From the NCBI GenBank assembly GCA_942492815.1, contig OW818658.1, positions 5,208,125 through 5,272,124 of the forward strand: a DNA stretch of 64,000 nt, written 5' to 3'. Within the stretch, counting starts at the first letter, position 1. Every line of letters begins with the position of its first letter. The notes under the pieces were generated by a model that had not been told where the DNA came from, made no database searches, and saw only the letters and a list, made by a program, of their open reading frames with translations. The translations under genes and the position numbers were made by a program. Positions 1 through 64,000 of this stretch are shown here, piece by piece. This stretch comes from Candidatus Hydrogenedentales bacterium. GTDB taxonomy: Bacteria > Hydrogenedentota > Hydrogenedentia > Hydrogenedentales > JAEUWI01.

Positions 1-164
1 TCCAGCCGGGGGGGGGCTCATTCCCACAGTGCCGCTTCATGTGAATCGGGACCAGAGGCGTGATATTCTGGCCGACGACCGAATCAGTCCTAGTTTAGTT
101 GAGTGAAACGCGTGTGGCGGCTCCCCAAAATCACGCCCATGACGCTGGAAAGACAGTGACCAAG

Positions 165-845
165 ATGTCCTACATTAAACCTACCCTGGCGGCTCTCCAC
201 GTGGTCGCCCTGCTGCTGTGCGCAGCGACACACGCACAGGAGGTGGAACGCTCTTTTGTAACCACGTCCGGCAAGGCGACCGTCTACACGGCGCCCACGC
301 ACGCGGTCTTCTGGATTCACCATACCATCACGCAGGACACGCTTACGTTCGCACTGGAAGAATCCACGAAGGTCGACGCCGCGGTGCGCGAGGTGATCGC
401 CCTGAAAGAACTTCACCCCGCCCTGCTCGAGACCAGCCCCCCCGCAATCATCTCGGCGCAGGAGAATACGGTCCGCATATCCACGGAGGTCCGCTTCTCG
501 ATGACGGCTTACGCCATGGGGGAAAACGCCATGGTCAAGTTCGGCGAACTCTGCGAGCAAATGAGGGAAATCACCGCCGGGCTCGGCAGCGAATTTACGG
601 GCCCCCACTTCATCACGACGGAAAAGGCCGCAGTCACTCAGGATGCGGTTCAGGAAGCGACGAAAGATGCCTATCCCGCGGCGGTAGGCGCGGCGGCGGC
701 CATGAATGTGGCGGTCCGCGCGGTCGATCTTGTGGACGTGGGGACAATCACGTGGAACGCCCCGCCCGACACAGAAGCGACCTTCCCCACAGTGGCCCAG
801 ATCGCGTGTACCGCCGAAGTGCGGGTAACTTACGTTCTGGAGTAA
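165..845 (+). CDS. Secreted hypothetical protein with signal peptide (possibly SIMPL/DUF541-like periplasmic protein)
   Basis: ORF 99..845; internal ATG at 165 gives MSYIKPTLAALHVVALLLCAATHAQ, a signal-peptide-like N-terminus; family assignment tentative. Confidence 0.45.
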   Translation: MSYIKPTLAALHVVALLLCAATHAQEVERSFVTTSGKATVYTAPTHAVFWIHHTITQDTLTFALEESTKVDAAVREVIALKELHPALLETSPPAIISAQENTVRISTEVRFSMTAYAMGENAMVKFGELCEQMREITAGLGSEFTGPHFITTEKAAVTQDAVQEATKDAYPAAVGAAAAMNVAVRAVDLVDVGTITWNAPPDTEATFPTVAQIACTAEVRVTYVLE

Positions 846-877
846 GTCCGGGGCGCGGAGCAGGCAGGCCGGGCTGC

Positions 878-1639
878 CTACATCTTTCGAATCAGGCCAT
901 TGTCCCGCTTGAGCGCCATGCAGAAGCCCTTTTCCGGAGAAAAGGTCAGGCTGCCTTCATGCATTTCGGCCACCTGGCGGGCCGCATAGAGCCCGAGGCC
1001 CACATGCTCTCCGTCGGGCCAGTAGCTCGTCATGGGGAGGAAGGCCGATTCCATATGCTCCGGGGCCAGCCCACCGCCGGAATCCCAGATCTGGAACTCC
1101 ACTCCGTCTTCCGTCGCGAGCACCGAGATGCGGACGCGCCGATCCGGCTTTTCGGATACGGCGTCCTGCGCATTCATGAGCAGGTAGATGAGCGCCACCT
1201 TGACCCGGGCCAGATCCAGCGGCATGGCCCCAACCTCCGGATCATAGAATTTTTCGAACGCAATCTGCTTCATCTTCAGTTCGTAGTCGCGGAGCGTCAG
1301 CACGTCGTCCATCAGCCGGTCCGGAGACACCAGATTGATGTCCATGCGGTCACGCCGGGCGATGGAGGTGAGGGAGGAGATGAGCTGGCTGCACTTCGTG
1401 ATGCCATCGACAATCTGGCCCAGCATGCGGTTGGTGTCGGGGCTGATGCGCTCGTCGAAGGAGGCCAGCTCGGCATAAGCCATGGCCGCGCCGAGAAGGT
1501 TGTTGATATCGTGGGTAACCCCGTTGACGCACTTGCCCACCTGCGCGTAGCGGTGCAATTGCACCAGAGACGCTTTGCCCTGTTCTGAGTCCGGGTCGAA
1601 TGAATTCAAAATCCGCCAGCCTTTCTTTCGAATCGCCAA
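878..1639 (-). CDS. Sensor histidine kinase core (HisKA + HATPase_c, no transmembrane segment)
   Basis: H-box THDINNLL; ATPase motifs ...QIWDSGGGL... and GLGLYAARQ; 253 aa. Confidence 0.8.
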   Translation of the reverse strand: MAIRKKGWRILNSFDPDSEQGKASLVQLHRYAQVGKCVNGVTHDINNLLGAAMAYAELASFDERISPDTNRMLGQIVDGITKCSQLISSLTSIARRDRMDINLVSPDRLMDDVLTLRDYELKMKQIAFEKFYDPEVGAMPLDLARVKVALIYLLMNAQDAVSEKPDRRVRISVLATEDGVEFQIWDSGGGLAPEHMESAFLPMTSYWPDGEHVGLGLYAARQVAEMHEGSLTFSPEKGFCMALKRDNGLIRKM

Positions 1640-1750
1640 CTACCGCTCGACTCTTGGCAAGAGTGTATGTAGAACCCCATGATACACCGCCGGTGGCGCT
1701 ATCAGGTAGTGCAAGCGCCAGACTGCCCGTCTGGCGCTTGCAACGAATGC

Positions 1751-2992
1751 TTAGTTGGACTTCATATTATCCGCGACGGCCTTGGCGAACTCGCTGCACT
1801 TGAGCAGCGTGGCCCCTTCCATCAGGCGCGCAAAATCATAGGTCACGGTTTTGTTCTGGAAAGTCCGGGTCAGCGCGTCGATGAGCGAATCCGCCACTTC
1901 CTGCCAGCCCATGTACTCGAACATCATCACGCCGGAGAGCACCACGCTGCTCGGATTAACCTTGTCCAGGTTGGCGTACTTGGGCGCCGTGCCGTGGGTC
2001 GCCTCGAAGACGGCCACACCGGTGTCGTAGTTAATATTCGCGCCGGGGGCGATTCCGATACCACCCACCTGGGCGGCCAGAGCATCGCTGATATAGTCGC
2101 CGTTGAGATTCATCGTGGCAACGACATCAAATTCCTTCGGGCGGGTCAGGATCTGCTGCAGGAATATATCCGCGATGGAGTCCTTGACCAGGATCTTGCC
2201 GTCGGCATGGCCGTGGCAGTCGTCCCAGGCCACGGCGACGTCTGCGAACTCTTCGCGCACCACTTCGTAGCCCCAGCGGCGGAAAGCCCCTTCGGTGTAC
2301 TTCATGATGTTGCCCTTGTGCACCAGTGTAACACTCTTGGAGCCGTGCTTGACGGCGTGGCGCAGGGCGGCGCGCACCAGGCGCTTCGTGCCGAATTCAC
2401 TCACGGGCTTCAGGCCGATACCGGAATTGTGGCGAATTTCCCAGCCAAACTCGGCCTTGCAGAAATCGGCCAGCTTTTGGGCCTCGGCCGATCCGGCCTT
2501 CAACTCCAGGCCGGAGTACACATCTTCGGTGTTTTCGCGGAAGATGGTCATGTTCACGTTTTGCGGCGCGATGACCGGGCTCGGAACGCTGTCGAAGTGG
2601 CGAACGGGCCGCACGCACGCGAAAAGATCGAGTGCCTGGCGCAGGCTCACGTTCAAGCTGCGGAAACCGCCGCCCACCGGGGTCGTGAGCGGCCCTTTGA
2701 TGGCGATCTCGTATTCCCGGATCGCGTCGAGCGTTTCTTCGGGGAAGTAGGAGCCGGTGACCTGGTTGGCCTTTTCACCCGCATAGATCTCCATCCAGGC
2801 GATCTCGCGACTGCCGCCGTAGCAGTGCTTCACCGCTTCGTCGAAAAGAAAGCGGGAGGCCTTCCAGATATCCGGGCCCGTGCCATCACCTTCAATGAAG
2901 CCGATGATGGGGCGGTCCGGCGTCTGGAGCTGGCCGTCTTTGATGCAAATCTTTTCGCCTTCGGGCACCACGATGTGCTTATAGGTCGCCAT
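1751..2992 (-). CDS. icd: NADP-dependent isocitrate dehydrogenase
   Basis: 413 aa; strong resemblance to E. coli-type Icd along full length ([15 protein letters not shown]..., [18 protein letters not shown]). Confidence 0.95.
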
Positions 2993-3038
2993 TTCTTCTC
3001 CTTGGTACTCGTTGTTCTTGAACCTGGCGGAAGGCGGG

Positions 3039-4631
3039 TTACGCCGCGGAACCCGGCAGGGATACCAGGCGCACGCTGATTACATTGGGAATGCTCCGGA
3101 GCGTGTCCAGCACCGTATCCGACACGGACTCGTCCAGATTCAGCACCGTCAGCGCCCGAGCGCCGCGGGCCTCGCGGCCCAGCGACAGATTGGCAATGTT
3201 GATGCCCGCCTCACCCAGGGTCAGGCAGACCCGGCCGATAACCTGGGGCACGTCGTTGTTAATGCAGATGACCATGTGACCTTCGGGCTTGGCGTCCACG
3301 CGCATCCCATCGATGCTGCAGATGCGCGGGTCAGTCCCGTCAAAAAGCGTTCCCGTGATGGTGTGGGACCCGGCGTCGGTGACGACGGTGACGCCAATTT
3401 CGAAAGCATAGTCTGAGCCGGCGGGGCAGCGCTTTTCGCTGCACGCGATACCGTGCTCCTTCAGGCGGTGGGGCGCGCTGATGGCATTCACATCCTCAAT
3501 GGAGGGGCTGAGGTAACCCGCCAGAATGGCCGCCGTGATCGGATAGAGATCGCTGGCACCCATCTCGCCGCTGTAGGTGATTTCGATGGCGGAGGGCCGG
3601 CCCTCGCTGAAGGCCGCCTGGAAAAGGCCCAGATTCTCAGCGAGGCCCAGCAGGGGCATGAGCGCCTTGCGCGTCTCGCTGTCCAGGCTGGGCACGTTCA
3701 CCGCGTTCACGATGGCACCGGTTGTCAGGTAGTCCGCGATCTGCTCGGCCACTTCCACCGCCACGGTGAGCTGGGCTTCGTCGGTGGACGCGGCCAGGTG
3801 GGGCGTCATCACGATATTGTCGAGCCCGATAAAGGGATTCTCGGGCAGGGGCTCGGTGGTGTACACGTCGAGGGCCGCGCCCGCGATCACGTTGTCGCGC
3901 AGGGCCTGGGCCAGCTCTACCTCGTTGACCAGACCGCCGCGCGCGCAATTGACGATGCGGCAGTTGGGCTTCATGCGCTTGAAGTGCTCGGTGCGGAAGA
4001 GGTTGTCGGTCTTGTCGGTCTTCGGCGCGTGGAGCGTGATGAAATCGGAGCGCTCAATAAGTTCGTCGATGGAGACCAGTTCGACACCGAGGCCGTCGGC
4101 CTTGAGCTGGGTCATGATGGGATCAAAGGCGATGACTTTCATGTCGAAGGCCTGGGCGCGCTTGGCGACCGCGCCGCCGATGCGACCGAGGCCCACCACG
4201 CCGAGGGTTTTGCCGCAGAGCTCGGTGCCCATGAAATTCTTGCGATCCCACCGGCCGGCCTGCATGGAAGCGTTGGCCAGGGGCACGTTGCGGCAGAGGG
4301 CGAAAAGCAGCGCGAAAGTGTGCTCGCAGGTCGAGATGGTGTTGCCGCCGGGCGTATTCATCACCACGATGCCCCGCTTGGTGGCGGCATCCTTGTCGAT
4401 GTTGTCGGTACCCACACCGGCGCGGCCGATAATCTTCAGGTTGCCGGAGTTGGCCAGGGCTTCCTCGTTCACCTTGGTCGCGCTCCGCACGACCAATCCG
4501 TCGTACTGGCCGATGATGGCCGCCAGTTCCGCAGGGGATTGGGGGGGCTTCACGTCCACGTCAATGCCGCGGGCCCGAAACACGTCGACCCCTTGTTCAC
4601 TGAGACCATCTAAAACCAGTACTCGGGCCAT
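3039..4631 (-). CDS. serA: D-3-phosphoglycerate dehydrogenase (long form with ASB and ACT domains)
   Basis: 530 aa; NAD-binding GxGxxG ([13 protein letters not shown]), catalytic region and C-terminal ACT-like regulatory domain. Confidence 0.95.
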
Positions 4632-5026
4632 TCAATCTATCTCCATGGAAAGCACGATGGGGCGGAGGCTCACCCCGACTCCGGGGCCATACCGCCAATT
4701 CGATCATGCATATTACGAAACTTGTACTTATTTTCTTCTTGCGTGACGCTGGGAGGGGCGAGGGCCGTTGTGGAACATGTACCACCTTCGGGATCAACGG
4801 CACCGCAACGTTCGATTGCACGCCTGACCCGCACGGGAAATCTGCGCGGGAACGGCCCGGCGTTATCGGCACCCAGGCACGAGATTGGCAGCTCCTGCCC
4901 TCAGGGTGACTGCACGGAGCCGAAAGGATAGCAATCAGGGGCGCAAATTGTCAAACGCCATGCGCGCGTTTCCCCGGTGTGCGCCGCAAAGCGCACCGCC
5001 TCCGGCTTCGCGGAAGTTATTTGTTT

Positions 5027-5917
5027 TCAGCAACTTGCTGGCTGAAGTCTGCCGGGTATCGCTGCGGCGGGTTGCACCTGCCAGATTGCGAGCACGGATT
5101 TGCCCACCAGATGGCCCAGCAGGGGATCCACCACGCGAGACACCGGGACCAGCCACTTATCCCAGAACTGAACCTGACCCAGGGTCGGCACCGAGGAGCG
5201 CAGCACCAGCCGGTTCGCTAGAGAGGCCATTACCCCGACCGAATCCAGATAGTAGAAATGGCCCGACAGCGTATTCGGTGGCCCGATAGCCGCCAGACTT
5301 TTCCACGTGTAGCGCCGGTAGTGGCCCACGGCCTCGTCAAAGGGTGAAAAGAGGCCCGGGTGGGCTGGGGCGAGAACGATCACGTGTCCGCCAATTCGGG
5401 TTCGGGCACCCGCGCGGGCCAGTTCCCCCGCGTCGTCCAGAATATGCTCCAGCACATCGATATAAAGTACGGTGTCAAACTGGACCTCGGGGGACAGGTC
5501 ATCCAGGGTGCCGGTAACCACTTCGACCGTTCGGGCGGGCCCGTCCAGTGCCGGAAAGACTGGAATTCGGGCGGCAAGCCCCGGATCCGGCTCCAGGCAC
5601 AACCAGCGACCCGACATTCCGCCACGCAACAGGTCCGTGTTCGTACCCATGCCGGCGCCAACTTCAAGGACATCCGGGCCCAGACACGACCGGATGCGAT
5701 CGGACCAATAGGCCTTCCAATTGCTGGCGTGGGCAAAAAGTTCGAGTTCCTCACCCGGATAGACGTTAGACAAAGCGTGTTTTCTCCTCGGCGCGCGCAG
5801 GTTCCAGAAAAGAGGGTACCCCATCCAGCGGCGAGCGCGCCAATGTCCTCTGTGCGCGACCGGCGACTTGCGATTGCGGGTTGCGGAAAACAGCGTTCTT
5901 GAGTACCATACTATCAT
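5027..5917 (-). CDS. Class I SAM-dependent methyltransferase
   Basis: SAM-binding motif I LEVGAGMGTNT and motif region VIVLAP; start codon uncertain (5917 or an internal ATG near 5824). Confidence 0.65.
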   Translation of the reverse strand: MIVWYSRTLFSATRNRKSPVAHRGHWRARRWMGYPLFWNLRAPRRKHALSNVYPGEELELFAHASNWKAYWSDRIRSCLGPDVLEVGAGMGTNTDLLRGGMSGRWLCLEPDPGLAARIPVFPALDGPARTVEVVTGTLDDLSPEVQFDTVLYIDVLEHILDDAGELARAGARTRIGGHVIVLAPAHPGLFSPFDEAVGHYRRYTWKSLAAIGPPNTLSGHFYYLDSVGVMASLANRLVLRSSVPTLGQVQFWDKWLVPVSRVVDPLLGHLVGKSVLAIWQVQPAAAIPGRLQPASC

Positions 5918-6085
5918 TCAGTGATGCTGTTCGTTTCCCGCTGCGATCCTTGGGCGCGAAACGTGGAATCGCGCCGCGCCCCATTCCACTCCCGCCGGGA
6001 GATGTATCGGAATGCGAACGAGTGCGGCATGTCTGGCTGACTCGTCCGTAGGCATGTGCTCTTATCCCCCTGGGAGATCCGTATC

Positions 6086-7372
6086 ATGTTCAGAATTGTT
6101 GCGGCGGCGTGTTTCGCCATTGCCCTGTCCCTGCTGATCCAGGGGTGCCCAAATCTGGACCCTGAAATTCCGGGGGGGCCGGAGGGTGTAGTCTATGTGG
6201 ATGCCGGGTCCGGCAGCGACACAAACGGAAACGGCACGTTGCTCCGTCCCTGGAAATCCGCTTCGCACGCGCTCCTCAAGATCGCCCCCCATGCGGGCGT
6301 GGACAGCGGATTCACCATCTCGCTCGCTCCAGGGGAATACGCGGAAAAGATCGTTCTGTCTCGCTACGTCACCCTGCGGGGCGCGGATGGCGATGACCCC
6401 GCCGCTACGCGGATCCTCCCCGGACCCGGCGCGGCACACGGCAATCTGCAGGCGGGCGACTCAGTTGTCACGGCTGTGGCCGGACTCGCGGGTGAAAACA
6501 TCTTGCGCGATTTGACCATCGCCATTCCCGCCGATGCCCCAGGTGGCGTCACACTGCTTTCCGTCCCGGACGCGACGATTGACGTGGAGAATGTTGTCTT
6601 CGATGGCCATGGCGCCAGCGATTCCATTGCGGTGCGGATTGCGTCCCCGGGGTCGTCGGCATCTACATTCAAGCGCTGTCAGTTTCGCGGGGTCCATAAT
6701 GGCGTGCTGGCCTCAGATACAGCGGCCAGTTTCGCCCGAAATCAATTCGTAGATATTTCGGGGGCGGCGATCCTGGCTCCCCCGCCGGATACAAAACAAA
6801 CGGGAACCTTCCTGTACCCCACCCTGGGTTCGATTGACGCGTGTACGTTGTCTTCCGGGAACATATTCTTTACCGACACCATCAACCCGCCCGGTGGTCT
6901 GAACCCATCGGCCGGACCGGTCATCGATACGGGAGAAGCCTCCGGCGACGCCCCCGAACTTCTCGCCCAAGGGAACACCTGGATCGGTGTCGAGTTTCAA
7001 GGAGCCCTGGCCGAGGGCGACTATGACGCCGCGTCTCGTCAGGTCGGTGAGCGCGTATCGGATAATGTGCGAACCGACGCGCCCAGCTTCGAAGCGATCT
7101 CCGACGCGAAGAATGTGCTTGCACTCACGATTATCTGTTCGGTGCGCAATGCACTGACGGACGAGGTCATTCCGGATGCCCTCGTCTCGATCGGTGTGGG
7201 CCCGGACAGCACAACGTTAGAAGATGGCTTCGCGGTTTTCACGGTCGCGTCCCCGGGCCTTTTCACCTTCACCACGTCCGCGGAAGGTTTTGCGACCAGT
7301 GTGGAGTGTGCGGTGATCGCGCAGGGAGAGTTGCTCGTGGTAATAGATCTGCTGCTTACACCGGCGGGCTGA
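6086..7372 (+). CDS. Lipoprotein with right-handed beta-helix-like repeats (DUF1565-like), function unknown
   Basis: ORF 6056..7372; ATG at 6086 preceded by GGGAGA; N-terminus MFRIVAAACFAIALSLLIQGC has a lipobox; Gly/Asp/Thr-rich repeats. Confidence 0.6.
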   Translation: MFRIVAAACFAIALSLLIQGCPNLDPEIPGGPEGVVYVDAGSGSDTNGNGTLLRPWKSASHALLKIAPHAGVDSGFTISLAPGEYAEKIVLSRYVTLRGADGDDPAATRILPGPGAAHGNLQAGDSVVTAVAGLAGENILRDLTIAIPADAPGGVTLLSVPDATIDVENVVFDGHGASDSIAVRIASPGSSASTFKRCQFRGVHNGVLASDTAASFARNQFVDISGAAILAPPPDTKQTGTFLYPTLGSIDACTLSSGNIFFTDTINPPGGLNPSAGPVIDTGEASGDAPELLAQGNTWIGVEFQGALAEGDYDAASRQVGERVSDNVRTDAPSFEAISDAKNVLALTIICSVRNALTDEVIPDALVSIGVGPDSTTLEDGFAVFTVASPGLFTFTTSAEGFATSVECAVIAQGELLVVIDLLLTPAG

Positions 7373-7405
7373 CGCGCGACGAAGCAAGAGACAAACTGGG
7401 CGACA

Positions 7406-7984
7406 TCACGGCCAGGCCCGTAGCGCCAGCACAATCACCGCCTCCAATTCTTCACGGCTCGCCCCACTGCTGGCCTGTACCGCCATGCCCCGGACCACCG
7501 TGGCGATGAATCGCGCCAGGTCCGCCGGGTTGGTGTCCGCAGGCAAGTCGCCTTCAGCCTTCGCACGCTCGAATCGCTCGCGAATAGCGCACTCCCCGGC
7601 GGTGCGAAATTCCACCAAGGCCTTGCGAATGATGTCGGCGTCCTCGCCGGTGGCCAGAGCCGCATGCACGGCCAGGCAGCCGCCGGGATTCTGGGGACAA
7701 GTTCCGAGGTCCGCAGCGCCCCGGAGGATCGCTTCCGCGCAGGCCCGGGCCGTGGGTGCCTGGAGTGCCACGGCGACATACGCCGCTGGCCCAGTGGCAT
7801 AGCGCTCCAATACCTTGCCGAAGAGCTGCTCTTTATTGCCAAAAGCCCCGTAGAGGCTGGGACGGTTAATCCCCATCGCCGTGGTCAGATCGTCCAGCGT
7901 CGCCCCCTCGTAACCCTTCTCCCAGAAGACACGGAGCGCCGCATCGAGGGCGTGCTGACAGTCAAATTCTCGCGGACGGGCCAT
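7406..7984 (-). CDS. TetR family transcriptional regulator
   Basis: N-terminal helix-turn-helix ...ATLDDLTTAMGINRPSLYGAFGNKEQLF; ATG at 7984 (MARPREFD) preferred over ORF-track start 8035. Confidence 0.85.
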   Translation of the reverse strand: MARPREFDCQHALDAALRVFWEKGYEGATLDDLTTAMGINRPSLYGAFGNKEQLFGKVLERYATGPAAYVAVALQAPTARACAEAILRGAADLGTCPQNPGGCLAVHAALATGEDADIIRKALVEFRTAGECAIRERFERAKAEGDLPADTNPADLARFIATVVRGMAVQASSGASREELEAVIVLALRAWP

Positions 7985-8069
7985 GGTGGGAATATGCGCT
8001 CCAAAAGTTTTGTACTTACTGATACAGTATATCATAGCTTGGGTTCGGCAGCGCCCTCCGACAACTTCC

Positions 8070-8115
8070 TTGACAGGTCAACTATTTCCATGTAGAATTG
8101 TACTGTTCGGTACAA
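8070..8115 (+). promoter_or_regulatory. Candidate sigma70-like promoter (TTGACA-17nt-TAGAAT) overlapped by palindrome TTGTAC-N6-GTACAA, likely TetR operator
   Basis: -35 at 8070-8075, -10 at 8093-8098, inverted repeat 8098-8115, about 30 nt upstream of the SDR start at 8146; divergent from the TetR gene. Confidence 0.5.
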
Positions 8116-8145
8116 AACAGCCCCACCCACTGAAGGAGAATCCCC

Positions 8146-8895
8146 ATGAAAAAACTTGAAGGCAAAGTTGCCGTGGTCACTGGCGCATCCAAAGGCATCG
8201 GCGCGGAAATCGCCCGACAACTCGCAGCCGAAGGCGCTTCGGTGGTCGTCAACTACGCCGCCAGCAAGGAAGGCGCGGATCGCGTCGTCACTGGCATCGA
8301 GGCCGCCGGTGGCAAGGCCATCGCCGTGAAAGCCGACGTGTCCAAGCAGGCGGATATCGTCCAACTCTTTGCGGAGGCGAAAACCGCCTTTGGCCGCCTC
8401 GACGTGCTGGTGAACAACGCGGGAATCTTCAAGTTCGCGCCCCTTGGCGACATCACGGCGGAGCACTTTCACGAGCAGTTCAACCTCAATGTGCTCGGCT
8501 TGCTCCTCACGACCCAGGAAGCCGCGAAGCATTTCGGGCCCGAAGGCGGCAGTGTCATCAACACCAGTTCCATTGTCAGCACCTATGCACCGGCTTTTGG
8601 CTCGGTCTACAGCGCGACAAAGGCCGCCGTGGACGCGGTGACCAAGTCCCTCGCCAAGGAACTCGGACCGCGGAATATCCGCGTCAACTCCATCAACCCT
8701 GGCATGGTGGAAACCGAAGGCACCCACACGGCGGGCATCACGGGCAGCGAACAAGAATCGGTCGTGACCTCCCAAACGCCCCTGGGCCGCACCGGACAAC
8801 CCGACGATATCGCACCCGCCGTGGTCTTCTTCGCATCGCAGGATTCTAAGTGGATCACCGGCGAGACACTCTACATTTCAGGTGGCTTTCGGTAG
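8146..8895 (+). CDS. SDR family NAD(P)-dependent oxidoreductase
   Basis: TGASKGIG cofactor motif, NNAG, catalytic YSATKAA; 249 aa. Confidence 0.9.
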   Translation: MKKLEGKVAVVTGASKGIGAEIARQLAAEGASVVVNYAASKEGADRVVTGIEAAGGKAIAVKADVSKQADIVQLFAEAKTAFGRLDVLVNNAGIFKFAPLGDITAEHFHEQFNLNVLGLLLTTQEAAKHFGPEGGSVINTSSIVSTYAPAFGSVYSATKAAVDAVTKSLAKELGPRNIRVNSINPGMVETEGTHTAGITGSEQESVVTSQTPLGRTGQPDDIAPAVVFFASQDSKWITGETLYISGGFR

Positions 8896-9025
8896 GCTGA
8901 AGGCTGAAAATGGATCTTATGCGACCTATGAGTCGTATGGGTCAGTATAATACTGAGACCCCATACGACCCATAAGACCCATTCCCATCACACCCCGACT
9001 ATCGCTCAACAAAAAGGATCCCCAC

Positions 9026-9775
9026 ATGCCCAATTCACTCAGCGGAAAAGTTGCCCTTGTCACCGGTGGATCACGCGGCATCGGCGCGGCCATCGCCCAC
9101 GCCCTTGCGGATCACGGCGCAGACGTAGCCATCAGCTATTCGGCGTCTGCGGAAAAAGCACAAGCCGTCGCGTCGGAGCTCGGCGCGAAGGGCGTCCGCG
9201 CCCACGCCTTCCAGGCGGACCAGGCCGATCAAACCCAAGTCACGGACCTCGTAAAAGCCGTGGCCGATCACTTCGGTCGCCTCGACATCCTCGTCAACAA
9301 CGCGGGCGTCTTCTCCCCCGGGATGATCGGCGCTCCAGACACCGACGTGGCGGGCCTTGATCGCCAGCTCGCCATCAACTACAGCGCCGTGGTCACGGCC
9401 ATCCGCGCCGCCGCGCCGATCATGGGTGAAGGTGGGCGCATCATCACCATCGGATCGGGCCTGGCGGATCGCGTGGCCTTCCCGGGCATTGCCGACTACT
9501 CGGCCACCAAGGCCGCCGTGGTGGGTTATACCCGCGGCGCAGCCCGTGACCTGGGTCCAAAGGGCATCACCGTGAACGTGGTCCAGCCCGGTTCCACCGC
9601 CACAGACATGAATCCGGAAGACGGCCCCGGCTCCGAAGGTCAGAAGGCGCTCATCGCCCTCGGTCGCTATGGCCAGCCTGCGGAAGTCGCTGCCGCCGTG
9701 GCCTTCCTCGCGAGCCCTGCGGCATCGTACATCACGGGAACGGTAATCACGGTGGACGGCGGATTTACAGCGTAG
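9026..9775 (+). CDS. SDR family NAD(P)-dependent oxidoreductase (paralog)
   Basis: [19 protein letters not shown] motifs; 249 aa. Confidence 0.9.
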
Positions 9776-9828
9776 TAGGCTGTAGGCACTCACCCGTCTG
9801 TCAAGGAACAACTCAGGAGCTTCTTCCC

Positions 9829-10428
9829 ATGCCAAAAATCCTCGTTCTCTACTATTCCATGTATGGCCACATCGAAACCATGGCGGGCGCCATCGCCGAG
9901 GGCGCCCGCTCCGTGGAAGGGGTGGAGGTCACCATCAAGCGTGTGCCCGAAACCCTTTCCGAGGAATCGGCCAAGCGCAATGGCGTGAAGCTCGATCAGG
10001 CCGCCGAGGTCGCCACGCCCGGCGAATTGGGCGACTACGACGCCATCATCTTCGGCACGCCCACGCGCTTCGGTAACATGGCCGCCCAGATGCGTAATTT
10101 CCTCGATCAAACCGGCGGCCTGTGGGTCAAGGGCGGATTGGTCGGCAAGGTCGGCAGTGTCTTCACCAGCACCGGCACGGGCGGCGGCAACGAGTCCACC
10201 ATCATCAGCTTCGTTACGACCCTGATGCACCACGGCATGATTTACGTCGGCCTCCCCTACGCCTGTCCGGAACTCGCCGACATCAGCGAAGTGAAAGGCG
10301 GAAGCCCCTGGGGCGCGGCCACCATCGCCGGTGCCGACGGCTCGCGCCAGCCCAGCGGGAAGGAACTCGCCCAGGCCCGATTTCAGGGCAAACACGTCGC
10401 GGGAATCGCGCTGCAGATGAGTAAGTAA
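9829..10428 (+). CDS. wrbA: NAD(P)H:quinone oxidoreductase, type IV (WrbA)
   Basis: Near-colinear with E. coli WrbA ([26 protein letters not shown]..., [18 protein letters not shown]). Confidence 0.9.
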
Positions 10429-10441
10429 CCATTAATGAAGA

Positions 10442-10475
10442 GGCCACGTGCAGAATGCACGTGGCCATATTTTTT
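10442..10475 (+). terminator. Rho-independent terminator of the SDR-SDR-wrbA operon
   Basis: Perfect hairpin GGCCACGTGCA-gaa-TGCACGTGGCC followed by ATATTTTTT, 14 nt after the wrbA stop. Confidence 0.75.
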
Positions 10476-10476
10476 A

Positions 10477-10586
10477 CCACGGATGGCACGGATATCACGG
10501 ATGAAGAGTGTGAGATATCGGGAAGTCGCTGAGCACGTTCGAAATGCCCGATTTTATTTCATCCGTGTTATCCGTGCCATCCGTGG
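10477..10586. repeat. Long inverted repeat (27-bp arms, 26/27 match) enclosing ~56 bp
   Basis: CCACGGATGGCACGGATATCACGGATG at 10477-10503 and its reverse complement at 10560-10586, between convergent wrbA and hydrolase genes. Confidence 0.6.
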
Positions 10587-10600
10587 CAGGAAATCTATCG

Positions 10601-11662
10601 TTATTCCCCAATCGTCTCCGCGATCAGCATATAGGCCGCAGCCCGTTGCGCGGGGGGGAAATCGTGCTCCGCTTCGGGGTAAGCGGCTTGCAACTTGTGC
10701 TCCGAATTGAAAAGTTCAAACACCGGCATCGCCGACTTCACACAATCTTGCACACCGGAAACTTCAAAGTTCTCGTCGCTGATTGGCGCATTGATGAACA
10801 CCGCGCGCGGCGCGATCACACCCAGAATCTCCGTGAAATCAAAGGGCATTTTCGCGGGGTCCTTGTCGAACTTCGTCACAATGGAGGGCATGTAGGTCTT
10901 GCTCGTCCAGCCCGTGATGTTGCCCTCATAGTACTTCGGAAAGCGCGTGAAGCCGCAGCTTGTCACCGCCACCTTGATCCGCGTATCGAAAGCGCTGACG
11001 AACAACGTGTTGTGGCCTCCCAGCGAATGGCCGATAGCCCCGATGCGTTCCGGGTCGACCTCGGGCAGGCTCTGGAGCAAGTCCACGCAACGCACGTGAT
11101 TCCAGATGCCCTTCATGGTCCCGCTCTCGTAACCCATGGCATAGACGTCGATCATATAATCTCCGAAGCCGGGATAATCCGGTGCGATGACCACATAACC
11201 GCGCTCCGCCAGCTCCTGGGCATAGTTCCGGTTCAATAGCCCGCTCTTCCCCACCGGCTCTTCTTTGCCCAGTTGATAGGTCTGGTGCAGCGCGAGGATC
11301 GCGGGTGCCTTGCCGGTGATATTCTTCGGAATCAGCAGGTAAGCCGGTGCGCGATCGCCGGGCTCCGACTGGAAAGTGATTTTCTTCCGCGTGTACATCG
11401 GAAACTCCATCTCCTCCAGCACCTGCACCGCGAGATCGCCCCGCTCGTGCGTGGGAAAGGGTCCCATCACCTTCTGCATGTTCTCCAACACATGGGCGCG
11501 GCGGATATTCCAGTCCGGGATAGCCTTCACGGGCTGCGCCGCACCGACCGCGTCGATGTACTGCATAATGTTGAGCTTGTCGGCGTAGAAGGGGGCGTCC
11601 TCCGTAAAGGCGGTACTGGCACCGCAGGAAAACAGAACGAAACACAACAACAGAAAACGCAT
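10601..11662 (-). CDS. Secreted alpha/beta hydrolase (esterase / dienelactone-hydrolase-like)
   Basis: Signal peptide MRFLLLCFVLFSCGASTA; nucleophile elbow GHSLGG; 353 aa. Confidence 0.8.
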   Translation of the reverse strand: MRFLLLCFVLFSCGASTAFTEDAPFYADKLNIMQYIDAVGAAQPVKAIPDWNIRRAHVLENMQKVMGPFPTHERGDLAVQVLEEMEFPMYTRKKITFQSEPGDRAPAYLLIPKNITGKAPAILALHQTYQLGKEEPVGKSGLLNRNYAQELAERGYVVIAPDYPGFGDYMIDVYAMGYESGTMKGIWNHVRCVDLLQSLPEVDPERIGAIGHSLGGHNTLFVSAFDTRIKVAVTSCGFTRFPKYYEGNITGWTSKTYMPSIVTKFDKDPAKMPFDFTEILGVIAPRAVFINAPISDENFEVSGVQDCVKSAMPVFELFNSEHKLQAAYPEAEHDFPPAQRAAAYMLIAETIGE

Positions 11663-11743
11663 GGGGAACTCCTTTGGAAATCAGCCTGAACCGTTAAGGC
11701 ATGATAGTGCGGGTCCATCGCCGATGCAACTGGCGCGTTTGCA

Positions 11744-11802
11744 GGACGGATAGGACCGATAGGACTGATTTTCTCAATCTGTCGTATCGGTCCAATCCGT
11801 CC
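11744..11802. promoter_or_regulatory. Array of 9-bp repeats GGACNGATA (3 direct + 2 inverted) upstream of the hydrolase gene
   Basis: GGACGGATA GGACCGATA GGACTGATT ... ATCGGTCC AATCCGTCC; 82-140 bp upstream of the hydrolase ATG; same architecture recurs at 15843-15906. Confidence 0.5.
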
Positions 11803-11909
11803 TATGATCTAAGCCATTTAACTTTCTATTGATAATAAGTTATCATAAGCAAGATGGCCGCACGCGCGGGAAAGCAGTCCCGCGCGCAACGCGGCCCCGG
11901 AACCCCACC

Positions 11910-12320
11910 ATGAACGCAAGCCCCGTCAAGGGACACATCGACAAGATTTCCATCGGCCTTTCCGCCCTGTGCGCGGTGCACTGCCTCGTGCTGCCTGTTG
12001 TCGCGGGTGTACTTCCCGCCCTGGCGGCGGTGACCGCCAGCCACTCCCATTTTCACGTGCTTATGCTCGTATTGGTGATTCCGCTGAGTGGACTCGCTCT
12101 CGGCGCGGGCTGGCTGCGCCACCGCGATCGGATCGTCCTGGCCCTCGGCGTCTGCGGCATGGGACTCATGGTCCTCGCGGTTACCCTGGGCCACGATGTG
12201 CTGGGCGATGGGGGCGAGCGCTGGGCCACCCTGGTCGGCTCCTTCTTTCTCGCGGCGGGGCATTTCCGAAATTTCCGCCGGTGCCACCCCGCGGACGGCT
12301 GTCACAAAGGCGCCTGTTAG
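11910..12320 (+). CDS. MerC-like membrane protein (mercury transport family), tentative
   Basis: ORF 11829..12320, ATG at 11910; GLSALCAVHCLVLP Cys pair in first TM and C-terminal RRCHPADGCHKGAC resemble MerC. Confidence 0.5.
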   Translation: MNASPVKGHIDKISIGLSALCAVHCLVLPVVAGVLPALAAVTASHSHFHVLMLVLVIPLSGLALGAGWLRHRDRIVLALGVCGMGLMVLAVTLGHDVLGDGGERWATLVGSFFLAAGHFRNFRRCHPADGCHKGAC

Positions 12321-12408
12321 GCCGACCGTCACCCCCGCGATTGCCTCCGACGCGCCAATATTGTACGCTGTGTTTCCCTTTTGGCCATTGGAAAGGAATA
12401 CAGCATCC

Positions 12409-13140
12409 ATGCTCCACAAATGTTTCATCGGAACCGACGCCGCCCAACTCGCCTTCTGGGACGTCCAGCACACCCGCACCGGCGCGGAGTCGATGGAACT
12501 TCCGGAGCTCGATGAGCTATGGAAGGCCGACGCCCTGGGCGGTCGCGTTTTCTTCATCAACACCGGATCGAACGGCGCCTGGGATGTGCATCTCTATGTG
12601 GACGAAGCCGTTCCCGATGATGTGCTCGTGAACTACAAGACCTTGAATCGCCGATTCTTGCTCCGCTGCCCCTCGGGTCGGCTCATCGCGGACGGGGCGG
12701 AATTCTATATGGCCAGCGCGGAGGAAACGCCCGGGTCGGAGGACGCCATCCAGGTTCCGGTGGGCGACTATGAGCTGCAACTGCACGAACTCTGTGCCGC
12801 TGACCTGGACGACCCCGCCTACCTTACTACTGTCGTAAGCAGGGACGACCTGGACTACTACCTGAGCAGGAACTCGGGATTCGGATGGGGCTGCGCGGGC
12901 CTGATCGCAGGCGCGATCATCGGCGCAATCACCCATTGGTACTGGGGCCTGTTCGTCGCGATGGGCGTGATCGTCTGGGGCGGTGTGAAACGCTGGCGGC
13001 ACCAGAACGATACCCGCTTCGCCGATATCGAATCGCGCCTCGACACGGATCGCAATCAGTACGCTTTCTTTATTTGCTCGCTGCGGCCCATTGGTGCAGA
13101 CTCCGTTCTTCGAGGCGGCTGGTATAATTTTTCGGGGTGA
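12409..13140 (+). CDS. Hypothetical protein with C-terminal transmembrane anchor
   Basis: Internal ATG at 12409 of ORF 12088..13140 (MLHKCFIGTDAAQLAFWD...); hydrophobic stretch GLIAGAIIGAITHWYWGLFVAMGVIVWGG. Confidence 0.45.
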   Translation: MLHKCFIGTDAAQLAFWDVQHTRTGAESMELPELDELWKADALGGRVFFINTGSNGAWDVHLYVDEAVPDDVLVNYKTLNRRFLLRCPSGRLIADGAEFYMASAEETPGSEDAIQVPVGDYELQLHELCAADLDDPAYLTTVVSRDDLDYYLSRNSGFGWGCAGLIAGAIIGAITHWYWGLFVAMGVIVWGGVKRWRHQNDTRFADIESRLDTDRNQYAFFICSLRPIGADSVLRGGWYNFSG

Positions 13141-13143
13141 CTC

Positions 13144-13466
13144 AGGGACAGCGTCGCCCCGTGATCGAAACGTGTAAGATGCGTTGCGCACCCGTTGTTT
13201 CCTCCAAGTCGAGGGAGGCTTGCTACAACCGGCGAGGCTGTCCTGTCGCCAAGGAGAGCAGCCCGCACGATCAACAGTAGCTCTGCACTGAGAAAGTAGC
13301 CTTCAGTAGAATACTTCGCGAAGATAGAGTCTATTACTAATGCACCGGGTCACGACGTCAGACAACAGGACAGCCCCGCCTGTTGACGTGCACTCCGCCT
13401 GGTTAAAGATCACTGGTTGACACGCAGCGTCATCGCGCATCCACATCACGGGGCGACGCTGTCCCT
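13144..13466. repeat. 21-bp perfect inverted repeat pair flanking ~281 bp; one arm encodes the last codons of the GH92 gene
   Basis: AGGGACAGCGTCGCCCCGTGA at 13144-13164 and reverse complement at 13446-13466 (reads HRDSVAP-stop on the minus strand). Confidence 0.7.
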
Positions 13467-15800
13467 ATGTGTCATCACAAAGCGCAACTCGCCCCCACCC
13501 GCGATTTCGTCGTGGGTGAAGTAGGTGCGATCGAGCACCTTTCCATTCAGCGAAACGCTATCAACGTATAAATTCTCCGGCGCGTAATTGTCGGCGATGA
13601 CGGTCAGGGTCTTCCCCTCGCCCATATCAACAACGGCCTTCGCAAACAGGGGCGCGCCGATCTCGTAGCGCGTGGTGCCCGCGATGGGATAAAAACCCAG
13701 CGCGCTGAAGACATACCACGCCGATAGCGTCCCGCCGTCGTCGTTGCCATCGAGGCCCGCGTAGTGGTCCGCATACTTCGTGTCTAGAATGTGGCGCACC
13801 CACTTCTGCGTGAGGTCGGGTCGGCCCACCGCATTGAAAAGGTAGGCCGCATGAAAGTAGGGCTCGTTGCCGTGCCAGTAGTGGGAGCCGGGATGCCAGT
13901 CGCCCAGGGTGTCATTGGACTTTTCAAAGTAGTCCTCCAGCTCCGCGACGAACTGCTCCTTGTTCGGAAACAGCGAGACAAGCCCTTCGCCGTCAAACGG
14001 CACGCCCCAGCGCCACATCATGGCGCTACCTTCCACAAAATCGTCCGTGAACTCGCGGCCCGAATCGGTGTAGCTCAGCACGAGCGGATCGAACTTGTCC
14101 GTGAAGGCACCCCCACTATCGCGCGGCACAAAGAACAGCCGCGTGGGGTCCCATACATTCCGATAGGACTGGGCGTGCTTCGCGAAGACCGACGCGTCGT
14201 GGGCCTTGCCCAAGTCCGCCGCGAGAAGCGAGAGGGCGTGGTCACACCAGGAATATTCCAGCGTCGCCGACACCGCATCCGACATGGTGTCCGAAGGACA
14301 GTAACCATGTTGGAGATAGCCCTCCAGCCCTTCGCGCCCGGCGAACTTGGACCATTCAGGCTTGCCCGTGAGAGCGGTCTGGCGCATCATGGCGTAGGCC
14401 GCTTCAATATCGAAATCACGCACGCCTTTCAGCCACGCCTCGGAGACCGCCACATCCGCCGGGGTGCCGAACATGCAATTGGTGTAGCCCGCGCCCGAGG
14501 GCCAGCGGGGCAGGCAACCGCCCGCCTTGCCCATCTCCACCAGCGAGATCATCATGTCTCGTTGCTCCTTTTGCGCGATCAGATTGTAGAGCGGGTGAAC
14601 GGTTCGGAAGGAGTCCCACAGGGAGAAATCGGTGTAGTAGGTGGTGCCTGGAGTCACCGTATGCACCGCACGGTCGAAGCCCGTGTACTCCCCGTTCACA
14701 TCATTGAAGGTGGTCGGCATTTGCATCGTGCGGTAGAGCGCGGTGGTAAAGATACGCCGCTGCGCCTCGCTCCCACCTTCGATCTGGATTCGAGAGAGAT
14801 GGCTCTCCCATTGATCGCGGGCCTGGGCATAGATTTCCTCGAAGGTTTTTCCCGCCACTTCCGCTTCCAGATTCTCCCGAGCGTTCCCGATACTCACATA
14901 CGAAATCGCGAGCCGCACCTCCACAATCTGGCTTTCCGGCGAGGGTGAAAAGGCGAGCGTGGCTCCGATGTAATCGCCGCTTATCGCAGCGCTGTTTGTG
15001 CTGAATTCGTTTCCGCTCCATGTGCCGTGGCTCGCGATGGGCTTGTCGAACTTCGCAACGAAGAACACATCGAGCCCGTCGTAGCGCCCTGAAAACGATC
15101 CATGGATGCGAATGCTTCCTTCCACTTCGCGCTGGTCGGGCCGGATAGTCACCGTCCCCTTCTCGCTCCGCTTGTCTCCGATGACACTGCTGACATCAAT
15201 AGCCAGATGGGGCATCGTTCCGCCGGGGAAAGTGTAGCGGTGTACCCCGACGCGCGGTGTTGCGGTTAGCTCAACAAGTATATTCTCCTCCTGAAGCCGA
15301 ACGGCATAGTAACCGGGAAAGGCTTTCTCCTCCGTGTGAGAAAAGATCGCATAGCGTTTCCCATTTGGCTCCTTGCTATCCAGCAATGCCGTAGAGGGAA
15401 AGATGCGGAACACGCCGCCTTCCTGCGCATCCGCCCCGAGCAGGCGCGTGTGGCTGAATCCAACAATCTTGTTGTCACCGTAGAAATAGCCCGAACGGTT
15501 GAAGGCCTCTTCATTGAGCAGCAGCGACGCCGTATCAGGCGCGAGGCGCACCATGCCGAAGGGAACGGTGGCGGCGGGGGAATCGTGGCCGCACATCCAC
15601 GAGTAGCCGCCCGTGGCGATGAAGGGATCTACGCTGGCCCCGAGCTTGCCGGGTTCGATTGCGGTTTCCAGCGCACCGGGCTTTGGGCTCACGATTGATC
15701 GGTAGGTGCCCCAGACGCCCAGCAAGGCCAGTACCGGAATGGTCAGGATCACCAGTGCCACGATCAGCATCCACTTGAGAATTCGCTTGAGTCTTTTCAT
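13446..15800 (-). CDS. Glycoside hydrolase family 92 (alpha-1,2-mannosidase-like), secreted/membrane-anchored
   Basis: 784 aa; N-terminal signal anchor; GH92-type motifs HGNEPYFHAAYLF and GNDDGGTLSAWYVFSALGFYP. Confidence 0.9.
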   Translation of the reverse strand: MKRLKRILKWMLIVALVILTIPVLALLGVWGTYRSIVSPKPGALETAIEPGKLGASVDPFIATGGYSWMCGHDSPAATVPFGMVRLAPDTASLLLNEEAFNRSGYFYGDNKIVGFSHTRLLGADAQEGGVFRIFPSTALLDSKEPNGKRYAIFSHTEEKAFPGYYAVRLQEENILVELTATPRVGVHRYTFPGGTMPHLAIDVSSVIGDKRSEKGTVTIRPDQREVEGSIRIHGSFSGRYDGLDVFFVAKFDKPIASHGTWSGNEFSTNSAAISGDYIGATLAFSPSPESQIVEVRLAISYVSIGNARENLEAEVAGKTFEEIYAQARDQWESHLSRIQIEGGSEAQRRIFTTALYRTMQMPTTFNDVNGEYTGFDRAVHTVTPGTTYYTDFSLWDSFRTVHPLYNLIAQKEQRDMMISLVEMGKAGGCLPRWPSGAGYTNCMFGTPADVAVSEAWLKGVRDFDIEAAYAMMRQTALTGKPEWSKFAGREGLEGYLQHGYCPSDTMSDAVSATLEYSWCDHALSLLAADLGKAHDASVFAKHAQSYRNVWDPTRLFFVPRDSGGAFTDKFDPLVLSYTDSGREFTDDFVEGSAMMWRWGVPFDGEGLVSLFPNKEQFVAELEDYFEKSNDTLGDWHPGSHYWHGNEPYFHAAYLFNAVGRPDLTQKWVRHILDTKYADHYAGLDGNDDGGTLSAWYVFSALGFYPIAGTTRYEIGAPLFAKAVVDMGEGKTLTVIADNYAPENLYVDSVSLNGKVLDRTYFTHDEIAGGGELRFVMTHRDSVAP

Positions 15801-15842
15801 GGGGCTCCCGTGGGGTTGATTGACAGCTCGCTATAGCTTACA

Positions 15843-15906
15843 GGACCGATAGGACGGATACGACCGATATTGGCGACGTAATCTGGCCTATCGGGCGAAT
15901 CCGTCT
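15843..15906. promoter_or_regulatory. Array of 9-bp repeats GGACNGATA (3 direct + 2 inverted) upstream of the GH92 gene
   Basis: GGACCGATA GGACGGATA CGACCGATA ... CTATCGGG ... AATCCGTCT; 43-106 bp upstream of the GH92 ATG. Confidence 0.5.
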
Positions 15907-15907
15907 T

Positions 15908-15943
15908 ACAAAATAAAAGAGCGCCGGGCATTCCCGGCGCTCT
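15908..15943 (-). terminator. Rho-independent terminator downstream of gyrA
   Basis: 10-bp stem AGAGCGCCGG/CCGGCGCTCT with a U-tract (TTTATTTTGT) following on the minus strand, about 30 nt after the gyrA stop. Confidence 0.7.
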
Positions 15944-15971
15944 GGTACTTCCATTGTGTTCGAGCAGGCGG

Positions 15972-18494
15972 CTATTCCTCGCCGCCCTCTTCGATCACGT
16001 CGTCGGGCGAGGAATCGTCCGCATCGCTGTCGCCATCCGCGCCGGCGGTGGCGTCATCATCGTTTTCTTCCGGCACAGCCTTGGCCACGGCACTCACCCG
16101 GGCGCCCTCCTGAGGCTTCATCACCGTCACGCCCTGCGTGTTGCGGCCGATGGTGCGGATGTCTTTCACCGAAGTGCGAATTACGATACCATCCGTGGCC
16201 ACCAACACCAGCTCGTCGTTGTCGTCCACGGTCATCATGCTGACCACGTTGCCGTTGCGCTCGGAAGTCTTGATGTTGATGATGCCGGAGCCGCCCCGGT
16301 GTTGCAGGCGATACTCGCCGACCTGGGTTCGCTTGCCGAAGCCGTGTTCGGTCACGCTGAGCACGGTGCGGTCATCCTGCGCGAGGGACATGCCCACCAC
16401 GTAGTCCTTCTCGTCGAGGCGAATGCCGATGACGCCCCGGGCCGTGCGGCCCATGGGACGCGCGTCGGTTTCGGGGAAGCGGATGGCCATGCCCTTGTAG
16501 GTGGCGATAAGCACGTTGTCGCTGCCGGAGGTAAGCTGCACGTCCATCAGCTCGTCGCCCTTGTCAATTTCGAGGGCGATGATACCGGTCGTGCGGGGAT
16601 TGCTATAGGCCTTCAGGGCGGTCTTCTTGACCGTACCCTTCTTGGTGACCATGAAGACGAACTTATCTTCTTCGTGCAGATCGCGCACCGGCAGGAAGGC
16701 CGTTACGGTCTCTTCACCGCCGAGACTGAGGAGATTCACCATGGCGCGACCGCGCGCGGTACGACTCATCTTCGGAAGTTCGTGCACCTTGCGCCAGTAG
16801 ACCCTGCCTAAGTTGGTGAAGAAGAGCATGTACTGGTGGGCCGACGCGATGAAGAGGTCTTTTACGAAATCCTCTTCCTTGGTGTCCATGCCGGACACGC
16901 CGCGGCCGCCGCGCTTCTGCTTGCGGTAGGTACTCACGGGGAGGCGCTTGATGTAGCCCTCGTTGGAAACCGTCACCACCATGTTCTCGTCGGCGATGAG
17001 ATCTTCGACGTTGAACTCGCCCTCTTCGTCGAGGATGTCCGTGCGCCGTTCGTCGCCATGCTTTTCCTTTACCGTAATGATTTCCTCGCGCACGACGGAC
17101 AGGATGTTTTTATGGCTGGAGAGGATCGTTGTCAGACGTTCGATTTCTTTGAGGAGTTCGGCATACTCGTTCTGGAGCTCTTCGCGTTCGAGACCGGTCA
17201 ACTGGCGTAAACGCATCGCCAGGATAGCGTTGGCCTGAATCAGCGTGAAGCCAAAGGCGGCCATGAGCTTGTCGCGGGCGTCGTCGCGATCCGCCGAAGC
17301 GCGGATGATCTTGATGATCTCGTCGATGTGGTCGATGGCCTTGAGCAGACCTTCGAGGATGTGGGCGCGGGCCTCCGCCTTGTCCAACAGGAAGCGGGTA
17401 CGGCGCTCGACGATTTCCGCGCGGTGCTCCACGTAGTAGTGGATCAGCTCGGCCAGATTCAGCACCTTGGGCTGGTTGTTCACCAGCGCCAGGAAAATAA
17501 TGCTCGCCGTCGCCTGCAATTGCGTGTGCTTGTAGAGTTGGTTCAACACCACTTCGGGCTCTTCACCCCGCCGCAGTTCGATCACCACGCGCATACCGTC
17601 CTTGTCGGACTCGTCGCGCAGATCGGTGATGCCTTCGACGGTCTTGCTGCGCACCAGGTCCGCGATCGACTCGATGAGCCGGAGCTTGTTCACCTGGTAG
17701 GGAATTTCCTGAATGATGATGCTCTGCTTGCCCTGGCCGCCGTCCTTCTTCGTCTCCACCGCCACGCGACCGCGCACTTTGAGGCGACCGCGTCCCGTGC
17801 GGTAGGCATCCTTGATGCCCTTGCGCCCGAGGATCACGCCGCCCGTGGGGAAGTCAGGCCCCGTGACGAATTGCATCAGATCGTTCGGTGTGGCCTTAGG
17901 GTTGTCGATGAAGTGGATGATGGCGTTGCACACTTCGGTAAGGTTATGGGGCGGGCAACTCGTCGCCATACCCACGGCGATACCGTAGGAACCGTTCACC
18001 AGCAGGTTCGGAAAAGCCGAGGGAAGAACCGTCGGCTCTTTCAGTCGCGTATCAAAGTTGTCCTGGTGATCCACCGTCTCTTTGTCGAGATCCGCCATCA
18101 TGTCGGCGGTGATGGATTCCATGCGCGCTTCGGTATACCGGTAGGCCGCCGCGTTGTCGCCGTCGATCGAGCCAAAGTTACCCTGGCTGTCCACCAGCGG
18201 GTAGCGCATGTTCCATTCCTGGGCCATGCGGACCAGCGCATCGTACACCGACGAGTCGCCGTGGGGGTGGTAGTTACCGAGGGTCTCACCGACGATGGAG
18301 GCGCATTTACGGAAGGCCCGGCCCTTGACCAGGCCCAGCTCCTGCATCACATAAAGGATGCGGCGGTGAACCGGCTTCAGCCCGTCGCGCACGTCCGGCA
18401 GCGCGCGGCTCACGATCACGCTCATGGAATACTCCATGAACGACTTCTGCATTTCGTGCTCGATGGTTATCGGCTTGATATCGTCTCTGGCCAT
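15972..18494 (-). CDS. gyrA: DNA gyrase subunit A
   Basis: 840 aa; canonical N-terminus with active-site Tyr region, acidic C-terminal tail. Confidence 0.97.
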   Translation of the reverse strand: MARDDIKPITIEHEMQKSFMEYSMSVIVSRALPDVRDGLKPVHRRILYVMQELGLVKGRAFRKCASIVGETLGNYHPHGDSSVYDALVRMAQEWNMRYPLVDSQGNFGSIDGDNAAAYRYTEARMESITADMMADLDKETVDHQDNFDTRLKEPTVLPSAFPNLLVNGSYGIAVGMATSCPPHNLTEVCNAIIHFIDNPKATPNDLMQFVTGPDFPTGGVILGRKGIKDAYRTGRGRLKVRGRVAVETKKDGGQGKQSIIIQEIPYQVNKLRLIESIADLVRSKTVEGITDLRDESDKDGMRVVIELRRGEEPEVVLNQLYKHTQLQATASIIFLALVNNQPKVLNLAELIHYYVEHRAEIVERRTRFLLDKAEARAHILEGLLKAIDHIDEIIKIIRASADRDDARDKLMAAFGFTLIQANAILAMRLRQLTGLEREELQNEYAELLKEIERLTTILSSHKNILSVVREEIITVKEKHGDERRTDILDEEGEFNVEDLIADENMVVTVSNEGYIKRLPVSTYRKQKRGGRGVSGMDTKEEDFVKDLFIASAHQYMLFFTNLGRVYWRKVHELPKMSRTARGRAMVNLLSLGGEETVTAFLPVRDLHEEDKFVFMVTKKGTVKKTALKAYSNPRTTGIIALEIDKGDELMDVQLTSGSDNVLIATYKGMAIRFPETDARPMGRTARGVIGIRLDEKDYVVGMSLAQDDRTVLSVTEHGFGKRTQVGEYRLQHRGGSGIINIKTSERNGNVVSMMTVDDNDELVLVATDGIVIRTSVKDIRTIGRNTQGVTVMKPQEGARVSAVAKAVPEENDDDATAGADGDSDADDSSPDDVIEEGGEE

Positions 18495-18584
18495 TATTCG
18501 TCCTTGCGGTCGCTTACTAAATCCGGCGAATTATCGCTGGTTATACTTCCATTCATCAGGGGCGCCTGAAGCACTTAGGCTGCG

Positions 18585-18989
18585 AGTTCGAAGCGGAGCT
18601 TCGGGTACTGCATTTCCAAGCGGAGCTCTTGACATTATCCATAAATTCTTTTGGATAGGAGACTATTTTATTAGTCCCGAAGGGACGGCATATCGTAGCC
18701 CAGGGTGGAGCGAGGCACGAGCGAAACCCTGGGTATTGTTGCAATAAGATCACTAGCCCCAGCGGGGCGGCATAGGAGAACGAGGGAAATCGTCCCCGGT
18801 CTTCTATGCCATCCCTTCGGGATTTAAGAGTGTTTGGGCCAGTTGACCCAGGGTTCCGCTCGTACCTCGCTTCACCCTGGGCTACGATATGCCGCCACTG
18901 CGTGGCTAATTGGACAACTTTATGTAAACCGTTTCAGTGTAATAGCTGTAAATTTATGGGTAATGACAAAAGCGAAGCCTGGGAACGAG
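18585..18989. repeat. Family-1 palindromic structured repeat element (~400 bp), copy A, in the gyrB-gyrA intergenic region
   Basis: Left module TAGTCCCGAAGGGACGGCA...GTAGCCCAGGGTGGAGCGAGGCACGAGCGAAACCCTGGG and its inverted counterpart on the right arm; related copies at 24621-25001, 27928-28258 and 28354-28689. Confidence 0.75.
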
Positions 18990-19010
18990 CGGGTTTCCAG
19001 TTCTCCTCGC

Positions 19011-21443
<2,433 letters not shown>

Positions 21444-21743
21444 TCATAGTGCCCCCGCGATAGACGGTGTTTGGAATACGCGTCATTATAGCAAAATTGG
21501 CCGGTCAAAACCAACTTAAGCGCAATATTCAGCGGGATTTAAGCCGGGTACACACCGCCCCTTGTGGCGGCCTTCCGCTTCCACGGGGCCGTGCCACAAG
21601 CCTGCTTGCCCGCACCCGAATTCCCCCGGCGGGATGGTGCGCGACTACCCTTCGTGATACCATGGATTCGACCCTGGAAGGATCTAATTCGCCATGCCAC
21701 GCGCTACAATACTCCCCTTCCCGCCGGGGAGGCCCAAACCATC

Positions 21744-23723
21744 ATGAGCATCCGCTTTCGCCTGCTCCTCCTCGTGTCCGTGCTCGTCGTCATCTCCGTC
21801 ACCGTGCTCGGCTACCTCACATCGGCCTACGTGGACACGCGCCAGCGCCTTCGCGAGGCCGATGTTGTCCTCGTCGAGCTCGTGCAGGCGGCGGGCACTT
21901 CGGCGGCGATTGCCCGACTGCGGCTCCTGGTGCTCAATCGGCAGAGCACCGGCGCCGGCGCACCCGGCGACGTAGAGGAGGAGGCCCTGCGCTGCGCGCG
22001 TGCCTTTGGTGCCTGGAGATCCGCCTCAACCCTCGCGATTCAAGTGGGCATTGAAGGCGAAGCCGACGACCTGGCGCAAATTGAAGTCTTGGCAGAGGAT
22101 TTTCATGCGGAGCTCAAGAAGCTCCGCGCGGCCCTGGGCGGTAAGGCCGCGGCGGATCCCGCCGTCTTCGATCAACTCCTCGATACGGGCGTACACCTGC
22201 GCATTGTTGACGATCTTCGCGAGATGAGCACCGCGTTTGACGGGATCCTGCTCAGCATGGGCACCACCCCCTGGATCGCTCGAATCGGGCCCGGCCAGCT
22301 TGCCACCGCACGCGCCACCCTCGCCGAGATCCGCTCGGCCCACTTGGTCCGGGATCGCCTCCAGCGCCAATCCAGCCGCATTGCCTTGCTCCTGGCCGAC
22401 GCGTCGCCTGAAATCGACCGCGCGATCATCAGCACCACCGTTTCCCTGAACGAAACGATGGGAGCCTGGCTGAGGGCCACGGAAGCCTATGCGGAGGTCT
22501 CCGGCGAGCCCGCACCGCCGCATTACGAAAAGTTTGTCGTCGCCAACAGGATGCTCCAGGGGCACGTCAATCAGATCCTGGAGGATGCGCGCCGCGGACG
22601 CCTCGACGACGCGCGGGCACGCGCCACCGAAACCTGGATGCCTGCGCTCCAGAATGAACTGCTGCCCCTCCTGGAGGAGAGCCTGAACACGGAAGTCGCC
22701 GAACTGCGGAGCATGCTGGTGGAACTCTCCAGCTCCACCGCTTCGGCGGGCGCGGGCGGCATAGCCGTGATTTGCGCCGTCCTGCTCACCACCATCGCGG
22801 GCGCGTTCCACACAGTACGCTCCATGCTCCGTTCCCTGGACCAGCTTCGCGCGGGGACGGAACGTGTCGGCGCGGGAGATTTCGCCCACCGCGTGAATCT
22901 CTCCACCTCGGACGAGCTGGGCCGCCTCGGGGCGAATTTCGACGCGATGGCGGAAAAGCTTCAGGAGCAGGTGCGGCGGCGCGAAGCCCTCGAAGTGGAG
23001 TTGCTCCGCAACGAACGCCTCGCAACGCTGGGCCAGGTCATCGCCACCGTGAGCCACGAAATACGCAATCCCCTGGGCACCATTCAGACCTCGATCTACT
23101 CGCTCCGCAAACGGATGGGCGATCAGGGCGACGCCGTGGCAAAGTCGCTGGACCGCGCCGAGCGGAGTATACTACGGTGTGACCGGATCATCGGCGAGCT
23201 GCTGGAATATACCCGCACCCGTGAACCGGTCTGTGTGGAGACTCCCTTGGATGCATGGCTCGCGGAGGTGCTGGACGACTTCAACCTCCCCACCGGGGTC
23301 GCGGTCACACGGAAACTGGATTCGGGCGCGGGCGTTGCCATCGACCGAAACCGGCTCCAGGGGTGCGTAGTGAACTTGCTCAGCAACGCGTGCCAGTCCA
23401 TGGTGGAGCGGCCCGGCGGCCCGGAGCGTTGCGAACTGCTCGTCGAGTCCCGATGCGCCGCCGGACGCGTGGAAATGCGGATTGCCGACACCGGGCCCGG
23501 CATCCCACCGGAAGTGCTGGCCCGAGTCTTCGAGCCCATGTTCAGCACGCGCACCTTCGGTGTGGGCCTGGGGTTGCCCATCGTGAAAAAAAACATGGAG
23601 CAGCACGGCGGGGGCGTGGAACTCGCCAGCGAAGCCGGATGCGGGACGACCGCAACGCTCTGGCTCCCCTTGGTGCAAAGGAAGGAAAAACAGGATGAAG
23701 AATCTCCGAATACTGGTGGTTGA
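21744..23723 (+). CDS. Sensor histidine kinase with periplasmic sensor region, HAMP, HisKA and HATPase_c domains
   Basis: ATG at 21744 gives TM anchor MSIRFRLLLLVSVLVVISV; second TM then HAMP; H-box ATVSHEIRNPLGTI; ATPase motifs DTGPGIP and GLGLPIV. Confidence 0.85.
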   Translation: MSIRFRLLLLVSVLVVISVTVLGYLTSAYVDTRQRLREADVVLVELVQAAGTSAAIARLRLLVLNRQSTGAGAPGDVEEEALRCARAFGAWRSASTLAIQVGIEGEADDLAQIEVLAEDFHAELKKLRAALGGKAAADPAVFDQLLDTGVHLRIVDDLREMSTAFDGILLSMGTTPWIARIGPGQLATARATLAEIRSAHLVRDRLQRQSSRIALLLADASPEIDRAIISTTVSLNETMGAWLRATEAYAEVSGEPAPPHYEKFVVANRMLQGHVNQILEDARRGRLDDARARATETWMPALQNELLPLLEESLNTEVAELRSMLVELSSSTASAGAGGIAVICAVLLTTIAGAFHTVRSMLRSLDQLRAGTERVGAGDFAHRVNLSTSDELGRLGANFDAMAEKLQEQVRRREALEVELLRNERLATLGQVIATVSHEIRNPLGTIQTSIYSLRKRMGDQGDAVAKSLDRAERSILRCDRIIGELLEYTRTREPVCVETPLDAWLAEVLDDFNLPTGVAVTRKLDSGAGVAIDRNRLQGCVVNLLSNACQSMVERPGGPERCELLVESRCAAGRVEMRIADTGPGIPPEVLARVFEPMFSTRTFGVGLGLPIVKKNMEQHGGGVELASEAGCGTTATLWLPLVQRKEKQDEESPNTGG

Positions 23724-24423
23724 CGATGACCGCGACTTCGCCGAGGGCGTGGCCGATGTGCTGCAACTCCACGGCCATGAAACCGCCGTGGCCCATTCAG
23801 GTGAGGAAGCCCTGGAAACCTTCACCGAGACGGAATTCGACGTAACCTTCATGGATGTGAAGCTACCCGGCTGGAACGGCGTCGAGAGCTTTCGGGAATT
23901 CCGCCGGCGCTTCCCCGGCGCAAAAGTCGTGATGATGACCGCCTACAGCCTGGACAATCTGATGGACGTAACCACGGAGAAAGGCGTCATCGGATCGTTC
24001 CACAAGCCCCTGGCCTTCGGCGAGGTCGAGGCCTTGTTGGACCGCGTGCGGCAGGACACGCGCGTGCTGATCGTGGACGACGATGTCGATTTCGCGAGAG
24101 AAATCCGCGACATGCTGGAGGTCGCCGGCTTTTCGGTGCGCTCCTGCTTCGACGGGCAAACCGCCATCCGGCGATGCCTGGAGGAATCCTTCGACGCCAT
24201 GGTCCTCGACCTGCGCCTGCCCGGAGCCAGCGGTGCGGAAGTTTTCAGGGCCGTGCGCGTGGCGCGGCCGGACTTGCGGATCGTCACTGTCACGGGATTT
24301 GATGAGGAATCCATCGAAAGCGATCCCGAGAAAATCGCTATCGACCCCAACCGTGTTCTTCACAAGCCCTTCAATCCCGACAGCCTCCTCCGCATGCTGG
24401 AGCACGTACCAGGCGTGGGTTGA
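23695..24423 (+). CDS. Response regulator with two tandem receiver (REC) domains, no output domain
   Basis: Two REC domains (LVVDDDRDFAE...DVKLPG and LIVDDDVDFAR...DLRLPG); overlaps the kinase gene by 29 nt. Confidence 0.85.
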   Translation: MKNLRILVVDDDRDFAEGVADVLQLHGHETAVAHSGEEALETFTETEFDVTFMDVKLPGWNGVESFREFRRRFPGAKVVMMTAYSLDNLMDVTTEKGVIGSFHKPLAFGEVEALLDRVRQDTRVLIVDDDVDFAREIRDMLEVAGFSVRSCFDGQTAIRRCLEESFDAMVLDLRLPGASGAEVFRAVRVARPDLRIVTVTGFDEESIESDPEKIAIDPNRVLHKPFNPDSLLRMLEHVPGVG

Positions 24424-24471
24424 GGTTTCAATCAGCCTTTTCCCGCAGGGTTTCTGATAGTTCCGCTTCCT

Positions 24472-24600
24472 GGGGACGTACCGCCGCACTGGCACCCGAC
24501 ACAAGCGAGGTGAATGCTAGGGCCTTCTCCTCAGCCCGGTTAAGCGAGGCCCATACCAAAGCGGCGGCATGTCCCGGTAGATGCTGGAATCGTGACGCGA
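24472..24600. repeat. Family-2 structured repeat, partial solo unit
   Basis: GGGGACGTACCGCCGC ... GCGGCGGCATGTCCCGGTAGATGCTGGAATCGTGACGCG boxes shared with the tandem units at 50337-50855 and 57074-57720. Confidence 0.7.
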
Positions 24601-24620
24601 GAACTTTTCCTCTCGTTTCC

Positions 24621-25001
24621 CTCGTTCCCAAGCTCCGCTCTTGTCATTACCCACAAGTTTCGCGAGATAGGTGTCTATTGCTTTAGTCCCGAAGGGACGT
24701 CATATCGTAGCCCAGGGTGGAGCGAGGTACGAGCGAAACCCTGGGTATTATGGAAAAAATTCATTAGCCCCAGCGGGGCGGCATAGAAGAACCGGCAATC
24801 CATCCCTGGTTTTCTGTGTCATCCCTTCTGGATTCAATGTTTTTGGGGTCCGGTGACCCGGGGTTCCGCTCCTACCTCGCTGTACCCTGGGCTACGATAT
24901 GCCGCCACTACGTGGCTAATCAGATGCATTTCTGTGATCTGTTGCAGTGTCCTATGCTTAAGAACATATGGGCAATGACAAGAGCTCCGCTTGGGAACGA
25001 G
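24621..25001. repeat. Family-1 palindromic structured repeat element, copy B
   Basis: Terminal arms CTCGTTCCCAAGCTCCGCTCTTGTCATTACCC / GGGCAATGACAAGAGCTCCGCTTGGGAACGAG are inverted repeats; internal modules near-identical to copy A. Confidence 0.75.
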
Positions 25002-25030
25002 TGAAGGAGGATATTGTGGGCCCAGGGCAA

Positions 25031-25225
25031 TTGTGCAACAGACTGTTGCACAAATCACGGTTCGCCGGTCTAATGCAAATGCGACACAGGCTGCGCCGCA
25101 TTTATAAGTGATTTGTCGCCAGCAGCTTAAGGGATCAGCACTTGACCGATCTAATTTTGCAACAGCCTGTTCCAAAATTGACAGTATGGCTGGTTCCATC
25201 ATTTTTGCCACAGGCTGTGGCAAAA
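25031..25225. promoter_or_regulatory. Three 23-bp palindromes, consensus TTTTGCMACAG-N-CTGTKGCAAAA (candidate protein-binding sites)
   Basis: Perfect palindromes at 25031-25053 and 25203-25225, one-mismatch copy at 25155-25177. Confidence 0.5.
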
Positions 25226-25241
25226 TTGCCATTCCTTAATT

Positions 25242-25901
25242 TCAATAGGTCTTCAGGCCCGATTCATCCTCACTCTCCAGCAGGTCCTGTACCGCCCCTT
25301 GCAGTTGTTGTGCTATCTCTTTGGCACCACCTTTGCCCGGCACCACGTGATCAAAATTCATGGGCTTCCCAACGACCACGCTCAACCGCGTGAGCCTTGG
25401 CAATCGCCGGCCCTTGGGCCAGCTTTCGAAGGCCCCATGGATCGCGCAAGGCAGCACCGGCACTGGACATCCGCGCAGCAGCAGCCCTATCCCCGCCTTG
25501 AACTCGCCCAGCTCCCCCGTCGTTGATCGCGTGCCTTCCGGAAAGAGGATCAGCACGTTGCCCGGCGTTTTGAGCAACTGCTGGCAGATCTTCAGGCTCT
25601 GTTGGGGACCCGCCGTCCGGTGAAAGGGCAGGGCGTTCACGATGATCGAGGAAAACATGACGCGCGGGAGCGCGGTGAAGAAGTAGTCCGCCGCCGCCGC
25701 CGGAAATATACGATGGCGCATGCGAAAGGGCAGCATGGAAATGAGACAGATCGCGTCCCAATGACTCGAGTGATTGGCCACAAGAACGAAGGCGGAATCC
25801 TGGGGGATATTTTCCAACCCGGTGACGCGAAAGCGATGAAAGACCTTGAGCCAAACGCGAATGAACAGCCCCGCGGCGGATCGCGTCGCGAAGGTCCACA
25901 T
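25242..25901 (-). CDS. plsC: 1-acyl-sn-glycerol-3-phosphate acyltransferase (PlsC family)
   Basis: HxxxxD motif (NHSSHWD) and FPEGTRS motif; ATG at 25901 chosen (ORF track extends to 26246 across cdsA in another frame). Confidence 0.8.
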   Translation of the reverse strand: MWTFATRSAAGLFIRVWLKVFHRFRVTGLENIPQDSAFVLVANHSSHWDAICLISMLPFRMRHRIFPAAAADYFFTALPRVMFSSIIVNALPFHRTAGPQQSLKICQQLLKTPGNVLILFPEGTRSTTGELGEFKAGIGLLLRGCPVPVLPCAIHGAFESWPKGRRLPRLTRLSVVVGKPMNFDHVVPGKGGAKEIAQQLQGAVQDLLESEDESGLKTY

Positions 25902-25993
25902 GGACGGCTCGCGGGGAAAGTCGCGCAAACCATCCGCCAGACTCTTGTCGAGATCGCGGGCGCTATCGTAGTGCCATTCGTCCACTCCCCCCC

Positions 25994-26950
25994 CTATCGC
26001 ACGCCGTAGAGGCCGTAGAACCAGTTCACCATATGCAGGAACAGGGGCGCGGTGAAGATCAGGCTGTCGATGCGATCCAGAATGCCCCCATGGCCCGGAA
26101 TCAGCGCGCCCGTATCCTTGATGTTGATGTCGCGCTTGATGACGCTGATGGAAAGATCGCCCAACTGCCCGCCGATGCCCACGATGAGCCCCGTGATGAT
26201 CAGTTGAAGCGGCCCGAAGTGGGGCAGGCAGGGCGCGGCGATCCACGGGAAGACCATGGAGACGGCCAGCGCACCGAGGGATCCCTCCCAGGTTTTGTTC
26301 GGGCTGATTTGGTCGCGCAGCTTATGCCGACCAAAGGCCTTGCCAAAGCAGAAGGCCGCGATGTCGTTGATCTCCACGGCCACGATGAGGAAGAGCAGAT
26401 ACGCATAGGGCCGGTCGGAATTCGCGAGGAAGGTCAGGTGACCGAACATCCATGCAATGTACACGAAGCCCACGAGCGCGAGCGACACCAACTGCAACTG
26501 GCCCTTCGTGCGGTTGCGCAGGATCGGGATGGTCAGAATCAGCGCGATGGCGTAGACCGGCAACGTTCGAAACATGCCGAACCAGCCGTGCCGTCCATTG
26601 TAGGGATCGGTCAGGATCGCGATGAGGAAAATCGCCCCGATGGACACATAGACCGCGCCCGTCATCCACCAGTCGCGATAGAGCCCCGTGGCCCGGGCGA
26701 ACTCGCGGAAACCGATCAAGGCCACGATGGAAAAGAGTGTGATGGTGGCCTCGCGCCCGAGGAGCACGGCGGCCAGCACCGTGGGGATCATGATCAGCCA
26801 GCCCTGGTAGATACGCCACACGGCGGTGACGTTTTTCCCGAAGGCGTACTTCAGCAGCAACAGGGCCAGGCCCGCGACAATCAGCGCGCCGAGAATAAAC
26901 CCGCCGAGGAAGCGAACACTCGGGTCGTGCAGCGCGGCGTGAAAATTCAT
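25994..26950 (-). CDS. cdsA: Phosphatidate cytidylyltransferase (CDP-diglyceride synthase)
   Basis: 318 aa multi-TM protein; conserved C-terminal CdsA signature ...KRDINIKDTGALIPGHGGILDRIDSL. Confidence 0.9.
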   Translation of the reverse strand: MNFHAALHDPSVRFLGGFILGALIVAGLALLLLKYAFGKNVTAVWRIYQGWLIMIPTVLAAVLLGREATITLFSIVALIGFREFARATGLYRDWWMTGAVYVSIGAIFLIAILTDPYNGRHGWFGMFRTLPVYAIALILTIPILRNRTKGQLQLVSLALVGFVYIAWMFGHLTFLANSDRPYAYLLFLIVAVEINDIAAFCFGKAFGRHKLRDQISPNKTWEGSLGALAVSMVFPWIAAPCLPHFGPLQLIITGLIVGIGGQLGDLSISVIKRDINIKDTGALIPGHGGILDRIDSLIFTAPLFLHMVNWFYGLYGVR

Positions 26951-27612
26951 GACGCCGCCTTGCGGTTCAGCGCGTCAATAATACGCCGCAAGCGGACTAC
27001 GACCGTCTGCACGCAGCCCGCGATGACGACGATCAAGGTCCAGTCCATCACGGTCAGATGCCACAGCGTTGGGAGATTCCACCCGGCCCAGATCTGGAGC
27101 AGCAGGATCGTCGCGCCGATGTGGAGCGTCACCATGCGCCAGGGCTTCGCCATCACGCCGCTGAACTCCCGCTGCACGCCCACCGCCTGACCGAAGATGC
27201 CGATGTAGGCCGTGAACACTGCCAGGATCGCCGCCCAATAGCCCAGGGGCACCAGGCACAGTCCGCTGTGGGCCACACCCGCGAAGATCATCACATCGGA
27301 CACGCGATCCGGCACTTCATTCACGATCTCGCCATTCAGGCTCGCCTTGCCCGAAGCCAGCGCCACCATGCCGTCGAGCATGTTGAACCACAAGCGCGCA
27401 TAGCAGAAAAACGAGCCTGCCATCAGCAGCCACGGATAGGCCGACGCCTGCCAGAAGCACAGCCCCGCCAGAGCCGCCGCCACGACGGACAGATAAGAAA
27501 TCGTGTTCGGGTGGACATCCCACCGAACACAAAAACGAACCGACCCGCCCGCCCAACTCCGAAAAAGCCCCGCAATCGGCCTGCGCGACGTGGGTTTGTA
27601 GTCACTACTCAT
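26947..27612 (-). CDS. CDP-alcohol phosphatidyltransferase family protein (PgsA-like)
   Basis: Motif DGMVALASGKASLNGEIVNEVPDRVSD; 4-nt overlap with the cdsA start; multi-TM. Confidence 0.8.
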   Translation of the reverse strand: MSSDYKPTSRRPIAGLFRSWAGGSVRFCVRWDVHPNTISYLSVVAAALAGLCFWQASAYPWLLMAGSFFCYARLWFNMLDGMVALASGKASLNGEIVNEVPDRVSDVMIFAGVAHSGLCLVPLGYWAAILAVFTAYIGIFGQAVGVQREFSGVMAKPWRMVTLHIGATILLLQIWAGWNLPTLWHLTVMDWTLIVVIAGCVQTVVVRLRRIIDALNRKAAS

Positions 27613-27887
27613 CGATCCCGATACCCCTTTCCATAAATTGGCTGCGGCGTAGTATCCGGGACCCCGTCGGAAAGAATCAACAAGGTGCCGCCCAACAGGG
27701 GCTCAGGCATTCCTGCCTGAGACTGGGCTCACCCAGACATGGAAAGGCCCGGCGAGTATGTAAGGCGATCTGGGATCACAACGTCGTGTTCTCGAATGCC
27801 GAGACTTGCGCACACGCCCACAGGCCTGTCGAATGGCAACGTGAGCGCTGTCTCAGACAGGAATGTCTAAGCCCCTTGGGACCGCAC

Positions 27888-27927
27888 CCCGCGCCACGAT
27901 GCGACGTTGTTCCGCGAGGGGTGGGAG
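27888..27927 (-). pseudogene. Truncated silent copy of the hsdS 3' conserved region (cassette fragment 1)
   Basis: Minus-strand reading GTTLPPLAEQRRIVAR, then diverges into a GACAGGAATGTC hairpin motif and stops. Confidence 0.65.
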
Positions 27928-28258
27928 GGTGGTACCTCGAAGGGCCGGAAGGCGTTAGCCACGAAGTGGCGGCAGTTTGTAGCCTGGGGTGGAGCGAGGC
28001 ACGAGCGCAACCCCAGGATCACCAAACAAACACATCGAATCCGCGAAGCGGATGCCAGATTGCGATAACCCCGCTCTGCCATCCGCCGCAGGCGGATTCA
28101 ACCAGTGGGGGATTCGGACCTGGGGCTGAAGCCCCAGGCTAATGACTGATGTCCACTTCGTGGACTAAGAAAACGCTCGGAGAACACCGTCCCCTGTGCC
28201 GTCTTTCCCATATTCCTGGTTCACTCGTTCCCAATTCGTAATTCATAATTCATAATTC
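27928..28258. repeat. Family-1-like structured repeat element, tandem unit 1 downstream of hsdS
   Basis: Contains TAGCCACGAAGTGGCGGCA hairpin, CCTGGGGTGGAGCGAGGCACGAGCGCAACCCCAGG hairpin and mirrored GTCCACTTCGTGGAC / CCTGGGGCTGAAGCCCCAGG hairpins. Confidence 0.7.
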
Positions 28259-28353
28259 TCAATTCGTCAGTTCACTGACGCCCGCCTCCAACTGGCCCAC
28301 CAGCCCCATCAGCTCCTCCACCCGCGCCACGATGCGACGTTGTTCCGCCAGGA
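28259..28353 (-). pseudogene. In-frame silent copy of the hsdS 3' conserved-region cassette (fragment 2)
   Basis: Minus-strand translation AVRGTTFPLLAEQRRIVARVEELMGLVGQLEAGVSELTN-stop; differs from the hsdS C-terminus by a 15-codon in-frame deletion and a few substitutions. Confidence 0.7.
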
Positions 28354-28689
28354 GCGGAAAAGTGGTACCTCGAACGGCCGGAAGGCGTTAGCCACGAAGT
28401 GGCGGCAGTTTGTAGCCTGGGGTGGAGCGAGGCACGAGCGCAACCCCAGGATCACCAAACAAACACATCGAATCCGCGAAGCGGATGGCAGGTCACGAAG
28501 ACCATGCTCTGCCATCCGCTTCGCGGATTCAAAGAGTGGGGCATTCGGACCTGGGGCTGAAGCCCCAGGCTAATGACTGATGTCCACTTCGTGGACTAAG
28601 AAAACGCTCGGAGAACACCTCCCCCTGTACCGTTTTCCCCATATTCCTGGTTCACTCACACCCAATTCGTAATTCATAGTTCATAATTC
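28354..28689. repeat. Family-1-like structured repeat element, tandem unit 2 directly abutting the hsdS stop
   Basis: Near-identical to 27928-28258; includes a 22-bp perfect inverted repeat GAATCCGCGAAGCGGATGGCAG / CTGCCATCCGCTTCGCGGATTC. Confidence 0.7.
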
Positions 28690-30264
28690 TCAATTCGTCA
28701 GCGCGCTGACGCCCGCTTCCAGCAGCGCCACCGCCGTCCGGCGCGACGTCGCGATCTGCGCCTCCAACTGGTCCACTAGCCCCATCAACTCCTCCACCCG
28801 CGCCACGATGCGGCGTTGTTCCGCGAGGGGTGGGAGAGGAAATTGAATTGAACAAATAGTTTTCATGTTCAAAAATGGCTGGACTGCCTCGGATGCAATC
28901 CCACGAAGATACTCGGCTATAGCATTCAAGTAGATGCACAAATACTGGGCCGTAACCACCTCACCTACGCGAAATCTGCACAAACCCGTTGTGGAGAGCA
29001 TCCCCTCCGGCATCGACTCCGGATAGATGGCACAGAGTCCAATGCTTCCGACTTTACCTAAGAGTACATCGTTCGGCAATACGTTGTGCCGCCTCAGCAA
29101 CGCGAACTTTTCCTCTCGAATGTATCGAAGGTCGTTGGGATTAAACCTAAACGGCTTAACATTCACCATTCGAATCACGGGGACACCCGTCTCTATGTAA
29201 TCCGTCTTTATGTTTATAGATTGACCGAAGGGCCCGTCGACAATCGCTGACTCTGAAGCATTCCCTATCTCGCCAATTCTGCACCACGTCCAGGATTCTG
29301 GAAGCGGATGGTTGTGCCCACTCAGGCTAGAATCAGCCAGTGCTCTTGGTTTACGCATCTCCCCTGATTTAATCGCGATTTGTTTAGCGCTTTCCACCCT
29401 CGCGAGGAGCTCCTCCGCCCCTTCATCTGCCGGGTCCTGGGGCACGAGCTTTCCCCGAACGGCGAGGGTGAGGATGGACTTGCGGAGGTCGGCGGGGTCG
29501 ATGGGGCAGGCCGGGTGAAAGAGGAGCTTGAGGTTTTCCGGGGTCGGGTCCTCGTTGAACCGGGACACGCTGGCGCGGGCGAGATCGGCGTGCCGCGCGT
29601 CCCGTTCCCGCTGCTGCGCCTCCAGCCGGTCACACAGGGCCATCAAGGCATCCACCTTCGCCACAATCCGCTTCTGCTCCGCGAGCGGCGGGAGGGGAAT
29701 CTCGAATCGCTCAATCATCCCTTTTGTCAGCGCCTGCCGGGTTGCTCCAACTTGTACATCATCGATCATCACTTGAATCGCCGGACTGGCCAGAAACTTC
29801 GCAAGGAACACCGGGTCCAGATCGGGTGTGGGACGTATTATAGTCACGTGCTGGTTCACCCGCGCGCCCACCATCTCCACTGGCGCCGTCGTGACTCGGC
29901 CAATCGACGCACCTGTGATATTGAGGAGAACGTCATCCGCCTGCACGATCACATTCGAGAGCTTATCTGCTTGTTCGCTCGTCAAGAACACAAGGCCGAG
30001 AGGTTCGAAACCGCGAAAGTGAACGTTCATCGAACGAATGAGCGGAATCCCTTGAGTCACGTAAGAGACCCGGCCTCCCGACGGTGTTGCACCACTGCCG
30101 ATCTTGGAAGCCAACGACTTGAGAGTCACCAAAGGCCAGGGCTCGCCAACCGGCAACAGTTTTCCCGAGAAGGCAAGGTGAAGCACCAGTTCCCGCATCT
30201 TGTCCACAGCCCTGGGCGCGTCGGCGAACAGCTCAAAGTTCTCAAAAAAAGTGTCGAGGTTCAT
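28690..30264 (-). CDS. hsdS: Type I restriction-modification specificity subunit HsdS (two target-recognition domains)
   Basis: Central and C-terminal conserved repeats LPPLAEQKRIVAKVDALM... and LPPLAEQRRIVARVEELM...; ATG at 30264 preferred (ORF track start 30297). Confidence 0.9.
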   Translation of the reverse strand: MNLDTFFENFELFADAPRAVDKMRELVLHLAFSGKLLPVGEPWPLVTLKSLASKIGSGATPSGGRVSYVTQGIPLIRSMNVHFRGFEPLGLVFLTSEQADKLSNVIVQADDVLLNITGASIGRVTTAPVEMVGARVNQHVTIIRPTPDLDPVFLAKFLASPAIQVMIDDVQVGATRQALTKGMIERFEIPLPPLAEQKRIVAKVDALMALCDRLEAQQRERDARHADLARASVSRFNEDPTPENLKLLFHPACPIDPADLRKSILTLAVRGKLVPQDPADEGAEELLARVESAKQIAIKSGEMRKPRALADSSLSGHNHPLPESWTWCRIGEIGNASESAIVDGPFGQSINIKTDYIETGVPVIRMVNVKPFRFNPNDLRYIREEKFALLRRHNVLPNDVLLGKVGSIGLCAIYPESMPEGMLSTTGLCRFRVGEVVTAQYLCIYLNAIAEYLRGIASEAVQPFLNMKTICSIQFPLPPLAEQRRIVARVEELMGLVDQLEAQIATSRRTAVALLEAGVSALTN

Positions 30265-30676
30265 TGTACCCCCAGGGACTGACGCGCGCAGGCGCACTTG
30301 TCGCGAGCGGCACAGACCAGGCGGTCAATCGGCGATGGTGAAAGCGGCAGGCACGCCCATGCGCGTGGCTGTCCCGTCGTGAGGGAGATGCACGCGATAC
30401 TCAAAGACAGGCCCGGTCCGCGACACGCCCCCTGAATACGGGCGTCGCGCGTGCGTCGAGGGCGCTCGGGCCACGACGGGACAGCCACGGACGTTGAAAT
30501 ACCTGTTGCTCGTAAACGACCCCCGTCAATCCATGGTGCCTTTGCTACCGGAATACACCGGTCCGCGTCAGTCCCTGTGAGACTGCCCTTCACACCATCG
30601 CAGGCCCCTCGCAGGCAAGTCGCATCGGCGACTGACGCGACGCCACGGGCACGGGAAAGCCAACCGGAGCGGCCAG

Positions 30677-30865
30677 ACAAAGGAGCTTGGACATTCCTGT
30701 CCGAGACAAAGCCTGCGTTACAAATTGACAGGCCCGCTGGCATGTGCGAAACCTCCGCTATCAAAAATCGGGACTTTGGCACGCCTGGCTTTACAGACAA
30801 CTTCACAGGGCCCTTCGGTGTTGGCGCAGGCGCTGTCTCGGACAGGAATGTCCAAGCTCCTTTGT
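30677..30865. mobile_element. MITE-like element, 189 bp with 32-bp perfect terminal inverted repeats
   Basis: ACAAAGGAGCTTGGACATTCCTGTCCGAGACA at 30677-30708 and exact reverse complement at 30834-30865; related solo motif at 27845-27872; no ORF inside. Confidence 0.65.
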
Positions 30866-30913
30866 ACCGCGTATCGAAGCTGCGCGTAATACTCCCCGAA
30901 AACGAGTAGCCTC

Positions 30914-32350
30914 TCATCGCGTCAGCGCCTCCATCAATTGCGCCTTCAATGCTTCCCGGGTCTCGGCGATCTGCGCCAGGAGCTTTTCGTATTCCGGCAG
31001 GAGTTCGTCCACGTTGCCGGGGCCGGTGTCGGTGCTGTGGGGGTTCTTCAGGTCGAGGTTGTAGTTGCCCGCCTGGATGGCCGCCACGGAGACGCGCCAG
31101 GCCTGCTCGTTTTCCACGCGCTTCTTCCACCACTTTTTCTCGGGCGCGAATTCCTCAATGCGGATGGGCTTGGTCTTGTTGTAGCTCTTGGCGCCGGGGG
31201 GATAGGGGTGCTCGTAGTACCAGACCTCCTTCGTGGGCTTGCCCGCGTCGAAAAAGAGCAGATTGGTGCGGATGCCGGTGTAGGGGCTGAAGACGCCGTT
31301 GGGCAGGCGCACGATCGTGTGGAGGTTGAACTCGGTCAGGAGCCGCTCCTTGATGCGGGTCTTCACGCCTTCGCCGAAGAGGGTGCCGTCGGGCAACACG
31401 AGCCCCGCGCGGCCGCCAGGCTTGAGCAGCTTCATCAGCAGCACGAGGAAGAGATCGGCTGTTTCTCGCGTGCGGAATTCCGTCGGGAAGTTGGCCTCGA
31501 TCCCGTCTTCCTCCATGCCGCCGAAGGGCGGGTTGGTGACGATGACGTCCACGCGCTCGGTGGCCTTCCAGTCGCGCAGTGGCCGGGCGAGGGTGTTGTC
31601 GTGGCGCACGTTGGCGGGCACGTCGATGCCGTGGAGCATGAGGTTGGTCATGCAGAGGACATGGGGCAGGTGCTTCTTCTCGATGCCGTGGAAGCAGTCC
31701 TGGATCGCGCGCTCGTCGGCCTCGGTTTTGGCCTGCTTGCGCAGGTGCTCGATGGCGCAGGTGAGGAAGCCGCCGGTGCCGCAGGCGGGATCGAGGAGGG
31801 TCTCTCCGAGGCGCGGGTTGACCTGCTCCACGATGAACTGGGTGACGGCCCGGGGCGTGTAGAACTCGCCCGCGTTGCCCGCGGACTGGAGGTCTTTCAG
31901 AATGCGCTCGTAGATGTCGCCGAACATATGGCGGTCGTCGGAGGCGTTGAAATCGATGCCATTGATCTTGTTGATCACCTGGCGCATGAGGGTGCCGTTT
32001 TTCATGTAGTTGTTGGCGTCTTCAAAGCTCATGCGGATGAGCCCGGCAATCTTGTCCTGGCCGCCGGTGAGGGCCTTGAGCTTGGGCAGGAGCGTGTTGT
32101 TCACAAAATCGAGGAGGGCCTCGCCCGTGATGCCTTCCTCGTCCTTCGCCCAGTGGCTCCAGCGCAGGTGCGGGGGCAGGGGCGACTTGTAGTGGTCGCG
32201 GATGAGTTCGAGTTCCTGCTCGCGGTCATCGAATATTTTCAGGAAGAACATCCAACCGAGCTGCTCCAGGCGCTGGGCGTCGCCATAGGTGCCGGCGTCC
32301 TTGCGCATGATGTCCTGGATGGATTTTACGATATTGGAAACGTTGGACAT
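30914..32350 (-). CDS. hsdM: Type I restriction-modification DNA methyltransferase subunit HsdM
   Basis: N6-adenine methyltransferase motifs (TNPPFG, LDPACGTGGFL); 478 aa. Confidence 0.95.
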   Translation of the reverse strand: MSNVSNIVKSIQDIMRKDAGTYGDAQRLEQLGWMFFLKIFDDREQELELIRDHYKSPLPPHLRWSHWAKDEEGITGEALLDFVNNTLLPKLKALTGGQDKIAGLIRMSFEDANNYMKNGTLMRQVINKINGIDFNASDDRHMFGDIYERILKDLQSAGNAGEFYTPRAVTQFIVEQVNPRLGETLLDPACGTGGFLTCAIEHLRKQAKTEADERAIQDCFHGIEKKHLPHVLCMTNLMLHGIDVPANVRHDNTLARPLRDWKATERVDVIVTNPPFGGMEEDGIEANFPTEFRTRETADLFLVLLMKLLKPGGRAGLVLPDGTLFGEGVKTRIKERLLTEFNLHTIVRLPNGVFSPYTGIRTNLLFFDAGKPTKEVWYYEHPYPPGAKSYNKTKPIRIEEFAPEKKWWKKRVENEQAWRVSVAAIQAGNYNLDLKNPHSTDTGPGNVDELLPEYEKLLAQIAETREALKAQLMEALTR

Positions 32351-32394
32351 GGATTGGGCTTGCTTCTACGTGCGCGATTGCACGGGTGAGTTTA

Positions 32395-32467
32395 CAGGGA
32401 CGGCAGGGACATCAGGGACAACAGGAAGAGAGTATTCTGCCGTCCCTGATGTCGCTGCTGTCCCTGT
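32395..32467. promoter_or_regulatory. Imperfect inverted repeat with GGGAC heptad repeats between hsdR stop and hsdM start
   Basis: CAGGGACGGCAGGGACATCAGGGACAACAGG ... CTGCCGTCCCTGATGTCGCTGCTGTCCCTG in the 143-nt hsdR-hsdM spacer. Confidence 0.45.
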
Positions 32468-32493
32468 GAATGAGGGCGGATAATCCGCACATT

Positions 32494-34860
32494 TTACGCC
32501 ACCCTCCGGTACAGCTCGGCTTCGAGGGCCTGGATCGCCTCCAGGTACTGTTCCTTGCCGCCGAAGAGTTTCACGATCTCCGTGACGGTGCCGAATTGGG
32601 TCAGCGGAGCCACTTTCAATATTTCCAGGGACTCCACGCTCTGGATGCCGCCGTCGGCGAACTTGTCCAGCAGCGCGTCGAGCACGGCGCGCACCTCCGC
32701 GCCGTATTTCGCGAAGACGTGGCGCTTGCGCACGTTCTCCGCGCGCTCGCGCCGGGTGAGGGGCGGCTCGTCGAAGGCCACGTGGCAAATGAGGTCGAAG
32801 GCGTCGTAGTCGCGGCCCACCTGCTCGGCGAGTTCGTCCAGGAAGACGCCCTTGCCCGCGAGCTCTTCGAGGATGGCCTGCTTCCGCTCGGCATCGCTCC
32901 AAACGGTGAGAAATTCCGTCAGCGTGGCGAAGGACTTTTGCACGGTGCGGCGGCTGTAGTCGCGGAGGGATTCGGTGATGAGCTTGCCGTCGGCGTCGAG
33001 GTATTGCACGCGCTCGGTGACGATCTTTACTTCCACGTTGTCCACGTAGTACTTCTTCGGCCGTCCGCTGTCGCCCTCACCGTCGAGGGGCCAGGGCTCA
33101 CCGTCAATGTACACCTCGCCCTCTTCCTGAGCGTTCGTCGAACTTTCGTCCGGCGGCACCACGGAATCGTCGGGCCCGGGTACATAGATCTGCACCGGAT
33201 CGCCGTCGAAATCCGGATCGGCGAAGAGGGCCGTGGCGCGCTTGAAATCCATGATAGTGAAATAGAGCTTGCCGTAGTCCTCGCGGATGCGGGTGCCGCG
33301 ACCGATGATCTGCTTGAACTCGGTCATGGAGGCGATGCGCTTGTCGAGGACAATGAGGTGGCAGGTCTGGGCGTCAACGCCGGTGGACATGAGCTGGGAG
33401 GTGGTGGCGATGACCGGATAGTCCCGGCTGGGATCGATGAAATTGTCGAGCTGGGCCTTGCCCTCGGGGCTGTCGCCGGTGATGCGCATGACGTATTTGT
33501 CGTTGGCGGCGGCGAGGTCGGGGTTGGCGTTGACCAGGGCCTGGCGCATCCGCTCGGCGTGATCGATGTCGTCGCAGAAGACTATCGTCTTGGCGAAGCG
33601 GTTGGTGGCGTAGAGGAACTCGGTGATTTTCGCGGCCACGAGGGCGGTGCGCTTTTCGAGGACGAGGTTGCGATCAAAGTCGAGGATATTGTACTCGCGA
33701 TCTTCGATTTCGTGGCCGTATTTGTCGGTCTGGCCGCGCTCGGGCCGCCAGCCGTCGAGGTCTTTGTCGATGCCGACGCGGACCACCTTGTAGGGCGCGA
33801 GGAAGCCGTCGGCGATGCCTTGCTTGAGGGAGTAGGTGTAAATGGGTTCGCCGAAGTACTCGATGTTCGACACGTCGCGCGTTTCTTTGGGCGTTGCGGT
33901 GAGGCCGATCTGGGTGGCGGAGCTGAAGTACTCCAGGATCTGCCGCCAGTTGGCGTCGTCGGCCGCGCTGCCGCGATGGCACTCGTCGATCACGATGAGA
34001 TCGAAGAAGTCGGGCGAAAACTGTTTGTAGATGTTCTGATCTTCCTCGGTGCCGCTGACGGCCTGGTAGAGGGCGAGGTAGATCTCGAAGGCCTTGTCCG
34101 CCGTGCGGTTCGTGATCTTGGTCATGGCCTTGCCGAAGGGCTTGAAGTCGTTGCTCTTGGTCTGGTCGGCGAGGATGTTGCGATCGACGAGAAAGAGGAT
34201 GCGTCTGCGCGCCCCGGCCTTCCACAGCCGCCAGATGATCTGGAAGGCGGTGTAGGTCTTGCCAGTGCCGGTGGCCATAACGAGGAGGATGCGCTTCTCG
34301 CCGCGCGCGATGGCGTCCACGGTGCGGTTGATGGCGACGAGCTGGTAGTAGCGCGGGGCGCGGTCGGAGCCGTCGTCGTAGTAATCCTGGGTGGTCACGG
34401 CTTCCTGCGCGTCGGTGTAGCCTTTGGCCTGGCGATAGCGGGCCCAGAGTTCTTCGGGCGTGGGGAATTGATCGAGGGGGATCTCGCGCTCGACTGTGCC
34501 TCCGGTGCCAGTGCGGTCGTGCTCCAGAAAGGTGTCGCCGTTGGAGCTGTAAGCAAAGGGCACGTCGAGGATCTCGGCATACTCGAGCGCCTGCTGCATG
34601 CCCGCGCCCACAGCGTGGTTATTGTCCTTGGCCTCGACGACGGCAATGGGCATGTTGGGCTTGTAGAAAAGGAGGTAATCGGCTTTTTTCGCCTCGCCCC
34701 GCGACACGGACTTGCCCCGGACGATCACGCGCCCCTTGGTGAAGTGATACTCTTCGAGCATCTGGGTCATCACGTCCCACTTCGATCCGCCGGGTCCGAG
34801 GATCGCCGGCGTGATGAACTTGGTGCGGATGTCGGTCTCTGTCAGTGCCTTTTTGTCCAC
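32494..34860 (-). CDS. hsdR: Type I restriction enzyme endonuclease/helicase subunit HsdR
   Basis: 788 aa; N-terminal nuclease region, SF2 helicase motifs (ATGTGKT Walker A, DECHR); canonical HsdR N-terminus. Confidence 0.95.
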
Positions 34861-34953
34861 GTGTGCCCCTGTGTGCCTGTTTTGTATGAATCCCGCCCGG
34901 GCTCGGTGGGGCTATTGTACATGGCACCGGGCCGAAGTGGGAAGCGGGGCGGG

Positions 34954-35967
34954 CTATTTCGCCTTTTCCTCGATCCGCTTTGCTTCCCGCTCCAGTTCAG
35001 CCATTTCGTCGCTGGCGGCCTCTTCATCCAGTCTTCGCCGGTTGAACTTTTCGTACTCCCCTTCCGCGCGGGATTTTGCGAGGTCTGCGCTGATGGTGCC
35101 CGCGTTCTCCAGAACTTCCCGCCCGTTGAACTGGAGGAAGGCATTGAGCTTCCCCTCCCAATCGGCCATGTGCATGGGCTGCTTTCGCTCCGCCTGGTCT
35201 TCGGCGTAGTCGAGGTACATCGTTACGATTCGGTTGAGTCCACGCACTTCCTCCTCGGTGAGGTAGTTTTTCGCGATGGCCACGTCGCCCTTCCGAACTT
35301 TTGCGCCTTTCCAGGTGGTCAGGCCCATGTTGGGCTGGGTGGCGTCCACGCGTTCCACGATCAGCTCGGCAGCCGTGTGGCCGTGGGTCGCCCAGTGAAG
35401 TTTGTTCTGCACTGCCTTGAAGAAATGTCGGGCCTGTTCGGAGTTGGGTTCATAGTCCACAGCGAGGGCGTAGATATCCTGAATCTTCCGGTAGAAGCGT
35501 TTCTCCGAAGCGCGGATATCACGGATCCGCTCCAGGAGTTCGTCATAGTAGTCCGCGCCGAGATTGCGGCCCTCCTTGAGCCGCTCGTCGTCCATGGCGA
35601 AGCCCTTGACGAGGTATTCCCGGAGCCGCTCCGTGGCCCAGCGACGAAACTGGGTGCCCCGGTGGGAGCGAACGCGATATCCGACGGCGATGATCACGTC
35701 GAGGTTGTAGTGTTTGATTGCCCGCTGGACTTCCCGCGCGCCCTCGGATTGAACTGTCAAGTATTCCTTGACAGTTGCCCCTTCGTCGAGTTCGCCTTCC
35801 TCGTAAATATTTCGAATATGGAGACTTATGTTCTGCTTGCTGCTATGAAACAAGTCTACCAATTGCGCCTGGCTGAGCCAGACGGTCTCGTCTTCCAAGC
35901 GCACGTCGATGCGCGTCTTCCCGCCCTCGGGCTGGTATATGAGGATTTCCGATTGTGGTTCCGGCAT
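34954..35967 (-). CDS. rhuM: RhuM family protein (uncharacterised, frequently linked to Type I R-M loci)
   Basis: N-terminal region ...IYQPEGGKTRIDVRLEDETVWLSQAQLVDLFHSSKQNISLHIRNIYEEGEL typical of RhuM; directly upstream of hsdR on the same strand. Confidence 0.8.
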   Translation of the reverse strand: MPEPQSEILIYQPEGGKTRIDVRLEDETVWLSQAQLVDLFHSSKQNISLHIRNIYEEGELDEGATVKEYLTVQSEGAREVQRAIKHYNLDVIIAVGYRVRSHRGTQFRRWATERLREYLVKGFAMDDERLKEGRNLGADYYDELLERIRDIRASEKRFYRKIQDIYALAVDYEPNSEQARHFFKAVQNKLHWATHGHTAAELIVERVDATQPNMGLTTWKGAKVRKGDVAIAKNYLTEEEVRGLNRIVTMYLDYAEDQAERKQPMHMADWEGKLNAFLQFNGREVLENAGTISADLAKSRAEGEYEKFNRRRLDEEAASDEMAELEREAKRIEEKAK

Positions 35968-36237
35968 GCGGCCCTCCCGTTGTCCCGTGCCCCCGGTGCT
36001 TGACGTCGCTGGTGGCGGCGCTCACTGGAATCCATACTGCCGCACGGGATATTGAAAGCTTAGCGCAGGCTGCGGGGATGGCGCAACGCAAACGGGAGCG
36101 CGGGTTTTCCTACCCGCGTATCGGGCAACTTAGTTGCGCGATCAAGTGAGGCGGGGCTACGGGCGGAACCGAATGCGCCGTTGGCGCAACCACGTGTAGG
36201 AAGACCCGTGCTCCCGGTTTCCGTCCTGAACTCCCCC

Positions 36238-36558
36238 CTACTCCCCCATTTCTTCCCCGTCGGGCAACAGCACGATATACATATCCGACACGAGCTCTTT
36301 CCCCGCTATCTTATTGATCTTTTTCATGATCTGCCACTTGCGGTAGTTGAGCTTGTGCATCCACACGGCGCTGTCGGCCTCGATGCGGAGCTGGAGTTCT
36401 TTGATGCCCTGGGGGCGGGTGTGTTTGGCCACGGTTTCGCCGACGATCTCGGGCCAGTGTTCCCAGATCTCGGCGTGCTCCAGGTGCTTGCCCAGATCGG
36501 TGGTCTTCTTCATCTTGGCGAGGATGTCGCCAACGCCTTCCAACTTACTCCGCTTCAA
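36238..36558 (-). CDS. DUF721 domain protein (DciA-like)
   Basis: 106 aa; overlaps the recF 3' end by 14 nt; DUF721 genes typically sit in the recF/gyrB neighbourhood. Confidence 0.65.
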   Translation of the reverse strand: MKRSKLEGVGDILAKMKKTTDLGKHLEHAEIWEHWPEIVGETVAKHTRPQGIKELQLRIEADSAVWMHKLNYRKWQIMKKINKIAGKELVSDMYIVLLPDGEEMGE

Positions 36559-37618
36559 GCGTGCCTCGCGTCATCTGGTAGCGGCGGTAGGGACGCCCGC
36601 CGATTTTTTCCGCCAATTCCCGTTCGGTGGTGGTAACCAGACATTGTACCTTATCCTGGAGGGACTCGAACAGGGCTTGGGCCCGGTGCGCATCCAGCTC
36701 GGCGAGGACTTCGTCGAGCATGAGAATGGGGTATTCGCCGGTCTGGGCCTGGACCAGTTCGATCTCGGCGAGCTTGAGGGCGAGTGCGGCGGATTTCTGC
36801 TGGCCCTGGGATCCGTAGATACGGGCGGGCCGCCCTTCGATGAGGATCTCGATGTCATCGCGGTGGGGCCCGCGGAGGGTCTGCTTGCGGCGGATGTCGT
36901 GATCGCGGGTATCGCGGAGGATGGCCTCGAAGTCTTCGGCGCGCTCGAGATCGGGGGTGTAGGTCAGGGAGAGGGTCTCGGCGGTGGCGATGCGCTGGTA
37001 GGCCCCGGCGGCCTGCACGGAGAGATCGGCGATAAAGGCCGCGCGCTCCTCCATGAGGATCTGCCCGGCGGGCGCGAGCTGGGCATCCCATATTTCGAGT
37101 AACGCCGGATCGGGCCGGTGCTGCTTGAGGAGGCTGTTACGCTGCTTGAGGGCCTGGCGATAGCGCTGGAGCGCGCCAAGGTAGCGGGGGTTAATCTGGG
37201 AGATTTCCATGTCGAGGAATCGCCGCCGCATGGAGCCGCTGCCCTTGACGAGGGCCACGTCTTCGGGCGAGAAGAAGACCGTGTTGATACGGCCCAGGAT
37301 ATCGCTGACGCGGGTCTGGGGAACGCCGTTGATCTTGAAGCGCTTGGCCTTCTGCCAGTAGTGGGCTTCGAGCTGCACCTCGCGATCGCTGCGCTGGGCC
37401 GTGGCGGTGATGGAGAAGCCCTCCTCGCCGTGGCGCGCAAGCTCGCGCTCGTTCAGTGTGCGGTGGCTGCGCGCGGTGCAGACGTAGAGCAGGGCCTCCA
37501 GGAGCGAGGTCTTGCCCTGAGCGTTGTCGCCGTGGATGATGTTGAGGCCGGGTTCGGGCGCGAAGCTGAGTTCTTCAAGGCAGCGGAAGCGGCGGCAGGT
37601 GAGTTGGGTCAACCACAT
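36545..37618 (-). CDS. recF: DNA replication and repair protein RecF
   Basis: 357 aa; Walker A GDNAQGKTSLLEAL; ABC-type signature and Walker B (ILMLDEVLAELD). Confidence 0.95.
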   Translation of the reverse strand: MWLTQLTCRRFRCLEELSFAPEPGLNIIHGDNAQGKTSLLEALLYVCTARSHRTLNERELARHGEEGFSITATAQRSDREVQLEAHYWQKAKRFKINGVPQTRVSDILGRINTVFFSPEDVALVKGSGSMRRRFLDMEISQINPRYLGALQRYRQALKQRNSLLKQHRPDPALLEIWDAQLAPAGQILMEERAAFIADLSVQAAGAYQRIATAETLSLTYTPDLERAEDFEAILRDTRDHDIRRKQTLRGPHRDDIEILIEGRPARIYGSQGQQKSAALALKLAEIELVQAQTGEYPILMLDEVLAELDAHRAQALFESLQDKVQCLVTTTERELAEKIGGRPYRRYQMTRGTLEAE

Positions 37619-37699
37619 GGGGCTAGTTTACCCGGTTGCGCGGGAGCGTAATTTCCCGAAGGCCATGGTGAACGTCGAAGCGGGAGACGCGGGCGCGCC

Positions 37700-38557
37700 T
37701 CATTCCGCCAGCGTAAGCAGTTCGTCGATGGAGGCCCGCATGTTGAAGTACTGTTCGGCAACCTTGGCCAGCTTCGCGCAATCGATGTCGGCCACTTCGT
37801 AGGTTTCCGGCACGACCTCCGTGCGGTTGTCCGGGTGGGAGTAGAAACCGCTGAGGTTGCACATCTGGTTGGCGATGGAGAGACAGGCAGCAAGCACCTT
37901 GTGTTGGGGGTCGCAGGCATTGAGGTCGTGGTGGCCCCGGATGGCATTGATCACGGCCGGCGTCAGCTTCCATTTCTGGGCGAGCATGGCGCCGAGTTCG
38001 GCATGGTCCACGCCGATGACCCGCCGTTCGGCTTCGTACCAGGCGATCTTCTCCTCCCGCACGAGCGCTTCAATCTCCGTGCATTCGTCCGGCAGGTATT
38101 CTTCCAGAATCACCTTGCCGATGTCGTGGATGAGGCCATACGTGAACGCTTCATCTTCGGAGCCCACGAAGCCCTTGACGCAGCCGGACAGTACGATGGA
38201 CTTCATCGCGATACCGCAGGCCACGGAATGCTGGAGGAAATGGGTCGCGCTCGACTTCATGCAGTCAAACGCGGTGGCGGTCATGGCGAGATTCTTGAGG
38301 ACTTTCGCCCCGAGCAGCACGGTGGCGTGCTCCACGCTGGTGACTTCCTGGCCGAGTCCGTAGTAGGCGGAATTCACCAGGCGGAGGGTCTTCAGGGCAA
38401 TAGCGGGATCGGAGGAGATAACATGGGCGACGGACTTCATGTCGCAGGTGGGGTCATTGAGCATTTCGGTCAACTTGGCCACCGAATCGGGAAGACTCGG
38501 GAGCGTGACCACCTCGTCCAGGAGGGTTTCAATATCGTAGGCGTTGTCGGGTGCCAT
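37700..38557 (-). CDS. HDOD domain signalling protein
   Basis: HD-related output-domain pattern (GLIHDIGKV); ATG at 38557 (ORF track gives TTG at 38560). Confidence 0.8.
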   Translation of the reverse strand: MAPDNAYDIETLLDEVVTLPSLPDSVAKLTEMLNDPTCDMKSVAHVISSDPAIALKTLRLVNSAYYGLGQEVTSVEHATVLLGAKVLKNLAMTATAFDCMKSSATHFLQHSVACGIAMKSIVLSGCVKGFVGSEDEAFTYGLIHDIGKVILEEYLPDECTEIEALVREEKIAWYEAERRVIGVDHAELGAMLAQKWKLTPAVINAIRGHHDLNACDPQHKVLAACLSIANQMCNLSGFYSHPDNRTEVVPETYEVADIDCAKLAKVAEQYFNMRASIDELLTLAE

Positions 38558-38826
38558 CAATCAAGCCCTGCCGGCGCGGGAAAAGAGTGACTGCCAAATC
38601 CCCGTTCCTGCATGCAGAGGACTTCGAGGTACTGGCCGGGGGTCAGAAATTCGCAACCCGCCGGCAACAGGGCGGTATGGGGCTTCTTAGGATCATCCCC
38701 CGGCGTAACCAGCGTCGCGCCGTTGGGGTTGCTGGACGGCCCCACCACGATGATGCTGCCCTTGCCACCTTGCTTCAGCGCAAGACTACCCACGAGCGCC
38801 TCGCCCTGCTTTTTCCACGTAATCAA
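38557..38826 (-). CDS. Hypothetical small protein (89 aa), possibly translationally coupled to the HDOD gene
   Basis: Stop TGA overlaps the HDOD ATG (ATGA); TTG start only; no recognisable domain. Confidence 0.3.
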   Translation of the reverse strand: MITWKKQGEALVGSLALKQGGKGSIIVVGPSSNPNGATLVTPGDDPKKPHTALLPAGCEFLTPGQYLEVLCMQERGFGSHSFPAPAGLD

Positions 38827-38937
38827 GTTGCGGATTCACTTTCCAACGGGCACACCTCGGGCATGCCGCGACGTTTCGAAATCAGGCTCCGGCACCAGGA
38901 CACCCTGAGGCACCGGCTGCCGGGCGGATTCGCGGAA

Positions 38938-39300
38938 TCAGAAAATGTATTCGGGCTCGAGGACCGCGTCGTAGTTCACGGCTTTGTCGGTGAAGGGAAA
39001 GCTCACCATCTCGAACACGCCCGTGCTCGTGCGCATGATCGCGCGAGCACCACCCAGCACCGGAACGACGCCAAGGAGGTACGCCAGCGGCTTGCCTTCC
39101 TTGTACTTCTTGTCGAAGGTTACCGGGATCTCGGCCCAGCCGAAGAGCACGTTGGAGACGCCGCGACCCAGCTTGGTCAGGGATTTTTCAACCCCGGTCG
39201 GCTTGGGAAGGTCCAGTTCGGGATTGTACAACTGCGCCGAAACAGGCGACACCTGGAACAGCATCACCCCTACCAGCAGCACGGCAATCCCACTTCGCAT
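38938..39300 (-). CDS. Small secreted protein (TIGR04073-like, exosortase-system-associated family), tentative
   Basis: Internal ATG at 39300 gives signal peptide MRSGIAVLLVGVMLFQVSPVSAQ; motif KLGRGVSNVLFGWAEIP. Confidence 0.5.
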   Translation of the reverse strand: MRSGIAVLLVGVMLFQVSPVSAQLYNPELDLPKPTGVEKSLTKLGRGVSNVLFGWAEIPVTFDKKYKEGKPLAYLLGVVPVLGGARAIMRTSTGVFEMVSFPFTDKAVNYDAVLEPEYIF

Positions 39301-39708
39301 AATCAGGTGTTTGGTAGCCAAAATGCTCCCTCCACATCCATTGTTGTTAGTGCCTGTAAACAAACACGTTCCCGTAAAACAATATGGTTCTCGGAGTGTA
39401 GCACAGCCGCCGGTACTTGTCAATTAACTACTGACGCCGCGAAATACCCCTCACTTGGAAGCCCGTGGCCGCTTTCCCATCACGAAAAGCGATTCAAAAC
39501 GAAACACCCTGCTCGAGTCTGCGACGAACGGAGCGAACCAAGGACAAGCGCGACCCCGGCGCTGTGTTCAACACAAGACACTTATATTAAACAACTTACA
39601 CGATTTAAAACGCGCGACGGGTTGGATTGGCACGGGTTTGGCCTATAGAAAGGCGTCAGTCAACAAGAAACACCACCTCAGGGTGGTAACAACATAAGGA
39701 GAATCACC

Positions 39709-40161
39709 ATGAGCCTGCTAGTACCCATCAAACGGACGAACGTCTTCCCCTGGGCGGGATTTGGCGAACTGGAGCAGCAGTTGGAGCGCATGTTCAACCC
39801 CGGCACAACCCCCGAGCAACAGCCGGGTGCCACGTGGATGCCGCCGGTGGATATCCACGAGTCGGAAGATGCCTACACACTGGTCGCCGATTTGCCGGGC
39901 ATGAAGAAGGAGGACATCACCGTCAGCATCGTGGAAGACCGGATTACCCTGAAGGGTAGCCGCAAGCGCGAAGAGCGCCACGAGGAAAAGGGCTATCGCC
40001 GCTATGAACGCGCCGAGGGCACCTTCGAGCGGAGCTTCCGGATCAACGGCGGCGTGGATGGTGCCAAAGTAGAGGCCACCTTCGAGAATGGCGTACTGAC
40101 CGTGAAGCTGCCGAAGCCCGAGGAAACCAAGCCCCGGCAGATCGAGGTGAAGGTAAGCTAA
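39709..40161 (+). CDS. Hsp20/alpha-crystallin family small heat shock protein
   Basis: Alpha-crystallin domain (...YTLVADLPGMKKEDITVSIVEDRITLKG...GVLTVKLPK); 150 aa. Confidence 0.9.
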   Translation: MSLLVPIKRTNVFPWAGFGELEQQLERMFNPGTTPEQQPGATWMPPVDIHESEDAYTLVADLPGMKKEDITVSIVEDRITLKGSRKREERHEEKGYRRYERAEGTFERSFRINGGVDGAKVEATFENGVLTVKLPKPEETKPRQIEVKVS

Positions 40162-40262
40162 GGGCCTCGCTCAGGACCACGGGTCCTGATTCACATAGAT
40201 CGCGCGGCCAATAGCGGCCCCGCCTGACAGGGAAAACGATCTCTCCTTCCTGTGGAACAACC

Positions 40263-40299
40263 GAAGCCCCGCCCCGGGCACATACCGGGGCGGGGCTTC
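40263..40299. terminator. Strong hairpin (15-bp perfect stem) between convergent hsp20 and DltD-like genes; possible terminator
   Basis: GAAGCCCCGCCCCGG-gcacata-CCGGGGCGGGGCTTC; no clean U-tract on either strand. Confidence 0.4.
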
Positions 40300-40352
40300 A
40301 ACGTCGTTCAACAATACTTGGAATCGGTCACTTCGGCTGTTGCCGCGTCCGA

Positions 40353-41351
40353 TCAACCCGCGAGGTAGGGCCGCAATTGCTCGCCCAGAACCTCAGAGAA
40401 AGCGGTCGCCCCCTCTTTGTTGACGTGAATGCGATCCTTGTAGAGTTTCGGATTCAGGAAGAGATCGCTCGTGCTGCTGTCCACGCGAACCACGGGCACC
40501 TCCAACTCCTCCAGCAGCGCAAGATAGGCATCCAGCAGGGCCGTGTGGTCGGCGAGGTCTTGTCCCTTCTTCTCCCACAGGGGCCCCAGGCACACAATAA
40601 ACGTCACGTTTTTCTCGCGGGCCGACGCCACGAAGTTGCGCAGGGTATTTACCTGGAAGGGGTCGATGGCGGGAACCGTAGTCGCTTCTGGCGGTGCATT
40701 CATCTCCTCAATCCGAACGATTTCCAGCACATCGGAACCGTAGTAAGGCAGGAAGCCCCGGCTCTTGATGGTGCCGGCTGAATCGGGCTTGAGGGTGTAC
40801 TTCAGGAGCGGCATCAGCATGGAATTGTAGGGATAGGCGGCGGAGAGCAGCCGCACGCGCTCGAACTTGCTGCGTTCCAGGAGGAGTGTGTTGAGGGCGC
40901 TGTTGTCGCGCTTGTAGTAGGGCAACAGGACCGAAAGCTTATCCAGACTGGCGGTGCCGCCGGCATCCCGGAGATCTTCCGGATTCAGATCGAGGACAAA
41001 CGCCTTTGGCGTGTATTCCCCCAGCACGAGCTGGGCGATCCCGTAGTGGCACAGGAGATTCTGCGCATCGATGCCGGCATTGAAAAAGCTACGCCCGGTG
41101 GACTTTTCCAGCACGTCGGGAATGTAGTGGTGCTTGGCGCGCGAGGAGCCGAAAACAACCACATCGTTGCGTTGCTCCAGGGTCAGATTGATGCACCCGC
41201 CGAAGTCGCCCTCCTGGGTTCTGGCGTACAGCTTCCCCAGGACAAGGCCGAGCCCCTGATCGATTGAAATGATCAGGATGGCGGCCAGCAGCGCGCGCAG
41301 GGCGAAGTGCTTGATACTAGAATTGGAAGTAGATGAATTGTCCGCCATCAA
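40353..41351 (-). CDS. DltD-like / SGNH-type protein partner of MBOAT acyltransferase
   Basis: 332 aa with N-terminal membrane anchor; immediately downstream of and overlapping the MBOAT gene. Confidence 0.55.
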   Translation of the reverse strand: MMADNSSTSNSSIKHFALRALLAAILIISIDQGLGLVLGKLYARTQEGDFGGCINLTLEQRNDVVVFGSSRAKHHYIPDVLEKSTGRSFFNAGIDAQNLLCHYGIAQLVLGEYTPKAFVLDLNPEDLRDAGGTASLDKLSVLLPYYKRDNSALNTLLLERSKFERVRLLSAAYPYNSMLMPLLKYTLKPDSAGTIKSRGFLPYYGSDVLEIVRIEEMNAPPEATTVPAIDPFQVNTLRNFVASAREKNVTFIVCLGPLWEKKGQDLADHTALLDAYLALLEELEVPVVRVDSSTSDLFLNPKLYKDRIHVNKEGATAFSEVLGEQLRPYLAG

Positions 41352-42753
41352 TCACGCCGATCGTCAAAATGAGTAGGATGCAGTACGAGTAAATACCCCA
41401 GCGCAGCCAAGTGGGCCACCGGTTGAAACTCTCGACCATCGTCCGGTTCCCCTGGAGCCGCTCCACCGCAAGCAGGGAGACAATGCCCAGGATGCCGTAG
41501 AAGAAGTGGCTGGCATTGGAAATATCCAGGGAGAACCAATTGGGGCCAAAAATGGCCCCGATCACGTGGAACGCGTCGGAGACATTGTTCGCGCGGAAGA
41601 AGATCCAGCCGAGGCAGACGAGGTGGAAGCAAATGAAGACTTGTACCGCCCCGTGCAATCGCTTGAAATTTTTCAGCCCGATCTTCTCCGAAAATGATTC
41701 GCGCAGAGACTTGCTGATCAGCGCGAAGACCAGGAAGAAGCCGTGGAGCGCGCCCCAGATGACGAAGGTCCAGTTGGCCCCGTGCCAGAGTCCGCTGACC
41801 AGGAAGATAATGAATAGATTCCGGTAATAATAAATTTTCCCGACCCGGTTCCCGCCGAGGGGAATGTACAGGTAGTCGCGAAACCAGGTGGAGAGGGATA
41901 TGTGCCAGCGCGACCAGAACTCGGAGATGGACTTGGACTCGTAGGGCTTCCGGAAGTTCTCCATCAGGTCGAAGCCCAGCATGCGCGCGGAGCCGATGGC
42001 GATATCCGAGTAGGCCGAAAAGTCGCAGTAGATCTGGAAGGCGAAGAAATAGGTCGCCATGATAAAGGTGGGCGCGGAATCAAAATGGTAGGGGTTGTTG
42101 TAAACCGTGTTCACGTAAATGGACAGCCGGTCCGCGATGACGATCTTCTTGAAGAGCCCCCAGAGAACCATGCGCAAACCGTCCACGATCCGCTGGATGT
42201 CGAGGGCGTGCTTCTCGTGGAACTGGGGCAGAAAGCTGACCGCGCGCTCGATGGGCCCGGCCACCAACTGGGGGAAGAAGCACACATACAGGGCAAATAT
42301 GCCAAAGTGGTGCTCCGCCTTCTTCTGCCCCCGATACACATCGATGGTGTAGCTCAGGGTCTGAAAAGTGTAAAACGAAATGCCCGCGGGCAGCAGGAGG
42401 TTATACGTGGGAAAGTGGTAGCCAATATTGAAGGTATTGAAGACTTCTTGAAAGCTCGCGCTGAAGAAGTTCAGATACTTGAAGGTAAAGAGCATCCCCA
42501 GGTTGGACGTGAGGCTGAAACCCAGCCACATCTTGCGCATCCGACTGCTGGTGGTTTTCTCCATCCCCAGCGCGGCAACATAGTCCACCAAGGTGGACAG
42601 CACGATGAGAATGATGAACTCCGCCTTCCAGCACATATAGAAGTAGTAGCTGACGATGAGGAGAAGGAACCACCGGAAACGGTGAGGGACGAGAAAGTAC
42701 GTCGCAACCACGAGCGGAAGAAAAAGCAGGAAATCTATCGAGTTAAACAGCAT
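41317..42753 (-). CDS. MBOAT family membrane-bound O-acyltransferase (AlgI/DltB-like)
   Basis: 478 aa multi-TM; conserved His region WHISLSTWFRDYLYIPLGGNR and ...SGLWHGANW. Confidence 0.9.
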   Translation of the reverse strand: MLFNSIDFLLFLPLVVATYFLVPHRFRWFLLLIVSYYFYMCWKAEFIILIVLSTLVDYVAALGMEKTTSSRMRKMWLGFSLTSNLGMLFTFKYLNFFSASFQEVFNTFNIGYHFPTYNLLLPAGISFYTFQTLSYTIDVYRGQKKAEHHFGIFALYVCFFPQLVAGPIERAVSFLPQFHEKHALDIQRIVDGLRMVLWGLFKKIVIADRLSIYVNTVYNNPYHFDSAPTFIMATYFFAFQIYCDFSAYSDIAIGSARMLGFDLMENFRKPYESKSISEFWSRWHISLSTWFRDYLYIPLGGNRVGKIYYYRNLFIIFLVSGLWHGANWTFVIWGALHGFFLVFALISKSLRESFSEKIGLKNFKRLHGAVQVFICFHLVCLGWIFFRANNVSDAFHVIGAIFGPNWFSLDISNASHFFYGILGIVSLLAVERLQGNRTMVESFNRWPTWLRWGIYSYCILLILTIGVIDGGQFIYFQF

Positions 42754-43353
42754 GGGGCCAGGTTTTCCGCTTATCCAATGTGGCTCGTGGTTGTTCTCAT
42801 GTTCAATTCAGCCAGGGGCTATGTCCGGCCACCCCCGAAAGATGACCCGAATGCAGTTCGGGCGCGCAGATCACCCACGGCTGGAGTGGTTGCAGTGAAC
42901 CATTCCAATCCATTCATGCGGGTGTGCCCGCTCCCGGAAGACGGCCTCCAAGGACCAACTCCGCTCCCCGGAACTCCGGCGACACCCACTCCGATTCGAA
43001 CCCCGACATGGTGCAGGCAATCCTCCACATTCTGGAAAACTCGCCTGCCGTGGGCACGGGCGGCAATGAGGCGGGGATGCATTATCATTACTGAAGATCA
43101 TCCCGGACACTTCACTGCGACCGCGTAGTGGTCGGGATTGTAAAGCATTTACCTCGATATTTCAAAGTAACAAGAGCACGGGCGAAAAGTCGGGCAGCCC
43201 GCCCCCTCATCCGAGGAGTTCCGCGCTTCCGCCGCGAGTCACGGGCGGCTCGGGTCCCGGTGACAGGGCGACCCTGCCCCGAATGCCGAGGCCCCGCCAC
43301 GGCGCATGCCGGGCGGGGCTCCAATAAGACTATTCAATCAGCACGGGGCCGAC

Positions 43354-46300
43354 TTATCGCGCCAGACGGAATCCGTTGATACCGTCGGAGTGGTTCGGGT
43401 CGTAGCGGAAGCGTCGGGACGAGCGCTGGTTCTCTTTTTTCACCAGTCGGGCCCAGGCGCCGCCGCGGGCAACCTTGTTGGTGCCGACTTCCGGCCCGCG
43501 CGGATTGTCCGTCACGTTTTGACTGTAATACGTGTCCAGATACCAGTCATCGCACCATTCAACCACATTGCCCGCCATGTCATAAGCCCCGATGGGGCTG
43601 GGGCTGTCCACGGTCTGGATATTGCCGTTGGGGCTGATATTGATTCCATTGAACCAGCCCACCGGCGAGGTATAGGACTCTTTCGCATCCTGGAGGATGC
43701 CCAGCGGGTTGATGAAGCTCGTGCTGCCGTAATCCGGATTGGGGCGGAAGGCGTCCACGTGGAAGTTGACCCGATCCCGCGTGGTCAGCTCGTCGCTGGT
43801 GATCGGATAGATCCAGTGCTTCTCACCGTCCCAGGCGGCCGCCCGCTCCCATTCGGCCTCGGTGGGCAGGCGGTAGCCATTCTTCGTGAAGTCGCCGGTC
43901 CACGTGTCCGTATCGTAGACCGGTTCGAGGCCGGAACGCTCGGAAAGCCAGTTGGCAAAGAGCACGGCGCCATACCACGTGGGCTCGGTCACCGGATGCG
44001 TCGCCTTGTCGTAGAAGGTGCCGGCCGGGATCCCTTCAAGGCTTTTCGTCACGAAGGCCTTGGAAGTCTGATCGTAGTCAATCCCGTCCTCCGTGAGGGC
44101 GAAAGCGAAGACCACCCGAGGCAATACGCTGTCGTAGAACCATGCATGCTCGGGGAAGCCACGCCACGTGGCGCCGTTGGGCCGCTTGAGCAAATCGCGG
44201 GAAGGATGGTGCATGTAATTCATGAACTCGGCATATTGGGCGTTGTTCACCTCAAATTTGCCGATCTCGTAGGCGTCCAGCGTAACGTCGCGGCGGGGAA
44301 GCTCATCCGACTGATCGAAAAGCGCGTCATCGCCGTCTTCCCGGGGCCCCATGGTAAAGGTGCCCGCGGGCACGGGAATCATGACCACATCTTCAAAGAA
44401 GGACGCGCTGAAGGTGCTCGTGGCGACCACCTCGGTGTCCGCGCGAGGATTGTCGGTGCTGCCATCGCTCCACTGGGAGAAGAGGTAGCCCTCATCGGGG
44501 ACCGCGGTCACCGCTGCCGTACTCGCGCCCACCGCAACATCCTGAACGGCGACACCGGCAATGTTCCCATTTTCCCCGGCCTCGTAGGTCACCGTAAGTG
44601 TCGCAGAGAAATTGGCCGTGACGGAAATATCGGCGCTGACATCCAGATCCGTGCGGGGATTGTCGAGAACGCCATCGCTCCAGCCGTCGAAGCCAAATCC
44701 GTTGGCGGGTACCGCCGTCACCGCGCGGCCATCCGCACCATCGCGGATGGTCTGGCTCGTGGGCCCGGTCAGGCTCCCGTTGCTGCCCGCGATATAAGTC
44801 ACGGTGAACAGCTCAACAAACTGGGCGGTCACCGTCACATCACTGATTACATTAACGTCGGTACGGGGATTCTGCTTCGTGTTGTCACTCCATTTGTCGA
44901 ACACGAAACTGGCATTGGCGACGGCCGTCACGGCCGTGCCCGAACCGCCTGTATTCACAATCTGGGTCGTCGTGCCGGTCAGCGTTCCGCCTTCGCTGGC
45001 CAGATACGTCAGGGTATAGGCCGGCACGAACTCCGCCGTTACGCTCAGGTCGCTTGTGGGGCCTGTGTCCACCCGGGGATTTTCCGTGCGACCATCGCTC
45101 CACTGATCGAAGCCATAGCCCTCATTGGGCACAGCGGTAACCGCCGTACCTGTGCCGCCGCTGCCGATCACCTGCTCCGTATCCCCCGTCAGGGTTCCAT
45201 TCGAGCCCGCCGTGTAAACCAAATCGATCGCCGTGGCGAAGTTCGCGGTCACGGTAACATCACCGTCCACGTCAACGTCCGTTCTGGGATTGTCCGAGCG
45301 CCCATCACTCCAGCCCGCAAAGCCGAAGGTCGCATTGGGCACCGCTGTCACCGCCGTGCCGTCCTCGCCGTCATTCACGATCTGCGAGGTCGCGCCCGTG
45401 AGGGAGCCGTTGGCCCCGGCAACATACGTCAGCGTGTACTGGGCCAGGAAATTGGCCGTAACCGTCACATCCCCATCCACATCGAGGTCCGTGCGGGGGT
45501 TGTCCTCGCTGCCATCGCTCCAGCCAAGAAAGATGAAACCCTCGCCGGGCACCGCGTTGACGGGCGTGCCATCGTTCCCGTCGATGACGGACTGCTGGGT
45601 CACGCCTTCCAGGGTGCCACCCGCGCTGGCGGTGTAGGTGAGTTGGAAGACTTCCCGGAAGTTGGCCGTAACCGCCAGGTCCGCCGTCACGTTAAGATCC
45701 GTGCGCGGATTGTCCGTGCGACCGTCGCTCCAGTCTTCAAAGACGAAGCTGTCGTTGCGCACGGCGGTGACGGGCGAGCCGCTGCCGCCCTCCGGCACGA
45801 GCTGGTTGGCGTTGCCCGCGATCGTGCCGCCCGCGCCCGCGGTGTAAGTGAGCGCGAAGAGTTCGGCAAAGTTGGCGGTCACGGAAATGTCCGCGCCCAC
45901 CGTCCGGTCACGGCGGGGATTGAGGGTGCTGCCATCGCTCCAGTTGACGAAGGCGTAACCGTCCAGAGGCACCGCCGTCACGGCGGAACCGTCCGCGCCG
46001 GGGGCCACACTCTGGGGCGTAGTGCCTTCGATGGTGCCGCCGGGGCCCGCCGCATAGGTCAGGGAAAAGGGATCGCCCCCATCGCAGGGGCCTTCAAAAC
46101 CACCCAGCGCAATAATCTGATCGAGGCGGTTACGGCTGACCTGCAGGGTCTCCGCCGTCGGCGTGCCTTCGCCGAAGAGCAGGCACACGGTAACAAGGTC
46201 GCCCCCATCATCCTCGGGTGTGCCGGGAAGATCGAGCACCACAATCGTGTGCGGTGCAATGGAACTGTCCAAGCCGGCCGTTCCCACCACGGCGACATCG

Positions 46301-47061
46301 GTGTTGATTGCCAGAATCGCGGGGGTGCCGCTCGGGGTGCCATAGTCGCCCGGCACGAAAATATCGGCGTCGCTGTAGTCCACCGTGTACCGGGCCGTGC
46401 CGGCTGCGAGGACGAAGGTCTCGGCGGCACTGTCCGTGCTCTCGATGGTGCCTTCGATCCGGGTATGGGAGACAGATTCCCGGAGATCGGCGGAAAGCGT
46501 CGGCGCCAGCGTATAGTTGCCGCCCTCGCCTTCGAGCACGTTGAGGCCACCCAGTTCGAGATAAAGCATGCCCGCGCTGTCGGCGACAATCTCAAAATCA
46601 AAGTCCAGGGTGTAGGTTCCGCCGTCAGACAGTGCCAGCGTGATGGTCTCCAGAGGATTGCTGACCAGCACCATGCTGGCCTGGGAGATTACGAGTTCCA
46701 CGCCGGTATACGCGCCAGCGGGGACTGTCGTATCCGAAAGGAGCGCCGCCACGGTGGTCAGATCTAAGAGATCCACCGTTTTCGCGCTGGGTAGGACACT
46801 GGTGGACACCGTATCAGCGCCATCCTGCGAAAGAACGCGAATCGCCTGGATTCGAGCCTCCAGACTCAGAATGGCCGCGTCGTCCACCGGGACGAGTCCC
46901 TTGGGGATCAATTTCCCGGCGTCAAGCGCCCCCGTGGCGAGGAGAACCTTGAGGCTCTCTTCCTCGGGTGTCGGGGGCGGACAACTGGTAAGGGCAATCG
47001 AGCTCAGCACGGCCAAAGTAAGAAAAAATGAACAGCGTCGAAAATTAATATAAACGTGCAT
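43354..47061 (-). CDS. Giant lipoprotein: N-terminal DUF4382-like region, 8 divergent InlB B-repeats, C-terminal formylglycine-generating-enzyme (FGE)-sulfatase domain
   Basis: 1235 aa; lipobox ALTSC; 8 repeats of ~75 aa with F-x-x-WSDG-x-x-x-NPRTD...VTANF; C-terminal FGE-type motifs (MAGNVVEWCDDWY, RGGAW). Confidence 0.85.
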   Translation of the reverse strand: MHVYINFRRCSFFLTLAVLSSIALTSCPPPTPEEESLKVLLATGALDAGKLIPKGLVPVDDAAILSLEARIQAIRVLSQDGADTVSTSVLPSAKTVDLLDLTTVAALLSDTTVPAGAYTGVELVISQASMVLVSNPLETITLALSDGGTYTLDFDFEIVADSAGMLYLELGGLNVLEGEGGNYTLAPTLSADLRESVSHTRIEGTIESTDSAAETFVLAAGTARYTVDYSDADIFVPGDYGTPSGTPAILAINTDVAVVGTAGLDSSIAPHTIVVLDLPGTPEDDGGDLVTVCLLFGEGTPTAETLQVSRNRLDQIIALGGFEGPCDGGDPFSLTYAAGPGGTIEGTTPQSVAPGADGSAVTAVPLDGYAFVNWSDGSTLNPRRDRTVGADISVTANFAELFALTYTAGAGGTIAGNANQLVPEGGSGSPVTAVRNDSFVFEDWSDGRTDNPRTDLNVTADLAVTANFREVFQLTYTASAGGTLEGVTQQSVIDGNDGTPVNAVPGEGFIFLGWSDGSEDNPRTDLDVDGDVTVTANFLAQYTLTYVAGANGSLTGATSQIVNDGEDGTAVTAVPNATFGFAGWSDGRSDNPRTDVDVDGDVTVTANFATAIDLVYTAGSNGTLTGDTEQVIGSGGTGTAVTAVPNEGYGFDQWSDGRTENPRVDTGPTSDLSVTAEFVPAYTLTYLASEGGTLTGTTTQIVNTGGSGTAVTAVANASFVFDKWSDNTKQNPRTDVNVISDVTVTAQFVELFTVTYIAGSNGSLTGPTSQTIRDGADGRAVTAVPANGFGFDGWSDGVLDNPRTDLDVSADISVTANFSATLTVTYEAGENGNIAGVAVQDVAVGASTAAVTAVPDEGYLFSQWSDGSTDNPRADTEVVATSTFSASFFEDVVMIPVPAGTFTMGPREDGDDALFDQSDELPRRDVTLDAYEIGKFEVNNAQYAEFMNYMHHPSRDLLKRPNGATWRGFPEHAWFYDSVLPRVVFAFALTEDGIDYDQTSKAFVTKSLEGIPAGTFYDKATHPVTEPTWYGAVLFANWLSERSGLEPVYDTDTWTGDFTKNGYRLPTEAEWERAAAWDGEKHWIYPITSDELTTRDRVNFHVDAFRPNPDYGSTSFINPLGILQDAKESYTSPVGWFNGINISPNGNIQTVDSPSPIGAYDMAGNVVEWCDDWYLDTYYSQNVTDNPRGPEVGTNKVARGGAWARLVKKENQRSSRRFRYDPNHSDGINGFRLAR

Positions 47062-47216
47062 TGCGAGTTTCCCTGCTGAGCCCAGCCTGTATAGACGCTA
47101 CTTTCGGTAGTGTATTGTTGTCAGTCTATAGGATTATACAGGAAAGCATGGATTTTCATCACACGCTCTGTAAAGATTTCCCCTCATGCGGAATTCCGGG
47201 GAGGGGCGTTGGCACC

Positions 47217-47810
47217 TCAGCGTCGGGGCCCGCGCTCCGGCTCCCGCTTGTTCTCCACCCCGCTTTCGGCGGGCTCACCCGCGGCGCGACGATGCATCCC
47301 CCGCTGCAACCACTCGCAGCGCTCCTCCAGGGCATTAATCCCCACGAGGATGGCCACGGCGATGACGGCCAGCTTGACGCCGAGGAAGGGGGACCCCGTG
47401 CCTATGACCACACCGATGGCGGCCAGCACCCAGATGCTCGCGGCGGAGGTTGCCCCCACGACCATGCCATCCCGGTTCAGCATGACCCCGGCCCCGAGAA
47501 AACCGATGCCCGTGATCACCTGCCCGATGACACGCGTGGGGTCGGTAGTGGGGTTAACCACGACAAGTCCGATGGCGACGAAGATATACGTACCCACAAC
47601 GATAAGCACGCTGGTGCGGATGCCGATGGGTTTTCCCTGCCATTGGCGCTCCAGACCGATGATGCCCCCGGAGATAAGGCAGGCGAAGAGGGCAATCCAC
47701 GAGAGCGGATCGACGGAGATCCAGGGGCTGTCACCCCAGGCATAGAGGCGGAGATACAGGGATTCCAAAATGCGGTTCACCTCTCGCGGTAACGCCACGG
47801 TGTCGGGCAC
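47217..47810 (-). CDS. mgtC: MgtC/SapB family membrane protein
   Basis: 197 aa; MgtC-type N-terminal TM core (...GGIIGLERQWQGKPIGIRT...). Confidence 0.8.
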   Translation of the reverse strand: MPDTVALPREVNRILESLYLRLYAWGDSPWISVDPLSWIALFACLISGGIIGLERQWQGKPIGIRTSVLIVVGTYIFVAIGLVVVNPTTDPTRVIGQVITGIGFLGAGVMLNRDGMVVGATSAASIWVLAAIGVVIGTGSPFLGVKLAVIAVAILVGINALEERCEWLQRGMHRRAAGEPAESGVENKREPERGPRR

Positions 47811-47965
47811 CCGTGCAACAGTTCGCCGGGCGACTTCACTATAGCAGGTTTCTCAGGCAGACGGGTCGGGCGGGCCCGCTCAAAAAAAATGCCTTGGGAC
47901 TTGTTATTGCTTTTCTTACCCATGTATTGTATGCGCGATCACCCCGATCAATCAGGAGACCGAAG

Positions 47966-48163
47966 ATGAACGCTGAAGGACGCCGAACTACCAATCGCAC
48001 GTCCCGGCTGACGCGGGAAGTGCTGCTAAGCCTGCTGGACCGTCATACGTCTGGCTGCTTGCCGTCTCCCCACCAGCGCCGCACACTCTCAGCAGAGTCG
48101 TGCAAGCGCGGTGCGCTTCAGCCGAAAAAGCAACGTCTACGGAATCCTGAATGGAACGCTTAG
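47966..48163 (+). CDS. Hypothetical small basic protein (65 aa)
   Basis: ATG at 47966 preceded by AGGAGA 6 nt upstream; Arg/Lys-rich; no recognisable family. Confidence 0.3.
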   Translation: MNAEGRRTTNRTSRLTREVLLSLLDRHTSGCLPSPHQRRTLSAESCKRGALQPKKQRLRNPEWNA

Positions 48164-48743
48164 CTTCACATAACCTCGATAACACTCCCGGCCTGGCCGA
48201 CTGGGGCGCACATTTGCGCCCGTCGGCGCTTCGGGGGCTATTCGGGCCGTCGCTCGCGGGAAGCAATTCCCCCTCGCAGGACGGCCTTTCCCTTTGCCCG
48301 GAGGCCCTTCCCGCCGCCTCGAACAATAATAATCTCCGCAAGGGTGAATATTGTTCGGCCCAAATGGGTAATAGCATCCCCGGGTGTATAGAGCCGGTCC
48401 CCGGCGGGAATGCTCCCGGCCAGGCCGGTCGCGTGACCCTTCAGAATAAGCAACCCCGAAAATGTTGCATTCGGCGCACACAGTTGAATACAATGGCTGG
48501 TTTTCCGGAATACCCTTGTGCATCATCCCTGCGCATGTTCTCCGGCAATCGCGCGCTCCCGCGAGGGCATCGCGCCAGCCATCAATACCATCTCGCAGGC
48601 TTGGGCTCTGCACCGCGCATATTAAATGACAAGGCCGTAAGTGTGTTCTTGCCATTTTTTACCCTAGGTTGCCGTGACTAGAAACCCGGCTAACTCTTGC
48701 GATTTACCGCAGTGCTGCGGTATTCGAAAGGAGGATTTATACG

Positions 48744-49190
48744 TTGGCTAAAGGAAGACACCTTCTCATCGATTGTGTGAATGTGCCCCGGGAAGTCTGT
48801 GGCGACGACAAGCTGGTATTGAAGGCGATGGCATCGGCCGCGGAACGCGCCGGTGCAACCGTCATCTCCCAGGTTCGCTACCATTTTGGGCACAATTCCG
48901 CACCTGGCTTCACCGCCATGGTCCTGTTGGACGAGAGCCATTGTTCCGCGCATGCGTATTCGGACGAAGGCCTGCTCGCCTTGGATATCTTTACCTGCGG
49001 GGACACCGACCCCCGGGATGTATTGGCGTACATGCAGGAGATGCTCGATCTGGGCGATATTACCGTGCAGCATTGCGAACGGTTCCATACGCCCGGCGAG
49101 CGCTTTAGAGCGCCTGAGATTGCTGTCTCCCTGAAGTCCTTCCGTACCGAGGCATTCGAACTCGCGACGAGCGGGAACGGGCATGGATAA
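48744..49190 (+). CDS. speH: S-adenosylmethionine decarboxylase proenzyme, small bacterial type (SpeH)
   Basis: Self-processing site context LLDESHCSAHAY; TTG start with AGGAGG about 10 nt upstream. Confidence 0.85.
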   Translation: MAKGRHLLIDCVNVPREVCGDDKLVLKAMASAAERAGATVISQVRYHFGHNSAPGFTAMVLLDESHCSAHAYSDEGLLALDIFTCGDTDPRDVLAYMQEMLDLGDITVQHCERFHTPGERFRAPEIAVSLKSFRTEAFELATSGNGHG

Positions 49191-50277
49191 CCGCTGTTTC
49201 CACAGCGGTTCCGCAGACGGACTGAAACCTCTCTTAAGTCTTGACCTGGACCAGATCCACACCTTTAAGGGTCTGGTCCAGGCGATGTCTCACACGGCCT
49301 TCGGCGGACGAAGGCTGGGCGAGGCACTGGAAACGCTGACGGAAATGGTGCAGACGCCGGGATGCTTCAAAGTCATGAGCATCTCTGGCGCCATGACCGT
49401 GGCAAAACAGGGCAAGATCGTTTCAGACCTGATCGACCGCGGCGTCATTGACGCAGTCGTGGCCACCGGTGCGCTGGTGACCCACGGCCTGACGGAATCC
49501 TTCGGCAACACCCACTACGCGGTGCCCCATGACGCGACGGACGAGGAGCTTTTCGACCAGGGCTACAATCGGATTTACGATACCCTGGAGATGGAAGCGA
49601 ACCTCAACGATCTGGCGGAAATCATCGCCGGCATCATGGACAAGCAGGACGCGAACACCGCGTGGTGTTCCAGCGCCATCTGTCGCGCCATCGGCGAAGA
49701 GCTGGACAAGCGCGACGAAGGACCCGGAATTCTCCGGAGCGCCTACCGCCGTGGCGTGCCCGTGTATATCCCCGCCTTTACCGATAGCGAGATGGGACTT
49801 GACCTCTCCACTTGGGCCATGGCGCGAAGCCTGAAGCCCGGCGCGGCCCCCGAGGCGTGCCTCGACACCGTCCCGAATTTTAATCCCTTCCTCGATTTGC
49901 AGGATTATGCCAAGCGCGCCATCGGCGCCTCGACGCTGGGCATTTTCACCATCGGCGGCGGCGTGCCGCGCAACTGGGCTCAGCAAGTGGGCCCCTACGC
50001 CGACATCACCGCGCGGCGCCTTGGCATCACCCTGCCCGAGATCAAATTCAAGTATGCGGTGCGCATCTGCCCCGAGCCCGACCACTGGGGCGGCCTTTCC
50101 GGCTGCACCTACAGCGAAGGTGTGAGCTGGGGCAAGTTCGTGCCCCGCTCCGAAGGCGGCAAACACGCCGAAGTCCACGCGGACGCCACGACGGTCTTCC
50201 CCCTGCTGGCCAAGGCCCTCTTCGAGACGCTGGAAACGGGCGATGCCCCGAAGGTCTGTCCGAAGTCGGGCAAGTAA
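49183..50277 (+). CDS. Deoxyhypusine synthase-like protein (DHS family; possible homospermidine-synthase-type enzyme)
   Basis: 364 aa DHS-family architecture; 8-nt overlap with speH. Confidence 0.8.
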   Translation: MDNRCFHSGSADGLKPLLSLDLDQIHTFKGLVQAMSHTAFGGRRLGEALETLTEMVQTPGCFKVMSISGAMTVAKQGKIVSDLIDRGVIDAVVATGALVTHGLTESFGNTHYAVPHDATDEELFDQGYNRIYDTLEMEANLNDLAEIIAGIMDKQDANTAWCSSAICRAIGEELDKRDEGPGILRSAYRRGVPVYIPAFTDSEMGLDLSTWAMARSLKPGAAPEACLDTVPNFNPFLDLQDYAKRAIGASTLGIFTIGGGVPRNWAQQVGPYADITARRLGITLPEIKFKYAVRICPEPDHWGGLSGCTYSEGVSWGKFVPRSEGGKHAEVHADATTVFPLLAKALFETLETGDAPKVCPKSGK

Positions 50278-50291
50278 GCACGTAAATCTGA

Positions 50292-50331
50292 ATCGCCGCG
50301 CTCCACGATGCTGGAGCGCGGCGATTTTTTG
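50292..50331 (+). terminator. Rho-independent terminator after the speH / DHS-like operon
   Basis: ATCGCCGCGCTCCA-cgatgc-TGGAGCGCGGCGAT followed by TTTTTTGT. Confidence 0.8.
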
Positions 50332-50336
50332 TCTGA

Positions 50337-50855
50337 GGGGACGTACCGCCGCAAATAAACCCCGTAAAGGGCACACCGCCCTACGCCCTATGAGTCCATT
50401 CAACCGAGGGACGTTCACGCCAACGCGGCGGCATGTCCCTGGGGATGCTGGAATCACGACGCGGAATAAATCCAGGGCGCTCCATTACATCCGCCGGGAC
50501 GGGCACGCGCGCTGCCAGGAGCATCGCAAATAACAGTCATAGGAATGCGTGGAGTGACCCGCGCCCACACAAGTCGCGGGCGCGAGTCCGTCCCAGGGGA
50601 CGTACCGCCGACAATATTCCCCGTGAAGGGCACACCACCCTGCGCGCTCTGGATCCATTCAACCGAGGAACGTTCACACCAAGGCGGCATGTCCCTGGGG
50701 ATACTGGAATCGTGACGCGGAATAATCCAAGACCCTCCATTACGTCCACCGGGACGGGCACGCGCGTTGCCGGGAGCGTCGCACATAACCGTCATAGGAA
50801 TGTGCGGAGTGACCCGCGCCCGCGCCCGCAGCCGTCGCGGGCGCGAGTCCGTCCC
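50337..50855. repeat. Family-2 structured repeat, two tandem units (~258 + 261 bp)
   Basis: Units about 85% identical; each has a 5' GGGGACGTACCGCC box, a central GGCGGCATGTCCCTGGGGAT(G/A)CTGGAATC(A/G)TGACGCGG box and a 3' GGGACGGGCACGCGCG...CGCGGGCGCGAGTCCGTCCC box. Confidence 0.8.
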
Positions 50856-50856
50856 T

Positions 50857-51699
50857 TTACGCGCCCCACTTCTCGCGGATCATCTTCAGGCCGTTCGTGG
50901 CGAGGTACTCTTCGCTCGGAGCCATGACGCGCCAGATGCAGGTGGCACCGGCAAGATCGGGGATCCAGGAGCCAAAGGCTTCGATTACCATCCAGCCGTC
51001 GTAGCCGATTTCCTTGAGTGCCGCGAAGCAGGTGTCGTAGTCGATGTGGTCGTCGCCGGGTGTCGCACGGTCGTTCGCGGAGATATGCACGTGGTTGATG
51101 CAGTTGCCACCGGCGCGGATCGCCTCGGCGAAATTCTTCTCTTCGATGTTGGCGTGGAAGGTGTCGAACATCTCCCCCACCGCTTCGATGCCAACGGCGC
51201 GCACAAGATTCGCGGAATCCGCCTGGGTGTTGAGGAAATACGTCTCGAAGCGGTTCAAGGGCTCGATGGCGAGTTTGATGCCTTTCTCCGTGGCGTGGGC
51301 ACCCACTTCACGGAAGCCTTGGATCGCGCGATCCATTTCATCAGGCACGGGGCCGCGTCCGATGAGCCGACCCACCGGGCTGTACAGGGGGCCGCAGAGG
51401 GCCTCGGCGCCCAGCACCACACAAGCGTCTATGCAGGCTTTGAGATGGACGACAGCCGCCTTGCGCTCGCCTTCGTCTTCACCGATCAGGTTCGTGCCGG
51501 CGGGCAACACCGTCACCGCCGTCCGGCCCAGGCCCAGCGCGTCGCACTTGGCGGCCAGCTTAGCCCAGGGGGATCCATCGGCCGAAAACATGGGAAACTC
51601 CACGCCGTCGAAGCCCCAGCCTTTGATCTGTTCCAGCAGGGGCAGGTGGCTCTCGTCCGCGCCACCGGTCCACAGCAACAAGTTCATCCCGACTTTCAT
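50857..51699 (-). CDS. Sugar phosphate isomerase/epimerase (xylose-isomerase-like TIM barrel)
   Basis: 280 aa; TIM-barrel family pattern (...AIEPLNRFETYFLNT..., ...HVHISANDR...). Confidence 0.85.
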   Translation of the reverse strand: MKVGMNLLLWTGGADESHLPLLEQIKGWGFDGVEFPMFSADGSPWAKLAAKCDALGLGRTAVTVLPAGTNLIGEDEGERKAAVVHLKACIDACVVLGAEALCGPLYSPVGRLIGRGPVPDEMDRAIQGFREVGAHATEKGIKLAIEPLNRFETYFLNTQADSANLVRAVGIEAVGEMFDTFHANIEEKNFAEAIRAGGNCINHVHISANDRATPGDDHIDYDTCFAALKEIGYDGWMVIEAFGSWIPDLAGATCIWRVMAPSEEYLATNGLKMIREKWGA

Positions 51700-51831
51700 G
51701 GGTTATTCTCCTTCTTGAGGGTGCGTCCATCTTTGGAGCGCCCGGGTCTCTTGGGTATGCCCGGCGAGCGGAATCGCCGCCCGCCGAAGGGCCCCGTCAC
51801 TATACGGATGGCCGGGGCTGAAGGCAAACTT

Positions 51832-51924
51832 GAAGGATGAAGGTTAAAGGATGAAGGTTAAAGGATGAAGTATGAAGTGAGCGAGGAACCGCACCCGTTC
51901 TTCAGCCTTCATCCTTCATCCTTC
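51832..51924. promoter_or_regulatory. Direct repeats AAGGATGAAGGTTA (x2.5) facing inverted CTTCATCC repeats in a divergent promoter region
   Basis: GAAGGATGAAGGTTAAAGGATGAAGGTTAAAGGATGAAG ... CTTCATCCTTCATCCTTC between the isomerase start and the PSCyt-family gene start. Confidence 0.45.
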
Positions 51925-52116
51925 AAATTTCATCCAACCCTACCAATTGGTCAGATCGGGCAAATACGACCCGATCCTCGCCATTTTACCATGACACCGG
52001 TGTCTTACGCAGTTTTATTGATATTTTGGCGAAGTCCATCAAAGAAAACTTTATTTCTCCTTGCAACTTTTCCCACCAATAGGGGATGATATACAGAATA
52101 ACGTAGGAGTAGCATC

Positions 52117-55100
52117 TTGAAGTACCACCTGACGATTGACCATCCCGAACGGCTTGCCCGATGTATCGCCGCCTTGGCCGCGCTGGCGTGCTCTGTGAGT
52201 ACGCGAGCGGCGGAGCCGTCCCCCGAAGCCATCGAGTTTTTTGAGACCAAGGTCCGCCCCGTGTTGGCGGACCGTTGTTTTAAGTGCCATGGCCCCGAGA
52301 CGCAAAAAGCGGGGGTGCGCCTCGACGCACGCTCGGCCATGCTGGCGGGCGGCGAGGGTGGTCCGGTCTTGTTGGAGGGCGATCAAGCGGCGAACAGCCG
52401 CATCCTCCAGGTCATCAAGTATGACACCCAGACAAAGATGCCTCCCGATGGTAAATTGGCGCAGGAGGAAATCGACGCCCTTACACAATGGGTGACGATG
52501 GGTAGCCCGTGGCCGGGTGGCGAGGAAGTGCTGGCGGCGAACAAATCCACGGCATGGGCGGATCGCATGGCGGCCGCCAAAGCCTCCCACTGGTCTTACC
52601 AGCCGGTTAACTTGCCCAGCGCGCCGGAGGTTACGGCGAAAGATTGGGCCCAGACGCCCATCGACCAGTTCATCCTGGCGCAGATCGAAGGGAAACAGAT
52701 TACGCCTTCGCCCAAGGCGGACAAGCGCACGTTGATCCGACGGGCGTACATGGATCTCACGGGCCTCGCCCCTACGATGGACGAGGTGCGGGCCTTTGAG
52801 GCGGATGAAAGCCCCGAGGCCTTCGAAAAAGTTATCGAGCAGTTGCTGGCATCACCGCGCTATGGCGAACGCTGGGGCCGTCACTGGTTGGACGTGGCGC
52901 GCTATGCGGACTCGAAAGGCTATGTGTTTCAGGAGGAGCGGAGCTTCGGCTTTTCCCACACCTACCGCGACTATGTCGTTCGCGCCTTCAATGAAGACCT
53001 GCCCTACAACACCTTCCTGAAACAGCAACTCGCTGCGGACCTGATGGATCTGGGCGAGGACAAGCGTCCCCTGGCCGCGCTGGGCTATCTCTCGCTGGGC
53101 CGTCGCTTCGTGGGCAATATTCACGACATCACCGATGACCGCATCGACGTGGTCATGCGGGGCATGCAGGGCCTCACGGTTTCCTGTGCGCGCTGCCACG
53201 ATCACAAGTACGACGCCATTTCCGCGGCGGACTATTACGGCCTCTACGGTATCTTCCGCAGCTCCACAGAGCCCGCGGAGTTGCCGCTGATCGAGGAGCC
53301 GAATCCCGACGATCCGAAGTATCAGGAGTTCCTTGCCGAGTTCAACCGCAAGCAGGCGGAAAAAGAGGCGCTGGTAGATCAGATCCAGGGCGACCTGCTG
53401 ACCCACTGTCGGGACCAGATTGGCACCTATCTGACGGCGGCCCACAAGGCCTGGGATATGGATGACCCGACGCTGCGGGTACTGGCTGCGGATCTGAAAG
53501 TGAAGTGGCAGGTCGTGACGCGCTGGCGCGATCACCTGAAAGCCCAGTCGGCCAATCCCCACCCCGTGCTCGGCCCGTGGTTCGCCTACCGCGCCCTGCC
53601 CGAAGCGGAGTTCGCCGCAAAGAGCCCCGAACTGGCCGCGCAGATTGCGGGCAAATCCCTCAACGGTGATGAAGTGAACCCGCGCATTGCCAAAAGCTTT
53701 GAAGGCGAAGCGCCGAAGACCATGGACGAGGTCACCCAGCGCTACGTGGACGCGCTCCGCGATGCCTCGAAGGATTGGGCGGACCTGCTGGCCTCCCGGC
53801 AGCAGATTGCGCTGAACAATCCCGAGCGCGCGGGTGAAGCGCCCCAGGCATTACCCGACCTCAACCAGGAGGCCGTGCGGCAGGTCCTCTTCGCGAAGGA
53901 CAGCCCCGCCAACATTCCCCGGGGCGATGTCTGGAATCTGAGTGAAGTGCCGATTCAGGGCCAGTTACGGGACAAGGACAACGCGATCACACGGGTGAAA
54001 AATACCCACCCCGGCCGCCCGAATCGGGCCATGGCGCTGGTGGACGGCGAGCTGTTCAATCCCTATGTATTCCGTCGCGGCCAGCCCGGCAGCAAGGGCG
54101 ACGATGTACCCCGGAAATTTCTCGATGTGCTCTCCACGCCCGCGTCCCAGCCTTATACGAATGGAAGCGGTCGCCTCGAACTCGCGAACGCGATTGCCAC
54201 GCACGAAAACCCCCTGACCGCGCGGGTGATGGTGAATCGAGTCTGGATGCACCACTTCGGCCGCCCGCTCGTGGGTACCCCGAGCGATTTCGGCGCGCGA
54301 AGCGATCTGCCCACCCACCCGGAATTGCTCGACTATCTCGCGAGCGAGTTCATGGCGGGCAACTGGTCGGTGAAGAATCTCCACCGGATGATCATGCGCT
54401 CGGCGGTGTATCAGCAGCAGAGCCTCGCCCGGCCCGACGGTGAAGTCGCCGATCCGGAGAACCGGCTGCTATGGCGGCAGAACCGGCAGCGCCTGGGCTT
54501 TGAGTCCATGCGCGATGGCGTGCTCCTGGCCGCAGGCCGGCTTGACACGACCATGGGCGGCGAAGGGGTATCGATTGTGGATGCCCCCTTCTCCACGCGC
54601 CGCACGATCTACGGCGAGGTGGAGCGCCAGAACCTGCCGGCGGTATTCCGCACCTTCGACTTTGCGAGCCCGGACATTCACACGCCCATGCGCGTGAACA
54701 CGACCGTGCCCCAGCAGGCCCTATTTCTCATGAACAGCCCCTTCCTCGTGGAGCAGGCCGAGCAACTTGCCGCGCGGGACGCGATCGCGCAGAAGGCGAC
54801 GCCCGAAGAGCGCATCGCCGCACTGTACCAAGCGGTCTTCCAACGCGATCCCGCGCCGGACGAGATCGCGCTGGGCAAGCGTTTTGTGGAGCACCAGGAG
54901 ACCTCCTCCCCCGATGAGTTCTCCCATCCGCGCTGGCAGTATGGCTATGGCGCGATAAACGGCGATACCGGCGCGCTGAATTCCTTCACAGCCATGCCCC
55001 ACTTCACGGGCACGGCGTGGCAGGGCGGCCCGACCCTTCCCGACCCGGTAAGCAACTGGGCCTCGCTGAATTCTCACGGCGGACATCCTGGCCCGGCGGG

Positions 55101-55527
55101 CTTTGCGGTGGTCCGGCGCTGGACCGCGCCTTATGACGCGACGATTGCCATGGACGGCGATTTGAAGCACGGCTCCGCCGAAGGCGATGGCGTCTTCGCT
55201 TCCGCCGTGGCCTCGAACGGCCAGGTGCTGTGGCGCGGAAGCGCCCACAACAACAGCACGGCAAGCATCTTTGAAACCCTCGAGGTAAAGGCGGGTGACA
55301 CGATCGACCTGGTGGTCGATTGCGGCGCGAGCCAGGACTTCGATTCCTTCACATGGCACCCGCGTATACACGTGCTGGCGGCTGCGGATGGCGACACCAG
55401 CGCGGGCCGGGAAAGCGAATGGCGCTCCCGCCTGGGTTTCCAGGGACCGCCCCCGCCGCCCATCGAGCCCTGGGGGAAATATGCCCAGGTGCTGCTGATG
55501 TCGAATGAGTTTATGTTTGTGGATTGA
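52117..55527 (+). CDS. PSCyt1/PSCyt2(DUF1549)/PSD1(DUF1553) domain protein with c-type heme motif
   Basis: 1136 aa; signal peptide; CFKCH (CxxCH); DUF1549-type RRAYMDLTGLAPT; DUF1553-type SCARCHDHKYD. Confidence 0.9.
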   Translation: MKYHLTIDHPERLARCIAALAALACSVSTRAAEPSPEAIEFFETKVRPVLADRCFKCHGPETQKAGVRLDARSAMLAGGEGGPVLLEGDQAANSRILQVIKYDTQTKMPPDGKLAQEEIDALTQWVTMGSPWPGGEEVLAANKSTAWADRMAAAKASHWSYQPVNLPSAPEVTAKDWAQTPIDQFILAQIEGKQITPSPKADKRTLIRRAYMDLTGLAPTMDEVRAFEADESPEAFEKVIEQLLASPRYGERWGRHWLDVARYADSKGYVFQEERSFGFSHTYRDYVVRAFNEDLPYNTFLKQQLAADLMDLGEDKRPLAALGYLSLGRRFVGNIHDITDDRIDVVMRGMQGLTVSCARCHDHKYDAISAADYYGLYGIFRSSTEPAELPLIEEPNPDDPKYQEFLAEFNRKQAEKEALVDQIQGDLLTHCRDQIGTYLTAAHKAWDMDDPTLRVLAADLKVKWQVVTRWRDHLKAQSANPHPVLGPWFAYRALPEAEFAAKSPELAAQIAGKSLNGDEVNPRIAKSFEGEAPKTMDEVTQRYVDALRDASKDWADLLASRQQIALNNPERAGEAPQALPDLNQEAVRQVLFAKDSPANIPRGDVWNLSEVPIQGQLRDKDNAITRVKNTHPGRPNRAMALVDGELFNPYVFRRGQPGSKGDDVPRKFLDVLSTPASQPYTNGSGRLELANAIATHENPLTARVMVNRVWMHHFGRPLVGTPSDFGARSDLPTHPELLDYLASEFMAGNWSVKNLHRMIMRSAVYQQQSLARPDGEVADPENRLLWRQNRQRLGFESMRDGVLLAAGRLDTTMGGEGVSIVDAPFSTRRTIYGEVERQNLPAVFRTFDFASPDIHTPMRVNTTVPQQALFLMNSPFLVEQAEQLAARDAIAQKATPEERIAALYQAVFQRDPAPDEIALGKRFVEHQETSSPDEFSHPRWQYGYGAINGDTGALNSFTAMPHFTGTAWQGGPTLPDPVSNWASLNSHGGHPGPAGFAVVRRWTAPYDATIAMDGDLKHGSAEGDGVFASAVASNGQVLWRGSAHNNSTASIFETLEVKAGDTIDLVVDCGASQDFDSFTWHPRIHVLAAADGDTSAGRESEWRSRLGFQGPPPPPIEPWGKYAQVLLMSNEFMFVD

Positions 55528-55625
55528 GCGGGAGCACGGACATTCCTGTCCGTGTCCTCGTGCAACGGAGTTGCACGATACGCGGGTAAGAAAACCCGCG
55601 CTCCCGAGTACTGGAGTAAAACCAA

Positions 55626-57065
55626 ATGAGTCACCATAAACCAACCGCCGACGACTTCGTCTTAAACCGGCGCGATTTCCTCAAGCGCACCGGCATGGGC
55701 TTTGGCGCGATGGGCCTGGCCAGCACCCTGCTCGGCGGCAGCACGAACGCCTTCGGCGCGCTGAATCCCACCGCGCCGCAGCGGCCCCACTTCGAGGGCA
55801 AGGCGAAGCGCGTGGTCCATATCTTCCACAACGGCGGCCTCTCCCAGGTGGACTCCTTCGACCCGAAGCCCTCGCTGGCGAAGTACGCGGGCCAGAACCT
55901 GCCCAACTTGAATCTCCGCACGGAGCGGCCCACCGGTGCGGCTTTCCCTTCACCCTTCACCTTCAAGGAATATGGTGAGAGCCGCATTCCCGTGAGCAGT
56001 CTCTTCCCCCACCTGGGCGAGTGCGTGGACGACATGTGCATCGTGCGCTCCATGTGCGCGGACGTGCCGAATCACGAGCCGTCGCTGTTGTTGATGAATT
56101 GCGGCGACGCGCGCCAGATTAGGCCGAGCGTAGGCTCGTGGGTCACCTATGGCCTGGGCACGGAAAACCAGAATCTGCCCGGTTTCATCTCCATGTGCCC
56201 CAGCGGCTACCCGATCCAGGAGTCACAGAACTGGCAGTCGGGTTTCCTCCCCGGCGTGTACCAGGGCACCTACATAGATACGCAGCACACAGAGATGGAA
56301 AAGCTCATCGCCCACATCGAGAACAACTACCAGTCGAGCAAATCGCAGCGCGAACAACTCGACCTGCTCAGCGAATTAAACCACCGCCACCTCGCCGCAC
56401 GCGACCAGGACAGCGAACTGGAGACGCGCCTTCAGAGCTTCGAACTGGCCTACCGTATGCAGCTCGACGCAACGGACGCCTTCGACATTTCCCGCGAACC
56501 GGAAAGCATCCGCGAGATGTATGGGCCGGGCGTGCATGGGCGTCAGTGTCTCATCACGCGGCGGCTGCTGGAGCGGGGCGTGCGCTTCATCCAGCTCTGG
56601 CACGGCGCGGGCCAGCCCTGGGACAGCCACGACGACATCGAGAAACTCCACGGCAACCTCGCGAAGGAATGCGATCAGGGCATCGCGGCGCTTTTGAAGG
56701 ATTTGAAACAGCGCGGCATGCTGGACGAGACGCTGGTGCTTTGCACGGGCGAATTCGGCCGCACGCCCACCGTCGAACTGCCCACGCCCGGCGCAAACGC
56801 GGGCAAAGTGAACGGCCGCGATCACAACCACTACGGCTTCACAGCCTGGATGGCGGGCGGCGGCGTGAAGGGCGGCCACATCCACGGCGCGACGGACGAG
56901 TTCGGCTTCCAGGCGGTGGAAAACCGGGTCCACGTCCACGACCTCCACGCGACGATGCTCCACTTACTGGGCTTTGACCACGAAAAACTGACCTACCGCT
57001 ACGCGGGCCGCGATTTCCGACTGACGGACGTACACGGGCACGTCGTGCGGGACATTATTGCGTAG
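55626..57065 (+). CDS. DUF1501 domain protein (sulfatase-like fold) with twin-arginine signal
   Basis: 479 aa; Tat motif NRRDFLKRTGMGFGAMGLA; canonical partner of the DUF1549/DUF1553 protein. Confidence 0.9.
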   Translation: MSHHKPTADDFVLNRRDFLKRTGMGFGAMGLASTLLGGSTNAFGALNPTAPQRPHFEGKAKRVVHIFHNGGLSQVDSFDPKPSLAKYAGQNLPNLNLRTERPTGAAFPSPFTFKEYGESRIPVSSLFPHLGECVDDMCIVRSMCADVPNHEPSLLLMNCGDARQIRPSVGSWVTYGLGTENQNLPGFISMCPSGYPIQESQNWQSGFLPGVYQGTYIDTQHTEMEKLIAHIENNYQSSKSQREQLDLLSELNHRHLAARDQDSELETRLQSFELAYRMQLDATDAFDISREPESIREMYGPGVHGRQCLITRRLLERGVRFIQLWHGAGQPWDSHDDIEKLHGNLAKECDQGIAALLKDLKQRGMLDETLVLCTGEFGRTPTVELPTPGANAGKVNGRDHNHYGFTAWMAGGGVKGGHIHGATDEFGFQAVENRVHVHDLHATMLHLLGFDHEKLTYRYAGRDFRLTDVHGHVVRDIIA

Positions 57066-57073
57066 GGGTACCA

Positions 57074-57720
57074 GGGGACGTACCGCCGCAAAGGCACTTG
57101 GGCAGACGCGGTAAACACGAATCGTCATTGCCACTCGATAGGGACAAAGCCCGCTCTGGTGCGGCGGCATGTCCCGGTGGATGTTGCAACGTGACGTGAA
57201 CACTTCGCGAAGCTTTCGGTAATGGACCCGGTGGATGAAGCCCGACTGGATCCACAAAAACGGTGATGTGGAGCGTTCGCGTGTACTCCACACTTCCACT
57301 GGGACAGGCACGCGCGTTGTCGTAAACTTTGCTCGTATTCGTCATCCTGAATAATCAATATGAACCACGCCCGCAGTAGTCGTGGGCGCGAGTCCGTCCC
57401 CGGGGACGTACCGCCGCAAAGGCACTTGGGCAGACGCGGTAAACACGAATCGCCATGCACACTCGATTTTGACAAAGCACGCTCTGGTGCGGCGGCATGT
57501 CCCTGTGGATGTAGAATCATGACGTGAACGCAACATGTAGTCAACTTGCGGAGAACGCTCGACCGGATTCGCAAAATCGGCGATCTGGAGCGTTCACGCG
57601 CCTTTCGCACATCCACTGGGACGGGCACGCGCGTTGTAAGGTACTTTGCCCACATTCGTCATCCTGAATACTTCAATGTGCACCCCGCTCGCAGTAGTCG
57701 TGGGCGCGAGTCCGTCCCCC
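57074..57720. repeat. Family-2 structured repeat, two tandem units (~328 + 319 bp)
   Basis: Both units start GGGGACGTACCGCCGCAAAGGCACTTGGGCAGACGCGGTAAACACGAATCG and end CGCAGTAGTCGTGGGCGCGAGTCCGTCCCC; shared boxes with 50337-50855. Confidence 0.8.
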
Positions 57721-57721
57721 G

Positions 57722-60700
57722 TCAGCCGCTCAGCGCATGAACAAACAACGTCTGCTTCGCCACTTTCGCTTTTGCCAACTCTACCAGATGCTGGTGGTGT
57801 GTAAAGTAAATCACCTGGGTGCGCTCGGACAGCGTGGCGAGCACGTCGAGTGCGGCGGTCGCGCGGGCGTCGTCGAAGTTCACGAGGATGTCGTCGAGAA
57901 TGAAGGGAATGGGCGCGTGGCGTTCGAGGTGGCGCTCCAGGCTGGCAATGCGCAGGGCCAGATAGAGCTGGTCCGCCGTGCCCTCGCTCATGCCCGCCAC
58001 TTCGACAAGCGATGCAGTTTCCGCGCGAACACCGAGGAGCACGTGGCGATCCCGATCATCCACATCGGCGCGAAGCTCCGCGAAAGATCCCAGCGTCAAC
58101 GTCTGAAAGATTTCACCCGCCCGGGAGAGCAACGGCTCCTGATTCGCCGCTCGGTAACGCTCGATAGCGCGATTCAGCGTGAAGTGGGCGACCCTAAGAC
58201 GGGCATACTCTTCGGCATCTTCCGCAATAGTCGCAATGAGGGACTGGGTCTCCACCGCCGCATCGGCGGCCTGGCTTCCGCCGTTCATCTGGGCCAGTCT
58301 GTTCTCGAGTGTGCCGATAGAGATAAGCAATGCGTCGTGTTCTATTTTCAACTCATCCAGTCGCTCTTCAAGTGCCAGCAGGGCTGGCATGAGAGCGTCT
58401 GAATCTTCCGCCGCCACCAACTCGTCTATGGACGCTATTGCAATCCCAGGGTACAGGACAAGGAGGCGCTTTTCGATATCGCGCAGTGCGTCCTCGATTC
58501 GCTGCCGCTCGTTGGAGCCCTTTTCAGCGTCGGGCAGCGCGGCGGCATCTTCCACGCGCGCTTCGACGCACAACGCGGCTAACTCACCTTCCGCGCGTGC
58601 CAGAGCCGCCTCGGCGGCGCGATGGCGCTCCTCTTCATCGTGCAATTGCTTCGTCAAGCGTTTCTGCTCGCCATTGGCCTCGCGATTCTGCTTCAATGCC
58701 TGATAGAGGGCCCGCACGATGGCGTATTCGTCCCCTTCGACCGCCAGTCCAACAGTCGATGCCAGGGCCCGCGCTTCGCTACGAAAATTTGCGTCGTCGC
58801 GCAGGATGAAATCCACGCGCTGCTGAAGCTCCACTGAACTTGCGTGCTTCGTCAGAACCTCGTCGATCGCCTCCACGATGGCGAGGGCTTCCGCGCCGAC
58901 GGCATCGGGACGGGCACCGATAGCCTGCATCATCGCGGACCAGGCATCGCGCCAGGCCTCCTCCTCTTCCCGCGCGCGGGCCAGGGCCCCTTCGGCGGCG
59001 GGGCAGTCGACGCGCTCGAGCTTGTCGAGCGTCTTTTCCATATGGGCACGTTGCTGGGTGATCTCGCGCTGTCGCGCCAGCGCGACCTCGGCGTGATCGA
59101 TCAGGGCCGCCAGCGACGATTCAGCAGGCAGGCAATCAAGGCCGCAGCCTTCGAGGACCGCCTCCAACTCGGCGCGCTGTGTAACGTTGGAGGCGCGCAA
59201 GGCCTTCAATGACTTCGCGGTTTCATGGAGCGCGGCGATCTCGGATTGAAGTGCATCGAAGGACTTGCGCCAGGCCGCCATCTCCGCCGGTGTACGGGGC
59301 TCGATATCGGCAGGCTGCCACAGAGCCTTCCACGCTTTTTCCAGCTTTTGATGGCTCGCGAGTGTGGCAGCATGGACGGCGTGCTGCTTCGCGCACTTCT
59401 CCCCAAGGGCCGCAACGGCGCTTTCCAGTTGCGCGCGCTGCGCCACGCGCTCCGCTTCCGTACGAAGGCGATCCGACAGCTCGTCAGCATCCGTCACGAG
59501 CGCCGCCACGGCATCGGCCAGATTCTGGACCTCGGGGTGGCGTGCGCGAACGTCTTCCACGATAGCGCTTGCTTCGGGAGTGGCGACCTGGTCGGGCGGC
59601 GTAGCCCCTTCCCAGGCGGCGCGGGCGAAGGCCCAACTCTGCTGACGCAGACCGCGGGCTTCCTCCAGTGCTTCGAGGGAAGGCGCGTGGTGCTCGCGCT
59701 GATAGGCCGCCAGATCGGATTCGGCCCGCGCCCGCTCCGCCTCGATCGCCGCCAACTGCTTCTCCGCCTCGGCGGCCGCGCGAATGGATTCGCCCATATC
59801 CAGGCGAAATTGCTCGATACTCTCCGCCGATGGCACGGAAAGGAGCTCCAAGGCCTCCATGGTGCCCGACCAATGTCCCAGACGCGCGATGCCCGACGCA
59901 ATCAATTGGTGAAGGCTCTCCGCGCGGGCTTCATGATCGCGCAGCGCACTTTCCCTGTCTCCCGACTGACGACTACGCTTCAAGGCGGCATCAAGGAGCG
60001 CGGTATCCGTGGCGACGCCCACAACGGCAAGTTCCGCCACGGCCAGTTCCCGTTGGCGTTGCAACTGATCGAGAGCGACGTTTGCGTGGTGCAGCCCATC
60101 GCGACAGGACTGGCCGCGCCGGTCCAGCTCCGCCAGGCGCTGCTTCTGTCCCGGCGGCAGGCGCAATTCTTCGGCCTGCTCAATCGACCAGTGAGGGCGC
60201 AGGTGATGCAGCGTGCGCTCCGCTTCATCCCGCAGGCGCGCCAGTTCGGGCGCGAGCTTGCGCTCGAGGTCGTTGCGCGCTTTTTCATTGACGCCGAGGT
60301 CCTGATGCAGCTTTTCGATCTCGTCTTCCCGCGCGAGCAGCAGGGCATTGACGTGAAGGGGCTCCAACTCCCGCTTCAACCGCGCAATGGCCGCGCCAGT
60401 CTGCACAAGGGTCTCGCCGGCATTCCGGGCGGCGGTCTGCGCGTGGATCCGCCGCTCGGAAAAATCCGGGGGCAACAAAACCGTTGCGGCCAGGGGCGCG
60501 AGGGCCTCCAGCAATGTAGCCCGTTGTGATACAAGCGGCAGGGCCTCGTGGATGCGCTTCAAGCGAGCCTGCTCCGCACGGGCCTCGCGGAGTCGATCGT
60601 CCAGTTCGGCGCGGCGCGCCTCGGCGGCCTTCCTTTCGCCATCCAGGGCTTCCCACTCGCGCGACGAGAGCTGCGCGAATTTCACCGTCTTGCGGGCAAT

Positions 60701-61270
60701 GGCGAGTCGAGCCAGCGCGCTATTGATGCGCGGCTTGGCAGCGCCGGGCTTGAAAAGCTCCCCCGCGTCGCTGTCGAGCTTCGCTAAGAGCGCGCGGAGG
60801 TGCCCCATGCCCGACGCGGCGGAGAAGAGGGCCTGCCCCACGTCCCCTTCGCCCTGCACAAGGGCCTGGCCGCCCTGGACCAACTGGTCGTGGGTCAAGC
60901 CGAAAAGATTGCGAAAGGCGTCCACATCGACTCCGCCGCTATAAGGCGCGAGGGCATCGTCGGGAAGCGCGGTCTTTTCGTCCTCCGCCAGGAGCGTGGC
61001 CTTGTTGCCCTTGCGGCGATAGAGGGTGATGCTTTGCTTTTCATTGGTGAGGGTCGCGCCGATGCGCAGCTCCGCCATGCGGTGGAGGAAGTCGTCCGCC
61101 GTGCGGGTCTCGATGCCGTAGAGCAGTTGGGTGATCGCGCGGAGGGTGGTGCTCTTGCCGGCCTCGTTGGGACCGTGGATCAGGTGGAGTCCTTCTTTGC
61201 CGCCGGAGAGGTCGAGGCTGCGATCGGTGAAGGCGCCGAAGGCCTTGAGGTGGAGCCGCTGGAGTTTCAC
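57722..61270 (-). CDS. SbcC/YhaN-like ATPase with long coiled-coil
   Basis: 1182 aa; N-terminal Walker A GPNEAGKST; long Ala/Glu/Arg/Leu-rich coiled-coil; C-terminal Walker B region ...IPFILDDILVNFDD. Confidence 0.85.
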   Translation of the reverse strand: MKLQRLHLKAFGAFTDRSLDLSGGKEGLHLIHGPNEAGKSTTLRAITQLLYGIETRTADDFLHRMAELRIGATLTNEKQSITLYRRKGNKATLLAEDEKTALPDDALAPYSGGVDVDAFRNLFGLTHDQLVQGGQALVQGEGDVGQALFSAASGMGHLRALLAKLDSDAGELFKPGAAKPRINSALARLAIARKTVKFAQLSSREWEALDGERKAAEARRAELDDRLREARAEQARLKRIHEALPLVSQRATLLEALAPLAATVLLPPDFSERRIHAQTAARNAGETLVQTGAAIARLKRELEPLHVNALLLAREDEIEKLHQDLGVNEKARNDLERKLAPELARLRDEAERTLHHLRPHWSIEQAEELRLPPGQKQRLAELDRRGQSCRDGLHHANVALDQLQRQRELAVAELAVVGVATDTALLDAALKRSRQSGDRESALRDHEARAESLHQLIASGIARLGHWSGTMEALELLSVPSAESIEQFRLDMGESIRAAAEAEKQLAAIEAERARAESDLAAYQREHHAPSLEALEEARGLRQQSWAFARAAWEGATPPDQVATPEASAIVEDVRARHPEVQNLADAVAALVTDADELSDRLRTEAERVAQRAQLESAVAALGEKCAKQHAVHAATLASHQKLEKAWKALWQPADIEPRTPAEMAAWRKSFDALQSEIAALHETAKSLKALRASNVTQRAELEAVLEGCGLDCLPAESSLAALIDHAEVALARQREITQQRAHMEKTLDKLERVDCPAAEGALARAREEEEAWRDAWSAMMQAIGARPDAVGAEALAIVEAIDEVLTKHASSVELQQRVDFILRDDANFRSEARALASTVGLAVEGDEYAIVRALYQALKQNREANGEQKRLTKQLHDEEERHRAAEAALARAEGELAALCVEARVEDAAALPDAEKGSNERQRIEDALRDIEKRLLVLYPGIAIASIDELVAAEDSDALMPALLALEERLDELKIEHDALLISIGTLENRLAQMNGGSQAADAAVETQSLIATIAEDAEEYARLRVAHFTLNRAIERYRAANQEPLLSRAGEIFQTLTLGSFAELRADVDDRDRHVLLGVRAETASLVEVAGMSEGTADQLYLALRIASLERHLERHAPIPFILDDILVNFDDARATAALDVLATLSERTQVIYFTHHQHLVELAKAKVAKQTLFVHALSG

Positions 61271-62532
61271 TTGCCCGCCTCCAGGCGCTGCCCGACGGCG
61301 CGCAGGAGCGCTTCGGATTCATCGAGCCATTCCACGAGTCGCTGGGGTCGATCCAGACCAAGGCTGCTCTCGCCTTCCGCGAGTTCCCCTGGCAATTTCC
61401 CATGCAGGGGTTCAAGCAGGGCAGCCAGTTCAGCGAGGGAGACCTCGTCCGTCTTCATGAAGGCGATCACCTCGGCCAGCTCGGCGAAGGGGCCGTCGTC
61501 GAAGGGCTCGCTGGTGGACTTCGGCGCCGTGGTGCTCACCTTCACCTTCTCAATCCAGACTTGATCGCCGCCGTGGATATTGGCGATGTTGCGAATCTCG
61601 CCCACCAGGCGTTTGGGCTGGGCCAGAAGTTCACCGTGGGCCTTGCTGGCACCCGTGAAGGTCACGCGAACCGCAAGCATGCGATCGCCGCAGGAATCGA
61701 GCGCCTGCAACAGGGCATCCTTGAAATCGTCAACGCACTCGTCCAGCGTGGCACAGCGCGATGCGTCCACGGCGATCTCCGCCCAGCGCACCACATCGAG
61801 TTCACGAAAATCGACCTCGTGACGGCCGTGATCATCGACAGTAATCACGAGGCAGCCCTTCGGCCCGGTCTCGCGAATGTGGCGGCCCTGAATATTGCCG
61901 GGAAACCAAATCGCCGGATCGAAAACGCGGACGGCCTCCTGCTTGTGAATGTGACCCAGGGCCCAGTAATCATAACCAAGTTTCTTCAGGCCCTCAATCG
62001 TGCAGGGGGCGTAGGTGTCGTGGCCTTCGTAGCCCGTGAGGCTGGTGTGGAGCAAACCGATGTTGTACACGCCCGGCACGGCCTTGGGATAGTTGGCGCT
62101 GAGGTCCGCGGTCACCGCACGGGTGGCGAAGCCCTGGCCGTGAAGGGCCACGCCGATGTCTTCCAGTTGTATCGTCGCCGCCTTCTTCGTGGTGAATCGG
62201 TGGACGTTGTCCGGCAGTTGGAGGCTCTTGGTCATGACGCTCTGGGCGTCGTGGTTGCCTGCAATGAGGTACACGGGAATCTTCGCATCCCGGAGGCGCG
62301 CCATCTGGCGGGCAAAGAAAAGCCCGGTATTGTGATCGGGCCAGTCACCGTCGTAGACATCCCCCGCGATGAGGACAAAGTCTACTTCTTCCTCCAACGC
62401 GACATGGACGAGATTTTCCAGGGCGCGGCGGGTCGCGCCGCGGAGGGCCTCTTCCGGCGCGCCTTCATAGTGCGCCAGTCCAAGGAGGGGGCTGTCGAGG
62501 TGGAGATCGGCTGCATGGATGAATTTAGACAT
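61267..62532 (-). CDS. SbcD/YhaO-like calcineurin-type metallophosphoesterase nuclease
   Basis: ATG at 62532 gives MSKFIHAADLHLD (motif I); GDVYD and GNHD motifs; 4-nt overlap with the ATPase gene. Confidence 0.85.
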   Translation of the reverse strand: MSKFIHAADLHLDSPLLGLAHYEGAPEEALRGATRRALENLVHVALEEEVDFVLIAGDVYDGDWPDHNTGLFFARQMARLRDAKIPVYLIAGNHDAQSVMTKSLQLPDNVHRFTTKKAATIQLEDIGVALHGQGFATRAVTADLSANYPKAVPGVYNIGLLHTSLTGYEGHDTYAPCTIEGLKKLGYDYWALGHIHKQEAVRVFDPAIWFPGNIQGRHIRETGPKGCLVITVDDHGRHEVDFRELDVVRWAEIAVDASRCATLDECVDDFKDALLQALDSCGDRMLAVRVTFTGASKAHGELLAQPKRLVGEIRNIANIHGGDQVWIEKVKVSTTAPKSTSEPFDDGPFAELAEVIAFMKTDEVSLAELAALLEPLHGKLPGELAEGESSLGLDRPQRLVEWLDESEALLRAVGQRLEAGK

Positions 62533-62653
62533 GGGGCTCTCGGGGTTCTGGAAATATCCGGGTGTGCTCCAATGTACACGGTACGGCATATGTCCGCAAG
62601 CTGTGAGGGCAGCCTTTGCCTCGCCGTCCCTGTTGCGCTGTGGCTGGCCGCTG

Positions 62654-63826
62654 CTAGGTCGCGCGTTCCTCGGCAAGCGGCGCGGACATACTGGCGGCGC
62701 AGGTGTGTACCGTGTGGATGCAGAGCAGGTAGACGGCGGGAAGGGCCAGATAGTAAACCCGAATTTCGTCGATGGCGCCAAATGCAATATAGAGCGGAGT
62801 TATTAACGCCATGATGCCGAGAAACATGCTTCTGACCCAGCGGGGCTTGTCCTTCCAACCAAGAAGGACGAGGGGAATGAAGAGCGCCAGGTTGAGCACA
62901 TTATAGGAACGCGGCACCGGAATAAGCCGGGCGAAGTTGTCCGTGAAAGCGTAGTAGGTGGAGGGCCGCAGGAAGAAGGCGAGGTTGTCCCACAGGTGAA
63001 ATTCCACGTGGGCGCCGGGATTGTTCGCGAGGGCGGCGCGCACCGACAGCACCGTTAACCCGCCCAGCAACACATGCAGCGCCACGTGCAGCCCGAGCTG
63101 TTTTCGGGGCATCGCGCCGAAATACAGGGCCAGGAAGTACACGACCGTAAACACGCCCGTCTCCTTGTTCAGACAGGCAAGTATGAAGCAAAAGTAGTAG
63201 GGAATCCAGCGCCTTGCCAGGAGCAGCGCGAGACAGGCCAGGGCCCAGAATATCTCGGGGAAGTCGTAGATGAAACCGCAATTTAGAAAGGTCAAAGCCA
63301 GAAAGGGAAGCGCCACCACGGGAGCGAAGTCAACAAAGAGTTGCGAATAGCCGTAGACCCGCCGGGTGATATGCCGCAGCAGCAGGAGCACGCCGAAGAG
63401 GTTCGCAAAGAGAAAGACATGCCCCACGATGCGTTCCACGGTGCGCTCGGTGCGCCAGTTGTACACCGCCCTCACTTCGCGCAGCTTTTGGGAGAGCGCC
63501 GAATCCGGCGCGACGGATTCGACCGTTTCAATCCGGTGGCGGATGCCCTCCGGCACGATCGCGGAAAGGGCGTTGATGGCGGCGGGCGTCAGCACGCGAT
63601 AGGCATAGGGGCGCTTGGTTTCGTGATCCATATAGCGCTCGAAATTGAGCCAGGAATGTTTGGCGTCGCCGAACCCAAACTCCCCCATGAACAGGTGTAG
63701 CACGATGGCCGCGGTAAGAAAGTAAGCAAAGAAGAGGAGATAGAAGTAGACCGCGCAGCGAGGTTGAAGCAGGCGACTGATCCGGCCCAACCGGGCGAAA
63801 ATAAAGGAAGAGAGAGGACGCTCCAT
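62654..63826 (-). CDS. Hypothetical integral membrane protein (multi-TM)
   Basis: ATG at 63826 (MERPLSSF...); numerous hydrophobic helices; no recognised family. Confidence 0.5.
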   Translation of the reverse strand: MERPLSSFIFARLGRISRLLQPRCAVYFYLLFFAYFLTAAIVLHLFMGEFGFGDAKHSWLNFERYMDHETKRPYAYRVLTPAAINALSAIVPEGIRHRIETVESVAPDSALSQKLREVRAVYNWRTERTVERIVGHVFLFANLFGVLLLLRHITRRVYGYSQLFVDFAPVVALPFLALTFLNCGFIYDFPEIFWALACLALLLARRWIPYYFCFILACLNKETGVFTVVYFLALYFGAMPRKQLGLHVALHVLLGGLTVLSVRAALANNPGAHVEFHLWDNLAFFLRPSTYYAFTDNFARLIPVPRSYNVLNLALFIPLVLLGWKDKPRWVRSMFLGIMALITPLYIAFGAIDEIRVYYLALPAVYLLCIHTVHTCAASMSAPLAEERAT

Positions 63827-64000
63827 TGGATACCCCTGAAGATTGACTCGGTTCCTGTACGAACTTTCCGACGACCGCTGGCTGGTGCCACCAGTCCCGG
63901 CCTTGAAAACTCCTGCCACCTCCCTCAAGCATACCTGGGATACTGCGGAAGATCAAACAGCTATCCGGAGGCCAAAGCACACCCCGCTCCTTGCAGCAGT

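Follow-up and report, generated by a model that had tools for sequence, protein, structure and literature searches.

A palindromic element conserved at a convergent gene junction of Hydrogenedentota carries the C-terminal codons of a GH92 glycoside hydrolase

A 323-nt palindromic element (positions 13144-13466) fills the junction between two convergent genes in the 64-kb window, the whole stretch of DNA analysed here, and one of its terminal arms contains the last codons of a GH92 glycoside hydrolase gene. The element is an insertion relative to the nearest outgroup, has been inherited vertically at this junction and is constrained at the nucleotide level. We put a probability of roughly 0.55 on the explanation that an old palindromic insertion rewrote the tail of the GH92 protein and that its outer helix was kept for the 3' ends of both transcripts. 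Within that explanation we infer an origin as a repeat element of the REP/BIME/REPIN/MITE-like kind and a 3'-end function exerted at the RNA level.

Flanking genes, repeat arms and fold

The junction and the element are made up of the following features, in which L and R denote the outer arms and L' and R' the inner boxes.

12409-13140, plus strand: convergent gene of 243 aa, no Pfam match, syntenic in all relatives
13144-13165, plus strand: outer arm R, non-coding, perfect reverse complement of L
13166-13225, minus strand: spacer s3 (L' to R), variable, mean pairwise identity 0.57
13226-13246, minus strand: inner box L', ACAGGACAGCCTCGCCGGTTG on the GH92 strand, pairs with R' at 90%
13247-13364, no strand assigned: central segment, contains the palindrome CTTCGCGAAG; free of conserved ORFs and promoter-like sites
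13365-13385, minus strand: inner box R', CAACAGGCGGGGCTGTCCTGT on the GH92 strand, pairs with L', about 70% like outer R
13386-13444, minus strand: spacer s1 (L to R'), variable, mean pairwise identity 0.59
13445-13466, minus strand: outer arm L, GH92-strand sequence AGGGACAGCGTCGCCCCGTGAT; six sense codons (R-D-S-V-A-P), TGA stop, one further base
13446-15800, minus strand: GH92 glycoside hydrolase gene, 784 aa, Pfam Glyco_hydro_92N (PF17678) and Glyco_hydro_92 (PF07971)

The first-pass annotation had described a perfect inverted repeat of 21 bp with its copies 281 bp apart. The repeat is present and exact, but a repeat search gave arms of 22 nt that are complementary at 22/22 positions and have 279 nt between them. 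The six last codons and the stop of the GH92 gene do lie inside the repeat, as that annotation had it: the right-hand arm encodes RDSVAP at 13466-13449 and the TGA stop at 13448-13446, base 13445 ends the arm, and the protein thus terminates in ...VMTHRDSVAP with its last seven codons, stop included, within arm L. The inverted copy had been placed directly after the stop codon of the plus-strand gene (13138-13140); arm R adjoins that gene and begins 3 nt past its stop. A search with the 22-mer allowing up to 3 mismatches returned two sites in the window, both of them the arms, and two such matches were found in 0 of 100 dinucleotide shuffles of the window. With approximately 5e7 position pairs no more than 800 nt apart and a match probability of 4^-22, arithmetic gives about 3e-6 perfect 22-nt inverted pairs within 800 nt expected in 64 kb. 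The arms have the 15-nt core AGGGACAGCGTCGCC, and a pattern search found the motif GGACAGCNNCGCC to be essentially limited to the element. An assembly artefact is ruled out as the source of the 323 nt, because the element was found again in independent assemblies from JGI, ENA, NCBI and Logan.

The plus-strand ORF listed for the convergent gene has 350 aa, a 5' over-extension, and we place the probable start at 12409 because the orthologues have 241-243 aa. Arm R is in frame with this gene, so that 13138-13164 of the plus strand would read ...FSG-stop-LRDSVAP-stop with a second TGA at the end, and both convergent genes end in, or precede, an identical heptapeptide-coding string. This frame is present in eight of nine lineages, the exception being L097 with one extra base. 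Read-through of the 243-aa gene into arm R was dropped as a candidate since the frame is broken in L097, and for the same reason the common frame is probably a by-product of the repeat. The homologues of the GH92 protein come from sources named Candidatus Hydrogenedentes or Hydrogenedentota, and one of them (P0001) equals it in length and is 100% identical along the entire query.

A second inverted repeat (13226-13246 and 13365-13385, 90%) is nested inside the outer arms, and the whole 323 nt form a loose palindrome, alignable to their own reverse complement. The order along the GH92 strand is L, s1 (about 60 nt), R', the centre (about 118 nt), L', s3 (about 60 nt) and R, after which follow GAG and the stop codon of the 243-aa gene. 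Since L is about 70% like L' and R about 70% like R', the element can be read as four related boxes of about 21 nt in the alternating orientation -> <- -> <-. Box R' is identical in the four full-length lineages, the L'/R' pairing is perfect in L096 and L098, and s3 contains a local hairpin CCTCC...GGAGG. The central segment is moderately conserved in the full-length lineages and is deleted in three others.

Both strands are predicted to fold into one long hairpin, with -154.9 kcal/mol (z = -7.3) for the GH92-sense strand and -138.5 kcal/mol (z = -5.7) for the opposite strand. Base composition accounts for part of this difference between strands, as the means of the shuffles are themselves 10 kcal/mol apart (-118 for the GH92 strand, -108 for the other). 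The GH92-sense strand has the stabler fold in seven of nine lineages and the lower RNAalifold consensus energy (-98 vs -88 kcal/mol). None of the small ORFs within the element is conserved across the lineages, and a scan for promoter-like sites inside it found none. Over 12500-14100, Rfam gave 0 matches at E <= 10, nothing in this region reached the gathering threshold, and neither a tRNA nor a tmRNA was found; on these grounds identity with a known RNA was dropped. Terminator-like sites numbered 0 in a scan of 12900-13700, and no U-tract follows the helix on either strand, while canonical terminators are present elsewhere in the window (15911-15950, after gyrA, and 50291-50326). A canonical terminator, including a bidirectional intrinsic one, was rejected as an identity for the element: it has a stem, but with a loop of 279 nt and with no T-run on either strand.

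The junction in relatives and constraint on the arms

The comparison set consisted of nine distinct versions of the junction, taken from the window and 18 contigs of other public assemblies, and these represent nine diverged Hydrogenedentota lineages with the element between the GH92 and 243-aa genes. The distances from stop codon to stop codon are as follows.

L005-L009: 85 bp
L010 and L011: 145 bp
L099: 145 bp
L097: 187 bp
Window: 305 bp
L096: 306 bp
L098: 306 bp
L094, L095 and L012: 315 bp
L092 and L093: 361 bp

Arm L stands at the GH92 end in all nine versions, and arm R lies 3 nt from the other stop codon in each of them except L097 (4 nt). The short versions are missing portions of the interior, and the deletion variants retain both outer arms. 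The L005 junction looks as if a deletion had run from one direct repeat (R') to the other (R), and the repeat left in this shortest variant is imperfect and about 14 bp long. Mismatches between the arms number 1-3 in the relatives and 0 in the window. The additional interior sequence of one of the longest versions (L092, 5505-5530) includes a 15-nt exact match, GGCTGTCCCGTCGTG, to window positions 30365-30381, which are part of an arm of the palindrome 30343-30510; this match suggests that repeat units of this general type may nest into one another at the GH92/243-aa junction.

The nearest outgroup, L002, has a GH92 protein 83% identical and a 243-aa protein about 51% identical to those of the window. 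Its two stop codons are separated by 13 bp, there is no repeat, and its GH92 tail is RVDAKR. In L003 and L004 (GH92 79% identical) another gene lies between the two, again with no repeat. The 34 nt that L002 has between the homologous flanks are missing from the element-bearing loci, and the insertion event was not a clean one, because these 34 nt are absent and no target-site duplication is seen. Survival of the outgroup's GH92 3' end inside the element, as GCGAAGCG-like strings, was considered and rejected, local alignment giving p of at least 0.06 against shuffles.

Past a conserved ...GGELRFxM motif, the 120 best GH92 homologues end in 5-20 unrelated residues, and because of this variation the tail is taken to be free of constraint as protein. 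RDSVAP-like tails occur among them only in members of one 90% cluster, in the forms THRDSVAP, KPRDSVAP, KPRDSVAQ, THRDSVTP, RHRDSVAP and KPGDSVAQ, and all close relatives with such a tail have the inverted copy 85-361 bp away. A comparison of GH92 C-termini in orthologues had been proposed in the first-pass annotation, which named a matching tail without a nearby inverted copy as evidence against its reading; we looked for this case and it did not occur, an RDSVAP-like tail being always accompanied by the copy. A metagenome scan with the GH92 C-terminus yielded one further close locus, a duplicate of L095. The simplest history on these comparisons would be a gain of the element in the ancestor of one Hydrogenedentota clade.

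Identities given below are mean pairwise values across the nine lineages. Synonymous sites of these lineages are near saturation: GH92 third-codon positions have a mean identity of 64.6%, and spacers s1 and s3 have 57-59%. In arm L, third-codon positions are 93.7% identical as against the gene mean of 64.6%, which places the arm in the top 8 of 779 windows, and the last seven GH92 codons (six sense codons and the stop) have 92.9% identity over all sites. Nucleotide conservation begins exactly at the first base of arm L, and the two codons before it vary freely (TH, KP, RH). Non-coding arm R has a mean identity of 0.849 over 21 nt, and all of the 756 neutral windows of 21 consecutive third positions lie below it (mean 0.643, maximum 0.828). 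Across the 9 lineages, identity is 95.6% in the 15-nt core of each arm. These values show purifying selection on the outer arms as nucleic acid, since conversion within a genome cannot hold one sequence across nine lineages, and the peptide RDSVAP is a passenger.

Of the cells of the outer helix, 89.4% are paired when read as the GH92 strand and 89.9% when read as the opposite one, and pairing falls to 32-48% when the partner is slid by 1-3 columns. Only one double change was observed, C-G to A-U in L010 and L099 (Pro to Gln), and L096 holds the half-step of this change. Covariation in the outer helix was not above that of shuffles (79/500 and 186/500; nine lineages). Given the single double change and covariation within the shuffle range, the alignment supports the helix by conservation rather than by covariation. 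G-U outnumber A-C combinations by 3 to 1 in the outer core and by 3 to 1 in the inner stem, few counts in either case; these wobble pairs favour the GH92 strand slightly, and overall pairing is equal on both strands. Functions at the RNA and the DNA level are indistinguishable by these measures, because covariation shows no excess and pairing is strand-equal.

Copy number and other hairpin repeats of the window

A search for further copies of the repeat had been recommended in the first-pass annotation, and blastn, nhmmer and pattern searches found no second copy of the element in the window or in approximately 0.5 Mb of fetched loci. The exact 22-mer was also searched in 185,579 GTDB species genomes, a scan that missed L097, itself an exact carrier of the 22-mer, and is uninformative on the source genome. 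Its single match (L001, 5480-5501) is within a long, repeat-rich beta-helix ORF of a Phycisphaerae MAG, and we judge it to be due to chance because it comprises one arm alone with no element around it. For the sequence searched, a multi-copy repeat was rejected as an identity for the element, the single GTDB match being attributed to chance.

Two kinds of known repeat were compared with the element by their defining properties. As in MITEs, termini complementary at 22/22 positions bound 323 nt without a conserved ORF; no target-site duplication was found, the flanks ...ACACAT and GAGTCA... having no direct repeat, and several copies were found neither in the window and the roughly 0.5 Mb of fetched loci nor in the GTDB species genomes. 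The layout agrees with that of REP, BIME and REPIN sequences, with alternating boxes, spacers of about 60, 118 and 60 nt and a position between convergent stops; in one of the four boxes, 21 nt are coding. The element occurs once in the sequence searched, and no Y1-transposase domain was found in the window. Pfam scans of 40 ORFs across the window returned no recombinase, integrase or transposase domain. The earlier proposal of a MITE-like insertion that supplied the end of the GH92 gene survives in part. That a palindromic element was inserted and supplied the gene end is supported by the outgroup, which has no repeat and a different tail, and by conservation that begins at the arm. An active MITE is contradicted by the single copy in the sequence searched, the lack of a target-site duplication, the fixed locus and the purifying selection.

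The window contains other hairpin repeats, among them a family of alternating X and Y units.

24470-24600, 50335-50464, 50594-50720, 57072-57199 and 57400-57527, plus strand: five nearly identical X units
50454-50597, 50726-50858, 57277-57403 and 57594-57721, minus strand: diverged Y units, which follow four of the X units
30272-30397, plus strand: diverged member of the X/Y family, covariance score 28.9 bits

X units have the form GGGGACGTACCGCCGC...GCGGCGGCATGTCCC with a conserved tail and are on the plus strand throughout. Y units are inverted, with the form GGGGACGGACTCGCGC...GCGCGTGCCCGTCCC, and their stem differs from that of X by compensating changes. The family has no Rfam match. Composites of X and Y measure 265-332 nt and have four arms in the order -> <- -> <- with GGGAC-type tips, and two tandem composites fill the convergent junction 57066-57721 almost exactly, stop to stop. 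Hexamers such as CCTGTC, AGGGAC and GGGACA show a 4-8 fold enrichment between the genes of the window, and hexamers of the GGGAC/GTCCC type sit at the tips of its other hairpin repeats. Membership of the element in the X/Y family was rejected: copies of X and Y score 91-131 bits against their own covariance model, and Y units still reach 19-33 bits under R1, for which only X units were used; the element itself gets 9.7-10.2 bits from R1 and 8.1 bits from R2, the range of unrelated hairpins. Kinship to the tandem units at 57 kb was likewise rejected, with a global alignment inside the shuffle range and an nhmmer match there (E = 0.004) that covers short motifs only. We keep the element out of the family because its covariance scores are generic, and its likeness to the X/Y composites appears to be architectural.

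Several other repeats of the window were recorded. The Acido-Lenti-1 RNA motif (RF01687) is found above its gathering score at 24685-24745 (minus strand), 28119-28166 (plus strand) and 28550-28597 (plus strand), within larger repeated intergenic elements of which 18640-18940 resembles 24590-25030 and 28010-28170 resembles 28440-28600. An intergenic hairpin at 32391-32470, with three CAGGGAC-type repeats per arm (CAGGGACGGCAGGGACATCAGGGACAACAG), exactly spans the interval from one gene's stop codon to the next gene's start. Intergenic inverted repeats made of short tandem motifs occur at 10469-10594 (CACGGATG-type) and 51826-51935 (GGATGAAGGTTAAAG). A type I restriction-modification specificity gene (HsdS, Methylase_S; 28690-30297) has inverted and direct repeats around it (28030-28059, 28463-28537 and 30343-30510). 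Phase variation through inversion classically involves hsdS genes, but the window yielded no recombinase.

Explanations and comparison with known systems

In the explanation that we prefer, a locus-specific palindromic element entered the GH92/243-aa junction in the ancestor of one Hydrogenedentota clade, and a short stretch at the GH92 C-terminus, unconstrained as protein, gave way to residues encoded in its terminal arm. Purifying selection at the nucleic-acid level then held the outer arms, and the interior drifted and lost segments. The likeliest use of the element would be as a long hairpin common to the 3' ends of both transcripts. The helix would begin within the last GH92 codons and 3 nt past the other stop codon, and because it starts at both gene ends the hairpin could set or shield the 3' ends of the RNAs, or act as a site of processing; ribosomes terminating on either mRNA would need to melt it. 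A more specific version, which we hold to be unlikely, is that clamping both convergent stop codons in one long-range stem is itself the selected device. One stop would lie within the helix and the other 3 nt outside, so that ribosomes on either mRNA melt it and the structure decides on 3'-end processing or decay, for example by RNase III-type retroregulation or REP-like ribosome stalling; structure rather than protein would then dictate the last seven codons of GH92.

The same conservation could arise if the four boxes were an array of sequence-specific DNA sites, used for protein binding or synapsis instead of forming an RNA hairpin, with a domesticated RAYT-type transposase, a nucleoid protein or gyrase, as at the BIMEs of E. 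coli, as possible binders. The arms are indeed conserved in sequence beyond what pairing needs, their cores being 95.6% identical despite saturated synonymous sites, covariation does not exceed shuffles and pairing is equal on both strands, and the GGGAC/GTCCC-type hexamers that mark hairpin tips are enriched 4-8 fold intergenically. We nevertheless regard a site array as unlikely: the window encodes no candidate protein, GGACAGCNNCGCC is essentially confined to the element, functional RNA stems also show strong sequence conservation at this divergence, and the deletion variants drop inner boxes and retain the outer pairing. Somewhat fainter is the prospect that the element is a relic with no selected role, whose arms are kept alike by template switching or by gene conversion between them. 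Such a relic would fit arms that are perfect in the window and have 1-3 mismatches in relatives, an L096 intermediate and one double change that single-step template switching could have produced, and an interior prone to deletion as hairpin DNA would be. It fits poorly with one sequence held across nine lineages, which inter-arm conversion cannot achieve, with an arm R that tops every neutral window and frozen synonymous sites in arm L, and with the presence of both arms in all deletion variants.

We consider it very unlikely that the element is a small RNA gene in its own right, or a bidirectional intrinsic terminator of unusual form, and lies next to both genes by chance. Its strong predicted structure and conserved non-coding blocks would suit either identity, as would the place between convergent genes, where bidirectional terminators sit (terminators common to convergent genes are discussed in PMC5381666); against both stand the lack of an Rfam match at E <= 10, of promoter- or terminator-like sites and of a U-tract on either side, a 279-nt loop far from terminator geometry, and an interior that three lineages dispense with. 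Least credible of the alternatives is an inverton, in which the segment 13166-13444 between the arms would be flipped by a recombinase whose gene lies elsewhere. The first-pass annotation had considered both the footprint of an inversion and an invertible switch, while observing that no recombinase gene is adjacent. Its observation extends to 40 ORFs scanned across the window, none of which has a recombinase, integrase or transposase domain. A perfect 22-nt repeat around some 280 bp is of typical inverton size and encloses a nested second repeat, and distant 'master' invertases, which occur in other phyla, count in favour. The interior, however, has the same orientation in 9/9 lineages (p of about 0.004 under free switching, by arithmetic), which leaves an inversion footprint with no evidence and speaks against a switch; no promoter-like site is found inside, both flanking genes point their 3' ends inward, a flip would alter neither protein because the stop codon lies within the arm, and the shortest variant has only the imperfect repeat of about 14 bp.

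The locus is a clean case, found in nature, of protein-level evolution overridden by a non-coding structural element: a palindromic repeat writes the last residues of an enzyme, and synonymous sites there are frozen for the sake of that repeat. Hydrogenedentota, which are known almost only from metagenomes, carry several hairpin-repeat families at convergent junctions, and the data suggest that at least one copy has been retained long enough for a host function. Were the 3'-end function true, the locus would offer a compact model for palindromic repeats exapted as 3'-end signals. Annotators may wish to treat such C-terminal extensions as element-derived.

Several known systems resemble the element in part. 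In REP and BIME clusters, palindromes close to the ends of genes alternate in orientation (PMC2817692, PMC3116915). With REP, BIME and REPIN sequences the element shares GC-rich boxes of about 20 nt that alternate across short linkers (PMC2817692, PMC3116915), a place just past stop codons and between convergent genes, a potential to form hairpins and long vertical persistence at its locus, and L005, with its 85-bp gap, resembles a single REP doublet. It differs in that it was found once, whereas REPs number hundreds per genome, in that one of its boxes lies within coding sequence and no RAYT gene is in the window, and in that it pairs outer with outer and inner with inner boxes and not within each doublet. 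Bacterial MITEs can behave as terminator-like structures and can form in-frame fusions with host genes, and RNase III can cut their mRNA hairpins at the inverted repeats (PMC10969869, PMC2649163). Like such elements (Correia/CREE, ERIC and Rickettsia palindromic elements), the present one is short (323 nt), lacks an ORF, is bounded by terminal inverted repeats and is missing from the nearest outgroup; one of its ends is translated into the C-terminus of a host protein, and its long helix would be a plausible RNase III substrate. Unlike them, it is without a target-site duplication, other copies or a related insertion sequence in the sequence in view, and it is old, under purifying selection and not patchy among strains. 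The X/Y composites of the window itself (57072-57403 and 57400-57721) are similar in length (about 265-332 nt, compared with 323 nt), in their four arms -> <- -> <- with GGGAC-type tips and, for the 57-kb copies, in spanning a convergent junction from stop to stop; one X/Y copy has CTTCGCGAAG at its centre, as does the element. X/Y hairpins, however, close inside their own unit, whereas the outer arms of the element pair with each other, and membership by sequence fails at 8-10 bits. Invertons, including partly intragenic ones, likewise have a repeat of this length around a few hundred bases and may have one arm in a gene, but the element has no nearby recombinase, orientation polymorphism or internal promoter, and its inversion would bring no coding change. 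The element is, in the sequence searched, a single-copy, selected form of a known kind of bacterial palindromic element and not a switch.

Follow-up and report, generated by a model that had tools for sequence, protein, structure and literature searches.

A stretch of 64,000 nucleotides from a Candidatus Hydrogenedentales bacterium (hereafter the window) carries several imperfect palindromes, one of them in the gap between gyrB and gyrA, and the question that this locus raises is what kind of element they represent. The original prediction described four elements, each with a module of two hairpins, and left the choice between MITE/REP-like repeats and a structured noncoding RNA. A covariance model of the ~67-nt module (R1), run on the window with filters off, found exactly eight modules in the 64 kb (E 7e-19 to 4e-6) and no further one at E<0.1. 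These are spread over three intergenic sites and form four convergent inverted pairs, one module per strand in each, with 95-109 nt between the modules; the two-hairpin module in four palindromic elements was thus confirmed. The motifs quoted for it were located where they had been placed, and the covariance-model search, which had been suggested as a check, also returned homologues in relatives. The 21-nt "loop" TGGAGCGAGGCACGAGCGMAA occurs five times at three or fewer mismatches, with none expected (100 shuffles).

Each module consists of a small hairpin (hp1), a linker of 8-9 nt, a GTAG-like tetranucleotide and a larger hairpin (hp2), and each element is a head-to-head pair of modules, GTAG outside, within a longer, lineage-specific palindrome (Table 1). 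All six long-apex modules of the window have an 8-bp basal stem in hp2 with GTAG immediately 5' of it. As single-stranded DNA, element 1 has a predicted fold of -105.8 kcal/mol (z = -13.3). Its flanking genes confirm the gyrB-gyrA intergenic location; its start, first placed at 18585, is better set near 18612, where similarity begins whether copy 1 is compared with copy 2 or with the orthologous copy of another genome. The earlier start takes in a partly duplicated AAGCGGAGCT stretch. Elements 3 and 4, previously counted as separate copies, are not independent; they arose as a tandem duplication (27888-28301 and 28321-28732; 431-433 bp, 90-92% identity) that takes in a short hsdS 3' fragment. 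Both are heterodimers, because the apex of the right-hand module is 4 nt and not 19 nt as elsewhere. What had been read as hsdS cassettes beside them are only ~35-codon pieces of the conserved C-terminal region of HsdS (TTFPLLAEQRRIVARVEELMGLVGQLEAGVSELTN*), not specificity cassettes, and amount to duplication debris with no phase-variation system.

Table 1. Coordinates in the window of the repeat elements, their parts and the neighboring genes
Feature	Position	Strand	Evidence or remark
Element 1, complete ~378-bp palindromic unit, gyrB-gyrA intergenic	18612..18989	.	direct/inverted repeats; alignment to L036 orthologous spacer; DNA fold
Element 1 left outer terminal inverted repeat (..TTTCCAAGCGGAGCTCTTGACATTATCCATAAATT..)	18613..18664	+	inverted repeat; fuzzy matches in L036, L026
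Element 1 inner arms	18670-18734 / 18846-18910		65 nt, 88%
Element 1 left module	18669..18735	+	R1 80.7 bits, E 7e-19; RF01687 50.5 bits, opposite strand; DNA fold
Element 1 left hp1	18674-18686		GTCCC-GAA-GGGAC; followed by linker
Element 1 left GTAG	18695-18698		
Element 1 left hp2	18699-18733		8-bp stem; 19-nt apex at 18707-18725
Element 1 right module, inverted	18845..18911	-	R1 76.8 bits; arms 88% complementary; hp1 GCCAC-GCA-GTGGC, GTAG, hp2
Element 1 right outer terminal inverted repeat (..ATGGGTAATGACAAAAGCGAAGCCTGGGAACGAG)	18950..18989	-	88% to 24621-24660
gyrA	15972-18494	-	flanks element 1
gyrB	19011-21428	-	flanks element 1
Element 2, complete ~389-bp unit	24617..25005	.	outer arms 24617-24659 / 24963-25005, 43 nt at 84%; between 3' ends of response-regulator and acyltransferase genes (Pfam context)
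Element 2 inner arms	24683-24746 / 24856-24919		64 nt, 83%
Element 2 left module	24681..24747	+	R1 79.5 bits; RF01687 49.3 bits, over gathering score
Element 2 right module, degenerate	24855..24921	-	R1 61.2 bits; one A·C mismatch in hp2, two apex changes (R1 alignment)
Response-regulator gene	23695-24423	+	Pfam
Acyltransferase gene	25242-26246	-	Pfam
Element 3 core doublet	27953..28168	.	R1 79.3 + 31.0 bits; RF01687 38.2 + 40.3 bits; left outer repeat absent
Element 3 long-apex module	27953-28019	+	
Element 3 short-apex module	28117-28168	-	
Element 4 core doublet, tandem duplicate of element 3	28386..28599	.	R1; direct repeats 90-92%, spacing 431-433
Element 4 modules	28386-28452; 28548-28599	+; -	
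hsdS 3'-end duplicated fragment (..PLLAEQRRIVARVEELMGLVGQLEAGVSELTN*), between elements 3 and 4	28262..28362	-	translation vs HsdS C-terminus
Further decayed copy of hsdS 3' fragment	27850-27929		direct repeat
hsdS	28690-30297	-	
hsdM	30914-32350	-	

Stem changes that stay paired had been reported between window copies, in hp1 (GTCCC/GGGAC, GCCAC/GTGGC and GTCCAC/GTGGAC) as well as in hp2 (CCCAGGG/CCCTGGG and CCTGGGG/CCCCAGG), and they were found as described. The selection on structure deduced from them is backed by covariation in 78 distinct homologues: both-sided changes occur in 13/13 pairs, paired cells make up 90.4% against 71.5% in shuffles (the observed value was reached in 0/500), and the covariation score is 0.438, whereas sliding the partners gives no more than 0.091. 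Pairing of hp1 in model-fitted alignments (77.5% paired) is blurred by register shifts, and a direct hairpin search was used instead, by which, out of 155 modules, 123 have a G-N-A triloop and 143 are closed by a C·G pair. Covariation of this sort fits a single-stranded-DNA hairpin recognized by an HUH transposase, and is therefore no argument for RNA.

The module itself is not new, as it is already in Rfam under RF01687 (Acido-Lenti-1), a candidate small RNA (sRNA) of unknown function (Weinberg et al. 2010, PMC2864571). In an E-value run, six of the eight window modules reached the gathering score of 37 bits (38-50 bits) and the remaining two scored 27.5-27.7 bits; the gathering run gave three window matches. 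Both the Rfam family and the modules described here have two hairpins, a linker and a conserved CUA (TAG on the other strand). RF01687 is, however, a short-apex form on the opposite strand, filed as an sRNA of Acidobacteria and Lentisphaerae, whereas most copies here have a 17-nt insertion relative to the loop of the model and are inverted doublets that, in relatives, flank a transposase gene.

That gene was met among 117 loci fetched by apex sequence, whose open reading frames (ORFs) were clustered. The sole mobility protein next to modules is a 150-aa Y1_Tnp transposase (in relatives, PF01797 at E 5e-26 and NCBIfam NF033573 at 68.3 bits with a cut-off of 55). Loci L061, L058, L037 and L070 have the layout [hp1-GTAG-hp2-hp3]-tnpA-[hp3'-hp2'-CTAC-hp1'], and convergent modules (R1 E 4e-8 to 6e-13) also lie on either side of tnpA in L118 (Phycisphaerales), L119 (Gemmataceae), L120 and L121, which were chosen from a protein search blind to flanks. 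An inverted module pair thus brackets tnpA in 8/8 genes examined in relatives, four of them picked blind. RF01687 matches both flanks of the gene in L121 and one in L061. Nonetheless, the dominant arrangement is gene-less: 47 of 58 convergent pairs have 89-139 nt between the modules, and four pairs with gaps of 538-665 nt have tnpA inside. C-terminal remnants of tnpA were found inside pairs of L049 (6951-7414), L079 (6504-6849) and L046 (779-1124), and such remnant-bearing pairs form a deletion series down to the gene-less doublet with its ~100-nt spacer. In one related MAG, 33 loci together contain at least 79 modules and a single full tnpA; homologue clusters lie nearly always on a single contig among the matches listed. 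No transposase gene was found in the 64-kb window by tblastn, and neither of two homologue lists has a source-genome protein among its best 120; the transposase linkage therefore holds in relatives only.

Among the protein families that recur near modules in the 117 loci, there was no reverse transcriptase or DDE transposase, the other families being housekeeping paralogues. The Rfam/Wikipedia description reportedly associates Acido-Lenti-1 with a reverse transcriptase or group II intron; no such gene is recurrent at these loci. ORF L116_3448_3756, which clustered with the transposases, proved to be a spurious reading frame through repeats.

Could the module still be transcribed, on the hp2-to-hp1 strand, as the sRNA that Rfam describes, with the covariation reflecting RNA structure? 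Matches at the curated gathering score, strong covariation in both stems and the location of all window copies in intergenic DNA beside gene 3' ends are consistent with this, and REPs elsewhere are often cotranscribed and can affect mRNA stability (PMC3733652). The features that distinguish the strands point the other way. On the GTAG strand, the non-Watson-Crick cells of hp2 comprise 25 G·T against 7 A·C (n=32, the cells being non-independent), and this strand folds better than its complement by 1.4-1.8 kcal/mol. Judged from sequence features, the GTAG-like foot, the C(GNA)G triloops, the purine-rich G·A apex and the G·T excess appear to favor a DNA hairpin on the strand opposite that of the Rfam model. 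Moreover, an sRNA gene does not readily account for inverted pairs with one module per strand and a fixed spacer in 47/58 cases, for dozens of modules per genome, or for a transposase gene bracketed by modules in 8/8 cases; promoter-like and terminator-like signals were not enriched in consensus scans, no T-run follows any module hairpin, and closer relatives have lost the gyrB-gyrA copy or keep only half of it. An sRNA is thus quite unlikely. The two options first offered fared differently: the noncoding-RNA option corresponds to the existing RF01687 annotation and gained nothing, the strand-specific features lying on the strand opposite to the modelled one, whereas the REP-like option was strengthened by the flanked tnpA genes, the doublets and the many copies per genome.

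Since the window elements are gene-less inverted pairs of a module that flanks a Y1 transposase gene in relatives, they are best read as selfish DNA of the REP/REPIN type and not as a new RNA gene. We put at about 80% the probability that they are non-autonomous REP/REPIN/BIME-type mobile DNA, mobilized in trans by an IS200-like Y1 transposase. While DNA is single-stranded, for example on the lagging-strand template, each module would fold on its GTAG strand; a transposase acting in trans, encoded by a single-copy gene at another genomic site, would recognize hp2 together with the tetranucleotide at its foot, and would cleave and rejoin as in the IS200/IS605 and RAYT systems, so that doublets spread without target duplications. 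Inserted copies would then pass through long vertical inheritance before they decay, and effects on neighboring transcripts, if any, would be secondary. On this reading, the repeats of the window are ordinary selfish or relic DNA, not to be annotated as genes. A roughly 15-year-old orphan sRNA family of Rfam would thereby be re-read as the DNA repeat of a transposase system, and automated noncoding-RNA annotation of these phyla should allow for RF01687 as a DNA repeat.

Known GTAG REPs are mostly head-head dimers with conserved 20-100-bp spacers, and lie between unidirectional or convergent genes, sometimes within longer palindromes (PMC3733652). The present repeats share much with the REP/REPIN/BIME and RAYT systems of E. 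coli, Pseudomonas and Stenotrophomonas (PMC3116915, PMC3733652, PMC6006769): they are short, GC-rich and imperfectly palindromic, with a GT[AG]G-type tetranucleotide at the 5' foot; they pair head to head across a conserved spacer of ~100 nt; their many copies lie in intergenic DNA where the adjoining genes are unidirectional or convergent; they persist vertically at orthologous sites for long periods; and, in inverted orientation, they enclose (here, in relatives) a Y1/HUH transposase gene of low copy number. However, the module here has two parts, an additional C(GNA)G mini-hairpin preceding the tetranucleotide by 8-9 nt, and its hp2 has a conserved G·A-rich internal loop and apex with a GNA cap. 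The GT[AG]G foot holds in the window but is relaxed across the family, where 201 modules have GTAG (84, only 42%), TTAG (60), AAAG (22) or GTGG (10) among the tetranucleotides 5' of hp2. Counting its outer inverted repeats, the full unit measures 380-430 bp, several times the length of a typical REPIN, and its hosts belong to Hydrogenedentota, Planctomycetota, Verrucomicrobiota, Acidobacteriota and Nitrospirota. Repeat populations of the REPIN type that persist vertically are in this way extended to Hydrogenedentota and to the PVC and Acidobacteriota groups.

The enzyme also departs from RAYT, whose class-2 motif is Y---NP. Four fetched sequences have YIETQEEHH, YIDNQREHH, YIENQEEHH and YIANQKEHH, a pattern YI(E/D/A)(T/N)Q..HH that carries the signature Y---Q--HH of TnpA-Y1 class 1, subclass 1.2; because of this, the element would work like a REPIN yet outside the canonical RAYT clades. 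The published definition of subclass 1.2 combines Y---Q--HH with a specific C-terminal domain and a low number of copies; the 2018 account reports a general lack of terminal secondary structures and treats these proteins as low-copy, distinct from ISs and lacking partner repeats (Quentin et al. 2018, PMC6006769). The proteins found here share with it the size of 150 aa, HUH (HIH/HVH), WQ, the Y---Q--HH motif, the conserved C-terminal extension (..EYDERYIWD) and the low copy number. They differ from the subclass as published in that structured GTAG-type modules stand on both sides of all eight genes, which come from five other phyla. We lean, if only slightly, toward a broader proposal: subclass 1.2 Y1 proteins may play the part of RAYTs in a second REP system, of independent evolutionary origin and present in at least five non-proteobacterial phyla. 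Its bipartite repeat would be Rfam's Acido-Lenti-1, and its recognition determinant a structured apex of purines with a GGA/GNA internal loop, tandem G·A pairs and a GNA triloop. The window elements would be REPIN-like passengers of this system, some of them predating the divergence of Hydrogenedentota lineages that share 80% nucleotide identity in gyrA. More than 5,000 clusters at 90% identity match this Y1-transposase subclass at E <= 1e-20. A large subclass would thus gain a candidate substrate where none existed, with an activity testable with defined oligonucleotides.

IS200/IS605 elements resemble the present system in their Y1/HUH transposase, since the protein here matches the NCBIfam IS200/IS605 model, in their subterminal hairpins and lack of evident target duplication, and in giving rise to gene-less derivatives (PATEs) through internal deletion. 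Their copies are multiple and near-identical, and their ends are not inverted repeats, both hairpins lying on one strand. In contrast, the flanks of tnpA here are mirror images, a test for the IS200/IS605 end layout being negative, and the gene is low-copy, with one full gene per MAG in the fetched loci.

Against the REP-type reading, nothing in the sequenced flanks of tnpA corresponds to the outer repeats of elements 1 and 2. The outer repeats invite a different reading. The elements might be classical DDE-transposon MITEs, in which the ~40-bp outer repeats (TTCACTCGTTCCCAAGC...GCTCTTGTCATTACCCATA) would be the true ends, moved by an unrelated transposase, with the REP modules carried along as cargo or left by an older nested insertion. 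A length of ~380 bp, inverted repeats at the ends, a place between genes and the lack of coding capacity all suit such MITEs; the outer arms match over 43 nt at 84% within element 2 and over 40 nt at 88% between elements. An exact-pattern search of the 117 loci with the outer repeat gave no match, and a search allowing three mismatches found it conserved in L036 and L026. A terminal remnant persists in L122 without the doublet, and a second MAG has the same doublet inside different outer repeats. However, these ends are missing from elements 3 and 4 and from most doublets found elsewhere, and it is the modules that lie immediately on either side of the sequenced tnpA genes. Neither a transposase with outer-repeat ends nor a matching DDE transposase was found in the 117 loci. 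Direct target duplications, which had been proposed as a further check, could be seen at neither element 1 nor element 2; with two copies only, this is a weak negative. REP dimers inside longer palindromes have precedent (PMC3733652), and the conserved core here, unlike that of DDE MITEs, is a covarying pair of hairpin modules shared with the Y1-transposase flanks. A DDE-type origin is thus unlikely.

Finally, the copy next to gyrase genes raises the possibility that a mobile repeat was exapted by the host. BIMEs of E. coli are binding sites for gyrase and nucleoid proteins, and element 1 could likewise be a cis element retained for function, either such a site or a stabilizer or attenuator at the 3' end of the gyrB-gyrA mRNA. 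The same element, outer repeats included, lies in the orthologous spacer of the MAG L036, where gyrA and gyrB are only 80% and 77% identical to those of the source at the nucleotide level; L123 retains a half-element, with two small ORFs without Pfam match, and all window copies adjoin gene 3' ends. Nonetheless, the doublet is gone from L122, the nearest of the relatives examined (94% GyrA identity), where only the terminal remnant (ACTCGTTCCCATGCTCTGCC) is left, the spacer of L124 holds a nucleotidyltransferase/HEPN gene pair instead, and that of L125 is short, unalignable and without the element. No clean empty site was seen among these four relatives (L122, L123, L124 and L125), and no T-tract follows the hairpins. 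The differing contents of L122, L124 and L125 indicate that the spacer is a variable hot spot and not a conserved regulatory site, and a host function is very improbable.

Within the 19-nt apex of hp2, variation is confined to predicted unpaired positions, apart from pair 5-15, where two T-A and two T·G variants occur. That most apex positions do not vary is in part an artefact of ascertainment, since the loci were fetched by an apex pattern that fixed those bases. The likeness of the apex (GGUACGAGCGGAACC) to the sarcin-ricin loop was considered and set aside as coincidence, since the GAGA tetraloop is not kept and a C variant breaks the motif. The same 13-nt apex is present on GTGG- and GTAG-footed repeats of Planctomycetota and Gammaproteobacteria.

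All four stretches share, on a reading of the sequence, a module of ~67 nt. On the left-to-right strand, its 5' part is a small hairpin, hp1 (e.g. GTCCC-GAA-GGGAC), followed by an 8-nt linker (GGCATATC), the foot tetranucleotide GTAG, and, as the 3' part, a larger hairpin, hp2, composed of an arm (CCCAGGGT), a 19-nt apex (GGAGCGAGGCACGAGCGAA) and a second arm (ACCCTGGG). Within each element, one module lies on the + strand and its inverted partner on the - strand. Allowing three or fewer mismatches, the window contains the 21-nt apex motif five times, vs 0 occurrences in 100 shuffles. When R1, a covariance model trained on 56 module sequences, was run over the 64 kb with every filter off, it recovered exactly eight modules, with no match at E < 0.1 beyond these. 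The eight form four convergent pairs. The four palindromic two-hairpin elements of the original prediction are real, with some corrections.

Species-representative genomes, scanned for the apex pattern, yielded at least 117 loci, the majority in MAGs of Candidatus Hydrogenedentota, with many loci per MAG, and the others in Planctomycetota, Verrucomicrobiota, Nitrospiraceae, Pyrinomonadaceae and a few Gammaproteobacteria. In the 117 listed loci and the window together, R1 gave 221 matches (201 of full length). Neighbouring modules formed 58 convergent pairs, 47 of them with an intermodule gap of 89-139 nt, and divergent or tandem neighbours were few and irregular. The window's four elements thus represent the standard unit. 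The apex (GCGAGGYACGAGC, 13-21 nt) was also seen on other repeat bodies: in Planctomycetota (L002, L008, L011, L013, L031, L048, L071, L087 and others), on a compact GTGG-footed hairpin (GGGTGGCCGGGG...CCCCGGCCACCC), and in Gammaproteobacteria (L029, L047, L057, L092, L095), where Bermanella, Oceanicoccus and Cardiobacterium have it within a classical GTAG repeat (GTAGGATGGGTT-apex-TAACCCATC). Its presence on unlike bodies may stem either from horizontal spread or from convergent evolution of a stable G·A/GNA mini-hairpin.

All ORFs of the 117 listed loci were clustered, and the 25 most widely shared clusters were inspected. The only one lying between modules was a 150-aa protein that matches Pfam Y1_Tnp (E 5e-26) and also the NCBIfam IS200/IS605 transposase; the remaining families recurring near modules are abundant housekeeping paralogues. 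Its gene, tnpA, is found in the layout [hp1-GTAG-hp2-hp3]-tnpA-[hp3'-hp2'-CTAC-hp1'] in three Hydrogenedentota MAGs (L061, L058, L037) and in Pyrinomonadaceae (L070). These units, the four convergent pairs in which 538-665 nt separate the modules, are the window's element with a gene instead of the ~100-nt centre. To avoid circularity, a protein database was searched with the transposase, which returned more than 5,300 clusters at E <= 1e-20, nearly every one on one contig only, under the names "REP element-mobilizing transposase RayT" (JGI) and "IS200/IS605 family transposase" (NCBI). Four homologues on long contigs (L118-L121) were picked blind to their flanks, and all four are flanked by R1 modules, on + before the gene and on - after it, with E-values from 4e-8 to 6e-13. 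C-terminal remnants of tnpA lie inside three further pairs, which constitute a deletion series from the gene-bearing unit to the gene-less doublet. One MAG has at least 79 modules vs a single full tnpA among its loci examined.

The original prediction left a choice between MITE/REP-like elements and a structured noncoding RNA. The first part gains support from the tnpA genes, 8/8 of which, among those examined, are bracketed by modules, and the second is not supported. Covariation is strong, and by itself cannot discriminate between an RNA and a DNA hairpin. In an alignment that was fitted to the model and is thus biased toward the structure, the module stems have both-sided changes in 13/13 pairs, 90.4% of pair cells are paired vs 71.5% in shuffles (0/500 of which reach the observed value), and the covariation score is 0.438 vs at most 0.091 for slid partners. 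As read from sequence, the strand-specific features all indicate the GTAG strand, i.e. the one opposite to Rfam's model. The foot is GTAG, TTAG, AAAG or GTGG in 176 of the 201 modules. The hp1 loop is a G-N-A triloop in 123 of 155 perfect hairpins, with a C·G closing pair in 143; the equivalents on the Rfam strand are U-N-C loops. Hirao and colleagues reportedly found the d(C-GNA-G) mini-hairpin, which we take the C·G-closed loop of hp1 to be, exceptionally stable in DNA. Non-canonical cells of hp2 comprise 25 G·T vs 7 A·C, small numbers of non-independent cells, and in DNA folding the GTAG strand comes out 1.4-1.8 kcal/mol more stable.

The modules are matched, on the strand opposite to our description, by RF01687 (Acido-Lenti-1 RNA of Rfam), with three matches in the window at the gathering threshold and, in an E-value run, at least 37 bits for six of the eight window modules. 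It also matches beside tnpA, on both sides in L121 and on one side in L061. The long apex aligns as a 17-nt insertion in the loop of this model. The source paper goes no further than listing Acido-Lenti-1 as a probable non-cis-regulatory RNA, from Acidobacteria and Lentisphaerae (PMC2864571); a full-text literature search found no functional follow-up, and no paper containing the apex sequence. Rfam therefore already lists this type of element, interpreted differently.

What had been called a conserved loop has a natural interpretation as a folded apex, made up of GGGT/ACCC, a 3x3 internal loop in which G·A residues are juxtaposed (5'-G-N-A / 5'-G-N-A), a clamp of GC/GC, G·A / A·G pairs in tandem, and a G-Y-A triloop closed by a G-C pair. 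Among 131 distinct 19-nt apexes, free variation is limited to the three predicted-unpaired positions, and the invariance of the others is partly built in because the locus-fetching probe had fixed most apex bases; at pair 5-15, T-A and T·G variants were seen twice each. Support for a helix above the internal loop comes from shorter natural variants, with a GCGAAGC tip in L120 and L033 and a Watson-Crick stem instead of the tip in L118. The four protein-fetched loci, an unbiased sample, keep the GGA...GNA frame and not the tip.

With REP/REPIN/BIME repeats and their Y1 transposases, the window's elements and their relatives functionally have in common a tetranucleotide at the foot, dimers arranged head-to-head around a conserved spacer, intergenic sites between unidirectional or convergent genes, and, in the relatives, a low-copy transposase gene with inverted repeats on both sides (PMC3733652, PMC3116915, PMC6006769). 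However, the enzyme does not belong to the class-2 RAYTs; the Y---Q--HH motif, the C-terminal extension and the low copy number are those of subclass 1.2 of the TnpA-Y1 class. Quentin et al. described subclass 1.2 as IS200-like and non-IS, found mostly in cyanobacteria and Bacteroidetes and as a rule lacking terminal secondary structures, and listed no REP partner (PMC6006769). Because of their mirror-image ends and low-copy gene, the present units are not classical IS200/IS605. On this analysis, we class the elements of the window as new REP/REPIN members; on a more novel reading that the data allow, they may belong to a second REP system with subclass 1.2 as its basis. The significance lies mainly in the re-interpretation of an Rfam-catalogued element and in the enzyme link.

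Elements 1 and 2 share outer terminal inverted repeats of ~40 nt, also present in L036 and L026, to give ~380-bp units that, single-stranded, fold into one long hairpin (-105.8 kcal/mol, z -13.3, DNA folding). Another MAG has a similar doublet inside a different outer palindrome of ~95-100 nt (~430-bp units), and longer palindromes enclosing REP dimers have an earlier precedent (PMC3733652). A DDE-type MITE reading is a minor alternative; a check for target-site duplications found no direct repeat at elements 1 and 2. Elements 3 and 4 lack the left outer repeat, and each pairs a long-apex with a short-apex module. Both lie within one tandem duplication (period 431-433 bp, 90-92% identity), so that the window has three insertion sites rather than four independent ones. 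What else is duplicated there is a fragment of ~35 codons from the conserved HsdS C-terminus, and the hsdS "cassettes" once proposed are absent. The array looks like debris of unequal crossing-over, not a specificity shufflon. The predicted gene order stands (gyrB, element 1, gyrA; hsdS, then elements 4 and 3), and element 2 lies between response regulator and acyltransferase genes with convergent 3' ends.

The closest GyrA homologues are from Hydrogenedentota. At the orthologous gyrB-gyrA locus of one MAG (L036; nucleotide identity 80% in gyrA, 77% in gyrB), a counterpart of element 1 is present, outer repeats included. A closer relative (L122, GyrA 94%) retains only a terminal remnant, L123 (87%) has a half-element and two small ORFs without a Pfam match, L124 a nucleotidyltransferase/HEPN gene pair, and L125 a short, unrelated spacer; none of these four is a clean empty site. 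The simplest reading of these sequences is that element 1 would be an old insertion, vertically inherited and variously eroded, in an insertion-tolerant spacer, which speaks against any conserved function in expressing gyrase. This spacer is an insertion hot spot of Hydrogenedentota. A small reading frame related to the ORFs of L123 was also seen in L122, and, ORF and gene-pair cases aside, these spacers hold REP-like elements or nothing.

Repeats and remnants located in the window and in loci from other genomes (L numbers)
Sequence	Positions	Strand	Feature
Window	10469-10594		Local 37-nt inverted repeat, rich in CACGGAT units
Window	24543-24599		57-nt fragment of the GTCCCCGGGGAC/GCGCCCGCGAC family, immediately left of element 2
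Window	27806-27885		Copy related to the hsdS-hsdM palindromic family, adjoining element 3
Window	27850-28840		Downstream of hsdS: hsdS 3' end, element 4, ~35-codon HsdS C-terminal copy with internal deletion, element 3, decayed copy
Window	28214-28270		Outer-repeat terminus TTCACTCGTTCCCAA right of element 3, oriented as expected for a left end, then AT-rich run TTCGTAATTCATAATTCATAATTCTCAATTCGTCA; possibly what is left of a second, truncated element
Window	28645-28700		Similar AT-rich run after element 4
Window	30677-30865		Between hsdS and hsdM: different palindromic family, containing GGACATTCCTGTCC; 41-nt arms, 95% complementary, 107 nt apart
Window	36093-36141 / 55558-55606		49-nt inverted pair, 90%, arms 19 kb apart
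Window	44423-45984		210-nt periodic repeat, seven copies, 64-71% identity; probably a repeated protein domain in a large gene
Window	49243-49312	-	Weak R1 match (13.2 bits, E 0.16), hp1-like CCGAAGG hairpin and CCTGG...CCAGG stem; may be a decayed or different-family module
Window	50331-50871, 57068-57734		Another repeat family, tandem units of ~256-328 bp, with hairpins e.g. GTCCCCGGGGAC, GCGCCCGCGAC
L049	6951-7414		Pair with C-terminal tnpA remnant
L079	6504-6849		Pair with C-terminal tnpA remnant
L046	779-1124		Pair with C-terminal tnpA remnant
L088	300-2100		Modules in head-to-tail tandem array, not inverted doublets (12-153 nt apart in L088, L106 and L025)
L106	7480-7780		Array as in L088
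L025	60-660		Array as in L088
L123	230-460		gyrB-gyrA spacer: two tandem copies of a unit similar to the hsdS-hsdM family, beginning GTAGGATAGCCGTCCCGGCTGTCC; a second GTAG-footed hairpin type

Follow-up and report, generated by a model that had tools for sequence, protein, structure and literature searches.

Gene content and layout of the locus

The window, by which we mean the whole 64-kb stretch of DNA that was analysed, contains an EcoAI-like hsdR-hsdM-hsdS operon. Its expressed specificity gene ends next to a series of partial copies of its own 3' end. The gene product is a genuine HsdS by Pfam assignment (Methylase_S, E = 6e-23), and an NCBI genome encodes the identical protein (P0001). 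Downstream of hsdS lies an array in which 2.1 units follow one another as direct repeats every 431-433 bp. A unit consists, in order, of the C-terminal conserved region of hsdS (CR2), a 92-nt spacer, a 210-nt palindromic element (element X), and a further 27 nt. The features are as follows.

30677-30870: second copy of element Y, between hsdM and hsdS
28690-30264, minus strand: hsdS, 524 amino acids plus stop
28840-29412, minus strand: TRD2 (second target-recognition domain) of hsdS, of foreign composition (GC 0.49, GC3 0.55)
28693-28839, minus strand: CR2 of hsdS (PLPPLAEQRRIVARVEELMGLVDQLEAQIATSRRTAVALLEAGVSALTN), opening repeat unit 1; located by tblastn
28598-28689, minus strand: unit 1 spacer, after the stop codon, beginning with three AT-rich GAATTAT repeats
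28390-28597: proximal element X, with a short arm at 28550-28597 (plus), a central hairpin at about 28454-28546 and a long arm at 28390-28450 (minus)
28363-28389, minus strand: 27-nt stretch from element X to cassette 2, as protein a poor fit to the usual TRD end
28259-28362, minus strand: cassette 2, a copy of CR2 that lacks 45 nt in frame and retains the stop (FPLLAEQRRIVARVEELMGLVGQLEAGVSELTN, then stop)
28167-28258, minus strand: unit 2 spacer
27957-28166: distal element X, with a short arm at 28119-28166 (plus), a degenerate central hairpin and a long arm at 27957-28017 (minus)
27928-27956, minus strand: 27-nt stretch of unit 2
27888-27927, minus strand: cassette 3, the first 40 nt of CR2, ending at element Y
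27695-27887: element Y, a ~190-bp palindromic repeat adjoining the array and cutting it short

The initial annotation had described the hsdS 3' end as recurring twice downstream at a ~431-bp period, and repeat finding and BLASTN agree on this. Tandem Repeats Finder returned a single array at 27888-28721 (period 433, 1.9 copies, 91% matches), and a repeat search gave direct repeat pairs of 210 nt and 199 nt at offsets of 431 and 433 nt. The inverted repeat pairs found in the repeat search belong to elements X and Y, and none to hsdS. Units 1 and 2 align by BLASTN with E = 8e-166 at an identity of about 91-92%; they differ at thirty-five positions and by two indels (45 nt and 2 nt), and their central hairpins are not equally well formed.

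Homology to hsdS begins at 28836-28838, within the PLPP codons at the start of the C-terminal conserved region, which places it at the TRD/conserved-region boundary, as had been claimed. Nucleotide homology to unrelated hsdS alleles begins at 28835/6, the same place as the 5' limit of the cassettes. The junction between the 27-nt stretch and the cassette is identical in units 2 and 3. The hairpin-rich stretch reported before each cassette was also recovered; it measures 327-331 bp (earlier given as ~335) and is far more strongly folded than shuffled sequence. The proximal copy forms a rod-like fold of -156.7 kcal/mol (z = -8.0), and the distal copy has z = -3.6.

Partial copies of the hsdS 3' end

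Cassette 2 can be translated in frame to ...AVRGTTFPLLAEQRRIVARVEELMGLVGQLEAGVSELTN and a stop codon. Outside its deletion it is 88.1% identical to CR2, with four amino-acid changes. The reading frame, the stop and the 15-codon deletion are thus as first described, but the copy ends at 28362 and not at 28353. The missing 45 nt (15 codons) are flanked by GGAGGCG and GGAAGCG microhomologies. They encode QIATSRRTAVALLEA, a segment that has a counterpart in the C-termini of the family (e.g. QLAASRATAEKLMEA). Cassette 3 is truncated, as noted previously: its 40 nt read LPPLAEQRRIVAR and match hsdS at 97.5% identity (BLASTN, E = 3e-13), with divergence past that point. In a tblastn search of the 64-kb window, the only segments resembling conserved regions were CR1, CR2 and two fragments of CR2; all four are on the minus strand. 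The cassette peptide had no Methylase_S match in Pfam, and no second TRD was found. Moreover, none of the forty-six ORFs, which comprise every predicted gene of the window, was identified through Pfam as an integrase, recombinase, transposase or reverse transcriptase.

These results speak against the proposal in the initial annotation that the copies are silent cassettes diversifying HsdS: they contain no TRD, the segments are in direct orientation, and the predicted genes of the window include no recombinase. As the copies hold only the conserved C-terminal helix and no TRD, exchange with the gene cannot create a new specificity. Deletion or conversion mediated by RecA between 92%-identical repeats of 433 bp is physically possible, with the outcome that the C-terminus is only shortened or damaged, and deletion would be irreversible. 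A diversity-generating retroelement was rejected as well, there being no reverse transcriptase among the window's genes and no adenine specificity in the mismatches (two to three of the twelve cassette differences involve adenine in either copy).

We compared the rate of change across the parts of the unit. Between units, identity is 88.1% for the cassette, 90.5% for the stop codon plus spacer, and 86% for the central hairpin. Since the identity of the cassette is close to that of the non-coding spacer, the cassette behaves like unconstrained DNA. The arms of element X, in contrast, are 100% identical between the proximal and distal copies: none of their 115 nt has changed, versus 35 of 316 nt elsewhere (Fisher P = 1.4e-5). 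Unchanged arms amid drift elsewhere indicate that the arms are constrained.

This pattern bears on two functional readings. In one, the cassettes act as RecA-dependent conversion or deletion partners of hsdS in the manner of pilE/pilS, and a C-terminal helix shorter by 15 residues toggles restriction-modification activity or subunit assembly. Cassette 2 has kept its frame and stop, its deletion is a multiple of three, repeats of 433 bp at 91-92% identity are adequate RecA substrates, and the 97.5% match of cassette 3 to hsdS could reflect conversion. We nevertheless find this reading very improbable: it offers no new specificity without a TRD, the cassette has diverged like non-coding DNA, an in-frame deletion arises by chance one time in three, and the lost segment is one that the family conserves. 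In addition, deletion between direct repeats is irreversible, a divergence of ~9% between units argues against frequent homogenising exchange, and three other loci of the family have no comparable layout. In the other reading, the array is a homologous-recombination device that swaps the full-length for the 15-residue-shorter helix, by conversion or through a 433-bp CR2-X circle that excises and reintegrates, with the Acido-Lenti-1 doublet (described below) as a hotspot of recombination or replication stalling. If true, it would mean recombinase-independent switching of a Type I system, either on/off or with altered assembly, and we regard it as a highly improbable account.

Element X and the Acido-Lenti-1 motif

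Element X is an inverted doublet of Acido-Lenti-1 (RF01687) motifs in opposed orientation. The two short arms (28119-28166 and 28550-28597) score 40.3 bits and the two long arms (27957-28017 and 28390-28450) score 38.2 bits, all four above the Rfam gathering score of 37 bits. The long version of the motif has a conserved insertion of 17-19 nt in its first loop. The same inverted-doublet design is present at about 18615-18990 and 24627-25002, and the 64 kb contain four doublets. At permissive thresholds, no further Rfam family was matched in this array or in four related ones, and a terminator scan inside the array gave no convincing match.

In ten of the thirteen pairs, both partners vary among the 103 distinct Acido-Lenti-1 modules, and pairing is kept in 90.9% of cells; only the stems are informative here, because the loop is fixed by the search pattern. 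None of 500 shuffles reached the covariation score, and slid controls paired at 53% or less. The two hairpins of Acido-Lenti-1 are supported by these compensatory changes. In related loci, 173 of 184 modules lie outside predicted genes, and with respect to flanking genes the motif is found in sense orientation twenty-two times and in antisense twenty-nine times, which shows no bias. This lack of orientation bias, together with its use as inverted arms, argues for a repeat-element module over a free-standing sRNA. In Hydrogenedentota-type contigs, related modules occur as interspersed repeats between genes and are often arranged in tandem. A search for empty sites of the motif was confounded by flanks that are themselves repeated in the metagenome organism.

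Tandem arrays in related loci

Tandem arrays of units bearing Acido-Lenti-1 recur in seven other loci (unit length, copies):

L116: 177 bp, 3.9
L114: 291 bp, 2.9
L059: 207 bp, 4.0
L115: 326 bp, 2.0
L009: 220 bp, 2.0
L002: 327 bp, 2.0
L015: 89 bp, 2.5

Four other arrays had readable neighbouring ORFs; these arrays start past the stop codons and have no gene ends inside. Across 122 related loci, the only part of the unit that we found was the ~60-nt Acido-Lenti-1 motif, and a scan of the metagenome collection yielded no locus joining the motif to an EQRRIV-coding segment. The window itself holds a second intergenic tandem duplication, at 50336-50821.

These surveys also bear on whether the whole unit (CR2 fragment, stop, spacer, element X and 27 nt) could be a non-autonomous mobile unit that inserts into hsdS 3' ends and restores the gene end, using either an att-like core of 40 nt or the excision and reintegration of a circle by homologous recombination, and that is present here twice in tandem. 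Islands that target tRNA genes likewise restore the gene end on integration. The succession of gene end, element, gene-end repeat, element and short repeat is a classic att signature, the limit of the repeat coincides with the limit of homology among hsdS alleles, and the element arms are constrained. We consider such a unit unlikely, however. The flanking repeats are present, but the window has no integrase or recombinase, the scan of the metagenome collection gave no second instance of the motif with the EQRRIV-coding segment, and the 122 related loci share only the 60-nt motif. The displaced remainder of the original CR2, expected past the last att copy, is absent, and the four other readable arrays carry no gene ends. 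On these grounds we set aside an element that integrates into a target gene and rebuilds its 3' end.

Origin of the array

We favour the view that the array is an inert, decaying tandem duplication promoted by a REPIN/MITE-like element and not a functional store of cassettes, with a probability of roughly two in three. A relic of element-mediated tandem duplication had been the second possibility raised in the initial annotation, and it fits the spacer-like drift of the cassette, the microhomology-flanked deletion, the truncated third copy and the arrays in seven other loci.

Under this duplication account, a segment of ~480 bp, taking in the last 147 nt of hsdS and running from the start of CR2 through the stop, spacer, element X and 27 nt, would have been duplicated head to tail. 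This may have happened by unequal crossing-over between CR2 and a CR2-like remnant already downstream, or the rod-shaped hairpin may have provoked slippage or template switching, after which the segment was duplicated once more; both the mechanism and the order of events are proposed from the present layout. The first copy is still joined to the gene, and therefore hsdS is intact and the extra copies are free to decay. Copy 2 would then have lost 45 nt between the microhomologies and gained four amino-acid changes, and copy 3 would have been trimmed to 40 nt at the edge of element Y. As a point against this account, an array of 2.1 units needs either a prior 40-nt flanking repeat or the loss of a third unit, and neither is directly visible.

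The 5' limit of the cassettes counts against the duplication account, as a random breakpoint would hit the TRD/conserved-region boundary in only a few percent of cases. That homology starts there may be due to turnover of the adjacent TRD, and the coincidence could have arisen through later replacement of TRD2 or from an older hsdS remnant downstream. The composition of the gene is relevant here. GC3 is 0.65 in TRD1 and 0.55 in TRD2, compared with 0.86-0.89 in the conserved regions of hsdS (0.86 in CR2, which adjoins TRD2) and 0.82-0.89 in neighbouring genes. A similar TRD1 is present in 114 of 119 members of the HsdS family and a similar TRD2 in only five. In GCA_041443065.1 (a MAG, on a 7,016-bp contig), the same recF-dciA locus encodes an HsdM 98% identical and an HsdR 96% identical to those of the window, along with an HsdS of 516 amino acids that is absent from the close HsdS matches. 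The composition of the TRDs and the unlike HsdS in this same-locus relative point to TRD turnover at the locus. We also tried the idea that an older TRD2 ended in the 27 nt. Their translation, RGTT before LPPL, is a poor fit to the hydrophobic-Pro pattern usual at TRD ends and agrees with the family only at position -1, which leaves the idea weak.

A mis-assembled or over-expanded repeat was considered too. Repeat-rich intergenic DNA is error-prone, and the GCA_041443065.1 contig stops 249 bp past the hsdS stop, which, given a shared layout, would be within element X. Artefactual expansions yield identical copies, though, and the units here are separated by thirty-five differences and indels; the source contig, at 7.93 Mb, suggests a long-read assembly. 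We find an assembly artefact scarcely credible.

With hsdS intact and the extra gene ends adding no specificity, we would not class the locus as a phase-variable Type I system, and its significance for the restriction system is small.

Comparison with known systems

Phase-variable Type I loci that invert (SpnD39III/ivr, S. suis SsuCC20p and the 'epigenetic invertons') carry whole or half hsdS' genes with distinct TRDs, and their inverted repeats lie before and between the TRDs; a recombinase encoded at the locus is usual but not universal (PMC7394358, PMC7672463). The present locus is similar in having extra hsdS-derived DNA beside an expressed hsdS and repeats that coincide with conserved regions. 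It differs in that the extra DNA consists of conserved-region fragments only, all directly oriented and none with a TRD, and in that no recombinase is found among the predicted genes of the window. Three HsdS/HsdR relatives from different organisms (L123-L125) have only the two normal conserved regions each and no comparable layout.

Unequal recombination in conserved-region repeats of hsdS is known to alter the protein in EcoR124I/EcoR124II and EcoDXXI, where repeats of four residues in the central region shift the target spacer by 1 bp. Here the change is a loss of 15 residues in the C-terminal region, in a silent copy only. Like the pilS copies that accompany pilE in Neisseria, the cassettes are promoterless 3' partial copies near an expressed gene, but pilS copies carry variable information and the cassettes hold only a conserved segment.

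Element X itself invites comparison with REP-type repeats, including BIME clusters. It shares with REP, REPIN and BIME clusters an inverted pair of short structured repeats that forms one long hairpin (PMC3116915 and PMC3337134 for REPINs), a bias to gene 3' ends and a tendency to form local tandem arrays, and like them it is probably extragenic and multi-copy. Its arms of 50-64 nt and doublet of ~210 nt are longer than those of REPs and REPINs (roughly 20-40 nt and ~100 nt), and unlike theirs the arms are Acido-Lenti-1 motifs. No RAYT gene is present among the window's genes, and tblastn with an E. coli RAYT query of approximate sequence found no match in ~1 Mb of loci.

Weinberg et al. (2010, PMC2864571) reported Acido-Lenti-1 from Acidobacteria and Lentisphaerae and presented it as a candidate sRNA whose function was unknown. 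Here, by contrast, it supplies the arms of palindromic repeats interspersed in what is probably a Hydrogenedentota genome. The motif, which has had no known function since 2010, behaves as a conserved arm of REPIN/MITE-like palindromes: its arms are identical while nearby DNA drifts by ~11%, and the units that host it repeatedly form tandem arrays. This suggests that Acido-Lenti-1 may be a repeat-element module promoting local duplication and not a free-standing sRNA gene. A 35-nt pattern of the motif had six matches in genome contigs, all of them in Hydrogenedentota MAGs.

A tandem array at the 3′ end of a Type I operon

The array overlaps the 3′ terminus of a Type I restriction-modification operon, all four genes of which are clear in Pfam. 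The operon is flanked by recF-dciA on one side and by lipid-synthesis genes, then gyrB-gyrA, on the other.

Genes of the operon (Pfam)
34954-35967, minus strand, rhuM-like gene
32494-34860, minus strand, hsdR
30914-32350, minus strand, hsdM
28690-30264, minus strand, hsdS

The direct-repeat array of hsdS 3′ ends described in the initial annotation is real. Tandem Repeats Finder reports one array at 27888-28721 (period 433, 1.9 copies, 91% matches), and a repeat search of the window gave two long direct pairs at 431 and 433 nt spacing. Similarity is far above chance both between units (E = 8e-166) and for a 40-nt terminal fragment (E = 3e-13). With 35 differing positions and two indels between the units, an assembly artefact is an unlikely source of the array.

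Repeat units (hsdS sense)
28838-28363, unit 1: CR2 (the C-terminal conserved region of HsdS) with stop codon, 92-nt spacer, element X of roughly 210 nt, 27 nt
28362-27928, unit 2: parts as unit 1, CR2 copy lacking 45 nt in frame, reading FPLLAEQRRIVARVEELMGLVGQLEAGVSELTN and then stop
27927-27888, unit 3: 40 nt only, reading LPPLAEQRRIVAR

The 45-nt deletion in the CR2 copy (cassette) of unit 2 is flanked by the near-repeats GGAGGCG and GGAAGCG, and the fifteen lost residues correspond to a segment found in family members' C-termini. Units 2 and 3 share an identical junction between the 27 nt and the cassette. The array ends 0-2 nt from the terminus of a second palindromic repeat, element Y; the rest of CR2 was looked for beyond Y and not found.

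Copies of element Y (palindrome of about 190 bp)
27695-27887, abuts and truncates the array
30677-30870, in the hsdM-hsdS spacer

Y terminates in 41-nt inverted repeats that are 95% complementary, and no copy was found in the 125 loci compared. The hsdM-hsdS spacer that holds the second copy is unusually long (650 bp) and contains a further palindrome (about 30273-30601). The corresponding gap is about 640 bp in a Type I locus of the same family from a Hydrogenedentes MAG (JACRLJ010000052.1, L125:13855-16151), where gene calling splits hsdS into ORFs of 305 and 244 aa.

The cassettes as a proposed store of HsdS variants

The proposal that the cassettes serve to diversify HsdS is not supported. 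Known switching Type I loci carry several hsdS copies whose target-recognition domains (TRDs) differ, along with inverted repeats and, in most cases, a recombinase (PMC7394358; PMC7672463), whereas the copies here hold the conserved C-terminal helix only, and one has lost a segment present in the family. The four segments resembling conserved regions in the 64 kb are all on the same strand, and no recombinase, integrase, transposase, or reverse transcriptase was found among the predicted genes of the window. A diversity-generating retroelement was rejected: the spectrum of mismatches does not fit one, and the predicted window genes include no reverse transcriptase.

Between units 1 and 2, identity is 88.1% in the cassette, 90.5% in the stop plus spacer, and 86% in the central hairpin of X. 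The cassette value is close to that of the spacer, so the cassette drifts like non-coding DNA. In contrast, both Acido-Lenti-1 arms of X show no change in 115 nt (100% identity, vs. 35 changes in 316 nt elsewhere; p = 1.4e-5), and thus are kept constant by selection or concerted evolution. A RecA-driven switch of the HsdS C-terminal helix could use direct repeats of this kind, but no new specificity would come of it, a switch by deletion could not be undone, and the units, at roughly 9% divergence, speak against it; we consider it highly improbable.

Element X and its relatives

In each X, two Acido-Lenti-1 (RF01687) motifs face opposite ways across a central hairpin; they score 40.3 and 38.2 bits in Rfam (gathering score 37). 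As a single strand X folds into one long rod (proximal copy -156.7 kcal/mol, z = -8.0; distal copy z = -3.6). The window also holds two doublets of a different subfamily, roughly 78-85% alike, with outer inverted ends, a central hairpin, motifs of up to 50.5 bits, and no hsdS fragment nearby.

Other palindromic doublets with opposed Acido-Lenti-1 motifs (about 375 bp each)
about 18615-18990, gyrB-gyrA spacer
about 24627-25002, between a response-regulator gene and plsC

Across 185,579 species genomes, a 35-nt X pattern matched only Candidatus Hydrogenedentota MAGs, which makes that phylum the probable source of the window. Scanning metagenomes for the conserved loop gave 116 loci, many with copies below the Rfam gathering score. 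All that these loci have in common with the window is a motif of roughly 60 nt; the spacer, central hairpin, 27 nt, and cassette were found nowhere else in the related loci compared. Among 103 distinct modules, compensatory changes keep both hairpins, with ten of thirteen pairs varying on both sides and a covariation score reached by none of 500 shuffles. Modules are intergenic in 173 of 184 cases, show no orientation bias relative to neighbouring genes (22 sense, 29 antisense), and prefer convergent to divergent spacers (37 vs. 11).

In the most abundant metagenome organism, the motif sits within a non-coding interspersed repeat of 260-430 bp. Across loci L007-L122 this repeat has a sharp boundary on one side, and one subfamily has 94 copies in about 0.9 Mb. 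Its units also repeatedly form tandem arrays of two to four units at 90-98% identity.

Examples of metagenome tandem arrays
L116:9447-10136
L114:5172-6011
L059:7204-8015

By these properties, the modules appear to behave as a REP/REPIN- or MITE-like repeat, not as a free-standing sRNA gene. X has the inverted doublet of a REPIN and may belong to a REPIN-RAYT system. No transposase, RAYT-type or other, was found among the window genes, and tblastn with an E. coli RAYT gave no hit in about 1 Mb of loci.

The TRD2/CR2 boundary

As the initial annotation had noted, homology between the cassettes and hsdS starts at the boundary between a TRD and a conserved region, which the analysis places between TRD2 and CR2 at 28836-28838. 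Nucleotide homology to unrelated hsdS alleles starts at 28835/6, matching the cassette limit. Breakpoints placed at random would seldom hit this point.

GC3 is 0.55 in TRD2 and 0.65 in TRD1, compared with 0.89 in CR1 (the other conserved region), 0.86 in CR2, and 0.82-0.89 in neighbouring genes. Relatives differ between the two TRDs: TRD1 is common to 114 of 119 homologues at about 79% identity, TRD2 to only five at 64-69%. This compositional mosaic reads as a signature of TRD exchange. A MAG from a close relative (GCA_041443065.1; 7,016-bp contig, gene table) encodes HsdM and HsdR that are 98% and 96% identical at the same recF-dciA locus, and its 516-aa HsdS is not among the close HsdS matches. 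From the low TRD GC3, the differing TRD relatives, and this 516-aa HsdS, we infer that TRD turnover is the most economical account of the coincidence: replacement of TRD2, or of sequence upstream of an old remnant, after the repeat formed would leave homology ending at the boundary. The 27-nt stretch that precedes the cassettes fits this account poorly: its translation agrees with a typical TRD end at a single position.

The same coincidence leaves a small probability that the unit is mobile, inserting by homology or at an att-like site. Against such an integrative unit, the window has no integrase, the metagenome scan yielded no second instance, and the displaced original gene end was not found.

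The order in GCA_041443065.1 is recF′-dciA-hsdR-hsdM-hsdS, lacking the rhuM-like gene and with an hsdM-hsdS gap of 304 bp against 650 bp in the window. Its contig stops 249 bp past the hsdS stop, inside X if the layout is shared. Six close HsdS homologues (P0013, P0018, P0026, P0059, P0096, P0101) are 711-742 aa long, about 200 residues above the usual 500-550, which suggests an added domain or third TRD.

Origin of the array

The feature is real but ordinary, most probably a tandem duplication in decay that took a gene end with it. The relic of a tandem duplication offered as the other reading in the initial annotation fits the cassette drift, the 45-nt deletion, the truncated unit 3, and the similar arrays elsewhere. 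Motif-bearing units form true tandem arrays at seven other loci (periods 89-327 bp, two to four copies), and at 50336-50821 the window has another intergenic tandem duplication (255 bp x 1.9, 86% matches); together these indicate that local amplification is common around such hairpin-rich repeats. In the four of the seven arrays with readable neighbouring ORFs, the array begins past the neighbouring stop codon, and the window array is unusual only in extending 147 nt into hsdS.

Since units 2 and 3 share the junction of 27 nt and cassette, it arose once and was then amplified. An array of 2.1 units implies one of two histories. A CR2-like remnant may already have lain downstream, and unequal crossing-over with CR2 would then have duplicated the interval; or a third unit may have been present and afterwards truncated. 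The array end at Y, with the CR2 remainder absent beyond it, points to a deletion or rearrangement at Y that cut the array.

The 50336-50821 duplication lies between convergent deoxyhypusine synthase and xylose-isomerase-like genes and is free of Acido-Lenti-1 motifs. A by-product worth having is the evidence that Acido-Lenti-1 motifs serve as arms, under constraint, in a family of repeat elements.

Follow-up and report, generated by a model that had tools for sequence, protein, structure and literature searches.

The analyzed window is a 64,000-nt stretch of a Candidatus Hydrogenedentota genome, which contains on its minus strand, in this order, recF, the overlapping dciA (DUF721), rhuM, hsdR, hsdM and hsdS. 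These genes, listed in the original prediction as a rhuM-hsdR-hsdM-hsdS locus next to recF and a DUF721 gene, are all real, and profile matches agree with their predicted coordinates and orientation. The core gene recF (36545..37618, minus strand; TIGR00611, 366 bits) is the upstream flank of the hotspot described below, with 54-96% amino acid conservation of RecF across all Hydrogenedentota loci compared. It overlaps by 14 nt with dciA (36238..36558, minus strand; PF05258, 81.8 bits), at whose stop codon the variable slot begins on the proximal side. The downstream flank is another core gene, encoding a CDP-alcohol phosphatidyltransferase-like protein (26947..27612, minus strand), which has NCBIfam matches to PIP and archaetidylinositol-phosphate synthases, all of them below the cut-off, and is 91% identical at the amino acid level in L001 and L085, two relatives from the same genus.

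The variable block between dciA and this gene (27683..36232, minus strand) comprises 8550 bp. The predicted defence island is present, and its size, given as about 7.3 kb, has to be extended to 8.55 kb with the repeats included. The start of gyrB (19011-21428; gyrA is at 15972-18494) lies 14.8 kb from the end of dciA, close to the 15 kb claimed, and the island accounts for only 8.55 kb of this distance, the remaining 6.2 kb being a block of lipid-synthesis and two-component genes that is partly present in island-free relatives too. A plus-strand ORF at 32470-36003 (1177 aa) was rejected as a shadow ORF (GC by codon position.82/.39/.63).

Type I restriction-modification genes

hsdR (32494..34860, minus strand) encodes the 788-aa restriction/translocase/nuclease subunit of the EcoAI family (type IB). 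It scores 1202 bits against the NCBIfam EcoAI/FtnUII equivalog NF046051 (cut-off 550) and 1194 bits against the PADLOC model REase_I, and contains the Pfam domains ResIII, Helicase_C and EcoEI_R_C. The D..EAK nuclease, GTGKT, DECH and QIIGRGTR motifs are seen in the translation, so that the N-terminal PD-(D/E)xK nuclease motif, the SF2 translocase and the match to the family equivalog model are all found in one protein. hsdM (30914..32350, minus strand) encodes the 478-aa N6-adenine methyltransferase subunit, recognized by PF02384 (N6_Mtase, 243 bits), HsdM_N (PF12161) and PADLOC MTase_I (745 bits); its assignment to HsdM is supported by the SAM-binding DPACGTGGF and the TNPPFGG (NPPF) motifs.

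hsdS (28690..30264 with the ATG start, or to 30297 with the GTG start, minus strand) encodes the 524-aa specificity subunit. PF01420 (Methylase_S) matches it in two stretches, and the alignment with PADLOC Specificity_I (2e-163) begins at residue 1 of the ATG-start protein. As is characteristic of specificity subunits, it consists of two target-recognition domains (TRDs) and two conserved regions, CR1 being alignable with CR2. GC3 is.85-.93 in the conserved regions,.53-.78 in TRD1 and.45-.65 in TRD2.

The spacers differ in length. The 143-nt spacer between hsdR and hsdM holds a hairpin (32391..32470; inverted repeat I13, 34-nt arms, CAGGGAC-type repeats) that is kept in the same-genus relative L002. 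The one between hsdM and hsdS (30265..30913) is unusually long, 616-649 bp, with a REP/MITE pair (30677-30717 and 30825-30865; inverted repeat I2, 41-nt arms, 95% complementary) and an ORF that matches no Pfam family.

Judging by these matches, the module is a complete predicted EcoAI-family (type IB) Type I system. It resembles EcoAI and EcoEI in the EcoAI/FtnUII HsdR model, the EcoEI_R_C domain, the gene order hsdR-hsdM-hsdS, the NPPF motif of HsdM and the two-TRD HsdS, and differs from them in its host, a member of the uncultured phylum Hydrogenedentota, and in the repeat-laden spacer that parts hsdS from hsdM. In type IB systems, HsdS and two HsdM subunits methylate adenines in a bipartite target chosen by the two TRDs of HsdS, and when two HsdR subunits are added, an unmethylated target triggers ATP-driven DNA translocation and cleavage at a distance. 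The locus studied here adds nothing new to the Type I restriction mechanism.

Repeats around hsdS and the state of the module

The repeat elements predicted on the far side of the locus do exist as a pair of units, each 431-433 bp long, arranged in tandem (27888-28732, annotated as a feature to 28689, minus strand; repeat families D1-D3), and, according to alignments and translations of the tails, each unit consists of a MITE core and a pseudo-copy of the conserved 3' tail of hsdS. Both arms of the MITE cores in these units match the Rfam family "Acido-Lenti-1" (RF01687) with 38-40 bits, these matches being simply MITE arms. A distal REP element (27806..27885; families D5/D15, inverted repeats I1/I4) belongs to the same family as the pair at 30677-30865; MITE insertions surround hsdS. 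One more REP-like element (36093..36141; inverted-repeat pair I6, 49 nt, 90% complementary) lies between dciA and the rhuM module; it has a second copy at 55558-55606 and is not common to the related loci L164 or L166.

Given the length of the hsdM-hsdS gap and the MITE insertions in it, the expression of hsdS is not assured. Moreover, a scan for promoters and terminators yielded no signal above the chance expectation, and no convincing hsdS promoter was found. Together with the hsdS-tail pseudo-copies and MITE cores downstream, these features could mean that the R-M module is a decaying remnant, silenced by repeat invasion and no longer able to restrict. This is quite unlikely, as all three hsd ORFs are full length with readable catalytic motifs, and hsdR and hsdM are under purifying selection (dN/dS 0.10 and 0.05, respectively, in comparison with L002), while the P0271 contig of the same genus has a 304-bp hsdM-hsdS spacer yet an intact HsdS of 516 aa. 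The observed purifying selection supports activity of the module, with methylation and restriction themselves predicted. The only site worth noting in the promoter scan was a promoter-like TTCCCA-N18-TACAAT upstream of hsdR.

The rhuM module

rhuM (34954-35967, minus strand) precedes hsdR, which lies on this strand too, by 93 nt. Its product has full-length matches both to PF13310 (402 bits, cut-off 33.7) and to the profile of the PADLOC candidate system PDC-S05 (PDLC04853, 5.4e-151, residues 1-334). The coding sequence with about 120 nt upstream makes up a 1145-bp module (34946..36090, minus strand), which behaves as a separable single-gene cassette. It is absent from L002, where window positions 34925-36226 correspond to an indel, and adjoins hsdR in L166 and a DUF4268 gene in L164 and L165. 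Both the R-M system and PDC-S11 occur with and without rhuM, making up all four possible pairings. Homologues of rhuM that are 73-82% identical are solitary genes in L081, L082 and L167, and one in L168 lies inside a Type I locus of another family. Across hsdR, hsdM and rhuM, dN/dS in comparison with the relatives is 0.05-0.18.

Anantharaman et al. 2013 (PMC3710099) predicted that RhuM of R-M operons is a toxin domain, and a single PDC-S05 gene was reported to give about 1000-fold protection against T7 and T5 (preprint, bioRxiv 10.1101/2024.09.26.614923). Hence, of the statement that RhuM genes recur in Type I R-M loci without a defined function, the recurrent embedding holds, and the lack of function no longer quite does, since the family corresponds to PDC-S05 with one protective member. 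In the literature from 2023 onward, no paper was found on the RhuM family under that name, all matches being rheumatology papers, and another literature search gave generic toxin-antitoxin papers.

As in PMC3710099, rhuM of the window sits in a Type I R-M locus, although at its edge, preceding hsdR, rather than in the hsdM-hsdS interval. The gene might be a functional accessory of the Type I system, forming with it a multi-layer R-M and toxin unit as suggested by Anantharaman et al.; the common strand, the short distance to hsdR, the recurrence of this adjacency in L166 and the general tendency of Type I loci to embed RhuM are consistent with such a role. On the other hand, in L002 and the P0271 contig the R-M system is intact and under purifying selection with rhuM missing, the same module precedes a DUF4268 gene in L164, close homologues stand alone, and PDC-S05 is a single-gene system in PADLOC with protection reported for a single gene. 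The accessory role is therefore rather unlikely. The natural evidence is clean in this respect, and with relatives that either lack rhuM or have another defence gene beside it, RhuM can be regarded as a self-contained, separable module and not as an R-M subunit.

RhuM has a winged-helix DNA-binding domain at its N-terminus and a conserved C-terminal domain that is all-helical; R152, E155, Q187, N188, K233 and N234 are invariant residues. An AlphaFold model was built from a diverse alignment of 48 sequences (pLDDT 83). A Fic/DOC-type toxin fold was considered and rejected, as there was no Fic/DOC match in Pfam and no sequence match in PDB, with the model at pLDDT 83.

Occupancy of the slot in related genomes

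About 12 Hydrogenedentota loci were compared, many of them on short contigs of metagenome-assembled genomes; the same-genus relatives have 96% amino acid identity of RecF and about 89-91% nucleotide identity. Within the genus, the slot varies in content. L001 lacks R-M genes, and the CDP-alcohol phosphatidyltransferase-like gene comes next after dciA; in L002 and the P0271 contig the order is dciA-hsdR-hsdM(-hsdS), rhuM being absent; and in L085 the slot holds a DUF4268 gene matching PDC-S11. In more distant Hydrogenedentota the order is recF-dciA-gyrB(-gyrA), the common neighborhood of recF, DUF721/DciA and gyrB. There, gyrB either directly follows dciA (L004, L007 and L087), or the order is broken at the same point by a gene for AbiD (L003) or for DUF1016/YhcG, a PDC-S02 match (L084). 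The cargo of L005 is a 337-aa ORF with no match in Pfam, PADLOC, NCBIfam or PDB.

The borders of the slot are sharp. Similarity to L001, L002 and L085 stops within about 10 nt past the dciA stop codon, and the distal border is marked by the shared motif GGTTGATTC..CGACGGG.TCCCGGATACTACG, the breakpoints being identical in the window, L001 and L085. In place of the island, L001 has about 210 bp and L085 about 1.3 kb, and all slot cargo is co-oriented with dciA. In total, conserved flanks with five cargo states and cargo-free sites were observed in the approximately 12 loci. The cargo is predominantly of the defence type, as Type I R-M, PDC-S05, PDC-S11, PDC-S02 and AbiD match PADLOC models, with the exception of the L005 ORF and with the sample being small. 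The refuting condition given with the original prediction, the same gene order in all relatives, is clearly not what is found. It follows from the differing occupancy that the R-M system sits in a variable slot, rhuM being a further separable insertion.

It could be supposed that the block moves by itself, as an integrative island or composite transposon, and reached its site through transposition or site-specific recombination, since REP/MITE copies of one family (27806-27885 and 30677-30865) bracket the part with hsdS. However, neither the region 27683-36232 nor its immediate surroundings yielded an integrase, a transposase, a tRNA or a target-site duplication, so the block lacks the marks of a mobile element, and the same borders are common to different cargoes, making this explanation highly improbable.

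Composition and divergence of the island

The original prediction suggested comparing the composition of 28.7-36.0 kb with that of the flanks. For the whole island, the composition revealed no anomaly and a host-like GC content (0.605 for the island vs 0.610, with 17% of equal-sized window segments at least as deviant). Sliding tetranucleotide distance, the comparison with equal-sized segments and per-gene GC3 gave no foreign signal for hsdR, hsdM and rhuM, GC3 of hsdR and hsdM being.87-.89, and the target-recognition domains of hsdS are the sole compositional outlier in the island. Thus, neither the source nor the date of the island can be read from its composition. In comparison with L002, dS is 0.20-0.22 for hsdR and hsdM and 0.25-0.49 for the flanking genes. 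Since the island is about as diverged as its flanks, its acquisition is not recent, contrary to what had been supposed, and the same agreement leaves both gain and loss within the genus compatible with the data.

The R-M system might have been at this site since the ancestor of the genus and been inherited vertically, with the empty slot of L001 and the DUF4268 gene of L085 resulting from deletion or replacement, and nothing having been inserted in the lineage of the window. Host-like composition, dS equal to that of the flanks and the fact that four sequences of the genus (the window, L002, L166 and the P0271 contig) carry the R-M system at this position all fit this scenario. Still, the more distant Hydrogenedentota have no R-M genes here, only dciA-gyrB or other cargo, so at least one gain is needed, and the four combinations of rhuM with R-M or PDC-S11 require recombination or repeated insertion. 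Moreover, HsdM is 83-89% identical to proteins from many phyla, vs at most 44% for RecF outside the phylum, and this level of identity shows that the R-M family moves horizontally; both the R-M and the RhuM families are found on plasmids too. Ancestral presence is possible, but doubtful.

Interpretation of the locus

The locus is best explained, with a probability of about 0.8, as a composite defence island of two independent modules that occupies a variable slot, free of integrases, immediately on the 3' side of the recF-dciA operon. The first module, hsdR-hsdM-hsdS, would act by the established EcoAI-family mechanism, and the second one, the 1.15-kb rhuM cassette of the PDC-S05 type, most likely encodes a stand-alone anti-phage effector and not an R-M subunit. 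The slot may be refilled by recombination via the conserved flanks or between cargo modules, which would account for the different defence genes in the relatives.

A bolder version of this explanation, to which only a small chance can be given, is that the bases after the dciA stop codon are a phylum-wide, recombinase-free docking site where single-gene defence cassettes and whole R-M operons are swapped and read through from recF-dciA. The rhuM cassette may be a portable front-end that joins defence genes of unrelated kinds on their upstream side, Type I R-M in the window and DUF4268 in other loci, and may serve them as a DdrC-like sensor of DNA ends or DNA damage. A related possibility is that the array of hsdS tails and MITEs records or mediates the replacement of the second target-recognition domain. 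If true, such read-through would tie the expression of defence genes to a replication/repair operon.

As a Type I R-M system that occurs together with RhuM at a core-gene defence hotspot, the locus is a new member of already known kinds. Defence hotspots in core genomes include the hypervariable hsd "immigration control region" of E. coli and conserved-gene intervals in the pan-genomes of E. coli and Pseudomonas. The composite island resembles these in its fixed housekeeping borders, in the alternative cargo or empty site of close relatives and in having no dedicated recombinase, and differs in its anchor, the 3' end of the recF-dciA operon, in the phylum, and in the co-orientation of all cargo, albeit in a small sample. 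With its clear limits, and with a replication-gene operon as anchor, it documents a defence hotspot in an uncultured phylum that has been little studied. The slot could serve for mining further defence genes of Hydrogenedentota, one candidate being the 337-aa cargo of L005, and the relatives could supply a natural set with and without rhuM for testing RhuM.

The cargo also resembles accessory genes embedded in Type I loci (the anticodon nucleases PrrC/RloC, Abi_2, DUF1016 and Fic/DOC), as RhuM, Abi_2/AbiD and DUF1016 genes fill the slot, and in L168 RhuM and Abi_2 are found together inside a Type I operon. Unlike those accessories, in the Hydrogenedentota loci L003, L084 and L085 genes of this type occupy the slot without any R-M system.

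Gene content of the recF-dciA locus

The window has a GC content of about 0.61, its source genome belongs to Candidatus Hydrogenedentota, and the nearest RecF loci (96% amino acid identity) come from Hydrogenedentales metagenome-assembled genomes. In transcription order, the minus strand carries an HDOD gene (37700-38560), recF (36545-37618; TIGR00611, 366 bits), dciA/DUF721 (36238-36558; PF05258, 82 bits), which overlaps recF by 14 nt, rhuM (34954-35967; PF13310, 402 bits), hsdR (32494-34860; NCBIfam EcoAI/FtnUII equivalog, 1202 bits against a cut-off of 550), hsdM (30914-32350; N6_Mtase, 243 bits), hsdS (28690-30264; two Methylase_S stretches), a CDP-alcohol phosphatidyltransferase-like gene (26947-27612), and then cdsA and an acyltransferase gene. 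Plus-strand genes for a histidine kinase and a response regulator lie between this run and gyrB (19011-21428), which is followed by gyrA. All family assignments at the locus (RhuM, HsdR, HsdM, HsdS, RecF, DciA) score far over threshold, and the rhuM-hsdRMS arrangement is as originally observed, at the same coordinates. A plus-strand, ATG-initiated 1177-aa ORF antisense to hsdR and rhuM (32470-36003) is not a gene: its GC by codon position (.82/.39/.63) identifies it as a shadow ORF of a high-GC genome.

The defence hotspot 3' of recF-dciA has no recombinase and holds two units: a type IB restriction-modification (R-M) system, which is intact and ordinary, and a separable RhuM cassette (PADLOC candidate system PDC-S05). 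The genes hsdR, hsdM and hsdS are full length with catalytic motifs present, and hsdR, hsdM and rhuM are kept by selection (dN/dS 0.05-0.10 for hsdR and hsdM, 0.07-0.18 for rhuM). In Type I enzymes, the HsdM2-HsdS complex methylates a bipartite target, and once two HsdR are added, it translocates and cleaves unmodified DNA; by analogy, the R-M part of the island would act in the same way. A reservation on function is the long, repeat-bearing gap that separates hsdS from hsdM. A promoter scan of the locus gave no signal above chance.

Variable slot downstream of dciA

RecF loci were taken from species-representative genomes and metagenomes, and the window proteins were mapped onto them. In recF, four sequences of the same genus share about 88-91% of their nucleotides with the window and with one another, and they diverge in content precisely at the slot after dciA. 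Locus L001 has about 0.3 kb between dciA and the phosphatidyltransferase-like gene and lacks the R-M system; in L002, dciA is followed after 93 nt by hsdR and hsdM, without rhuM; a 7-kb contig (HsdM 98% identical) has DciA-HsdR-HsdM-HsdS, again without rhuM; and in L085 a single 372-aa DUF4268 gene (PADLOC PDC-S11, 2e-113) separates dciA from the phosphatidyltransferase-like gene. Among more distant Hydrogenedentota, three loci (L004, L007, L087) have the order recF-dciA-gyrB(-gyrA), while dciA and gyrB are separated by AbiD/Abi_2 in L003 and by a DUF1016/YhcG gene (PDC-S02, 8e-140) in L084. In L005 the slot downstream of dciA holds a 337-aa ORF (5290-6303) that matched nothing in Pfam, PADLOC, NCBIfam or PDB; its position makes it a possible defence gene, as yet uncharacterised. 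All slot cargoes lie on the strand of dciA. Gene order is thus not uniform across relatives, and the inferred lodging of an island in the recF-gyrB neighbourhood is supported.

The borders of the slot are sharp. Similarity of the window to L001, L002 and L085 ends at most about 10 nt past the dciA stop codon (GAGTAGGGGGG), and in the window, L001 and L085 it restarts at a common GGTTGATTC..CGACGGG.TCCCGGATACTACG motif, which precedes the next core gene by about 75-90 nt. The variable block of the window is therefore 27683-36232 (8550 bp), larger than the predicted 7.3 kb or so. The distance of 15 kb originally given to gyrB holds (14.8 kb from dciA), though 6.2 kb of it is a lipid-synthesis and two-component gene block outside the island, part of which is also present in island-less relatives. 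The variable block showed neither an integrase nor a transposase gene, and neither a tRNA nor a target-site duplication. The pattern matches a core-genome defence hotspot that recombination refills and does not match a self-mobile element.

Two further differences were observed near the slot. A 155-aa GNAT acetyltransferase gene lies between recF and dciA in L001 (11113-11580), L002 and L085; it is missing in the window and in the more distant relatives, where recF overlaps dciA. Past the acyltransferase gene, L001 (14695-17717) carries a Hydrolase_4-Methyltransf_20 fusion and a PAP2-DSP phosphatase gene, found nowhere in the window, which has a MITE at the matching place (24424-25242).

rhuM as a separate module

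Alignment with L002 shows an indel at window 34925-36226. The rhuM module itself (34946-36090, 1145 bp) consists of rhuM flanked by about 120 nt on its upstream side and 8 nt on its downstream side, and was found again in three further contigs: L166 has it directly adjoining hsdR (89.8% nucleotide identity over 2.2 kb), and L164 and L165 have the DUF4268/PDC-S11 gene, the cargo of L085, after it instead. As all four combinations (with or without rhuM, with R-M or PDC-S11) exist, module recombination or repeated insertion is required, and rhuM is a separate module. Homologues with 73-82% identity are solitary in L081, L082 and L167, and in L168 the hsdM-hsdS interval of another Type I family holds one, alongside Abi_2. 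Plasmids also carry relatives of both RhuM and HsdM. RhuM has been predicted as a toxin domain within R-M operons (PMC3710099), and one PDC-S05 gene is reported to have protected about 1000-fold against T7 and T5 (bioRxiv 10.1101/2024.09.26.614923).

Composition and age of the island

The island is compositionally not distinct: GC is 0.605 in the island and 0.610 in the remainder of the window. In tetranucleotide distance the island scores 0.126, where other segments average 0.113 (sd 0.019), and 17% of equal-sized segments are at least as distant from the rest. GC3 is host-like in hsdM (.89) and hsdR (.87). The only deviant parts are the two hsdS target-recognition domains (28840-29340, 29700-30150), whose GC3 of.45-.78 falls well below the.85-.93 of the hsdS conserved regions and below the rest of the operon, which is consistent with import from lower-GC donors; such low GC3 is the usual mark of target-recognition-domain swapping.

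Synonymous divergence (dS) from L002 is 0.22 in hsdR and 0.20 in hsdM, compared with 0.25 in the flanking HDOD gene and 0.49 in recF, so either the R-M system has been at the site about as long as the lineages have been split, or the lineages have exchanged it. Acquisition is real at the phylum scale, but not recent; within the genus, gain and loss are both possible directions. HsdM is 83-89% identical in amino acids to proteins named from Delongbacteria, Planctomycetaceae, Methylomirabilis, Terriglobus, Desulfonatronum, Methylococcus, Chloroflexi and Fibrobacteria (many unrelated phyla, Acidobacteria, Planctomycetes, Desulfobacterota and Gammaproteobacteria among them), RecF identity outside the phylum being at most 44%; the R-M family itself is horizontally mobile.

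Repeats around hsdS and elsewhere in the window

Downstream of hsdS (27888-28732) there are two tandem units of 431-433 bp, mutually 90-92% identical. Each consists of the core of a palindromic MITE of about 390 bp (full copies aligned at 24617-25005 and 18613-18990), the spacer found after the hsdS stop codon, and a pseudo-copy of the conserved region at the C-terminal end of hsdS. Translation of the two pseudo-tails gives ...LLAEQRRIVARVEELMGLVGQLEAGVSELTN* and LPPLAEQRRIVARG. In both units the MITE-tail junction falls exactly where the second target-recognition domain meets the conserved region. The units may have arisen by tandem duplication, or may be traces left when the second target-recognition domain was replaced.

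Rfam Acido-Lenti-1 matches (RF01687, 38-49 bits) at 24617-25005, 18613-18990, 27950-28170 and 28385-28600 correspond to the two inverted arms of this MITE, which suggests that the motif represents an arm of a MITE and not an independent sRNA. Another copy of the family lies in L001 (17846-18036).

The gap between hsdM and hsdS is 616-649 bp with a REP/MITE pair inside, and 304 bp in the 7-kb contig. The pair (30677-30865) is an inverted REP-like element (GCGCTGTCTC.GACAGGAATGTC.AAGC); as the element recurs at the distal island end (27806-27885), its copies bracket hsdS and the tandem array. Intergenic hairpins at 32391-32470 (hsdR-hsdM spacer, kept in L002), 10469-10594 and 51826-51930 have arms of short repeated words (CAGGGAC, CACGGAT, GAAGGAT). 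Intergenic tandem arrays at 50331-50871 and 57068-57734 have units of about 255-330 bp with a common GGGGACGTACCGCCG core, fragments of which also occur near 24470 and in the L001 spacer downstream of dciA. A 210-nt DNA periodicity reflects eight InlB B-repeat (Flg_new_2) units of a 1235-aa protein (43354-47061, minus strand) with a C-terminal FGE-sulfatase domain.
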